A stretch of DNA of 63,363 nucleotides, filler included, from Folioceros fuciformis (taxonomy: Eukaryota), in assembly GCA_049999805.1 (NCBI GenBank). It is 4 parts of 3 records of this genome, joined end to end, with 100 filler letters (N's around TTAATTAATTAA, not from the genome) between each part and the next. Parts side by side here need not be neighbours in the genome. Positions count along the whole stretch, not along the records: positions 26,223 to 43,419 come from JBNGIO010005367.1; 3 more parts are not named here. One strand, written 5' to 3'. Positions 1 to 63,363 of this stretch are shown here, piece after piece (positions within the stretch are counted from its first letter, which is position 1; every line of letters begins with the position of its first letter). Both the position numbers and the translations under genes were made by a program. The notes under the pieces were generated by a model. That model saw only the letters and a program-made list of their open reading frames with translations, did not search any database and was not told the DNA's origin.

Positions 1-219
1 GGTGTTAGTTATCCCAGTTGGGTTCATACTAGACTAGTTCTAGTTATTAGTGAACTTAGGATAGTGTAGATTATCCCATATTGAACCTGGAAGTTGTGTA
101 GCCCTAAATGTACTACTTAAATGGAGACCTCGGACCTCCATAGTAAGACAGTGGTGATGTGTATTGTTTTCATGGTTGTGATCACCAATACCACCCTCTC
201 TTCTCTCCTCTCCTCTCCT

Positions 220-2870
220 ACACTTGCACGTAGACTGGAGTCGATCCTATTGACATCATCCATACCTTGGGTGGCAAGTGGGGTGTGCAAATGAGAGACA
301 AAGTCCGCGTTGGCATGCTGCCTCCTTGCTTGAGTTTCGATCTCGAAATCAAACTTCTGTACCTACAGCGCCCACCAGGCCAAACATTCGGATAGGTTTG
401 GTTTCTTCCCCAGGTACCGAAGGGAAAATGATCCACATGGAAGGTTACCTAGCCACCCAGCAAGTAGTGGCAAAAGTTCCTGCAGGCTTATACTACACCG
501 AGGTCTTCATGCTTCGTCGTGGAATGGTTTTGTTCAGCGTTGGTGAGTTGCCACCTCGCATGAAAGATGGGTGATCCCTCCCTCTCTCATCTTAATGACT
601 GAGAATGGCTCCGATGGCATAAGCTGAAACATTGACACAAACGTGAAACCTCTTGTCCCAATCAGGCCATCAAAAGGTCGGGGCTTGGACTAATGCCTTC
701 TTTAATTGTTGAAACGCCCATTGCTGGTCCTTCATCCAGTCAAACACGAGGTCCTTCTTGGTCGGACTTGTTATTGGTGTGCCATTTTGGCAAATTTTTG
801 AATCAAATGTCGATAGTACCTAACCAATCCGATGAAAGCACGGACTTGGCCTACGTTTGCAAGTGCGTCTAGCTCCATAATGATTTGGACCTTCTCTGCA
901 TCGACCTCCATCCCTTGTTCTGAGACACGATGGGCCAACAAGATTCCCATGGTCATACCGAAAAAACATTTGCTCGAGTCTAGTTTGAGATCAGTTTCTT
1001 TGCAACGGAGGAGACACGAGGAAAGGTGTGCCAAATGGGTTGTCCTCCTCCCAAATAGGTAGAAGTCATTGAGGAAAACCTCCATAAATTTCTGAAGGAA
1101 GTCCTTGAAGATTGTGTTGACCACTTGCTAGAAGGTAGTTGGCGCTGCAAAGCCCGAACGCAAGCTTGGCATGTGCAAAAATCCCCCAATCGGAGGTGAA
1201 GGTGGTCTTACTCCAATCTTCTTCTCGAAATGAGATCCGTCCAAGAAGCTGTACATTTCATGCCCTGCCACCGTGTATAAAACAAAGGCGATAACAGGTA
1301 ACAAATGATGGTCCTTTTTGGCTGCCTGGATCAACTTCTGAAAGTCTTGATAGACTCAGACCTTCCCCTTCTAATTCTTGGGTACCACAACGATTGGAGC
1401 TACCCATTCATTGGTTGGAACGAGATAGATGACTCTTGTCTCGAGATACTCATCCAACTGCTCCTTAACCAACATCAAATACTTGGGGTTCAACGGGTAC
1501 TACTTGATGCGCATCATCATAGCGCCTTCCTTCAGGTCGATCTGATGCACCCCTAGCGACTCGGGAATTTCGGTTATATTTGTAGTTTTGAAGTCAAAGA
1601 CGTCCATGAAGTCCCTAAGGAGGATCCAAAACTCCCCCATCTCCTCAGGGGTAAGGCGTTTAGACACCTTGACGCACTTGCCATGCTCCAATTCTAGGTC
1701 CTCCTCAGCATTTGGATCGACGTACGTTCCCTCAAGTTGGCTCCCCATGCTGGTTTCGGATCCTAGGTCTGGCGAGTTTGGGACGTCTCCTTCCTCTTCT
1801 TTGATCAGATGAAAGCAACTTTGGGAGGTTCCAGAGGTCACATCTGCTCCCAATCCTCAATATCCATGGTCCGAGGTAATACTCTCCTGCGATGAATCAG
1901 CGCAAGATGAAGTCATTTCTTGAATTGGTGCTTTGCTCCAAGAAATGAACGCGGTCGAGCAACGGGATTCCCTTGGACATATCTTAAAGGTGAGGCCCCT
2001 TCTCTCGAAGTCGAAGACATAGGACATGCCATACAAGTAGCCATGGTGACCCAGTAGGATCTTGTACCCTAGGTCCACTATGGGTTTCATGACTAGGTAA
2101 TCCAGTTTGAACTTGATGCCACCAATATTAGTGACCACCTTTCACATGATTTTCAAGGGTATCTTTCTAGAATGATCAGCCATTCGGAGGAAAATTTGGA
2201 CGGGTTCGTAGGATCCAAATCCAAGCTAATGCACAGCTTCCTTGGTCATGAGGTTGACCTGGACTTCATGTCCAAGGGTACTCCGGAGATCATACATCCT
2301 ACAATCTCCACGTGAATCTCGAGTGACCCTAGATCTACTGCCCAAAGAACTTGCACATCTCCCTCCTTAGGTAGCCATCGCTCTCCGCCATTCTTGGCTT
2401 CTCGTACCATATTTCGGGAACGAGGGCTTACTTCCAATAGTTGCTGAAGGTTGATGATGAAGCATTTGTTCAGGAGATTTGTAGTTTGTTGTGTGATCTG
2501 TGTGACGAGCTCACACCAAAGCTCCACCAGAGCTGGGGCCCCCCCTTTTGCCTCGGGTCCCAAGGCCATCGGTGCACTGGCCGTTCCCTTTTTGGCGCCC
2601 TCTTGAGTGAAGTTCCGGAGGCAAAGCCATTTGCTTTTGAGAGGACAGACTTGGTTGGTAAGCTAGTTTGGGAGATTGCTGCTCTGGAGTAAATTGGTGG
2701 CTGCCAGCTTTGGGGCGTCCCGGTCTGGCACCTCGGGTCTCTACTAGCCCGACTAGAGATTCCTCTTGGTCATCCCAAGGCCTCACATCTGGCTATGCCT
2801 GAGGTTCCAACATTGGTGCCTATGTTTCCTCTACAACCAGACGTATTGGTGATGAGGCAAAGGTCGTCAT
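220..2870 (-). mobile_element. Decayed Ty3/gypsy LTR retrotransposon, pol part (protease-RT-RNase H)
   Basis: Minus-strand fragments: RT (771-1124 FMEVFLNDF...KCFFG...LLAHRVS...VRAFIGLVRYYR; 1128-1334 GHEMYSFLDG), RNase H (~400-700, YLLGG*VTFHVDH) and protease-region pieces (1857-2569). PR-RT-RH order with many stops and frameshifts. Confidence 0.85.
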
Positions 2871-2875
2871 GAATT

Positions 2876-3135
2876 TGTTACGAAATGGATAATCTGCCCG
2901 TAACCCTGCTGACCAGCTAGTTACCGTATACCGTAATTAATAGTATTTAATAATTATGAACGGGTGTGCCTCTTTGGAAGAGACACCTAGTGACATTATT
3001 TAAGACACACTTTGTATACACTTTTTAGAGACTAACATGAAATATCTCTATGAGCATTGCATCTTGATCATATTGGACTAGATGCAATCCTAATCATGCT
3101 AGATTAGATGTAATCCTACTGCTAGGATTTCAACA
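2876..3135 (+). repeat. 5' LTR of the gag-protease-only copia element
   Basis: TGTTA...CAACA termini; direct repeat of 5886-6143; followed immediately by the PBS. Confidence 0.93.
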
Positions 3136-3148
3136 TGGTATCAAAGCC
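3136..3148 (+). promoter_or_regulatory. Primer-binding site (tRNA-iMet)
   Basis: TGGTATCAAAGCC directly after the LTR; one mismatch to the canonical TGGTATCAGAGC. Confidence 0.88.
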
Positions 3149-5885
3149 TTGGCTCACATGGTCTTCTGATCATGGCTAGAAACATGTCACTGAGGTTGCG
3201 CAAGCGATATCCAAAGGTTTTTGAGAACCTTACTTGCTTGCCAATAGATCTTCTTGACGAGTTTTCCGGCTCTGCCAAATCAATCATGCATCAAATCATG
3301 ATAGTTTTCTTTTTTCGTTCAAATTACGAGAAGAATCTTGCAGATGCTAGTCGAGACCTAACGATTTAGGATAGGGAAAATCTAAGCTAGAAGAAGGTTG
3401 TCTGTTCTAGAATGTCTAGGAAACATAGTGCCTAGGCTTAGAAAATGCTATCAAAATTTTCCCTTTGAAAAAAAAAAGGGAGAAAGACAAAGATGAGTGC
3501 ACCAAAACAAGTCTCCCATCCGAGTGCTGATCCGACCCCAAGATGCTTAGCTCTAGAGTTTTGAAAGATCATAGGCTACCCTCTCTACTCTCCTTCAACA
3601 TGATTTTAAGGTGTATATTGTTTGTACATATCAATCGCTGGGAGCGTAAACGAAACCAAGGAGGATCTTTGGGCACACTGATCAGAGGCGCCGATGCCCC
3701 GTTCACAGCGATTTCAAGCTAGGGCTGGTCACGCCTACAGGGCGCCCTTCCTCTGCATCTTCCTGTCGATCGATCGCCTCAGGATCGTCACAATTGCAAG
3801 AGAATTGGCCAAGGATTTGGGCCCAATCTTGAGCACCTTGCTTCCTAAAATCCAGCAGATCTAGCCCCCAATTCTGTGATTTCAGGCTCCAATTCTGAGG
3901 ACAGAAGCACCCCAAGGCATCCAACCCTCAGGGTGCCAGTATCTGGAGGCATCAGGGAGGACAAGCTCGTTCGGGCGCTTGCGGTCGAGCGGGAGCTCGC
4001 TGTGGAGGCTGCCCACCTCGCCGTGGCAGCGTGCGTGCCCGAGGAGGCGCGGCCACCCGCAAAACAGCGGGCGCCGCAAAAAGACAACTTAAGTTGCCTT
4101 TTCGCAGGAGGGCCTAATTTAGTGCCCCCTGCCAATGTGAACCCGGTCTTTTTGGGCACCGGTTTGGAACCGGTTTTGATTTGTGCCGGTTCACACTTAC
4201 CTGCCTCCAATCGACTTCCTTTTTGAGCTCAGATTATTGATCCCTTCCCTGCATGCTTGTGATTTAGCTTGGGCCACAGGGTGGACACATCTTCCGAGCA
4301 CCTTAGATCCTCATCATGATCATGATCCACCTCTAAAGATCGAGCCTCCTTCGCCTATTGCTGAGCATCTCCAAGGACCCCTTTTTCGACCCAGCAGAGG
4401 AGCTGATAGAAGCAAACACCTCAGTCAACACGTCGACTCTCTAGGATCAACTCGCTTTCAATTAACGCTCTTGCTGCCATGGCTAGTACTTTCTCCACCA
4501 GCCCGACCACATCAGAGAGAAAGATCGATTCAACGGCTAGCACTACCCTGAGTGGCGCATTCGGATGAAGTCGATCCTTTTTGGCCGAGGCGTTTGGAAG
4601 ATCATCGACGGCACCCTTCCAAAGCCTGACCCTTCTGCCACTCCACCCCGACCAGTCGCTGTCGTTAAGAGATGGGACTATTTGAATGGGATAGTTGTGG
4701 CACTCCTGATCAGCGGCCTGGATTCAAGTCTTGTGCCTAGTGTTGAATTTCCCTCAGATGCATCTGCTATCTGGGACCAGTTGTCTAACACCTACAATGT
4801 TAACAATGTCCTAACCTTGTATAGTATAAGGTAGGAATTCAACTCCTTAAGGATGAAGGAGATAGATATGATCTCTGCTCACACCTTGAAGTTCAGACAA
4901 CTGAGAGGGCAGCTCGCCTCCCTTGGCTCAACCATTTCAGTGACCGATGCTACTAGAAAGCTGCTAATGAGCTTACCACCATCTTACCAGAATTTTGTTA
5001 CTAGCTTGATGTTGGTATCAACTCAGGGTAAGCCGGGTACCGCCCCCACTCTAACAGTGGAGGACATCATCGGTTCTCTGTATTAGCAGGAGCAAAGCCG
5101 CTTATGTTTTGCAGGAGGGTCCAAGCGCGAGCCAGACAAGGTGCTTTCCACCCGCTTCAAGCCCGAGAGGAATTCGAAGGGCGAGGCAAACTTCACCCCT
5201 GAAGATGACTCAACCTTTGCCCCTCCTCACCGAGCTGGAAACTGCAATTGGTGTGGAGCTGCCGGCCATTGGGCACGAGAGTGTTGCAAGAAAGAGGCCG
5301 GAGAGCCGCAAAAGGCTGACTTTTGACAGGCAGCCAGTATTGCAATTAAGGGGAATGCTAGCACAGTGGAGACAAAAACCGTAAAGATACTTATGGTTTG
5401 CCTCAACACCTAGTTGCATGACGATGCGGGGTGGTATATTGACAGTGGAGCCACCGCCCACACATGCAACGATCTTACTCTATTCACCAAGCTGGATACT
5501 TGTCCTCTCAAGGAAAGGGTGTTACTCGGTGAGGAATAGAGTAGATCCAACCTGCCAATCATGGGACAAGGCACTTGCAAATTTCCCCTTAAGGACAGTT
5601 CAGTGCTTACCTTGGAGCCTGTGCTCCTAGTCCCATAGATGGGCAAGAACCTGGTCTCCATGACTCAGCTGCTGAAGCAAGGCGATCTTAAGATTCTTGC
5701 TTCAAGGGGGTCATGCTACCTTTTCAGGACCACAAATCCTAACTTGTGCCTCTTCAGTGCCGTGCCTCAAGACGGCATGTACAAGCTCTCATTAGCCTTC
5801 AGAGGGAGCGCATCAAAGAGGAGCATCGCGCTCCATGGGAGATAGCCTCCACCACTAGTCAGGTGACGTTCAACTTAAGAGGGAG

Positions 5886-6143
5886 TGTTACAAAATGGAT
5901 AATCTACCCGTAACGCTGCTGACCAGCTAGTTACCGTAGACTGTAATTAATAGTATTTAATAATTATGAACGGGTGTGCCTCTTCGGAAGAGACACCTAG
6001 TGACATTGTTTAAGACAATTTGTATACACTTTTTAGAGACTAACATTAAATATCTCTTTGAGCATTGCATCTTGATCATATTGGACTAGATGCAAACCTA
6101 ATCATGTCAGATTAGATGCAATCCTACTGCTAGGATTTCAATA
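5886..6143 (+). repeat. 3' LTR of the gag-protease-only copia element
   Basis: Preceded by the PPT; copy of 2876-3135 with roughly 15 differences counted by eye; terminal CA mutated to TA; followed by TSD GAATT. Confidence 0.93.
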
Positions 6144-6148
6144 GAATT

Positions 6149-7997
6149 CCACAGCGGGGCCTGGTGTTTCCAAAGGATCTGAGAACCGCACCCCTGGCAT
6201 GGAGATATGGTGTAGAGTATCCCAAAGCACCGTGAGTCACCCACCTTGTGCCCCAATTCCTTGTAGGTTTGGCAGAACGACACATAACTCACCTGCCTCC
6301 GAGGTTTTGTGCATTCCTTGGCATAATGTTCGGTGGCACGGTAGTTGTAGCAATGCCTTGGCGGAATTCAGAGAGGGTAAGGGGGGGGGGGGGTTTTGGT
6401 TGGAGTCCTGCTGTCACTTGCCAGGGAGGTGGGATGTACTCTGTATCTCATAGTGGTGGGGGCCGAGTGTTGGTATGTTGGTTGTAAGGAAGTATGGTGA
6501 TCTTCTGCCTGTAATAGCTTGAACCTGGTAGAAGTCATCTACATATCAGTAGTCACCATGCGCGTAACCAGCCTCGACTTGTTGTATAGTAGGGCTAGAT
6601 CTCCGATCTCATTCTTGGTGCGTATGTCTAGACCACTGGCAAGTGGTGCAGTACACCTACTGCCTGCCCAAAGAGGTACTTCTCTTGCACCATTGGTTGT
6701 GAACCGCCTTAACCTCCAATCCTGCCAACCGAAAGACAGCGCATCTATCTGGCCTTCCAACCCAGCACAATGTTCTGCACCAAGATGTTGTTCTCTATTC
6801 CTTTGATGGTCCTTGCCCCACGATTCCTGTTGACCTTGGCTAAAATGTCAGGGGGAGGGGTTGGTCTCACTATCCGTGTCAAATCCTGTTTGTGATGCAC
6901 TCCTAGAGGCATCCTCATCATCAAACCATGATGAATGGCGCCCATCCCACCTTGGTGGAGTGAGACTTTGCCTCCTTTGACTTTGTCCCCAGCAACCACG
7001 ATTCAAAGTTGTCTCTCTCAGGGACTCAGGATGCCTCCTTGTCTGCACGATCTCCCACTCTTCTACCAACTGAATGGCGTTATCTAGAGTCTTTGCACCT
7101 CGTCAAAATTGGAAACTCACGGGTTCCAGTAGCCCGTGGGTGAACCAATTGACAGGCATTTCTTGCGAATAACTAGAAGTGTACGGAGTGCTCAGCCCCA
7201 CGGGGGCACATTTTGGTACTTGGTCAAGGTACCCATAGAACCGCTCCATGTAGTCATCTAGGGACTCCCTCCTTGCTCTTTTGAGAGTCCAAAGTTGGGC
7301 ATACAAGGAAAGCTCTAAAAATACTACCATGAGGCTATCCCAATCAGCCGAAGTGGTGTTCGTGTACATACAACTATACCATTGGTGATCAAATTTGCGT
7401 AGGAATCCGAGAAAAAATTCAGATCTGATCCACTACCGAATCCTCCAAGCTCGACTAGGACACATGTTCAAAAATTTGGATAAAGGATTTGGCATCAATT
7501 TTTTGATGCTGGTCTCCAAACTTGACATAGGCTTGCCGAGTATGTGGGTGTCCTATTGTTGTCATGCCAAAGTTATCACGGCCCTTTCTAGGGAGACAGC
7601 GTATGGCGCGGCTGATTGCCATGCCAGACAGTCCTACTTGTTCCTTGGCCCTTGGTACTTGAACAAGTTCTAGGAAGCCTATATAAGGAACCACCCCCCC
7701 TATATCTATAGAGTGAGGAGTGATCAGTCGGAGAGGAAGGAACCATGGACTTAGGCTGAAAAGGGAGGTAGTTGTGACTCAACAACAATTGGGGAAGATG
7801 GACTGCTGTTGTGGAGTGAGGAACCGGTAGCAGAACCCTCGGGTGATAGTGGAACCCAAAGTGTCTCGGACAAATGGAAACCCTAAGTAGGGACCCAAGA
7901 GTCTCGGGGTATTTTTGAAGTGGAGCCCAACTACAGTGGGAGAGGCGTCGAGGAGCGAACTTGGCGGACCAAACGCAGGGTGCAAGCAAACGCACTA
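6149..7997 (-). mobile_element. Decayed Ty3/gypsy element, gag and 5' leader (continuation of 220-2870)
   Basis: Minus-strand gag fragments (7103-7369 DWDSLMVVFLE...ESLDDYMERF) and a degenerate zinc knuckle CYNYRATEHYAKEC (~6310-6355). Possible PBS TAGTGCGTTTGC at 7986-7997. Confidence 0.7.
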
Positions 7998-10900
7998 TGT
8001 TGCATAATAAAGCTTAGCAGCCATTTATGTAACAAACCAAAAACCCCTAATAGGGTTAGGGCACACAACGAAATGTTATTCAGTTTAAGTCTCTTCTAGT
8101 TGTGTTCCTTAAATATAGTTATTAATTAAGTTAGGTTATAAAAACGGTTACAACACCTCTAAATGTTTTTCTCATGACAACGTTTCTATTTTCTAATTCT
8201 ATTATGCTTTTGCTCCAAGCTTGCGTGTTTCCATCATGCCAGAATGCTGCGTGCATTCTTTATGGTATCAGACCACAAGAATACAAGGCGGCTAATATCA
8301 CACATGAATTGATGTCACAAATGGATAATCTTGTGCAGCCTACTGGTGCTACACTACGCTATGCATGGAGACCGAAGTTATTTAAATTCTGGTCTTTCGT
8401 AGCACCTCTGCTACAATGTCAAACAACATCTATCAGTATTGCATATTCTTGAGTAGCAATGACAAGAAACAGCAAGGGTAGACCTTGTAGATGTGTTTGG
8501 CCACACACATCACATTATCTACATAGCTGTTGTAGCACTAACTGCTACTCTACTTATGATTAGTTTGCATCACACCAGCAATCCATTAATCAATGATAAT
8601 CTTTGTCTTGTTTTCAAAACAAAACTCAACACTACAAGACATTGAGCAGTCTATTAGCGCCTGTTAATTATAGAATCCAAGCCCTAGGACAAGAGGCTTC
8701 CAAGCACTGCTGTAATGTAGATACCGAGATCCAAGTTCTACATAAAACCATAGGTCAATTACAGAAGAAGGTCGCCCTCTTAACCAGTTTGGTATACAAA
8801 GGGTCAACATATAATTCAAATAATACCACCGACATGGCACATAAATCTTACAAATCACTTTCTTTACCAAAGAATCTTGCCTCTTTTAGACCTATCCTAG
8901 AGCCTTTGGAATGTGTCCTTAGTAGTCTAGCCACTCTCTTTAGGTTAGGTGACTCAGACCTTGAATCACTCTTGACCTGCAAATCATATAGCACATCATA
9001 ATTAGTTAGTCAATCTATCTTTTCTCATCTCTGCAGATATGGCAGCTTCTACTAGTACAAATGTAGTTCATACAACTAAGGTCAAGATAAAGGATGGAGA
9101 CCATTTTAACGGGTCCGACTACGCATTCTAGCGAATGCGGATGACAACCATCCTTGAGGAGCATCACCTCATGGACATAGTTGATGGGTCTTTGTCCCAA
9201 CCAACTATGTTGGCATTTGCAACAGGAAAAATGTCTAGAAATGTTATTTCAGCATGGCATAAAAAGGACAAAAGAGCCCGAAGCATCTTACTATCTGCGT
9301 TAGATAGAAATATGATGCATTATACACAAGGACAACTTACCTCGGCAGCAGTATGGAAGGTTTTTCAAGAGATGTTTGCCGCCAAGGATGCTATGTCACT
9401 TGTCAATGCTACCCCTACATTTTACTCACTCCGTATGAAGGAGTCTAATATTGTTGAGCACCATGTGCATCGATTCCACACACTTCGTGCAAGATTATTA
9501 TCTGCAGGGGCAACTTTGACAGAACTGGAGGCAGCAATGGCCCTCCTCACTTTTTTTGCTCATAAGTTACAGAACTTTCGTAAGTTCACAAGCATCCATA
9601 ATCAGACAAGTAGTGCAAGCTATAGCTTTTGGTGGTACATGTGGGTGCCCTATTTGAAGAGGAGTCCAGCAGGACCGAGGTTGGATGTTCTGCTTCACAT
9701 TCACAACAAGTATTATTTATTACCAGAGGAAAAGGTAGAGGCCGTGGAGCCTATAGACCTGATAATCCACCAAGGCGTTTGTATGTGGGACCTCCTAGTT
9801 CTGCAGTACGATGGGTCAAAGGGCCCTGCAATTGGTGTTGATTTCCAAGCCACTTCGAGTATGAGTGCCGAAAGAAATTGGATGGGGAGCTAAGGCATCT
9901 TGCACCATTAACAAATGTGGTTGTTAGGCCATCTACAACTAGCACGAAGGCACCGACTATACTTGCCATTTGTCTTACTCTTACTGAGGCAGACCGTGGC
10001 ATGTGGTTTTTGGATTCCGAAGCGTCTAATCACATATGCCAATCTCATGACATGTTCTGCTCCTACACCATATCCACCATACATCAATTTGTCCTTTTAG
10101 GGGATGATAGTGGCCTATCGATTGCCAGCATAAGCAAAGTCCTACTCAAGTTAAACTACAGACACGAGATACTACTGAAGAGTGTCCTTCATGTCCCTAG
10201 CAAACGAAAAACCTCTTGTTTGTACATAACTTAGTTTCAAACCACAACCTCCTAGTTACCTTTACACCCAGCTCCTGTAAGGTGACTTTTGCAGGTGATG
10301 CTTCCCTTATATTGGCTGAGGGCCTATCATATCACGACCTGTACAGCTTGCACACTACAGCAACTCATCAACAAACTTATATGGCTGACGCTCAACCTGG
10401 CATCAACAACACCTTTATGTGGCACTGCCATCTATGCCACCCTAGTCATGCATATGTTAAACGTGTTGTTGATGGAAAGGATTATACAAAGATGGTCTTA
10501 CCATGAAGACCGCATATTCGTTCTTCTGTGAAAGCTGTCAAGTCGGAAAATTTTTGCAGAAGCCATACAATAATCAGTTCCCTACCATGGCCACTTCTTT
10601 GCTTGAAGTTGTCCACTCTCATATATGTGGCCCAATATCCACCACTTCTTTTGGTGGGGCCTCATATTTTCTTACCTTCTTGGACGAGTGGAGCCGTTTC
10701 TACCATGTCTATTACTTGAGGAACCATCATGAAACATATGCAAAATTCATTGAATATGTGGCCATGGCAGAGGTACAAACAGGATCTGTCATCAAGCGTT
10801 TCTGTAGTGACAATGCAAAGGAATATCTCATTAATGACTTCACATTGTTCTGCAAACAGAAGGAAATTATCCATCAGTTAACAGTTCCTTACCATCCCCC

Positions 10901-13366
10901 TTAGAATTCCTATGCTGAGCGCTACAATCGAATTTTGCAGGAATGCACTCGAGCAACTCTTACCCTAGCTGGTTTAACTCGGGGTTACTGGGCTGAAGCT
11001 ATGGATGCAGTTAATTATGTTGCCAATTTGTTACCATCAAAGCCCCGTATGACACCACTCCATATCAGCGCTGGGCTGGAAATAAGCCATGTATAATCCA
11101 TCTTCGTATTTTTGGTGCAGCAGCCTACACATATATACCTGCAGACAAATGACACAAAATGGACAATAAGGCTCCAAAGCTTATCTTCGTCGGCTATTCC
11201 AAAATTGTAAAGGGATATAAGCTTTTTAACCCTACAACAAGAGAACTTCCATTGGCTCGTAGTGTTAGCTTTAATGAAGTGTTTATTCTCCAATCTCACA
11301 CACGTTCCATCACCAGTCATGATCCTCTTGCTTTAGGATCAATATACGGTCACTCCTCCTTGGTTGAACCATCTGATATGCCTATAGACATTGTTAATTA
11401 TGATGAAACAAAACTCTCAACATTACCTGGTGATTCGTCAGAACATGAAGATATTACTGCAGTTGTAGCTGATCCAGTAGCTGCTGATGATTTTCAGGAC
11501 GTCCATGAAGATGTTTAGACAACTCAGCAGCCTAAAGATAATACAAGTGGAGAACTATTAGATAGCCTGGACAGCCTGGACATCCAAATGGATCTTTCTG
11601 AATCCTCCAACACTATCAATGTTCAAGACACAAGTAATCCCCTAGAAACGACACCAGACCAACAACCAGTACCTCTTTGGCGTTCATCTCACCCTCATAG
11701 ACCACGTTCTGCGTGGCTTGACCTGGTTTATGTCCCTGGTGACTCTTTCATCACTTGCCCCACAGTGGACGTTGTTTCCTCTAATAATCCGCGTCAAAGC
11801 CTTGCACACATGACCAAACAAGAACATAGTGCATTAGTTGTTTTTGATCCTCGTGACACTCCTCTCACTTACCAGGAAGCCATGCACTCTCCCCAGAAAT
11901 TACAGTGGCAAAAGGCAATAGCTTCTGAATACCAGTCTCTCATAGAAAATGATACATGGAAGCTGGTTGACTTACCTGTAGGTCGATGAGCCATCACTTG
12001 CAAGTGGGTCAAACTTAAGTTGAACCCTAATGGATCAGTTGCAACGTACAAAGCCCATCTTGTCGCAAGGGGTTACACGCAGATCTATGGTATAGATTAT
12101 AACGAGACGTTCAGTCTTGTTGTTAAGCCCACGTCCATGCGGATCCTGCTTTGTTATGTTGTTCAACATAATCTCCTTGTCCATCAACTGGACATTAAAA
12201 CAATATTCTTGAATGGGCCCCTAGACGAGGTCATTTACATGCATCAGCCTGAAGGCTATATTATTGACGCAAGTAAGGTATGCGAACTAAACAAATCACT
12301 TTACGGTTTGAAACAGTCAGCAAGGATATGAAATGGTCACGCTGATAAGAAAATTCGAGCTATGGGGTTTACTCTCCTGACTCAGATTGCAGTGTGTATA
12401 TCCTACAAAAGAACACTCAACTATATATTATCGCTTTATATGTTGACAACAACTTTATATTTGCCAGCAACAAGGATATACTTACCAATATTAAGTCTCT
12501 TCTTTCTGAAGAATGGGATATGACAGATGTGGGACCCCTTCATTTTGCCCTTTGGATTCAGTTCCATTTCAATCACCTAGACTCCTCTATCCTCTTGCAC
12601 CAAGAGCATTTCACTTTACGTGCTATGTAGATTCAGATTGGGCATCAGACAAGAATACTAGGAGATCAGCCTCAGCCTTTTGCGTGAAGTTGAGTGGAAA
12701 TCTGGTAAGCTGGTCATCAAAGAAGCAATCTGTCATTGCCCTATCATCGACGGAGGCAGAGTATTCAGCAGTTACATTTGCAGCTCAAGAGTTGATGCAT
12801 ATGAGGTCATTGCTAGAAACACTTGGACATGACTAGAAATTACGTTCATGTATCTAGTGTGATAATCAATCTGCAATAGCCATAACAAAGAATCTTGTGG
12901 CACACTCATGGACAAGACACATAGATGTTAAGCAACATTTTATTCGTAAGGCAATAGAAGATGATGTGCTTGAGCTGAAATACATTAGCTTGAGTGATAA
13001 TATGGTAGATCAATTAACAAAGTCACTTTCCAAGGAGGCACATTGGAAACACACTAAAGCGCTAGGTGTTATAGCATTTGAAGAACAAGACCCAAGTGGA
13101 GTTGAGGATGATATGCAGCAAACTAGTTTAAGTGGGAGTAGAAAATGTAATGATTGCAGCCTAGCTGCAGCATAGCATAGACAAGTAAAGTAGGAAAGTG
13201 AATATCTAGAGTTAATAATTAATGAGATTTCTATAGGTCCCATAAACCAAAACCTAAATTGTAAATAACTATCGGGTACATTTAAAAAGGTGCCTGACCA
13301 CGAAATGACTACCGTTTGCTTTTCTACCACCTTCTAGTCTTGTATACAAAAGGAGAGATATTTCTA
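7998..13366 (+). mobile_element. Decayed Ty1/copia retrotransposon (gag-PR-INT-RT-RH) with non-matching terminal sequences
   Basis: PBS TGGTATCAGA at 8263; gag 9135-9893; protease WFLDSEASNH; integrase 10503-10904; RT 11588-12630; RNase H YVDSDWASD...WSSKKQSVIALSSTEAEY; PPT AAGTGGGAG ending 13138. Many stops and frameshifts. Confidence 0.85.
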
Positions 13367-13696
13367 GAGTACAAGCGGGAAGTGTGCAATGCGGGTCTCA
13401 CGAACGTGTCCCATTCCCACTTTTGCACTTTGTGGAAAACGTACTTCTCGAAGATTAAAATTCCCAAGAGTAGCCGATTCTAGAAGTGTGTTAAATGTGA
13501 GACATTGAAATTGGCGATTGAGAACACCAACGACCGCTGACAACAAGGTATGTTATTGTCAACAATTCCTTCCTGTCCTGTCTATTAAGCTTTGCTGGTG
13601 AATCAAAAGGTGACGCGCCCCATGGCACACCACATCAGGTTCATTAGGCAACCCGAAGATGATTGAATGATGCCGCCTTCGTGCGCTAAAGATGAT

Positions 13697-13870
13697 GGCG
13701 CACCCTTAGGGACACCATCACCGCCGACATGCCCTTGGGCACACCATCATCCGTGGCTCGTCCCTGGGTGCGCCATTACCCCTAGAGTGCCCAGGCCACT
13801 CCATTATCCCTAGTGTGACCCAGGGTGCCCTATAATACATGGCGTGCCCATGGATGTGCCACTATGTATT
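13697..13870. repeat. Degenerate ~28-29 bp GC-rich tandem repeat (about 6 copies)
   Basis: Units such as GGCGCACCCTTAGGGACACCATCACC, CATGCCCTTGGGCACACCATCATCC and CGTCCCTGGGTGCGCCATTACCC, upstream of the transposase remnant. Confidence 0.55.
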
Positions 13871-14029
13871 GTACATTCGCCATGTATAGTGATTGCCTTC
13901 CACCACTTGCTGTCTTCCAACTTGTGTAGTGCCAGAGTCTTATGAAGACAAGCTTCGTGCACATCGAGAGCATATTAAAGAGTAGAGAGGAAAGCTAGGG
14001 AAACATCGGCTGAAATGTCAAGGCCACCC

Positions 14030-15250
14030 AAGTCAATATATTGGAATGGCAATAGATGGAATGGATCAGAGCAAAACAGAACTTCTGCACTTCACTGGAT
14101 CGCTAAAGGATTTTGCAAATGGGCTCATCTGCATCCATCTTGTAGGCTGCCTTGTCTACAACACTAGAGTTTGAATGAAGGTTTTCCTCAATTTCCCAAG
14201 CATCCGAAACGATGCAAACTTGACAATTCATATTATACAAGACGCCATCTCTAAGCATTCTGGTGTATTGCGCAAGACTTTTTATCTACAGTTAGACAAC
14301 ATTGCTCGGGAAAATAGGAATATGCTTTGTTTGCATAAATGAGTATGCTTGTGTAAAAAGGTGTTCTCAAGAATGTGAAGATTCGCTTTCTCCTAGTAGG
14401 GCACACGCACGATGCTGTTGATCAAATGTTCTCATGTTTTTCAAAGACACTAAAGCACAAGAAGGCCTTGTTATTGGACACCATGTTGAAGCTGATTAAG
14501 CAGGTGTACACACCTTGTCCGGAGGTTCATATGGTCACAAAGGTGGCTGACTTTTGAGCCTATGTATGGCCAGAAGAAACGGGAAAGTGAGGGCAAAACG
14601 ATGCTGCAGTTTGCAACTTACATAATCATAGTTTCCAACACCAGTTCAGAATAACTTGGGAGGAGCAAAGTGGAGGCATGATGATAACTGCAATCTGTGG
14701 AAAGCAACTGTCAACGTCTAGATAGTGGGAGCCACAAGAGGGTCTTGATTTTTTACTCCCATTGCTAGCGCACCATTACTTGGCTTGAAGATCCATGGGA
14801 AGGAACATGACCCTAATCCTTTGCATAGATTGGCACAGATCACGAAGATGCTTGAAGAACTGATGGAAAAATACTTAAGTGCTTTAGAGAAGGAGTGGTG
14901 GGGAGCGTATTGGTTGTCTCAAGAACGCATCGCCAACCGAATTGTAAGTGGAAAAAATCGGCAATTGCGTGTGCCTTGGGTATGGTATAATAGGGAGGCA
15001 GTGACATCCTCTATTGTGGAGGGGGAGATGTATCTAGCCTCGGAAGAAATGGATGGAGTAGTTAGGCCTACGGAGCGAAGACATATGTACGTCAGACCCT
15101 ATCGGCCTATAGGAACTGCGGCAATGGAGGAAGTGAGGTTGAAATGCAGAATTGCTGAAATCAAGGAGTGTGATATGATCGCTATCCCTTGTGAAGGGGA
15201 TTCACACAATCAGCCATTTGGGTTGCCCAAGTACAAGAGGTTAATACCAC
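14030..15250 (+). mobile_element. DDD-type DNA transposase pseudogene, Sola1-like
   Basis: Translated motifs IDGMDQSKT...HLVG...NDANLTIHII...FYLQLDNIARENRN...FLLVGHTHDAVDQMFS; frameshifted and stop-interrupted. Confidence 0.65.
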
Positions 15251-15253
15251 ATC

Positions 15254-15300
15254 TGTAGAGTTATTAAAGCCCAATGTGCTTAAACTAATGTGTTTAGTCT
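15254..15300 (+). repeat. 5' fragment of a Tork-like copia LTR (same family as 17426, 19285 and 54591)
   Basis: TGTAGAGTTATTAAAGCCCAATGTGCTTAAACTAATGTGTTTAGTCT matches the LTR start at 54591 nearly base for base. Confidence 0.8.
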
Positions 15301-15453
15301 AAGAATTTAGAATTGAATATGAACTATTTGGTGTTTGGCATCCATGAATGCCACTTGATATTTGGTACTTCAAGAATTCATATAATGTCGTAGAAAAGAC
15401 CTCTAAATCTTAGAATACCAAGAGTTAGAAATAATAGCAAACCACATTGGTTC

Positions 15454-18400
15454 TGTACCAATATGGTTAGTCAGCCAGACCTAGTAGTTAGTATAGGTAG
15501 TTAGCTAGGCTAGCGAAAGGACACATCCCTTACGAGACCACCTATAAAAGCTCACCTATGAATACACTTAATTCATTTTTAATATATCATCTTTGCTTAA
15601 GACGCTTCCGCATGCAATTCTAACTTGGTATCAGAGCCTTGGCTCCTACCATGGTCTCTAGGTTCAATGGCTAGACTTTATACGTATCATTACGTAGGTG
15701 AGCCATGGACCTTTGAAGCTCCATGTGCTTGCTTATGGTTAGAAGAAAGTGATGGAAAGCAGATTGGTTCCATTTGACCACAAAGAAGCAGCTACGATGA
15801 GGTCCTCATCGTCGCTTCCATTCAATTTAATAGAAGAGCTTTCTCAAGCCTCGCAATGAATTTAGTTTGTCTATATTTATAGAGCTTAAATTTATTGTCT
15901 TTCATTTTTATATAAGCTTAGGAACAGGAAGAAATAATGTAGAAAAATTAAAACTATTTTTTCTATTTATTTTCTTTCCTCTTTTGCTATTTACTTGCCT
16001 ACGGGATTTGATTGGGTCTATGTAGGCTTGTTCTTAAGATGGATAGAGGGGGAGGGGGAGCCTCAAAGGTTTTTCTCTCTTCTAACATTTATCCTCTTCA
16101 AATTGAAGAAACAACTTGAGTAGGGCTAAAGGCCAAAGTTGCCTACAAGTTTTTCAAGTACAACGAGGCCCAAGCCCAAGCTTATGCTCTAGAGCAACGC
16201 TCTCTTCATTATCAAAACCTCTAGTAGTCGATCACAAATATCAGCACTAATCTTGTGAATGTTGCTGAAACTGTTTGGCGAATTGAGTCAAGCTTTGATA
16301 AGGCAAACATTTTGAAAAACAATCTTGGAGCACAGGATCCGGCTGATGCGTCGTAGGTGGCTGGTGTGAGTGTGATTGCTTTGAACTCCCCTAGAAAAGT
16401 TTTTGCTCACACTACATTTGTGTTTTTCTGAGCCTTGTGTCACAACACATTGCTCGTTCACACAATTGTGGAGCCAAGGATTTGACCATGTCAGGAGGCA
16501 CTCCACCACCACCGCCGCCTCCACCATCTCAAGCTCCTATGATTAATGTTATGAACGTCTCTATTGACTTCAAAGAGAGATCGGTTCAATGGGACCAAAT
16601 ATGAGATTTGGTCTCAACGGATGAAGACGGCTTTCTACACGCTCGATCTTCTCCCACTAGTGCAGGGTGTTTCCCCAAAGCCTACCGCACCTCAGTCAGC
16701 GGTTGATGCTTGGCTCAAGCTGGATCGTCAAGCCATGCAGATGTTGGTTTCCGGCCTTGAACTCAACAACCATCAGTTCAAAGACTATTGTGAGGCGCGT
16801 GGGACCTTGAGACAATTCACTATTCTCTACACTTCTGCTTAGAATGGTGTTGCTGAGAAGGCCAATGGCGATCTTATGCCCATGGTGCGGGCTATGTTAG
16901 CCCAGTCTCGCTTGCCTAAGTCTTTTTGGGCTGAGGCAGTCTCTACGGCAGCCTACATCAAGAACAGGTTACTAACCAAGTCCGTTGTTGGCCGTACTCC
17001 TTTCGAGTGCTGGCATGGGTTTGTTTGATCACTCATTTGCGCGTCTTTGGCTCCCTTGCTTATGCCTATGTCCCCTCCCAGCTCCGTGATAAGCTTTCTT
17101 CCTGAGCACAGAAGCAGGTGTTTGTGGGTTATGGTGAAGTTCGCAAGGCGTACAATTTGATTGACGTAGCTACTCGGAATCCTGTTTAGGCTCGAACTGC
17201 CACTTTCGACGAGGCTAGTATTCTCTCTTTTGGTCCGCTTCTGGATGAGAAGGATGATGCAGCTTCTATCCACCATAGTCCCCGCTCTACTGACAGCCGT
17301 TTTGTTCACTTTGATTTAAGCCCTTTGTTTTTTCCTGTTAGTGTTGTTCCTGTCCCTACCATGGCTCCTTTACCTCAAGCAATTCCAGATCTTCCGGTTC
17401 CTGCTCGAGAGGGGGAAGATGATCATGTAGGGTTATTAAAGGCCAATGTGCTTAGACTAATGTGATTAGTCTAATTAGACTAATGTGATTAGTATAATTA
17501 GACAAGTTAGTCTAATTAGGCAAGTTGAACGTCGTGATGTGCAGGAACAAGTTCCTCCACTTGTACAAGAGGAGAGAGGGCAACCACCTCCGGTCGAGGC
17601 GCCAGTGCTTCGTAGGTCAGGAAGGATCTCACATCCTCCTGACAGGTATGTTGCATCTCTTGATTATGTCATGCTGACGGATTGTGGGGAGCCCTCTTGT
17701 TATCAAGAGGCCATGTTAGTGACTGACAAGGACAAGTGGGAAAAGGCAATGTAGTCGCAGATGGATTCGCTCCACAAGAACCAAACTTGGGAGTTGGTTC
17801 GCTTGCCTAAGGGCAAAAAGGTGTTGCCATGCAAATGAGTGTATAAGGAAGGACATATCCCATTATGGCAAACCCAAGTACAAGGCACGATTGGTTGCTA
17901 AGGGTTTTAAGCAACAGCAAGGTATTGACTTTGATGAGATTTTCTCACCGGTTGTCAAAATGACCACCTTGCGATGTGTTCTTGGTCTGGTTGCGAGGCT
18001 CGACATGGAACTTGTCCAGATGGATGGGAAGTCGGCATTTTTGCATGGTGATCTCCAGGAAGAGGTATACATGCAGCAACCAGAGGGTTTCATTGAGAAG
18101 GGCAAAGAGAATCTGGTGTGCAGGTTAAAGAAGAGCCTTTATGGTTGGTTTCAAGCAGGCACCCAGGGAGTGGTATTTCAAGTTCCACTCATTTATGCTT
18201 TCTCAAGGCTATAAGCGTAGCGATGAGGATCATTGCCTCTATACAAAGCAAGCTTAGGATGGAAGCTTGCTCATTCTGGTCCTCTATGTGGATGATATGC
18301 TAATTGTTGGGACTAACAGTGATGAGATTTCAGCGTTGAAGTCAAAGTTGAATGGTCGCTTTGACATGACAGACTTGGGAGAGGCAAGTCATATTCTTGG

Positions 18401-20144
18401 CATGCGTATTCGTCGAGATAGACAAAAGCGTTTGCTGTACTTGTCTCAGACTGTATACATTAACAAGGTGCTTCAACGTTTCAATATGGAGAAGGGGAAG
18501 GTCTTAAGTACTCCGTTGCCTCCATATGTTAAACTTTCGAGCAAGGATTTCCCAAGTTCTGCGGAGGATAAAGCTGAAATGGAGAAGGTTCCATACTCAT
18601 CAGCTGTAGGGAGTTTGATGTATGTAATGATTGCTACACGTCCGGACATTGCTTTTGCAATGGGAGTGGTTAGCAGGTTCATGTCAAACCCTAGCAGGAA
18701 GCATTGGGAGGCAGTGAAAGGAGTTATGAGGTACTTGAATGGTACAAAGCTTTGTGCTTATGTTTTGGTAGTGAAGACGCATCTGTCGTGGGATATATGG
18801 ATCCTGATTATGCAGGGGATATGGACAAAAGGAGGTCCACATCAAGTTACGTCTTCATGTGCGCAGGAGGGGCAATCTCATGGCGATCTCATTTGCAATC
18901 ATGCATAACGCTATCTACAATAGAGGCTGAGTATGTTGCAACGACTGAGGCATGCAAGGAAGCCATGTGGCTTGCTCGTCTAGTGGGAGATTTGGGGATC
19001 AAGGTTTAGCTGCCAATGTTGCATTGTGATAGCCAGAGTGCTATCCAATTGGCGAAGAATCTAGTGTTTCCTACGAAGACCAAACATGTGGAAGTGAAGT
19101 ATCACTTCATTCGAGAGGTGTTGGAAAACAAGAGGGTACAGCCCGTCAAGTTCACACCAGTCAGAACCCTGCAGATGTTCTTACCAAGGGGCTCTCTAGG
19201 GAGCAATTCGCACAAGCTCGAACACTTATGGGCATGAGGTATACTACTTTCTTATGAAGGTAAATTGGCCTTTAAGTGGGAGGTTGTAGGGTTATTAAAG
19301 CCCAATGTGCTTGGACTAATGTGATTAGTCTAATTAAAATAATATGATTAGTTTAATTAGACTAATGTAATTAGTCTAAGATTAGTATCTAATTAAGTGT
19401 CATTAGTTTAGATTAGCTTAAGCTAATATGTAGGAAGCTTCCTACACTGTGAGACCTCTCTTTCTCCTCTCCTCCTCTCCTCCTCTCTTCCTCTCCTCTC
19501 CTCTCTTCTCCTTCATCATGTGGCTCCCTTTCCGATCCTTCAGATCGGCCCATGGATGATGCACGAGGACAGCTGCTTCTGGATTTGGGGAGCATACATG
19601 ATGGAGTGCTCTAGGTGTTCCTTTACCGCCTCCATCACCCTCGAGAGCTGAAGTCGTTGTTCCTGAGCGTAGGTACCATACGCATCAGAGACTATCAAGA
19701 CACCTATGGAATGAGAAGCCATTTGACTTGGAGTTCAATCAAGCTGGTTATATTGATCTTGATCCAGTCGCCTATTCTTTTGCTATGAGTTCTGTTGTTT
19801 CAGAGGGAGATCCTCTCACACTTCAGGAAGCATATGCTAGACCTGAGGCTAACAAGTGGAAACTAGCTGTTGACGATGAGTATTACTCTTTAGTCAAGAA
19901 TGATACTTGGGCATTAGTGGACCTACCCCCACGAAGGACTACTGTCAAGTGCAAGTGGGTACTCAAAACAAAGTTTCAAGAGGTTGAGCCCCGCATACGT
20001 TGTAAAGCGAGGTTAGTGACCAAGGGCTATAGTCAGAAAGAGGGAGTTGACTATCAAGGTGATCAAGTCTACTCACATGTCGTCAAAGCAGCTTCGATAA
20101 GGATGCTCCTTGCTTTATGTGCTAAACTTAACTTGGACATCTAT
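15454..20144 (+). mobile_element. Deleted Ty1/copia element hosting two nested insertions
   Basis: PBS TGGTATCAGAGC at 15626. Gag start (16564 KRDRFNGTKYEIWSQRMK) is fused by deletion to integrase (~16770-17200). The RT start at 19728-20144 (DPLTLQEAY...KCKWVLK...KARLVTKGYSQ) is cut by the next LTR. The left boundary is approximate. Confidence 0.75.
17426..19542 (+). mobile_element. Internally deleted Tork/Tnt1-like copia element (partial 5' LTR joined to RT-RH and 3' LTR)
   Basis: The LTR start at 17426 joins directly to post-integrase sequence at ~17521. RT (LVLYVDDMLI) and RH are present, then PPT AAGTGGGAGG and the 3' LTR at 19285-19542. TSD GATCA/GATCG. Highly similar to 57740-58800. 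Confidence 0.88.
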
Positions 20145-23100
20145 TATGAATTTACGGGGATGAAATATGCACGCATTTGTGATCGAGAGCTGAGGGGAAC
20201 AGAAGCACGAAACTTGGGTACACAAAATTGATTAAGTGAATAAGCAAATGTCTCAGGCATGTTTTATACTAAACCCTAATATTGAAAGGATATGAAAGTA
20301 ATTCTATATATGTCCAACCCTAACCAGACATAACTAACTTAAGCATAGTCCAGGGTTAATCATAACTTAACACTCCCTCTTAAGCTGGATAGGCTAAAGC
20401 AGGTATCACACGTGGGACTTGACGCCCACCAAACAACTCGAGTACTCACGGACACAACTGAACAACGTATGCCAGCGATGGCGATCCATCTGGCCCCAAC
20501 CACATCTTATATCTGGGTGTTCTTCTACACAATTTTAGAGCTCTTGATTTCAGTCGCGATGAGGATGAGCGAGCCCAGAGCTGTATCAAGCTCTCAGTCC
20601 TGTACCCAGGAACCTGAGATCGTGATGGAGGGTGACACAAGCCGTGTGTGTGTAGGCCAATACCTCAACATTCGAGGGTTCAGAGTCCAGCTGAACATCT
20701 CATTGAGTTGGAAACGGCCTACACCGAGTGCTGATGGCGAGGCAGCTGAGTTGCTACTATTTACGGAAGAGGAAATTGAGCGGGAGGCTGAGCTGCTCAC
20801 GCGTCTTAGGGAGTCGGTGAAGCTCCTGGCTCAGTTGAGGGAGGACAGGGAGTATGGACAATAACTGACCAGCAGCCAAGCGATCAGGTAAACGCTGAGC
20901 TTCATCCGTCTGCTGTTGGTTGTCTTTGTGAACTGTATTGAAGATGTTTTACCCTGCGCTTGTCTTGAGCTGCTGTAAACACAGCCTGGTGGCTAGGGGG
21001 GGGGAGGGCTGAAGAAATAACATTCAAATCAGGGAGCAAAGGCTTCCACCCCCACACCATCTAGATAAGCGCTTCAGTTGTCCACTTTGCATCCTTGATG
21101 ATGTGGACTGTCAGGTCTTGGAGGCCAAGCCCTTCCATATGCTGATAATGCTTTGTTTTGGGCAGAGCCTTGGTCAACACATCAGCCGTGTTCTCGTCTG
21201 TGTGGATATAATCCACTTTGACAACAGCACGCCCAACCACATCCCAGATGTAGTGGTGCTGTATTTCTATATGCTTTGTGCGGGCATGAGATCTCGGATT
21301 GGCAACGAGAGCTAAGGCGGACATGTTATCACACAAGAGAGGAGTTGGCTTCATCTGCTGCTGTCCTAAGTCTATAAGGAAGGTCCTCTCCCATTCTGCT
21401 TCTTTTGATGCATCAGTAAGGCTCTTGTATTCTGCCTCTGTCGATGAGAGGGCTATAGATGCCTGCTTTTTACAGCTCCAGTTAATTGCTGTATCTGCCA
21501 AAAGGAAACAGTAGGTAGATAAACTCCGCCTGCTGTCATTGTCGGATGCCCAGTCCGCATCCGCAAATCCCCGCAAAGTAAATTGTCCCTGACCACTGCT
21601 TTTATAGCATAACCCGTAGGTTTGAGTCCCTTTTAAATAACGAAATACTCATTTTGCAGCAACCCAGTGGGCACGGCCAGGGTTCTCTAGGAATTGGGAG
21701 AGTGTGCTCACAGAAAATTGTATATCCGGGCGTGTCCAGTTACCTACAAAGATAAAGCTTCCTATCGCATGTCTGTATGGGACATCAACCATCTCTCTTT
21801 TCTCTGCTTCAGACTGTGGGCACTGCAGACTTGTGAGTTTAACACCCATAGCTGAAGGTGTAGTTGTTGGTCGTGCGTGGTCTAACTTGAACTTAATCAA
21901 TATATCCTGTATGTATTGATTATGGTGGATCATGAGGAGACCCTCTAATCTTGCACGAAGTAATTGTATGCCTAAGTAGAAACGTAGTTCCCCTATGTCC
22001 TTCATTTCATATTTGCTGCTTAGCATGATTTTGACCTCTTCTAACAATTTGATGTTGTTGGCAGATAGGATGACATCATCGACATAGAGTGCAAGCACTA
22101 CATACTCATGTCCTCTCGTCAGTCTATACACGTTACTGTCGGCTGCACTTTGTTTGAAGAATCTACTGAGGAGGTACAAGTGTATATTTAAGTACCAAAC
22201 CCGACCACTCTGTTTTAAACCATAGATGGTTTTCAACAATTTGCACCCTCGCTTGGGATATGTCTTATCTTTGTATCCTTCAGGCTCAGTCATGTAAAGA
22301 TCTTCGTCCAGTGCGCCGTAGAGGTAGGCAGTGCATACGTCCATTTGGTATAGCTCAAGATTGTATTCTGCTGCTAGTGCTAAGATCATCCTGATAGACT
22401 GCGATCTAACAACAGGGAAAAAAGTCTCTTGATAGTCTAGGCCTTCGACTTGTGTGAAGCCCCTGGCAACTAATCTCGCCTTATACCTAGCTATCTCACC
22501 TTTCTCATTCAGTTTTAGCTTGAAGACCCACTTGCAAGAGATGGGTTTTCTACCTGCTAGAAGATCCACTAATTTCCAGGTCTGATTCTTAACAAGACTG
22601 TTGAATTCGTCATCTACTGCAAATTTCCACTTGTCTTTCTCTGGACTCGTAAAAGCTTCTTTCCATGTTTTAGGTTCTAAGTGAATCGTGGTGGATGCAG
22701 CATGGACAGCTTGAACATACAATGTGCGAAAGTCTATAGACTCATACCTTGGTTCATGCCACTGATCACTGTGGTGGTCTATGCGTGGTGGACCTTCTCA
22801 AGGGTGGTTCATGTTCTACGGGGTCAGCAGCCTATGCAATCTCAGGTTGTCCTTCAAAGGTATCAGCTGCAGCAAACAAATCTGGATCATCTCCATCAGC
22901 AGGTATGTCAGGATCGTGTACGTCTACAAGATCATGGTTTTCCTGCTCTTCATTATTGGGATTGTGATCCTCATTCAGATTTTCTGGGTTTGCAGCATCT
23001 GCTTCTTCGATATCAACCTGATCATCTGCCTCTAGGTCGTTGTCCAGACCATCTTGATTGTCATTAACAACTGATGGAATAGGGGCAATGTGTTCGCCAG

Positions 23101-26100
23101 CCGTCTCTTCAGGAAACTCAGATTCTGAGGTCTCACTATGGATAAGTATATCTCCCTCGGAAGGTAAAAGGGGGTTCTGGTCAGCATTTAGAGAAATGAC
23201 GGGTTCAATGAATGTGACAGAACAAGCTAATACCACTTTGTTGTTTGCAGGGTCGTATAGCTTGTATGCTTTCGCGTTATCACTATATCCGATAAATATG
23301 AAAGCTTGGGCTCGAGCATCCAACTTCTTTCTCTTCTCCTTTGGGATGAGAGCAAAAGCTCAAGAGCCAAACACTCGAAGGTGTAACAGGCTGGGTTTTC
23401 GATGCCATATAGCTTCATACGGTGTTTTGGATGAGACAGAACTGGTGATCAGCCTGTTGAGCACATATGTGGCTGCGACAACTACTTTAGCCCAATACGT
23501 CTGGGGCAAGCCAGCCCAGATCAGCATGCTGCGGGTCATGGAGAGAAGTGTTTGATTCTTTCTTTCTGCCACTCCGTTCTGTTGGGGAGTGTAAGGGACA
23601 ATCAATTGACGTCGAATCCCTCGTTCATCAAGGAAAGCATCAAAAGCTAAGTTGTTAAACTCAGAGCCATTGTCTATCCACAGTTGCTTGAGAAGGAGAC
23701 CAGTCTGTCTCTCTATAGTGACTAACCATTCTTGAAAGATGGGAAAGGTATCACTTTTCAATTGTATTGGATAGGTCCATGTGTAACGGGAATAGTTGTC
23801 AGTGAGGCAGAAATAATATTGAGATCCTCCAAGGGAGGGAACATGTATTTTGCCTGATATGTCTGCATGCACTAAATCCAGTGTTTGTGCGGCTCTGTAA
23901 GTAGCCTGTGTAGGAAAACATTGCTGTTTCTGCTTTGCAACAATACAAGCCTCACAGGAGGGCAAGTCCTTGAAACAACGGGGCAGAGGTTCCAAATGGT
24001 ACTGCTGTAGGGACATATCAACAAGCTTGTGTTTGTTGATATGGCCTAGCCGAGCATGCCAAAGGACAGCAAGTTTTTGTGATTCCTGTGATGCAAGACC
24101 TGCTCTGTGGCATATTGTGTAAATATCCAACCTGTACAGGTCATTATCGGGTATGCCCTTGAACACAAGGGTCTGGAGGTCTGTCTTTTTGTAGAAAGAG
24201 CATACATCATCCATAGCACGAAGCTCATATTGTCGAAGTTGCATCAGTTTGCTCAAAGACATCAAATTCTTGGCCATGGTCGGGACATAAAGCACGTCTG
24301 CAAGGGTAAGGATTGAACCATCATGTAGGGTGAACTTACATGTCCCATGGCCTCGTATTTTCAGGCTCGTCTTGCTTCGTTCATCACAGAGAAGCACCTT
24401 GTCAGCACTCAGGCTAAGAGTTAAGGTGAAGAACTGTTCTTTCTGAGTACATATGTGGGAGGTGGCGCCAGAATCCAGGTACCAGCTGCCTGCCTCATAC
24501 CATGCGCTTGTGAGACAAACTGTAAGGATCTTCACAGTAGGTTTGGTATCACATGTTTGTGTCTCCTTGATGGCAACTGTGGCAGTGCCTTTCTGAGTAC
24601 GTTGAGGTTCTTCTGCTTTCTTTTTCTTACATTCCCTTGCCCAATGGCCAGCGATACCGCACCAGTTGCAGTTTCCTGGTCGTTTGGAAGGCGAATTTGA
24701 AGATATAGAATCAGGTCTCCCTCCGGCCTTTGCTTTTCCTTTACTCTTGTTGGGCCTAAAACCTGTAGTTAGCACCTTTTCCGCCTTTTGCCTATGGCCA
24801 CCGGCAGAGATAAGGCGGGCCTGCTCTTCCTGATACAGGGCACCAATCACATCTTCCACAGTGATTGTGCTAGTTGAGGAACCAGCAGCGCCATATGGTT
24901 TTATGGGTTCGTTCTGAGTTGTGACAAACGCCTGATAGGATGGAGGCAAGCTGGAGAGGAGCTTTGCAATTGCTTGTGACTCTGGCACTTTATCGCCAGT
25001 CAGGGAAGTAATCTGAGCTCGAAGGTGTCTAAATCGGCTGATGTGTGATGACACTTTATCTCCCTCCTTCATCCGTAATGTAAAGTACTCCATTTGTATC
25101 GCGCACAAGGACATCATGTTTTGTTGCTGATACATTTTTTCAAGTAGAGCCCACATGACAGCTGATTCCCCAAGGAACTCGATGTCTGGGACAAGATCGG
25201 TGTCAAGTCCATTTATGAGCAGGGCAATAGCTATACTATTGTACTGATCCCATTTTGCGATTTCATCTGCTCTAGGTTTGGGATTGCCATTGGGATCTAG
25301 CTTCACATATGTCCCAGCAACAACGGGCCAAACTCCACAAGCCAAAAACATGGCTTTCATGCGTACTCGCCACACACTATATTTTGACCATTAAAACGGT
25401 CTTTCTCCTTAGTGTCGGCGGTGAATACAAGTACAGCAGTTGCCATAGTGTATAAGGTTTGTACAGGGGGTGGCCAGGTTGTGGGTATTGGCTGCAGGTT
25501 CAGTGATTGAAACTGCTGCACCAAAGAATTCAGCAATGCATCTATCGATCCTGCGGACATAAAATACCTATTTGAACGTACAGTAGCTAAGGCTTTGACA
25601 ATTCAAGAAAGAATCTATGTGCTAGCAGATTGTGTCGATGTGTGCCTAAGTATGTAACGTAGGGAAGGTCTGATGGGGGGGGGGGCTTAGCTTGGAGGGC
25701 AATGGGTGTGGTACACCTGGGGCTTTGCATGCTAACCTCCCCTTACAGTCCTTTGTGTATACATGGTTAGATTACAAAAAAAACGAAACGTTATGCCTTT
25801 TCAATTAGAGGTTAGTAATGGTTCATTTTTCTCTTGAAAACAAGCATGTATGTGAAACCCTAACTGTCATGCCATGCCACCTACTTGTGGACAGAGGTGT
25901 CTGTTGGCTGACCAGTAACATACAGGGAGTAATGAGGAAAGGAAGAGACACACCATTTCAGGTGCCTCTTCAAATCTAGCACCAATTTGTGCCTGCGTCT
26001 GGCGCTCCAAGCTCCCTCGCGCTCGAAGCAGCGGAAGCAAGAATTTCACAGAACTTGGGGTGGCGGATCCTGTGGACAGGTCGCGTTTCTTTCCATTGTA

Positions 26101-26122
26101 ATCCTCAAACTTTGCAGGAGTT
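20145..26122 (-). mobile_element. Relatively intact Ty1/copia retrotransposon, 5' end lost at the contig edge
   Basis: Minus-strand gag-PR-INT ORF 23360-25375 (CNWCGIAGHWAREC, WYLDSGATSH, QQNGVAERKN), RT 21649-22722 (LYVDD) and RH 21061-21576 (FADADWASD). PPT at 20373-20384 and 3' LTR at ~20145-20372. Only a few stops and frameshifts. Confidence 0.92.
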
Positions 26123-26222
26123 NNNNNNNNNNNNNNNNNNNNNNNNNNNNNNNNNNNNNNNNNNNNTTAATTAATTAANNNNNNNNNNNNNNNNNNNNNN
26201 NNNNNNNNNNNNNNNNNNNNNN
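26123..26222. other. Artificial contig spacer
   Basis: 44 N + TTAATTAATTAA (stops in all six frames) + 44 N. Confidence 0.97.
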
Positions 26223-26289
26223 ACCCCTTCGTCGCTCCCTTCTTCTTCCCTGCAGCAGCAGTGTTGGATTGGGCCTTGTCGCCCCCCAT
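26223..26289 (-). CDS. Possible first coding exon of an unknown gene divergent from BRF1, truncated by the spacer
   Basis: ATG at 26289 reads MGGDKAQSNTAAAGKKKGATKG into the gap; a possible 5' UTR acceptor (CAG) lies upstream. Too short to identify. Confidence 0.3.
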
Positions 26290-26994
26290 CGCCTCCACTC
26301 AGTGTTGGCGCAGCTGGAGCCGGAGCTGCCGGCAATCGCACCGCTGCCTCACCTGACCTAATTTATTTCCTACACCGCTCCTTCAATCCTCCGCTGCCTT
26401 CCCGGTCTCGGTCGTGAAGCCGCATACAGATCTCTCTCCTACTTAGACCCCTATGTAAGTAAATATGTAGGTGTCCGTGTAGCGTCTCTCTCAGCCGAAG
26501 CTGAAGCTGGAGCTGAAGCGAAGAGCGATAGCTCGCTACTGATTGTATTTCATGTACATTTTTGCCATGAATCACAAAAGGGTCCGAGAGCCTTTATAAA
26601 AATACAGTACCGTATTTAGTATTTTAGAAGTCTTTCTTTTGTGTCGGAAGATAAATCAGGAAATAGGTAAAATGGAATCTGGGATGCGCGTGCTATAAGA
26701 ACAGTCGTCGCTGCAGATTTGCATCCGAGCTCGAATTCGCTCCTGTTGCTGCGTGAGGCGACCACAGTCAGTGTTTCTTGCTGTTTGCTCTCACAGTGAC
26801 CTCCAGGTCGCTTCCCGGGCCATGTCCGGAGATGGTGAAGCACCTTGCCACAAAAGAAAACGCTGAGATTGCGTTTCTGGTGGCCAGAAAAGGAAGAGGG
26901 GTGGATTTTCGGGATCCTGACGGCCAGAGGTTGGAACTGAGAAACGTGTGGCTGGTTGAGTCTCGTTTTCAACTGGGCCAGGTCCTCGGTTGCC

Positions 26995-29900
26995 ATGGGC
27001 TGGTGCAGCTCGTGCGGCAAGGTGGTGGTCACCGAGCGGGACGAGATTAATGGCTTCACGTGAGCTCTTCATTTTGTGCTGCAGCTTCTTTTTCTGGCGA
27101 TTTTTTTTTTTGTTTTTCTATCTTGGTGGGTTCGTGATCACCCCGCTGTTTCATTTTGGGTGCCAGTTGCTGCACTGGATGCGGGCGGGTTCTGGATGAT
27201 AATGTTTACTCCTCGGATGTCACTTTTTCGAAGACTGCCGCTGGGCAGGTTTGGACCTTCGGGGAGCTCTGCTCTGTGTTGGGGGGAAGTCATCTTGTTT
27301 TGGCGGAATTCGTTGGTGTGATTCCTTTTGTCTTCTTGTGGCAGAGCCAAGCGGACGGAAATTTTGTGAGAGATTCTCAGCAAGGTGGTATTGGACGACT
27401 GGGAGGACGCACCTTTGGATCCCATTCAGATTCTCACGAGAAGACTTTGGGGAAAGGTGAAAATCGCCTTGGATTTTCTGCTCTGTACTTGTGGCTTGCG
27501 CTGTTGTAGTTGTGGAGAAACTGTTTGGTTCAGCTTATCACACTGAACCGCCGATTTTCAGGGAGGATGGAGATTGTGGAGATTGTGGATCGGCTTCAGA
27601 TAAAGCCGAAAGAGGATGCTATTAATGCAGCACACAGGCTATATACAGTAAGCTCTTCCAAGCTTTCCTCTAGGGTGCTTGCAGTGTGGTTCTTGTTTGC
27701 TCGGGTTTTGTGTTGAATCTCATCTTGTAGTACTTGGCTGTGCTTCACAGATAGCACTGGAGAGGAACTTCACCCGAGGTCGTCGAACAAATCAAGTAGC
27801 AGGCGCTTGTTTATACATTGTATGCCGGTAAACTTAGCTCCCCGATTTCAGGAGCTCAAGTTTCCATTTGGAGAAGTGATAAACTTGATCTTGTGGAAGG
27901 TCAAGGGTTTTTTTCTGAAGCTTTGTTGTTGCAGGCAGGACAGTAAACCTTACATGCTCATCGACTTCTCGGATAGTCTCCAAACCAATGTGTATGTTCC
28001 ACACAACCTTTCTGTGTTCACAATGCTGTTGGAGAGTCACCTTTTCATGAATTCCAGATATTTGCTTTGCGTAATTTCTGAGTGCTTGCGGTGTTTGTTT
28101 GGTGTTGCAAAGGCCATTTCAGGTATGTGCTAGGGGCTGTCTTTTTGCAGCTCTGTCGATTATTAAGGCTGGAGCAGCACCCAATCATGCAGAAGCCAGT
28201 TGATCCAAGCTTATTCATTCATAGATTTGCTGACCGTAAGATTACTTCCCAGGCAAATGCACTCGCTTCTGGTTTCAGCCCTCTCTGCTGAGGCATGAGC
28301 CCAAACACGCCAATGATCTGATGTAGTAGGAGTGGTACTTGATTGCAAGGGCACAGGACTGCATTTTGGGAAGAAAACGCATGCTGTTGCAAACACAGCT
28401 CTACGACTTGTTGCCAGTATGAAGAGAGACTGGATGCAGGTTTGAAAGGAGTGATAGACTTCAAGTTCTTGGCATCAGGCCTACAGAGGAACTGAACAGT
28501 AAGGTTTACACTGCTTGGTCATATATGCAGACTGGCAGAAGGCCAAGTGGGATATGTGGAGCAGCTTTATTCATATCATCACATATTCATGGATTTGAGC
28601 ACACCAAGAGCGATGTGGTACTATTTGCACTCTATACTCGATGACCTGCTGGTCCAATGTTTCATTGGAGAAGGACTTGTGTGTGTGAATCGGCAGCCTT
28701 GAGCTGCATTAGTTGCGATTTTTCTTAGAAGCTCGAGTGTTTTTGAGTGCAGGTAAGCGTTGTCCATATTTGTGAGGCTACCCTGAAAAAGCGACTTGAT
28801 GAGTTTGAGACCACAGAATCAGGCCAGCTTACTGTGAGTTGTGTTATCATGAAAACCATTTTGGTCAAGTATTTAAGGGCTACTTTGTGCAACTATGGCT
28901 GTGGAGTTTTTTTTTTCTGAAGATTGAGTTGGATTCGGTGTGGGCGTGCTTATCCCAGGCGGAGGAGTTTGAAGTTAAAGCTAAGGAGATTGAGCTCCAG
29001 ATGAGGACACTGGAAGCTCCTGCTGTGATTGCTGGTGGCATCACTGAGATTCTTTGTGAACACAAAGACTTTGGGGCAGCTCATTTTGCCCACGGCCTTT
29101 GCAGAGCCTGCTACGATGAGGTAACTGCTTTGGGCTGGTTGTACCTGGCATTCTGCTGGTGGCGTGTTGTGTCCAATACTGTTCCTTTGAAGTGGATTGG
29201 TCCAAAATCGCGATGCCTTCAAACAGGCGTTGTTTGAAACTGGACTCGCTGCTTTGCCAGTTTCAGACTAAAGCCCCTCAGTTGCTTTCCAGTCCAGCAG
29301 TCACCTGGCCCTCGATTTGAACATGCATAAGCTAATACAGAAGCATGTGCTTGACAATCGATGTTCTCTGATGTAGTAACAAGTGATTTTCAATGCCGCA
29401 GTTCGTTCGTGTTTCTGGTGGGATGCAAGGAGGTTCAGCTCCACCTGCTTTCCAACGAGCTGAGAAGCTTCGTCGAAAGGCTGAGGAAGCCGATGAAGTC
29501 CAAAGACTGAAGCTTGTAACTGTTCCCACTGACACGTCAGGGGAACCATCTACGTCTCAACCCGCCATCCAGGAGAGGCAGCGTATGAATAAGGTGGAAG
29601 TTCGTGATGAGGACAATGCGGTGAATAGGTCTAAGCACATCATGAAGGTCAAAGACCTGGAACCCAGAGATTCTCCGGAAGGTGTAGCACTTGGACATGA
29701 AGCAAAGGGTCCAGAATTTGGAAAACATACTTGTAATTGTGATAGGAGAAATGAGGCTGGAGAGTTGGGTAGCTTTGGCCCTTGTGATGTCCACCAGACC
29801 AAAGTTCCAGAAGGGGATGAAGCTGTGAACGGCACAGAAGAAACTCTCTCTGACATCGACGATGAAGAGGTACTTGCACTAGCACATGAAGACGAATCTT

Positions 29901-31199
29901 GTTGAGAGTACTTCAAGATTGCTCTGTATAGTCTTGGTCGGACGTCTTGTGTGTCAGTTCTTGACAGTGAAGTTTCGAATGAACAGGTGACTGGGTATCT
30001 CTTCAATGAGGAAGAAGTGAAACTGAAAACTGCACTTTGGATGCATATGAACAAGGATTACCTTGAGGTAAATATATTTTTGTGTCGTCGAGGCATTAGC
30101 TGAGTAGGGTGAAGTCGAGGAGTCAGCCATGAATTTTTTGTTCTTGCGTCATGCTGTTTTGCGCTCTCTCTGAATGACTTTGTCACTTTGTGTGCTTCAG
30201 GCGCAGGAAGCAAAGTCAGCAGCCCTTGCCAAAGTTGAAGCTGCACAGGCAGCCGCCTTGGCTGCTGCTGCGTCAAATGATGCCAGTGCAGCGGAACTTG
30301 CGGCTGCAGTGGCTGCAGCGCTCGATAAGCAGAAGAAGGTCCGTAAGAGTTGTGTGCAATTCGTCCCCGGAAGGAATTTCCTCGTGCATGATGCTAGATG
30401 GCCCTGCCGTTCCTCCTTTGCCGCTCCTTTCGTGAAGATGATTTCCGCTAGCCTAGCCTGTTTCTTTGGCTTCTTGGCGTTTTTTCATGAAATGAACTTT
30501 AGTGCGGTCAACCTTTGCTAATGAAACCAGGTTAACTGTTGTGGTGTCGTCGTTGAAAGCAGGAACGGAAGCAAAGAAGAGCTGAAAATGCGAGTAAAAG
30601 GCTCCCAGCTGAGAGTGCCGTTGAGGCCACACGTCGGATGCTAGAAAGGAAGGTCGGAACATTCGGTGTTTATGGATTTTGGAAATTGCACACTGGGCAG
30701 CTTCCCCTTGTAGTTGCTCAACTGAAGTCTCTTGGTGCTGGTTGCAGAGATTGAGCTCAAAGGTGAACTACGATGTGTTAGCAAAGCTGTTCGATCCGGT
30801 AACAGTCACCTTACTCTACGTATATTACAATGTGCTTGCGGTTCCTTCTGCACATGTTCGACTCCGCCTGCTTGGCTTAATCTTCGCGCTTTTACGTTCT
30901 TGCAGGAGTCAGACAATGTGGTTGATGAGCCCGGAAATGTGAAAGAGAGCCCTTGGGACGGTGATGCTGCGAAAAGAATGCGGAGTATGAGTGGTGAGGC
31001 GGTTCCAAGTTCCACGTCTGGGGTCACAGTGGACAAGGAACAGGAACATTCAACAGTCACCTTGAATGAACCAGTGAACCAGCCGAGCGACGGAGAAGAT
31101 GATGACGGAAGCGTGGAAGATGCTGGGGGTAGTGAGCCATCCAAGTATCGCCTTCGTTATGATGGGAACGACGAGTATGAGGAGGATGATTATTATTGA
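26995..31199 (+). CDS. BRF1: TFIIIB subunit BRF1 (TFIIB-related factor), multi-exon
   Basis: Zinc ribbon MGWCSSCGK / CCTGCGRVLDDNVYSSDVTFSKTAAGQ; cyclin-fold exons (NFTRGRRTNQVAGACLYIVCR, KPYMLIDFSD, VDPSLFIHRF, MKRDWMQ, TGRRPSGICGAAL); plant motif LCEHKD...HFAHGLCRACYDE; ETLSDIDDEEV; RLSSKVNYDVL. GT-AG introns; stop TGA at 31197-31199. Confidence 0.93.
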
Positions 31200-31618
31200 T
31201 CGGGCTCTGAGAGTGTACACTAGCAGGTCATACATTGTTAAAGCAACAACCACATGTCGCGAATGCAGCAAGGGAATTCTTTGGAGTACAATCATCTCCC
31301 TCCTCGGTCTCAGGAAGCGAGGATTGTAGGGGAGGATGTACCCTTGCTGGCGGGCAAGATCTGTCACTTCCAAGCCAGGAGTTTCGCAACACATGTTTGA
31401 GAGGGTTCCTCTTCCTCTGGAATTGAAACCCTCAGCACTGGAAGTTGTCAGGCAAGCAAGCAGTTCAGCCAGTATCAGTAGCTGCGTTTATGAGCACGAA
31501 GGTGCTCAGCCGCAGACCTTACTGCCGCGCTTGTACTATGTTAATTCTTGTGATAAGCTTGTCAGCCTTGTAGCATTTATCGGAGTTTGCATTCTTCAGG
31601 CATTAAGGGGAGTCACCT

Positions 31619-34543
31619 TTAATGCCGGTCTCCGCACGAGCAAGAGCCATCCAAAAAGCGATGGACTCGATGACCGTCTCTCACGACAATCTCTCGCCTC
31701 TCCAGACGGGACATGACCTTTGTGCTGCTATGGCAGTCATTGCACATCCGCAGATTCTTAGTAACAAACAACGTGGTACCGTCCGGTGTGTTCAGGAGAC
31801 CGTATGCCAAAGCCAGTTTCTCTGCATGACCGCATAGAGCGTCCTCCTTCTCCTGCTCAGAGACAGGCTTCAAGACGAGCTCTGTTTGAGGAACATGGCC
31901 CCCTTCATCCTTCAACCTCATGTTCACACTCCTCAGCGTTGTCCAAATGTCGGTTCTATCTTCTCCTACTGTGAACTCATGGACTTGTCTATCTACTTCA
32001 ATGCATGCTTTTGCAGGCTTCTTCAGCGCACCTGCTGCCTTTCTTAGCATCTCCACACTGTCCACATCATCCCACCTGCCAGCACTTGCATAGATGGTTC
32101 CCAAGAGGACGTAGGGGCTAGCATCTGTAGGATCCAATGCTACAAGTCGGTCGAAGCATCGCCTTCCTCGCTCGAGATCGCCATAGCCCTTGCAAGCGCT
32201 CAGTAGAGCTGTCCAGGCCACAGAGTCATTTACAACGGACGCGCTTTCCAGCATGTCCTCAGCGTCGTCTAGTTGGCCTGACCGGCCGAGGAGATCAACC
32301 ATGCAGCTGTAGTGATAGTTATTAGGCACAATCCTGTATTCCTCCATCATCCTGAAATACCTCTGGCCCTCCTGCACCAGGCCCGCGTGACTGCAAGCCA
32401 CTAAGAGACAGAGAAAAGTCGTCTCGTCTGGGATGATTCCTTGCTGTAGCATTGTTTCGAAGCACTGTATGGCCATGGGGCCGTCGCTGTGTACAGCATA
32501 TCCATTGAGCATGGCAGTCCATGTCACCACATCTCTTTTGGGTAAACTGTGAAAAACTTCGACAGCATCCTCCAAACTCCCACACTTTACATACATGTCC
32601 ACGAGCCCGTTCCCAAGTTGCCCATCGTCTTCAAGTCCTCCATCCCGAATCTGAATGTGAAGCTGCTTCCCAAGCTGGACTGCTCCTGCTGAGGCACATG
32701 CCTGAAGCAGGGACAGAAACGTGACACGATTTGCAGGTGTAACGCCCTCATGTCGCATAGACGCATACAAAGCCAGAGCTTCGTGCCCAAGCCCCTGCTG
32801 AGAGTATCCTGAGATCATGCAATTCCATGTGACAACGTCTTTGCTGGTCAAACTGTCGAAGACTTCTCGAGCCTCTTTCAAGCTTCCACATTTAGCATAC
32901 ATATTGACCAAGCAGTTGCCAATGAGCACATCAGGTTCGAGACCTCTTTCCCGAATCTGTAAGTGGATCTCCTTCCCCTGCTGCAGAGCTCCTACAGTTG
33001 TGCATGCTTGAACTAGACACAAAAACGTGACACGGTCGCCTAGGGTTACACCTTCGTGCTGCATACTTTCGTACACCGCCAGAGCTTCTCTACCTTGTCC
33101 CTGCTGTGTATATCCTGCTATCATGGAGTTCCATGTCACCACGTCTCTCCTTGGCAAACGATCAAACACTTTCCGTGCATCCACCAAGCTCCCACATTTC
33201 GCATACATATTCACCAAGGAGTTACCAATGACTGCATCGCCTTCCAACCCTCTCCCACGAATCTGTAAGTGTAAAGCCCTCCCTTGGTTAAGCGAGACCA
33301 CACTGGCACAAGCTTGAAGAAGGGAAACGAATGTCACATGATCTGCTACCACCATGCCTTCCTGTCGCATACTCTCATACAATGCCAGTGCTTCTCCTCC
33401 CAGGCCCTGCTGACTATATCCTGCTATGATGGCATTCCATGTCACCACGTTCCTCCTGGGCAGGCTGTCAAACACGTTCCGAGCCTCCTCCAAGCTCCCA
33501 CATTTAGCATACATGTTCACTAGGCTGGTGGCAACAAACACATCCTCCTTCACAACATTTGCCGGGATATCAGCATGCACCTGATTCCCAGAAGCCAGGT
33601 CCTCGGCCTCAGCACAAGCCTTCAGGGCTGCCACGAAGATCCTATTGTCCGGCTTCACACTCCCTGCTCGCATCTGCTTGTAAAGGCTGACAGCCTGGGA
33701 GGGCTGCCCAAGCCGAGCATGCGCCAGGATAATGGACGACCACACGTAGAGGTCAGGCCTGTTCACCTTGGTGAAAACCTGCACTGCGTCCTCCAACTTG
33801 CCATGAGCGGCATACATCCCAATGATCTGTGTGGCCAAATATGCATTAGACTGGAACCCACATTCCACAGCCAGAGCATGAACTCGCCTACCACATCCAA
33901 GATCCTTGTCCGCCAAGCACCTCCTGAGGACTCTGTGTAACACAGGAGCATTGACATGACATCCCCGCTGTACCAGCAGCTCCAAGGCTTGAACGGAATC
34001 ACTGAGCACCGCATCCTCGCACCGTTTCCTCAGCGCTTCCACCTCACAATTCGAAGCCTCTCTTCCGTCTCCTTCCTCACCTCCTTTCACCGCTACACCC
34101 CACCCGGCCAGCTGCGAGTCCACCCAAGCTGGCTTAAGGGTGTTGTCAAGCCACAGCGGCTCCCTGGAGATCTTGTGCCTGAAGTCTGGATGCCGGGGGC
34201 TCTTCTTGCCCACCCTGTTGTCCCACCATTCCGACGGGTCCGCAAACAGATGTCGCCACAGGAGCTCCTGCCGTTCTTTCTGACTGATGCCTTCGTCTTT
34301 GCAATTGCCACCTGCCTCCCCTGGCCGCTGATTGCAGTCTCCTGAACCTCCTTGCCTGTTGCCTGGTAGGCCATAGCGGAACTCACATCCGGAATTCGCC
34401 CAAACCGGGCTCAGCTTCCGTGACCTCAAAGTGGTGGGCGTGTGGAAGATCGCAGACCGTGCCTGAATCACTCCTGTGCCGGAAACCGAATATAAGAAAT
34501 CTTGCGCTGGTGACAACAAAGGCAGCTCCAGCTGCATTGCCAT
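31619..34543 (-). CDS. PLS-class PPR protein with DYW:KP (DRH-type) deaminase domain and N-terminal PDF motif; candidate U-to-C organellar RNA editing factor
   Basis: Intronless 974-aa ORF with ~17 P/L/S repeats, E1/E2, KKPAKACIEV in place of the PG box, HAEKLA...CNDC and C-terminal DRH. Residues ~89-146 read LWRHLFADPSEWWDNR...HPDFRHK...LWL...PAWV. Confidence 0.95.
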   Translation of the reverse strand: MAMQLELPLLSPAQDFLYSVSGTGVIQARSAIFHTPTTLRSRKLSPVWANSGCEFRYGLPGNRQGGSGDCNQRPGEAGGNCKDEGISQKERQELLWRHLFADPSEWWDNRVGKKSPRHPDFRHKISREPLWLDNTLKPAWVDSQLAGWGVAVKGGEEGDGREASNCEVEALRKRCEDAVLSDSVQALELLVQRGCHVNAPVLHRVLRRCLADKDLGCGRRVHALAVECGFQSNAYLATQIIGMYAAHGKLEDAVQVFTKVNRPDLYVWSSIILAHARLGQPSQAVSLYKQMRAGSVKPDNRIFVAALKACAEAEDLASGNQVHADIPANVVKEDVFVATSLVNMYAKCGSLEEARNVFDSLPRRNVVTWNAIIAGYSQQGLGGEALALYESMRQEGMVVADHVTFVSLLQACASVVSLNQGRALHLQIRGRGLEGDAVIGNSLVNMYAKCGSLVDARKVFDRLPRRDVVTWNSMIAGYTQQGQGREALAVYESMQHEGVTLGDRVTFLCLVQACTTVGALQQGKEIHLQIRERGLEPDVLIGNCLVNMYAKCGSLKEAREVFDSLTSKDVVTWNCMISGYSQQGLGHEALALYASMRHEGVTPANRVTFLSLLQACASAGAVQLGKQLHIQIRDGGLEDDGQLGNGLVDMYVKCGSLEDAVEVFHSLPKRDVVTWTAMLNGYAVHSDGPMAIQCFETMLQQGIIPDETTFLCLLVACSHAGLVQEGQRYFRMMEEYRIVPNNYHYSCMVDLLGRSGQLDDAEDMLESASVVNDSVAWTALLSACKGYGDLERGRRCFDRLVALDPTDASPYVLLGTIYASAGRWDDVDSVEMLRKAAGALKKPAKACIEVDRQVHEFTVGEDRTDIWTTLRSVNMRLKDEGGHVPQTELVLKPVSEQEKEDALCGHAEKLALAYGLLNTPDGTTLFVTKNLRMCNDCHSSTKVMSRLERREIVVRDGHRVHRFLDGSCSCGDRH

Positions 34544-34631
34544 GAAACCGTCGAGAATTCTGGGAAAACCGGTGTATCAATAGCGAGAAAATCTGTGGAA
34601 GCCAGAATACTGAAGAAAGTGAAAACACACG

Positions 34632-37508
34632 ATGCCATTGCAAAGGGAGCTCGTTTCCCAGCCACCCTCTGCTCTCCAGTGGTCGTCCAGCATGATCTGT
34701 ACTAAGCAGAGTCCTGCCTGGGTGAATGTCGGGTGTGTTTCTAGCAACGGCCTTACAGCCAAACAAGCAACCAGTTCAGATCTCTGTTCAGCTTCTGGTT
34801 TTGCTGGTCCTGCTGTTGCTGTTTATAGCTGTGTCAGTGAAGGAGTGGGGCATAAAGAGCGGCAGGCGCTACTGTGGGAGCACTTCTTCTTCGATCCCTC
34901 TGATTGGTGGGACAACAGGGCGGACAAAAGAAGCCCCCGGCATCCTGACTTCAGGCACAAGACCTCCAAAGAGCCCCTATGGCTCAACAGCTCTCACAAG
35001 CCTGCGTGGGTGGATTCGGAGCTGGCCAGTTTGGATGTTCGAATGGGGGGGCCTCGGGTTTGTAGTCTGGGAAATGACGAAGAACAGAAAGCAATACTTC
35101 AGGCGTGCGAGGAGAGCGATCTGAGGAAAGCTGTAGAAAAGCTGGATTTCCTGGTGCACGGGGGATGCCATGTGACCGCAGGTGTCTTCTACCGGTTCCT
35201 GAAGAGGTGCATAGTGCAGAAGGATATTGTTTATGGTAGAAGAATCCACACTCTGACAGTCAGGTGTGGGTACGAGTCCAATGCATTCTTGGCCAACCAG
35301 ATAATTGGGATGTATGCTGGTCACGGCAAACTGGAGGATGCAGTGCAGGTATTCAACAAAGTGAGTGTCCCCGATGTGTACATGTGGTCCTCCATCATTT
35401 TTGCGCATGCCAGACATGGAGAATCTGAAAGGGCTGTCAAGCTCTATCTAAAGATGCGAGAAGGAAGCGTGAAGGCTGATAACCATATCTTCGTGGCAGC
35501 TCTGACAGCGTGTGCCTCGGCTGAGGACCTGGATTCTGGCAAGCAGGTGCATGCTGACATTCAGGCGAGTGCTGTGAAGCCAGACACTTTTGTTGCCACC
35601 AGCCTGGTCAACATGTATGCGAAATGCGGTAGCTTAGAGGATGCTAGAAAGGTGTTTGATTGTTTGCCCAGCAGGAATGTGGAGACATGGAACGCCATCA
35701 TAGGAGGATACAGTCAGAGAGGCCTTGCAAAAGAAGCGCTCAACCTGTATGGACGTATGCAGCATGCTGGATCAACATTGCCCAATAATGTTACGTTTGT
35801 TTGCCTTCTTCAAGCATGTGCAAGCCTAGGGGACCTTCAGCAAGGGAAACAGCTTCACTCGCAGATTCGTGAGCGAGGATTTGAAGCTGACGCAGTCATC
35901 GGTAACTGCTTGGTGAACATGTACGCGAAATGCGGGGACCTGAAGGCTGCTCGCAATGTTTTTGATGGGTTGCCAAGGAGAGATTTGGTGACCTGGAATG
36001 CTATGATCGCAGGGTATTCTCAGCAGGGGCTCGGGCGAGAAGCCCTGGCTCTGTATGCAAGTATGCAGGATGATGGCATGACTCTCGCAAGTCATGTTAC
36101 ATTCGTATGCCTTCTTCAAGCCTGTGCCAGCTTAGGAGCACTACAGCAGGGAAAACAGCTGCACTCCCAGATCCGAGAAAGAAACCTTGAAGCTGACCCT
36201 TACATTGGCAGCTGCCTGGTGGACATGTATTCAAAATGTGGGAGCTTGGAGGATGCTCGGGACGTTTTCGACAGATTGCCGGTGAAGAATCTGGTGACAT
36301 GCACTGCCATGATTGCTGGATATACTCAGCAGGGGCTGGGCAGGGAAGCGTTGTCTCTTTTCTCAAGTATGCAGGTTGAAGGCAGCATTCCAGTGGATCG
36401 TGTGACATTCATCTGCCTACTTCAGGCTTGCGCCAGTGTGGGAGCACTGCAGCTGGGGAAGCAGATTCATGCCCAGCTTCGAGAAAGAGATCTTGAAGCT
36501 GATGCTAGAGTTGGTAACTGCCTGGTGGACATGTATGCAAAATGCGGGAGCTTGGAGGATGCTCGCAACGTGTTTGACAGCTTGCCAACAAGGGATTTAG
36601 TGACGTGGACCACCTTGCTGAATGGGTACGCTGAACATGGTGACGGTGCCATGGCAATGACATGTTTCGAGCAGATGCTTCACCAAGGTGTCCAGCCAGA
36701 TGAGACGACTTTCATTTGCCTCTTCGTGGCATGCAGTCATGCAGGTCTGGTCCACGAGGGCCAGGAGTATTTCAGGAGCATGGTGGAGGACCATGGGATT
36801 GTGCCATCAGATCGACACTACAGTTGCTTGGTTGATCTCCTGAGTCGGTCCGGCCAGCTGGATGCGGCTGAAAACGTGCTGCGAACCACTGCGGTTGGTA
36901 ATGACGTCGTGGCGTGGACAGCTTTGCTGAGTGCTTGCAAAAGCTACGGTGATGTGGAACGTGGAAGACGATGCTTTGACAGTCTTGTGGCCATGGAAGC
37001 AGAGGATGCAAGTTGGTATGTGTTACTGGGGAACATATATGCGAACGCCAGCAGGTGGGACGAGGTGAGCAGGATAGAAAGCATGAGGAAATCAGCAGGT
37101 GCTGTGAAAAAGCCTGCAAGGGCTTGCATTGAAGTGAAGAACGAGGTGCACGAGTTCACAGTAGGGCAGAAGAGACCTGATATTTCCTCACACCTCCAGA
37201 GCGTCAATACGAGACTGAAAGAAGGCGGGCACTTGCCACAGACCGAGTTGGTTCTGAGGGCCATGTCGGAGCTAGAAAAGGAGGATGCCCTGTGCGGGCA
37301 TGCGGAGAAATTGGCCCTTGCCTACGGTCTGCTCAACACACCAGATGGCGCAACTTTGCTTGTCACCAAAAATTTGCGTATGTGCAATGACTGTCACAGT
37401 AGCACCAAGATCATGTCCCGTCTCGAGAAGCGAGAGATCATCGTGCGAGATGCCCATCGGGTGCATCGATTTCAAGATGGCAGTTGCTCTTGCAGGGATC
37501 GGCACTGA
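34632..37508 (+). CDS. PLS-class PPR protein with DYW:KP (DRH-type) domain and N-terminal PDF motif; candidate U-to-C editing factor
   Basis: Intronless 958-aa ORF with the same architecture: PDF motif (34854-35027), ~17 PLS repeats, KKPARACIEV, HAEKLA, CNDC, DRH. Confidence 0.95.
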   Translation: MPLQRELVSQPPSALQWSSSMICTKQSPAWVNVGCVSSNGLTAKQATSSDLCSASGFAGPAVAVYSCVSEGVGHKERQALLWEHFFFDPSDWWDNRADKRSPRHPDFRHKTSKEPLWLNSSHKPAWVDSELASLDVRMGGPRVCSLGNDEEQKAILQACEESDLRKAVEKLDFLVHGGCHVTAGVFYRFLKRCIVQKDIVYGRRIHTLTVRCGYESNAFLANQIIGMYAGHGKLEDAVQVFNKVSVPDVYMWSSIIFAHARHGESERAVKLYLKMREGSVKADNHIFVAALTACASAEDLDSGKQVHADIQASAVKPDTFVATSLVNMYAKCGSLEDARKVFDCLPSRNVETWNAIIGGYSQRGLAKEALNLYGRMQHAGSTLPNNVTFVCLLQACASLGDLQQGKQLHSQIRERGFEADAVIGNCLVNMYAKCGDLKAARNVFDGLPRRDLVTWNAMIAGYSQQGLGREALALYASMQDDGMTLASHVTFVCLLQACASLGALQQGKQLHSQIRERNLEADPYIGSCLVDMYSKCGSLEDARDVFDRLPVKNLVTCTAMIAGYTQQGLGREALSLFSSMQVEGSIPVDRVTFICLLQACASVGALQLGKQIHAQLRERDLEADARVGNCLVDMYAKCGSLEDARNVFDSLPTRDLVTWTTLLNGYAEHGDGAMAMTCFEQMLHQGVQPDETTFICLFVACSHAGLVHEGQEYFRSMVEDHGIVPSDRHYSCLVDLLSRSGQLDAAENVLRTTAVGNDVVAWTALLSACKSYGDVERGRRCFDSLVAMEAEDASWYVLLGNIYANASRWDEVSRIESMRKSAGAVKKPARACIEVKNEVHEFTVGQKRPDISSHLQSVNTRLKEGGHLPQTELVLRAMSELEKEDALCGHAEKLALAYGLLNTPDGATLLVTKNLRMCNDCHSSTKIMSRLEKREIIVRDAHRVHRFQDGSCSCRDRH

Positions 37509-37540
37509 CAACCCCGAGTCTGATGGAAGTCTGACAACCC

Positions 37541-37911
37541 TGATGACTGGAAGTTCTGTTGCCACGCCGCCATGGCTCTCTGTATGCAAAGCGTTGTGAT
37601 GCACGGATCCTAAGGAAGACGCCATCAAAGACAGCTGCCTGCCTCTTCCAGAAATTGCAGAGAGCGGTGTGATGACTGGAAGTTCTACTGCCACGCCTCC
37701 ATGGCTCTCCGTACGCAAAGCTTTGTGATGCATGGATCCTAATGAAGACGCCACCAAAGACAGCCGCCTGCCTCTTCCAGAAATTCAAGAAAGCGGTGTG
37801 ATGACTGGAAGTTCTATTGCCACGTCGCCATGGCTCTCTGTACGCAAAGCTTTGTGATGCATGGACCCGATGAAGACGCCATCAGAGACAGCTGCCTGCC
37901 TCTTCCAGAAA
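37541..37911. repeat. 129-bp tandem repeat, ~2.9 copies, just downstream of the PPR stop codon
   Basis: Units start TGATGACTGGAAGTTCT at 37541, 37670 and 37799. Confidence 0.92.
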
Positions 37912-38392
37912 TGCAATAGAGCAGAGAACGAGCTTCCGCGAAGAGCCAAAGATTTTTCAATTTAGAATCAAGGTACATTTTTATATGAGTTCTGTCATTA
38001 AATTACACGAACTAGAATTTGCCAGCAATAGGTGCATTGACCCCACGTAACAGTTCGCGCCTTCCAATTAGGGGCCATTCTAAGAGCAGGTTCCATTTGG
38101 AGAGGTTCGTACTTTGGCATTTTTATATTACTTTATGATCTTATTACTCATATTTTCTTTATCTCGGTGTTTATCAATCCTTCTCCTTCTTCCTTTTCAC
38201 TATACTGTACGTATAAGGTCTCGTCTGGTGACCATGTTGGCTTCTTAGGGAGTCCGAGTCCGGACGGAAGTCGGCGACCCATCGAAACACGATCAAGCGA
38301 TAAATACAGGATTGGCACGACATACAGAGTCTGCTTTCGCATTGTTTGCGGGCGGGAAGGGAATCTTCCAAAGAGGGTGCAGCTCTGCCAAA

Positions 38393-41300
38393 ATGGCGGC
38401 TGTTGCGGAACCAACAGGTGGAATAAGGATGACAACTATCAATGGAGTGAAAGTGTACTCCGTTTCCGGGCATAAATCCATTCTGCCCTCCCTCAATCCG
38501 CGGTCCAAAAAGGCTGCTGGTCAGTGATGTTCTCCTCTTGCCTCGTGGTGCTGCCACGGCTCTAGGTTGACTGCTGAGTCTTGATGTGTTTGGCGTTGGT
38601 GTGGCAGGCGGCAACCAGAAAGTTGAGCTGGTACAGGACCTAGAGTTTACAACAGCAACCACTAGGATCAAGGTCACTCCAGATGGCCAATTTCTTGTGG
38701 CATCAGGTTCGTGTTTTGTTTTGGACTTTGAAGTCATGGATTTTGGATCAGGGTTCGTGCTGCTGACCCTGAAGCTTTGGGTGGATGCAGGTGTTTATCC
38801 CCCACAGGTTAAAGTATATGAGCTGAAGGAATTGTCCATGAAGTTCGAGCGCCATTTGACCTCGGAGATCGTGAACTTCGAGGTTTGTGTTGGCAGACTG
38901 TCGTCCTTTTAGGTGGCTCAGAATTGTGAGATGTCTGAGAGGGGAGTGGCCCCCGTTTGCAGATTTTGTCAGAGGATTATTCAAAGTTGGCCTTTCTGTG
39001 TGCTGATCGCTCCGTGTGTTTGCACGCAAAATTTGGAAGCTACTTCAGCACTCGGATCCCGAGGTGTGGAACGGCACCCTTTTGCTTGGGTTGGGAATGT
39101 TGTGATGCAGTTGTCTGTTCTCTTAACCAAGAAAATTCATGGCTCGGTGATGGATACAGAATGGGTAGAGATTTTGTTTACGACAAGTGGTCTTGTGACC
39201 TTCTGGTGGCAGCTTCCTCTCCAGAGGTGTACCGTCTGAATCTTGAGCAGGTGGTTATGTGTGTTCTGGGTGTTTAGTCGAAGTAGCGTTCCTACGATGA
39301 GATCTCCTTGAGGACTTAGTTGGCCTTCGCATTTGCAGGGTCGGTTTTTGGCTCCTCTTGTGACTCGATCACCTGGCCTTAATGTCATCAGTCGGAGGTA
39401 GACTTCATCCCATGGCTGACGATTCAGTTCTTGTTTAGTGGGCATTGGTCCAGAGTTCTGAACTTTTATGTGCTGATATTTGATGGGCAGCTCAGTTCAC
39501 GGGCTCATCGGCTGTGGCGGGGATGATGGAGCTCTCGAATGCTTTGATCCGAGGCAGAAAGCGTCTATTGGTCGCCTGGATGCTGTTGCACCTACCGGCC
39601 ATGCTGATCAGGTCAGTTCATGTTGGGGAGCGCACAGGTATGAAGCACGTTAATTTTCTAACAGGAGTTCTCCTTGAGTATGGGTTTTCCGGTGTTTGAG
39701 TCCTGACGGGTTCGTTTCCTCTTGTCAGGCAGTGACGGCTCTAAGTTTTGATGAAGTTGAGGGAACGCATGTTGCTGTGGGAACGAGCAATGGTCAGGTA
39801 GGTCTCTGGCGAGTTGTCATGTGTGACGTCGTAATTGGCTCTGTAGTGTGCAATGTTAGTGACTCGGTAATTGTCATGTATGCCTTGTTATCTGCACAAT
39901 AACGTGTGACATTGCTGGGTATGTGAAGTTGTGGTATTAAATTTGCTCGATCACTTTCCTCGCAGGTTCTGTTGTACGATTTGCGATCATCCAAGCCACT
40001 TCTGACCAAAGACCACATGTTTGTCCTGCACTCATTCCTTTTCCCAGCTCCATAGTCGAGCACACTTGGATCTGTTCACGCTTGTTCCTGCCTGGGTATC
40101 TGGGAATCATGTGCAAGCTTGCGTTTGGTGCTATCCTCCTCTCTAGGCAGGGAGATCCTTTGAAGGTTCAACTGCTATATCCGTCTCTGATCCATTGTGT
40201 TACCTTTGTAGGTATGGTAGTCCTATTTCAGATATAAAGTGGCATGAAAGTGTGAACACGACGTCACGACTTCTGGTCACAACTGATAGCAGAGTTGTCA
40301 GAATTTGGGACTCTAAAACTGTTAGTATTTCCTTTTCCTGCACTTCTACGTTGGTTTTGTACTCGAGAATGACTGTGACATGGTATATTTGACAGGGCAA
40401 GGGGATTACCAGCATTGAACCACCAACTGGAGATATCAACCATGTGTGCTTGCTACCAGAGACTGGGCTTCTCTTCATGGCTCTGGATTCCCCGCAAGTA
40501 GCCTCGTTCTTCATGCCAGCTCTTGGTCCTGCTCCCAAGTGGTGCTCGTTTTTGGAAAACCTTACGGTATATATGTTCCTCAATTTTTTGGTGTGGAGAG
40601 TCTGTGTGATAATCGTTCAGCGTGGAGCTTTCTCTTGTTTTGGAAGCAAGAAAGGAAGGCATTTTACAATGGCTAGGCCTTTGGGTGAACAGGAGGAGCT
40701 TGATGAGACTGGACGAACAAATATTTATGAAGACTTCAAGTTTGTAACCAATGAGTGGCTAGAGTCCCATAATGCGACAAACCTGATTGGCACGCCTGAT
40801 CTCCATGCCTACATGCATGGGTATTTCATGAAATATCGCCAATATGAGAAGGTCTAATTGGTTCTTTTAGCACACTGTGACATTTAAGTGATTACAGTGC
40901 CATGTGCGTTTGAATTTGATTTCGTGCATCTGCTAATGATCTTCAAAGTTAGGTCTGTATTGCAGGTTAAAGCCATGGCAGACCCTTTTGCGTATGAGCT
41001 CAACAGACAAAAGCTCATTCAGGCGAGGTTGGAATCAGAGCGTGCAGCGCGAATCACGGTGGGGCTCCTTGCATTTCGTTACTGAGATGTGGGTTCATTG
41101 GACTTTCCGAGCACCAATCATTAATTGGCTTTCTGTTACATTTGATCAGGCTAAGAGGAAGTTGCCGAAGGTTAACAGGCCTTTGGCATCACGCATCATG
41201 GCTACAGAATTTGCCGAGGAGGGCGGTGCTGAAGAAGAACTTTATAAAAACGAGGGTTCTCAAAAGAAGAGAAAAGTTGGAAGCGAGTTGTTGGAGGATG

Positions 41301-42075
41301 AGCGTTTTGCACAGATGTTTCAGGATGAGGTGTGTAGCAAATGTAGCAGGTAATCATTTTCTTGTGTCCTCCCTTCTGACTATCGGAGACATGAATTTGT
41401 GCATTGTTCTACAGGACTTTGAAGTTGACATGGAAGCTCCTGAATACAAGATTCTGCATCCAAATGCACCACGTAACAAGATGTCTCTTGAGGATGAACA
41501 TCTAAAGCTCCTCGATGAGAGTGATACAGATGAAAGTGAAGAAGCCAACGGCAGCAGCTTGAGTTCATCCGAGGATGAGGCAAAAGAGCCCACGTTAAGG
41601 AGAAAGTCAGAGAAAAAAGATCGCCAGCCCAGGTGCTGGACCTTGTCTAAATCCATCCAGCTTGCCATCAATCGTTTTTGCGCTAAAAGCATTGTGATGG
41701 TTCTGATATTCAAGCGGCTGTAACAGATTCTACGAGGCTAAGGATGAGGTGCACGCACAGGCTTTCAGAAACAAACAATCCCTGGTGAAACTACACGATG
41801 TACCTCTTGGTGAGCGGTTAGGTGGTGTGGGGGAAACCTCTACGGGGCACACAGATAAACCTTATGCAGGCAGGTATGGTGGTAGTCGAGAGGTGTCATT
41901 TGTGCCTAGGAATGGCCACTCTGCTGGTGAGTCCGAAATTGGAAGTAGGAAGAAGCGGGGGATTCAATCACTGGGGCTAAACGAGAATACACGAGGCGGA
42001 GGTAGAGGAGGAGGGAGAGGCAGCAGCAGGGGCCGAGGGGGTCGTGGCCGAGGCCGAGGCCGAGGTTCGAGGTAG
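38393..42075 (+). CDS. NOL10: Nucleolar protein 10 (Enp2 homologue), WD40/NUC153 SSU processome factor, multi-exon
   Basis: TTINGVKVYSVSG; VELVQDLEFTTATTRIKVTPDGQF; YPPQVKVYELKELSMKFERH; LSEDYSKLAFLCADRS; PALGPAPKWCSFLENLT; YEDFKFVT; AYMHGYF; KLPKVNR; DERFAQMF..DFEVD; RGG-rich tail; stop at 42073-42075. Confidence 0.93.
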
Positions 42076-42167
42076 TTTTGGATTTTTCTGCAACAGGAAG
42101 TTATTTCACCCAAGTTTTGGTAGAATCGAAGAGGACCATTCTTGTACGAGTTATCAACTAGGAGTTA

Positions 42168-43419
42168 TCAACCGACCTTGAGGATTACGACCTTGACAAT
42201 TCTGACTTGCTCTTGTAGCACAGCCACTGTGACTCCGCTCCAGGTAGACGCAAAAGTGGGCAAGTTAGCCAATCCTTCCACAAGTTTCATATCCTGTGGC
42301 AGGACATGGCCGAAAATGGTGTGCTTCGGCTCCCATTCTTCGTGATTGGCCAAACTGATGAAGAAATCCGGACCACCATCCACCCAACCTACCATACCCT
42401 TCGTCACAGTTAGCCGTCCCCCTTTGGGAATCTCTTTGAACTTCACACCTTGGGGTGCCAACGTGCCTTGGACCAGAGCATATGGTGGTCCTCTTGTCGA
42501 CGACCCCTGTCCCAACACGTGCCCAGACACGGACGAGGCAAAGAGATGTTAGTACGAGTTCTGCCCATGCTCATGTGCTTGGCGTGCAACACGGGTACAA
42601 AACCCAGCGAGAGCCATACAATGGCAGTGAAGTCTCCAGCTTGGTCCCAGACATCCCCAAGACCCTCGGCACGGTAGAACTGGCAGCCTGCGCAGTGACG
42701 TAGTTTGACAAGCTCCAGGAAGTACTGGACAGAAAGAGGTGAACAGTCTGGACGGAGCTGTAACAAGTACCCGATCAGCCAGCCGAAATAGTCACTCAGC
42801 AACACACAAACACACACAAAGGGTAGAGGAAAAGCTCTTGACACAGTGCAACACATCTCGCACCTTGATGCGTATCACACCTTGAGTCGTTTCCAGAGCG
42901 ACGATCCCCTTCAGCCAATACCCGCACCAGTCCACATCAGCCCCAAAACAAACAGCCGCACCTCCACACCCTGACGCAGCCATTGACAAGACTCGCGATA
43001 CGAAAAAGCACCTGCTTGGGCCCATACACCAGCCCAGACGTCCACACGCTCTCCCTCCCAGCAGCATGCACCTCGGGTGCCATGACATCAGCCTGCCTCT
43101 TCAACCAGCACTGCAGAACACGCCACGCCACGCTATCTCAGCACCAAGACACACACCATCCCGATCTCCAATGCTTCAAACACTGGTGTCCTAAGCGAGG
43201 ATTGCCTCTCCAAACTTGTCCCCGCATCCCACAGGATCCCCGCAATGCACCCAGGAATTGCACGAACAGAGCCCGGTCTCCGGGCACAGAGCCTTGCAAG
43301 CCTCGCAGCATTCGAGGCTGGAATTGAGCTTCAATTCGCTGCCGGACCGCACCACCTCGCCCCACAGCTCCTGGTGCGCGATACCGCGGCAGCAGGATTC
43401 GACCTCGGCCTCAGCCTTC
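42168..43419 (-). CDS. Plant cyclophilin-like (PPIase-fold) protein with N-terminal Cys-rich PAN/apple-like domain; 5' end lost in the gap
   Basis: Exons CCRGIAHQELWGEVV...CCEACKALC...CNSWVHCG...CWLKRQ...WTSGL; HCAGCQFYRAE; GPPYALVQGTL...GGPDFFISLANHEEW...HTIFGHVLPQDM. Confidence 0.8.
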
Positions 43420-43519
43420 NNNNNNNNNNNNNNNNNNNNNNNNNNNNNNNNNNNNNNNNNNNNTTAATTAATTAANNNNNNNNNNNNNNNNNNNNNNNNN
43501 NNNNNNNNNNNNNNNNNNN
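43420..43519. other. Artificial contig spacer
   Basis: 44 N + TTAATTAATTAA + 44 N. Confidence 0.97.
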
Positions 43520-43618
43520 AGAATCAACAACAACATTGTATGCTTGTTGAATTGAATTCTTGCAACTTAGATAGGCGTAATGTTTTGATACTAAAGCACT
43601 TCTCAATCAATCAAACAG

Positions 43619-43997
43619 TAGATAATTAAAATGTGTCTACAACATTCAAACCTTGTCTATTCAAGTTTGGAAATTTACACTGACTAATAAACCAAAAGAT
43701 TGTATAACGCCTGTATTGAATGATCTAAGAAATTAATTCGTGTTTTTAATAAAAGCACAGCGCTGTGTGTACTCGTGATCGTGTTGTTTCAAAGAATGAA
43801 AGCACAATAGATAATTAAAATGTGTCTACAAACATTCAAACCTTGTCAATTCAAGTTGTTAAATTTACTCTAACGAATAAACCGAAATTGTGTAATGCCT
43901 GCACTTAATGATTTAGGTAATCAATTCGTGTTTGTAATAAAAAGCATAGCCCTATCTATGCATTCATGATCGAGTTGTTTCAAAAAATGAAAGCACA
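43619..43997. repeat. AT-rich ~189-bp direct tandem duplication
   Basis: TAGATAATTAAAATGTGTCTACAA at 43619 and 43808; both copies end AATGAAAGCACA. Confidence 0.85.
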
Positions 43998-44359
43998 TAA
44001 TTAGAATCAAAGTTCTTCTTATGTAAACATAAATGAAGATGTTGGAATAATGTAATTTTATGCACCAAAATTTGGAAGTACAATTTATGTATTCCTATTA
44101 TTTAATCTCTTATCTTGAGCAAGTGTGAATTAATAACACCTTCAAATGAAAGCGAGTAGTCAAATGTACATGTGAATTAGCAATCAATCAAAGGTAACAA
44201 TGGGCAAAATTATAAAACACTATGAGTGATTGTAATTCTTGAATATTGTAAACGTATCACATAGCAGCAGAGGATATCGCCTAATACTTACAAGGAGATT
44301 GGAATACTTTGACACACAATGTGCTCCAAACTATTACTCTTCAGACAATACAATTAACA

Positions 44360-45510
44360 CAATGTTCCCAAGTATTGTTGCTGACACTTTCACCATAGTT
44401 GATGATGCCTTAAGAGAGAAGGATCAGTTCAGAGTAATCGATTATAACATACAGGTTATTAGAATGCAAGGTGCACTCCAAATTAGAAGGCTTTGGAAAA
44501 TCACAAAGGGTGAAGAGAAAAAGCCTTATGATGAAAAATCAGAAGCTGGCGAAGCATGGTCAATCAAAAATAATGCATCCATGTACCTTATACACAACAA
44601 CCTAATGTCTAAAATGTTACGCTAGACTAGTAGGGCTAAGTCTGCAGCAGAGATATGGATTAGATTGGAGAACATGTATTCAGTTAGAAATGCTGTTAGT
44701 ATTATGGCTGCAATAAGGACCTTTCAAAACTATAAAATGAAAGAAGGCGACTCAATTGAAAAGCGTATTGGTATATTTAGATCCTTAGCTGCTAAATGTG
44801 AAAGTTCTTCTGGAAAAATAATAGACAATAAGGATCTGTGTATGGCAATCATGCTCTCATTCCCAGAATCATGGTAAGACTTTGTGAGGTCTCATACAGC
44901 TGCACAAACAAAAGCAACTAAGTTAGCACAACTAGCCAAGCTAGTCCTTCCTAAGATGAATTTTACAGAGCTAGTAGAGGCTTTGATGCAAGAAGATGCA
45001 TACAGAGGCCAACATACACATATAGGCAAAGAACAAGCATTGTACACTTCAAATAAAGGAAATCGTGTCAGACCGAATTTTTTGGGATTTGCCAACACCA
45101 ATCCAAGAAGCTCGTAAGGAGCTCTTACAAAGCAAAATCCCAAGAAGAAACCAGACACCTACAATTGGTGTAAAGTATTTGGACATTGTGAACATAAATA
45201 TCATAAAAAACAAGCTGATATCCCTCACAAGGAAGCTTCAACTAGCACTTAGACAAATGTTGTTGTAAAGCAAAGACCAACTCCTTCATTTCTCACTTTT
45301 AGAACAAGGAAGTTTGCACTCTTGCTTCTTATGAAAACCAGATGTTAGAAAACCTGTAGAATGATATCTAGACATGGGTGCTACACCACACATGTGTTTT
45401 GATAGAAACGCAGTTGACGAATAGCAATCAGTTGTTGATCAGTATGAGTACCTTGGTAATGACAATTCTTTGAAATCACCTGGTAGAGTAAGAGTAACAG
45501 TGAAGATGTA
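44360..45510 (+). mobile_element. Ty1/copia gag-protease remnant
   Basis: EKDQFR...RMQGALQIRRLWKITKG, YKMKEGDSI...LSFPESW, a degenerate zinc knuckle and YLDMGATHHMC; multiple stops. Confidence 0.8.
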
Positions 45511-45514
45511 TGTG

Positions 45515-45800
45515 TCTATTCCTTGGTGGACATCTACTCTCGATTTGAATGTCGGAGCTCGGAAGATGGCAGCTAAGTGCTTGGTGGCAACATGGCTGAG
45601 CGGGATGTGATCACCTGGAATCGCGGGCGATACATGCAGACAACGCAGCAGGCCTGTAGAGGTTCTTGCTCTGTTTGCAGACGTGTGTCTGCAAACAGAA
45701 CAAAAGCATGACTGTGTGTCTTTACCAGGCTGGAATCCCACACCCACGCAGTAGTCGCTTGGTGCAAGCAAAGGCTTTGGTGACGCCAGGGGAGTCTTGT
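45515..45800 (+). pseudogene. Degenerate PPR repeat fragment upstream of the third DYW:KP gene
   Basis: TCCTTGGTGGACATCTAC (SLVDIY) and GATGTGATCACCTGGAAT (DVITWN) resemble S- and P-type repeats of the neighbouring genes; frameshifted. Confidence 0.55.
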
Positions 45801-45894
45801 TTGTGGACGCAAATCTATCCCTAATCCTGGCTGGGTCTTGGAAAAGACTCCATTTGGGAAGCACATTGCGTTGAGCAAGAAAGGGGTGGATCAG

Positions 45895-48048
45895 ATGGCG
45901 ATGCAGCTGGAGCTGGCCAGGCTCTTATCACCTTCACCCAAGCCAACGTCTTCCTGTTTGATGTTCCGCAGCAGCACACCAGGGAAGGTAGGTGTCCCTG
46001 AGCACAGCTTAAAAGAGCGGCATGAGCTTCTGTGGCGCCAGTTCTTCTCAGATCCCTCGGAGTGGTGGGATAACAGGGGTGATAAAAGGAGCCCCACCCA
46101 TCCCGACTTCAGGCACAGGTCCTCCAGGCAGCCGCTGTGGCTCAACAGCCCTCATAAGCCGGCGTGGGTGGATTCAGAGCTGGCGTCATGGGATGCCTCG
46201 GGTGCGGGGCAGGACGATGAGGAGGCTTCCATGCTCCGTACTCTGAGGAACCTCTGCGGCGAGGAGGAGCTCAGTGAGGCCGTGAGAGCGTTGGATTTCT
46301 TAGTGCAGAGGGGACGTCGTGTCCCCACTGATGTTTTCTACAATGTTCTGAAGAGGTGCATGGCGGAGGGAAATCTTGGTTGTGGTAGGCGTGTTCACTC
46401 TCTGGCTGTCGAATGTGGGTACGAGGCGAATGCATTTCTGGCCACCCAGATCGTCGGGATGTATGCTTCTCATGGGGAGTTGGAGGATGTTATGCAGGTC
46501 TTCTCCAAAGTTAGGACCCCAGATGCCCACCTCTGGTCCTCCACCATGTTGGCCCATGCCCGTCATGGGGAGCCAGCCGATGCCATCAACCTGTACCGAA
46601 GATGGCGAGAAGAAAGTGGGAAGCCGAATGACCATATCTTTGTGGCGGTCCTCAAGGCTTGTGCCTCGGCAGAAGACCTGGTGGCGGGGAGGGAGGTCCA
46701 TGCTGATATCAACGCCAGTGATGTGAAGGCTCATATCTTCGTTGGGAACAGCCTAGTGAATATGTACGCCAAGTGTGGGAGCTTGGAGGAAGCCCGGGAA
46801 GTCTTTGAGAGCATGCCTAGGAAGGATGCGGTGACATGGAATGCCATGATCGCAGGGTATTCCCAGCAGGGGCTCGGGCGACAAGCCTTGGCGCTGTATT
46901 CCAGTATGCATCAAGAGGGTTTAATTCCAGCGGATACTTTCACCTTCGTCTGTCTTCTTCGATCGTGTGCTAGTGTGGGAGCATTGCAGCAAGGGGAGCA
47001 GCTTCATTCACAGATTCGTAGTAGAGGCCTTGAGGATGATGTGTTCATCGGCAGTTGCTTGGTGGACATGTATGCAAAATGTGGGAGTTTGGGACATGCT
47101 TGCTCAGTGTTTGACAGACTGCCCAGAAAGGACGTAGTGACATGGAATGCCATGCTGAATGGGTGCTCTGAACATGGCGATGTCGACACGGCAATTCGGT
47201 GTTTTGAAGACATGCTGGAGCAAGGTGTCCAACCGAATGAGACGACTTTTCTGTGCCTTTTTGTGGCATGCAGTCGTGCAGGCCTGGTGCATGTTGGCCA
47301 GCGATACGTACGGATGATGGTGGAGGAGCATTTGATTGTGCCTACTGAACACCACTACAGTTGCATGGTTGATCTTCTTGGCCGGTCTGGCCGATTAGAT
47401 GATGCTGAAAGGATGTTGCGAACTCCACTGCTCATGAACGATGCTGTTGGCTGGAAAGCTTTGCTCAGTGCTTGCAGAAGTTACGGCGAAGTAGAACGTG
47501 GGAGGAGATGCTTCGAGCGCCTTGTAGAACTGGAGCCTGAAAGTGCAAGTCCGTATCTGCTGCTGGGTAGCATCTATGCGAGAGCGGGCAGGTGGGATGA
47601 TGTCGATCGGATGGAAAGCTTGAGACGGGCAGCAGGTGCTAAAACGAAGCCCGCAAAAGCCTGCATTGAAGTGAAGAACGAGGTACATGAGTTCACAGTA
47701 GGCGAAGAGAGGTGTGACATCTCGTTTAAGCTCCAGAGCGGGGGCACGAGGTCGGAGGAGGAACAAGGCCTTGTGCAGGACCCGAAGTTATTCCTGAGGT
47801 CAGTATCTGAGATGGAGCCGGAAAATTCCTTATGTGGGCATGTAGAGAAACTGGCACTGGCGTATGGGCTGCTGAACACACCAGATGGCACAGCTTTGTT
47901 AATTACCAAAAATCTGCGCATGTGCAATGACTGCCACACAGGAACGAAACTCATGTCCCGACTGGAGCAACGAGACATTGTAGTGCGGGATGCGCATGGC
48001 GTACACCGATTCCGTAACGGGTCTTGTTCATGTGGGGATAGGCATTGA
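45895..48048 (+). CDS. Shorter PLS-PPR DYW:KP (DRH-type) protein with PDF motif and HVE active-site variant
   Basis: Intronless ORF. The ATG at 45895 gives MAMQLEL, as in the 34543 gene. PDF motif at ~46012-46185, ~11 PLS repeats, KTKPAKACIEV, HVEKLA, CNDC, DRH. Confidence 0.92.
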   Translation: MAMQLELARLLSPSPKPTSSCLMFRSSTPGKVGVPEHSLKERHELLWRQFFSDPSEWWDNRGDKRSPTHPDFRHRSSRQPLWLNSPHKPAWVDSELASWDASGAGQDDEEASMLRTLRNLCGEEELSEAVRALDFLVQRGRRVPTDVFYNVLKRCMAEGNLGCGRRVHSLAVECGYEANAFLATQIVGMYASHGELEDVMQVFSKVRTPDAHLWSSTMLAHARHGEPADAINLYRRWREESGKPNDHIFVAVLKACASAEDLVAGREVHADINASDVKAHIFVGNSLVNMYAKCGSLEEAREVFESMPRKDAVTWNAMIAGYSQQGLGRQALALYSSMHQEGLIPADTFTFVCLLRSCASVGALQQGEQLHSQIRSRGLEDDVFIGSCLVDMYAKCGSLGHACSVFDRLPRKDVVTWNAMLNGCSEHGDVDTAIRCFEDMLEQGVQPNETTFLCLFVACSRAGLVHVGQRYVRMMVEEHLIVPTEHHYSCMVDLLGRSGRLDDAERMLRTPLLMNDAVGWKALLSACRSYGEVERGRRCFERLVELEPESASPYLLLGSIYARAGRWDDVDRMESLRRAAGAKTKPAKACIEVKNEVHEFTVGEERCDISFKLQSGGTRSEEEQGLVQDPKLFLRSVSEMEPENSLCGHVEKLALAYGLLNTPDGTALLITKNLRMCNDCHTGTKLMSRLEQRDIVVRDAHGVHRFRNGSCSCGDRH

Positions 48049-49074
48049 AAGGTGGGAGGTTCCCTCATTGATCCAGAGGCCACCCACTCGATGAGAAAGC
48101 TGCAAAGATCTGTGCCATACCATCTCGGTATCCTTCGTGTGGCCAGCCATACAAATTCCTGCCATTCTTGTCATTCAGGCCAGGGGTTAAAGACCAACCA
48201 CGGTAAAACTGAACGACAGAAGCTTCGGATGGAGGGAAGAGCATTACAGGGAAGACAGAGACGGGTGCCTCATCCAGAGGAGATGGAAAGGCTACAACGG
48301 ATTTCAACGAAGCTTCAATCTCACACCTGCAGGACAACCAGGTGATGGAGGGAGTGGTCATCGATGTAGGTCCCCTGCTCTGCTTGAAAGCTCAGATCGA
48401 ATAGGCCATACGACACCAGTTGATGCTACCATCACAACCAGGTCTCATCTCATCACATGTCGAGCAATCTGAAACGGCGACGCCCTGACGGACCGAAGGC
48501 ATCTGCTCACATTCAGCATGTGACCCTGCACGGGCATTCCGTGGTCACCAGCGTACAATCCAACTTGACCTTTCTTCAACTTCGGGTCCGCCGCCCTCCT
48601 GCAACGTGTGCAAACCACAGTGCCAAGGAACACATGCAAAGAAAAACACACCGCGCTACCATCAACTTGGCCGTAGACTGGTCATGACCACCACGCGCCC
48701 TTCCATCTGCTACCCTCCTCTCCGTGCAGCAGAGGAAGCCGTGCAGCACCCAGCTGAAGTCGCTGCAATGGCCGATAATGGTTTCCTCGACCGGTTTACC
48801 AAGACTGTGTGAAGAATCGGCAAGGAGAGGATATCATGGGACGTATGAAACGTGTTTCGGCCCGCAACAAACGCGGCAGTCGTGCACGCAGTCTTGAGCC
48901 CGGAGAACGGGAGACCGGCAGCGCCATCTCGAGATGTTGCCGAGATTCGGCCGTGGTCCTTGTTTAGTGCGGTAATGTAACAATTCGAGGTACGCCGTGA
49001 GTAAACATTCCGCAGAACGGATTTCCCTTGAGGCTTCTCCTCGTACCGTAACAGATTATGGATTTGGGAATGCA

Positions 49075-59558: not shown

Positions 59559-62136
59559 GAAATATAAGTATTCGTGAATGGATCTCTTGAAGGGTCCACA
59601 AATGTTTGAGTGTGCTAACTCTAGTCATCTTGTGGATCTGCTAGCGGATTTGGGGAAAGAAGTACGGTGGTTCTTCCCAAGTGAGCATGCCTCACAGATG
59701 CCGAACTCCTCCACATTGGTGAGTGTAATGCCTTTAGCTGCACCTGCTATAAGCATTTGTTTCATCCTTTGTACCCCCATATGGCCAAGTCTTGTATGCC
59801 ATAAAAATGATTTGTTGTGCTTAGCTGCGGCAGATAATGAAAGAACAAGATTATGACTTCTGTCCATATTGAGGTGATACAAGTCATCATTCTTGAGGTC
59901 TCCAGTGTCGATTAGCTCTCCTTGAGTTGTCTCCACAATGCAATGGCCTTGTCCAAAACACACATAACAGCCAGATTCATCAATTTTACGGACTGAAAAT
60001 AGGTTTTTGGTTAGTCCTGGAATGAGTAGGACGTCTGAAATTTGGAGTGTGCTTCCTGGCTTTAGGTTTAAGTCTACTGATCCATGTCCTTCTATGGTAC
60101 GTCTTGTGTCGTCACCCAGGCTGACGAAATGAGGAGGCTGAGAGGGTGTGAAGTCTTTGAAGTATTCTTGATACGAGGTCATATGCTGTGACGCCCTTAA
60201 GTCTATGTACCAGGAGTGCTGGCTTTGAGCAGTTAGGCATGAGGCAACCAGGGGTGATGGTGATGAGTCTGACCTAGTGTTTTGTAGGCATAGGAATGCC
60301 TTTGAATGTCTTTTCATGGTTAAAGCTAACTAGCCTGATGCTTCTTCTCTGTCTCTTCTATGATTGTTGTCTGCCATGCGTTTCCGGCACTCCTCATAAG
60401 TGTGGCCCGGAATCTTGCAGTAGCCGCGGATTTTTCTCCAACTTGGGTTGAAACTACCACGTCCTCTAGAATAAGAACCTCTGCTCTTGTGTTGCTGTTG
60501 GCCTTTATAGTTGGGCCGGCCACGACCTCGAGCTCTACCTCTACCTGTGACCTCGAGCTCTACCTCTACCTGTGNNNNNNNNNNCGAGCTCTACCTCTAC
60601 CTGTGACCTCGAGCTCTACCTCTACCTGTGAAGTAGGCTGCACTTGACGATTCTCCGCCGAAGGAGGTAGCGAATACTTTTCTCCTTGCTTCTTTTGTCA
60701 ACATTGCACTGATCACTTTGTTAACCGTGAGTGGGGCTGCACCTTGTAGGGACTGGACTATGAAGGTCCATGATTCAGGTAGAGTGGACAGCAGTATTGC
60801 TGCCATTAAATCTTCAGAGATGGTGAAGCCGCACGATTGAAACTTTGCATTCCAGTTCCTAACTAGCATGGTATGTGCATCCACTTGGTTAGTTTCTGAC
60901 ATTCTTAGAGAGAATTGTTTTTTGATAATGTGGACTGTGTGCATGATGTATGTTGTAGCGTATATGTTGTGGAGCTGTTACCATGCCTACGCGGTTGTTT
61001 CTGTCCCTTCCAACTACTGTACATTTCTTGATTTTATGCCTTGCATGATGACGTTCCTGGCTTGCAAGTTTTTGTCATCCCACGCTTCCTTTTGAGCATC
61101 TATAGCGTTAGGACCTGAGGGGCGTGCTGTGATCACAGGTGGTGACCCGACTCCTCCTACGAACTCCTAGAGCTTCCTCTCTTTGAGGATATTTGTGATT
61201 CTGAACTTCCATATGGGGAAGCTATGTTGCTGCCCATCAAATCTGTCCTCCTTGGACAATGAGATATTGGAGGCTGCTATTTTGTGTTGCTTATTTCTGT
61301 TGTGTGTGTGTGTGGGCAGATGCTAACGTATGTGGCTGTTTGCTGTTAGCTTATGTCTTGAAGACAGAGCTCCTTAGGAGGCAAGTAGTGTCCAGGTGCA
61401 TGGTGAGTAGAACTCCCACTATTTTGGGTTCGTTGGTGTTTCTAGGATTTTGCAGTTGGTTAATTTTGTGGATTACTGATATCTCTAATCATTTCAGGTT
61501 GTGGAGGATTCCTGAAGAAATTGTTCTTTCTAGATAGGCTGTCTAGATGGATGTGAATCCTTTGTTTGATGTAGTTGGCGTTGCAGGGGATGACCACATC
61601 GAAGGATGTGGTGTATTCATTGATCATTGTTGATGAATGGGAAGGAAACCTGAATGTAGGAGAGATCGTATTCTATAGGGTCTAGAAATCCCCTCAATAG
61701 CAGCTCTTCCCCTAAGAGGAGAAGAACGCCATAGACTGTGGACCATGCGTAGACTAGCAAGTCTTCGTGGGCTTCCTTTAGAAAAGCCTGTTTTCTGTGG
61801 AATCTTTGAAATTCCAGATTTTGGGCATCTCTGTTTGCCCTTCTAAGCTTGCGCTCTTTCTTTTTAGAGCGAGGCATGATGGCTGGGTTTATTTGTCATG
61901 ATTGAGTGGCAGAGATGGCAGGTGCGCGATTGCGGCTTGCTCTGATACCATGAAAATGTTCAATGCATCCCTAACCGATCAACGTGCAAGCAAGAGAATC
62001 AATCACGTTCGTGGTCTCTACAGTTTATTTGTTCTGGTAAAGCGGTGCCACGAAACGCAACCGCTTAGAAGCATGTCGTTTCGTGTCAAGTGAACCATGC
62101 CCTAACTAATGCTATAGGGATACTATTATTGTAACA
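59559..62136 (-). mobile_element. 5' half of a Ty1/copia element (LTR, PBS, gag, protease, start of integrase)
   Basis: LTR at ~61951-62136 (TG...CA on the minus strand) and PBS TGGTATCAGAGC at 61939-61950. Gag fragments at 60597-61260; protease and GAG-pre-integrase at 59625-60317 (WYIDLRASQHM; LWHTRLGH...CEACSLGK). Confidence 0.9.
60521..60630. repeat. 24-bp tandem repeat encoding (GRGRARGH/R)n in the gag nucleocapsid; contains a 10-N gap
   Basis: GACCTCGAGCTCTACCTCTACCTGT repeated; Ns at 60575-60584. Confidence 0.8.
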
Positions 62137-62140
62137 TCAA

Positions 62141-62298
62141 TTTCTTATCATGAGATTTTCTTGGTTTCTCCATCTTTATGGGTGTTGCTCTTCAATTCCT
62201 CTTGCCGTCCCTCAATAACTTTCTTATTATGAGAATTTCCTTGTTTCTCCATCTTTACGGGTGTTGCTCTTCAATTCCTCTTGCCGTCCTACAATAAA
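62141..62298. repeat. ~79-bp direct tandem duplication
   Basis: TTTCTTAT(C/T)ATGAGA...GGGTGTTGCTCTTCAATTCCTCTTGCCGTCC..CAATAA occurs twice. Confidence 0.85.
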
Positions 62299-62949
62299 TT
62301 GTGATGGCTTCATTTGTAGCTTTGCAGATTAAGTAGGGGCTCACTCTTCTTTTGCTTGCTCACTAGCAATTATCGAAATACTTCTAATTACTTTGATGTT
62401 CATTGATTTCATGTTACTTTGAAGTCCTCTGCTCAAGGATGTTGAAATCTATAATGATAGGGGTCATTTCTACAACTAACTTTGCAAAGTACAAGTTTGT
62501 ACGACTTCTCAAGTTTTGTTCTGTGCTATTTCTTTGACCCTAGAGGACATATCAACAACTTTATTTTTATTGTTCTAAGTAATTCAAATATAAAGGTACA
62601 GACTTCAAAGTTTGACCACAAACTGAATTGAGACATTAAACTTTCGTACTTGAAATTTTGATTTTTAGTATGCTAAATCGTAGGAAGATGATTGAAAGCA
62701 AGCTTTTGAAAGCAATATGATATGAAACACAAAATAACCATACACAAAGGTTCAAAAAAGATGAGGATGAATGAATTATGGATAGGAAGTCAGGGGCATA
62801 AATACATGGCTAGTTCAAGGCTCGGTACAAAGCAACACCAAGAGGGCCCTGGATGTGCGAGCTGTGCAAATAATGTTCAAGGTGGAGTAGCTGCCGAGTA
62901 TCCTCATTTGGAGCGGCAATATTTAGCGTTCGACGCTCGCCGAAATCGC

Positions 62950-63363
62950 TTAAGTGCGGGAAGGAAGCCATTGGTCGCCGTCAATGAAACCGATTCCAAT
63001 GAAAGGTGCAGCCTGGGCTCTGGTGAGCCTTCTCGCCCACTTCGGCCAACTCGCGGTGCTGGCGCCAGGCCCGAAGGTCTCGTATTCCCCGTAGAAAACA
63101 GTCCTGCAAGCCAAACCAAGTCAGCCCACCTGTTGGGTTCAACTCATGCTATTTCTGCCTTGGTCAGGCCAGACGACTCTGGGAAAGACATGATCACCGG
63201 TTCGAATTTCTCTGATAGCAGGCGAGGTATATTCATTCTACGACAACTTGATTCAAAAACAGTGCAATCTCGAAATGAAATCCAACCCACGGCTTACTTG
63301 TCGCGTGCGGGTATGCCCCAGTCGTTCCAGCCGGTGGGAGTGATGATGTCGGCGATGAAGGTG
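62950..63363 (-). CDS. Pectin methylesterase (pectinesterase), last two exons; gene continues beyond the window
   Basis: Exon 63363-63298 TFIADIITPTGWNDWGIPARDK; GTAAG...CAG intron; exon 63103-62950 TVFYGEYETFGPGA...WARRLTRAQAAPFIGIGFIDGDQWLPSRT*. Not in the supplied ORF track; translated by hand. Confidence 0.88.

Follow-up and report, generated by a model that had tools for sequence, protein, structure and literature searches.

A PDF motif homologous to that of OSB proteins precedes the PPR array in three DYW:KP-type genes of Folioceros fuciformis

Introduction

PPR editing factors are usually pictured as a PPR tract followed by E1/E2 and DYW domains, with the helpers MORF, ORRM and OZ acting in trans. 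Three PPR genes of Folioceros fuciformis (assembly GCA_049999805.1) carry a further conserved block ahead of the first PPR repeat, which raises the question of where this block belongs and what it might contribute. The initial annotation of this DNA had read it as the PDF motif of organellar single-stranded DNA-binding (OSB) proteins, fused to DYW:KP editing factors. The window analysed here is the whole stretch of 63,363 nucleotides, made up of pieces joined by 100-bp N spacers; genes 1 and 2 share one of these pieces and gene 3 lies on another.

The PDF motif is a Pro-Asp-Phe motif of roughly 50 aa found in OSB1-4 (Zaegel et al. 2006, cited in PMC6963530 and PMC4166229). The ssDNA binding of OSBs is attributed to their PDF motifs in the review PMC4166229, which also describes recombinant AtOSB1 and AtOSB2 as preferring ssDNA over dsDNA or RNA. 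Hornwort PPR-DYW:KP proteins of the DRH type are described as candidate U-to-C editors in PMC9478123, citing Gerke 2020 and Gutmann 2020.

Results

Three PPR-DYW:KP genes in the window

The three genes are listed in Table 1. The count of three out of three given previously is correct, because the window holds no other PPR ORF of at least 250 aa. Pfam detected PPR families, E_motif (6e-14 to 7e-15) and DYW_deaminase (1.6e-31 to 7.7e-36, the last value being that of gene 1) in all three proteins. Their DYW domains of 133-134 aa carry the box (K/T)KPA(K/R)A, the triplets HAE, HAE and HVE in genes 1, 2 and 3, CNDCH and the tails GDRH, RDRH and GDRH. The lysine of KNLRMC falls at domain position 88 or 89 in each; the role of this conserved Lys88 is treated in PMC11845758, and the naming of DRH and GRP tails follows PMC9478123. 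By these motifs (PLS array, E1/E2, KP box, altered HxE, DRH tail and Lys88) genes 1-3 are PPR-DYW:KP genes. Contigs of run X3, which is RNA only by guess and shares its organism code with the DNA runs, span 34018-34430 and 34463-34937 with 0 differences; they span the intergenic spacer too, and are therefore no evidence of transcription of gene 1 or 2.

Table 1. Position and character of the PPR genes and their modules along the window.
Feature	Coordinates	Strand	Description
Gene 1, PDF-PPR-E1-E2-DYW (KP, DRH tail)	31619..34543	-	974 aa + stop; intronless ORF
Gene 1 presequence, residues 1-88	34280..34543	-	Poorly conserved; 34-56% aa identity to paralogues
Gene 1 PDF module, residues 89-146	34106..34279	-	OSB-only HMM 73.0 bits, E 1e-21; AF2 pLDDT 93.6
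Gene 1 DYW:KP domain, residues 841-974	31622..32023	-	KKPAKA box, HAE, CNDCH, K89, ...GDRH; Pfam
Intergenic spacer separating the start codons of the divergent genes 1 and 2	34544..34631		88 bp
Gene 2, PDF-PPR-E1-E2-DYW (KP, DRH tail)	34632..37508	+	958 aa + stop; intronless ORF; Pfam
Gene 2 PDF module, residues 75-132	34854..35027	+	OSB-only HMM 76.9 bits, E 6.2e-23
Gene 2 DYW:KP domain, residues 826-958	37107..37505	+	KKPARA, HAE, CNDCH, K88, ...RDRH
Gene 3, PDF-PPR-E1-E2-DYW (KP, DRH tail)	45895..48048	+	717 aa + stop; intronless; shorter PPR array
Gene 3 PDF module, residues 40-97	46012..46185	+	OSB-only HMM 67.3 bits, E 6.1e-20
Gene 3 DYW:KP domain, residues 584-717	47644..48045	+	TKPAKA, HVE (not HAE), CNDCH, K89, ...GDRH

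Conservation of the block

A shared block of about 55 aa, better conserved than its linkers and so presumably selected, had been described in all three genes, and both observations were borne out. The block measures 58 aa, with 38/58 columns invariant among the three copies, and the other two copies are 74% and 72% identical to that of gene 1. Amino acid identity among the paralogues is 72-78% in the block, against 26-56% upstream of it and 23-35% in the next 40 columns downstream. Likewise, dN/dS is 0.12-0.18 in the block and 0.14-0.17 in the PPR-E part, but 0.35-0.75 in the linker flanks. Judged by these ratios, the block is under purifying selection comparable to that on the PPR array. The presence of the block in all three genes follows from their being three old paralogues (dS about 0.7-1.2). 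The residues P31-D32-F33 do not vary among the three window copies, nor among the 33 rows of A3, an alignment in which OSB and PPR proteins are mixed.

The core DNA word TGGTGGGAYAAYMG occurs three times in the window, always inside a PDF block, compared with 0.00 occurrences expected from 100 shuffles. These shuffles, along with the specificity of the OSB-only profile described below, exclude a chance or low-complexity origin. A gene-model artefact is also excluded, since the frame is open from PDF to PPR in three paralogues and the same arrangement is found in NCBI-annotated proteins of six named species.

Homology to the OSB PDF motif

A single-sequence word search returned just 4 matches among 4 candidates, and an alignment was needed to reach further. 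A profile of six block copies (A2) was searched against 1345 candidate proteins at E up to 10 and matched 79 of them. These included proteins named OSB3-like (P0016, E 3.2e-36), OSB2-like (P0025, 5.2e-23) and OSB1 (P0060, P0061, P0065 and P0068, 3e-12 to 3e-13). In the opposite direction, an HMM of 21 PDF copies from 16 OSB-named or SSB-domain proteins was run against the six-frame ORF pieces of the window. It matched the three blocks alone (67-77 bits, E 6e-20 to 6e-23), with no further match at E up to 10. The proposed identity with the OSB motif was thus supported by significant profile scores both ways, and the HMM of OSB motifs suggested as a check recovered exactly the three window blocks. 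The block also lies outside the PLS-E1-E2-DYW architecture, as had been stated; no Pfam model covers it. These profile scores establish genuine homology between the block and the OSB PDF motif, which excludes the reading of the block as a helix that caps the PPR array.

Both versions, of about 50-58 aa, follow the pattern W...WWDNR..K...PDF(R/K)HK....LW.....P.WV, and tandem copies occur in PPR proteins (1-3) as they do in OSBs. The arrangement differs. In OSBs the PDF copies are C-terminal and follow an SSB-like OB fold (in P0016, three copies after a Pfam SSB domain at residues 78-170), whereas genes 1-3 have a single PDF ahead of a PLS-type PPR array. None of the three proteins has a Pfam SSB domain, and despite the shared motif they were accordingly rejected as members of the OSB family. 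Across 38 PPR-linked and 175 SSB-linked copies a common core is about equally conserved, namely W8, P15, W18, W19, D20, R22, K25, P31-D32-F33, H35, K36, L42, W43, P50, W52 and V53. PPR-linked copies differ from OSB copies at positions 37 (S/T vs E/D), 39 (R/K vs G), 49 (K vs T/D) and 54 (D vs L), which could reflect a changed partner.

Predicted fold

The AF2 model of the module, from an input alignment mixing OSB and PPR copies, has a pLDDT of 93.6 and a pTM of 0.76 and shows a helix-strand-strand-helix order. The same elements appear in a full-length model of gene 3, where ten-residue blocks over the PDF average 85-94, residues 1-36, a stretch predicted to be disordered, fall below 50 and a short dip in confidence follows the PDF at residues 101-110. 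The module is thus predicted to fold on its own into a small alpha/beta domain, placed at the N-terminus of the mature protein or close to it, and residues 1-88 of gene 1 are presumed to be an organelle-targeting region. No solved PDF structure was found. With the model as query, Foldseek found no PDB entry at or below E 0.001 (the lowest being 2.8), a wide VIA-align search reached a best Z of 2.5, and the strongest match of A2 among PDB sequences was CP29, at E 0.069. A3 did match PDB entries, but through the SSB and PPR flanks of that alignment and not through the PDF.

The start of the module at residue 40, 75 or 89 might suggest that it is part of a transit peptide, or else a decaying relic, functionless in the mature protein either way. 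The relative P0226 retains a degenerate remnant scoring 11 bits, so the module can decay. This reading is nonetheless barely tenable. It is opposed by the low dN/dS of the block across duplicates as old as these, by the confidently predicted fold, by the homologous domain lying inside mature OSBs C-terminal of the SSB domain and by conservation of the PDF from bryophytes to ferns.

Distribution of PDF-PPR proteins

PPR proteins make up 22/79 of the A2 matches and 8 of the best 150 representatives. Wherever positions were listed for a PPR match, the PDF lay N-terminal of the PPR array, and in P0004, P0005 and P0011 up to three tandem copies precede it. All PDF-PPR proteins found from named organisms belong to non-seed plants. 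In a tree of PDF copies, 37/38 PPR-linked copies fell into one group of 45 rows, although the tree was built by a quick search on 58 columns and the SH-aLRT of the uniting branch was only 83. The PPR label required 5 changes on this tree against 34.1 for shuffled labels, and none of 500 shuffles was as low. It is most likely, from these sequence relationships, that the fusion is ancient and that its lineage persists in liverwort, moss, lycophyte, fern and hornwort-type proteins with a KP, a PG or no DYW domain.

This distribution bears on the earlier description of PDF modules fused to DYW:KP editors. The part concerning genes 1-3 stands, as they are of KP type and carry the PDF, but a specific tie to DYW:KP or reverse editing does not. 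The module also occurs with DYW:PG domains in the lycophyte Diphasiastrum (P0011, ...CGDYW, three PDF copies), the moss Ceratodon (P0052), P0078 and P0210, and on PPR proteins without a DYW domain in ferns and a liverwort. Genes 1-3 share the PLS array, E1/E2, KP box, CNDCH, Lys88/89 and DRH tail with hornwort DRH-type DYW:KP proteins, and the listed KP-like relatives have DYW domains up to 83% identical to theirs. However, the additional N-terminal PDF was present in just 3/35 of these relatives (P0228, whose tail is DRH, and two GRP-tailed proteins, P0046 and P0235), a fraction that underestimates the true one because many of the models begin at or inside the array. Among KP-like models with a credible 95-170 residues before the array, the PDF was found in 3/9. 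This length, counted as residues before the first pre-PPR helix, is a noisy measure, the values for P0222, P0223, P0227 and P0245 being register errors within repeats.

Recruitment of the PDF specifically for U-to-C editing, where it might grip the crosslinked RNA or melt targets, would agree with its presence in all three KP genes of the window and in P0228, P0046 and P0235. We regard this as highly unlikely given the PG-type and DYW-less carriers and the 32/35 KP-like relatives that lack the module, some of whose models are N-terminally cut. Moreover, five KP-like proteins (P0221, P0225, P0231, P0243 and P0246) have 96-131 residues before the array and no PDF. Designer KP proteins consisting of PLS and C-terminal domains alone, likewise without a PDF, edit U to C as described in PMC9478123, and editing in itself thus does not depend on the module. 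From its occurrence among these proteins, the PDF module is not a signature or an invention of reverse editors.

Discussion

An additional module of PPR proteins

No report of a PDF-PPR or OSB-PPR fusion was found in a literature search that did not include Zaegel 2006, Gerke 2020, Gutmann 2020 or supplementary files. The terms OSB and PDF have 0 occurrences in the main text of the editosome survey PMC13386178. PMC6963530 was considered as a prior report of OSB with PPR and set aside, as the co-occurrence in the passage concerned relates to RNA polymerases. Pfam has no PDF model, and surveys based on domain libraries would therefore miss such fusions, which fits with the lack of a report. The PDF is a fourth, cis-linked module of PPR editors, formed by a motif reported to bind ssDNA in OSBs.

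On balance, we lean towards regarding the PDF of PPR proteins as an old and optional accessory, contacting single-stranded nucleic acid on the 5′ side of the PPR footprint. It would keep the OSB-type activity, using its conserved aromatic and basic residues to bind single strands irrespective of their sequence. A PPR tract runs parallel to the RNA it binds, its N-terminus facing the 5′ end, while the DYW domain works at the footprint's 3′ end. Because of this polarity and its N-terminal position, the PDF would contact the strand 5′ of the footprint, where it may add affinity and keep the target single-stranded, as an optional accessory outside catalysis.

Among the components of the editosome, PMC13386178 describes MORF, ORRM/RRM and RRM-PPR fusions, which act as RNA-binding accessories or helpers. 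They follow the same principle as that proposed for the PDF, a PPR specificity factor aided by a less specific module, sometimes in one chain; the fold and family, however, are unrelated. The roles first suggested for the PDF, as a MORF substitute, a nucleoid or R-loop tether or a guide of the deaminase to ssDNA, are speculative. In addition, MORF is restricted to seed plants according to that survey, whereas the named PDF-PPR proteins found here are all from non-seed plants. A compact add-on that raised affinity or opened structured targets would be useful in engineered PPR editors, and the moss PG-type protein of Ceratodon (P0052) makes the role of the module accessible to moss genetics.

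RNA, DNA or protein as the partner

A role on RNA is an extrapolation, because AtOSB1 and AtOSB2 favour ssDNA over RNA according to PMC4166229, and in our assessment a role on DNA would be just as possible. The PDF might instead anchor the PPR protein to single-stranded organellar DNA at transcription bubbles, R-loops or replication or recombination intermediates, RNA editing or processing then being co-transcriptional. The PDF of AtOSB1 is described as sufficient for ssDNA binding (PMC6963530), every core residue is retained in the PPR-linked copies, and the OSB-like tandem copies before some PPR arrays are also consistent with such an anchor. We consider it rather doubtful, as most relatives lack a PDF (the 3/35 above being an underestimate) and the class-specific positions 37, 39, 49 and 54 permit a changed ligand. 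The fuller version, in which PDF-PPR proteins would couple RNA editing or processing to organellar DNA by docking the PDF on the displaced strand of bubbles, R-loops or recombination intermediates, we judge improbable. If true, a subset of non-seed-plant PPR factors would work co-transcriptionally at the nucleoid and, in the most extreme case, ssDNA would come within reach of the DYW deaminase.

The accessory-module reading also has to be weighed against one in which the PDF contacts no nucleic acid and recruits, or oligomerises with, OSBs or PDF-only repeat proteins. In the local test many PDF proteins were pure arrays of 5-10 copies with neither SSB nor PPR (e.g. P0084-P0086 and P0088). The 176 copies linked to neither domain have a mean net charge of -1.05, and these acidic copies therefore indicate that not all PDFs look like nucleic-acid binders. 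A protein-binding role for the PPR-linked copies is nevertheless quite improbable, as they retain the aromatic and basic core of the OSB copies reported to bind ssDNA and, at a mean net charge of +1.87, form the most basic class.

Three PPR-DYW:KP genes share a conserved N-terminal block

Genes 1, 2 and 3, the three PPR-E-DYW genes of the window, are listed in the table below with the other features located. Their DYW domains are 133-134 aa long, all end in DRH and all carry a (K/T)KPA(K/R)A box at the place of the PG box of canonical proteins, a CNDCH motif and, at domain position 88/89, a lysine; the HxE motif reads HAE in genes 1 and 2 and HVE in gene 3. DYW:KP proteins are candidate U-to-C editors with two hornwort variants, DRH and GRP (PMC9478123), and U-to-C activity is reported to require Lys88 (PMC11845758). 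These features suggest a hornwort or near relative as the source of the genes. Synonymous divergence among the three genes is considerable (dS ~0.7-1.2), and they are therefore old paralogues. Genes 1 and 2 lie head-to-head with start codons 88 bp apart, which implies that their 5′ ends overlap or that they share a very compact promoter. Compared with genes 1 and 2, gene 3 has a shorter PPR array with two internal deletions, and the stretch preceding its HxE motif diverges more; in a full-length model, pLDDT falls below 50 at residues 623-646.

Features located in the window
Feature	Position	Strand	Description
Gene 1	31619-34543	-	intronless ORF, 974 aa; Pfam PPR repeats, E motif, DYW deaminase
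Gene 2	34632-37508	+	intronless ORF, 958 aa; Pfam PPR repeats, E motif, DYW deaminase
Gene 3	45895-48048	+	intronless ORF, 717 aa; Pfam PPR repeats, E motif, DYW deaminase
Gene 3 DYW domain	47644-48045		
PDF block, gene 1	34106-34279	-	
PDF block, gene 2	34854-35027	+	
PDF block, gene 3	46012-46185	+	
Interval between start codons of genes 1 and 2	34544-34631		
Copia-type gag fragment	9135-9893	+	
Copia-type RVT_2	21649-22722	-	separate ORF
Copia-type LTR retrotransposon ORF	23360-25375	-	gag, Pol beta-barrel, integrase
Spacer	26123-26222		100 bp
Spacer	43420-43519		100 bp
Spacer	59459-59558		100 bp
N run	60575-60584		10 N

No Pfam models fall on the N-terminal 100-150 residues of genes 1, 2 and 3. 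The block that the initial annotation had placed there is present in each gene and is 58 aa long, with 38/58 columns invariant among the three copies. As had been claimed, it is better conserved than its flanks: identity in the three-way alignment is 72-78%, against 26-56% in the preceding presequence and 23-35% in the following 40 columns. Likewise, dN/dS is 0.12-0.18 in the block and 0.14-0.17 in the PPR-E part, as opposed to 0.35-0.75 in the linker. The block is under purifying selection. The window has three occurrences of the DNA word encoding WWDNR, all inside the blocks (0.00 expected).

The block is homologous to the OSB PDF motif

A word-index search with a single copy returned only four proteins, namely three PPR proteins and one 118-aa fragment. 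A profile was then built from six copies (the three from the window and one each from database proteins P0004, P0005 and P0007), and this matched 79 proteins among 1345 candidates. The matches include proteins named as organellar single-stranded DNA-binding (OSB) proteins: OSB3-like P0016 (E 3.2e-36), OSB2-like P0025 (E 5.2e-23) and four named OSB1 (P0060, P0061, P0065 and P0068, E 3e-12 to 3e-13). In these OSB-named matches the PDF copies are C-terminal to the SSB-like part; P0016, in which Pfam places SSB at 78-170 ahead of three PDF copies, agrees with the OSB architecture described in reviews (PMC6963530, PMC4166229). The OSB-PDF check proposed in the initial annotation was run on the six-frame ORF pieces of the window, using an HMM of 21 PDF copies from 16 OSB-named or SSB-domain proteins. 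It recovered exactly the three blocks (76.9, 73.0 and 67.3 bits; E 6.2e-23, 1e-21 and 6.1e-20) and nothing else in those pieces at E up to 10. Copy boundaries in this HMM came from the six-copy profile, a mild circularity, though the scores leave doubt nowhere. With profiles significant in both directions, homology of the block to the OSB PDF motif is supported at the sequence level.

In a full scan covering 1.84 billion representatives, 1082 proteins matched at E ≤0.001, with as many as 13 copies in a single protein. Arrays of 7-13 copies occur in P0083-P0088, P0008 and P0092, mostly without an SSB or PPR part in a local test; P0083, with 13 copies, matches Pfam SSB only weakly (935-1023, under the cut-off). 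PDF copies in proteins with neither part are acidic on average (net charge -1.05).

The PDF motif is not confined to reverse editors

By the local test, the 79 profile matches comprise 22 PPR proteins, 34 SSB-like proteins and 23 with neither part; among the best 150 of the 1082 representatives the classes number 8, 73 and 69. One to three PDF copies stand N-terminal of the PPR array in every PPR match with positions displayed. P0004 and P0005, a pair of PLS-E proteins of ~1370 aa, each have three tandem N-terminal copies, and the three tandem copies ahead of the PPR part in these proteins and P0011 echo the 1-3 copies of OSBs.

The initial annotation had implied a link between the motif and reverse (U-to-C) editing. 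This is refuted by its presence on PG-type DYW proteins and on PPR proteins without a DYW domain. The former include P0011 from the lycophyte Diphasiastrum complanatum, which has three copies, a PG box, HSE and a tail reading ...CGDYW, as well as the moss protein P0052 (Ceratodon purpureus), P0078 and P0210; the latter are found in Adiantum and Ceratopteris, both ferns, and in the liverwort Calypogeia fissa. Other PDF-bearing proteins are KP-like, with a DRH tail (P0228) or GRP tails (P0046, P0235). When the gene 1 DYW:KP domain served as query in a reverse search, PDF carriers among the 120 relatives listed were 3/35 KP-like proteins, a count affected by N-terminal truncation of several PDF-less KP models, 0/77 PG-type proteins, which are mostly from seed plants, and 0/8 unclassified. 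Where KP models have a credible 95-170 residues before the array, the motif is found in 3/9; it is absent from P0221, P0225, P0231, P0243 and P0246, all of such length. Given this spread over all DYW classes and the 3/35 KP-like carriers, the "3 of 3" of the initial annotation comes from three paralogues belonging to a single PDF-bearing lineage. In KP-like P0226 the motif is reduced to a degenerate trace (residues 18-37, 11 bits), which suggests that some lineages lost the module through decay.

Age of the fusion

A quick maximum-likelihood tree was built from 158 PDF copies over 58 columns, after removal of copies spanning <50 of 58 profile positions. It contains all 38 PPR-linked copies, including those of the window, and random samples of 70/175 SSB-linked and 50/176 other copies. 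All but one of the PPR-linked copies (37/38) fall within one 45-row group (SH-aLRT 83, unstarred); the one left outside has a very long branch. The PPR label changes five times on the tree, compared with 34.1 with shuffled labels, and none of 500 shuffles was that low. The window copies lie in a starred 29-row set (25 PPR, 4 other) beside fern and KP-type copies, and the copies from the lycophyte, the moss and the liverwort make up another starred set, of 11 rows. The pattern, only suggestive given 58 columns, would fit fusion on one or a few occasions early in land-plant history and later spread inside the PPR family. All 11 organism-named PDF-PPR matches are from non-seed plants; since the word index restricts that search, this argues only weakly for absence from seed plants.

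A literature search found no paper connecting PDF or OSB motifs to PPR proteins, with partial coverage that makes an earlier mention possible, and the main text of a 2026 survey of domain fusions in editing factors, kingdom-wide in scope, contains neither "OSB" nor "PDF" (PMC13386178). Pfam has no PDF model, and the motif would therefore escape any survey that relies on domain libraries. Both the motif and the enzyme family are known, and their combined architecture seems undescribed. We regard the PDF-PPR fusion as real, ancient and testable, and its function as a proposal only.

Predicted structure and possible role

An AlphaFold2 model of the module, from a 33-row alignment mixing OSB and PPR copies, reached pLDDT 93.6 and pTM 0.76, with a helix (2-13), short strands (18-20 and 33-35) and a second helix (52-57). 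The same elements appear in the full-length gene 3 model (overall pLDDT 87.7), where the PDF motif (40-97) has block means of 85-94. Residues 1-36 are below 50, the block at residues 101-110 falls to 61 and the PPR array exceeds 90. This profile fits a disordered targeting presequence, then a folded module and a short linker. Searches of solved structures returned none resembling the module.

RNA-bound PPR tracts have their N-terminus towards the 5′ end of the RNA, which would place the module 5′ of the PPR footprint. There it may bind single-stranded nucleic acid without sequence specificity, adding affinity or holding the site unfolded. Core residues are kept in both PPR-linked and OSB-linked copies, and the PDF of AtOSB1 alone is reported to be sufficient for ssDNA binding (PMC6963530). 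A tether to ssDNA or the nucleoid, the main rival, fits the sequence data equally well, and the reported preference of AtOSB1 and AtOSB2 for ssDNA over dsDNA or RNA speaks in its favour (PMC4166229). PPR-linked copies are somewhat more basic than those of OSBs (mean net charge +1.87 versus +1.13) and differ from them at positions 37, 39, 49 and 54, differences that would permit a changed ligand. The module is dispensable for catalysis, since most KP relatives are without it and designer KP proteins without it perform U-to-C editing (PMC9478123).

Other features of the window

The three spacers are identical, each consisting of 44 N, TTAATTAATTAA and 44 N, and look like contig-join linkers that leave the window in four pieces. 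Genes 1 and 2 share one piece and gene 3 lies on another, with no continuous sequence joining it to them. The Copia element at 21649-25375 is probably broken, as its RVT_2 lies in a separate ORF.
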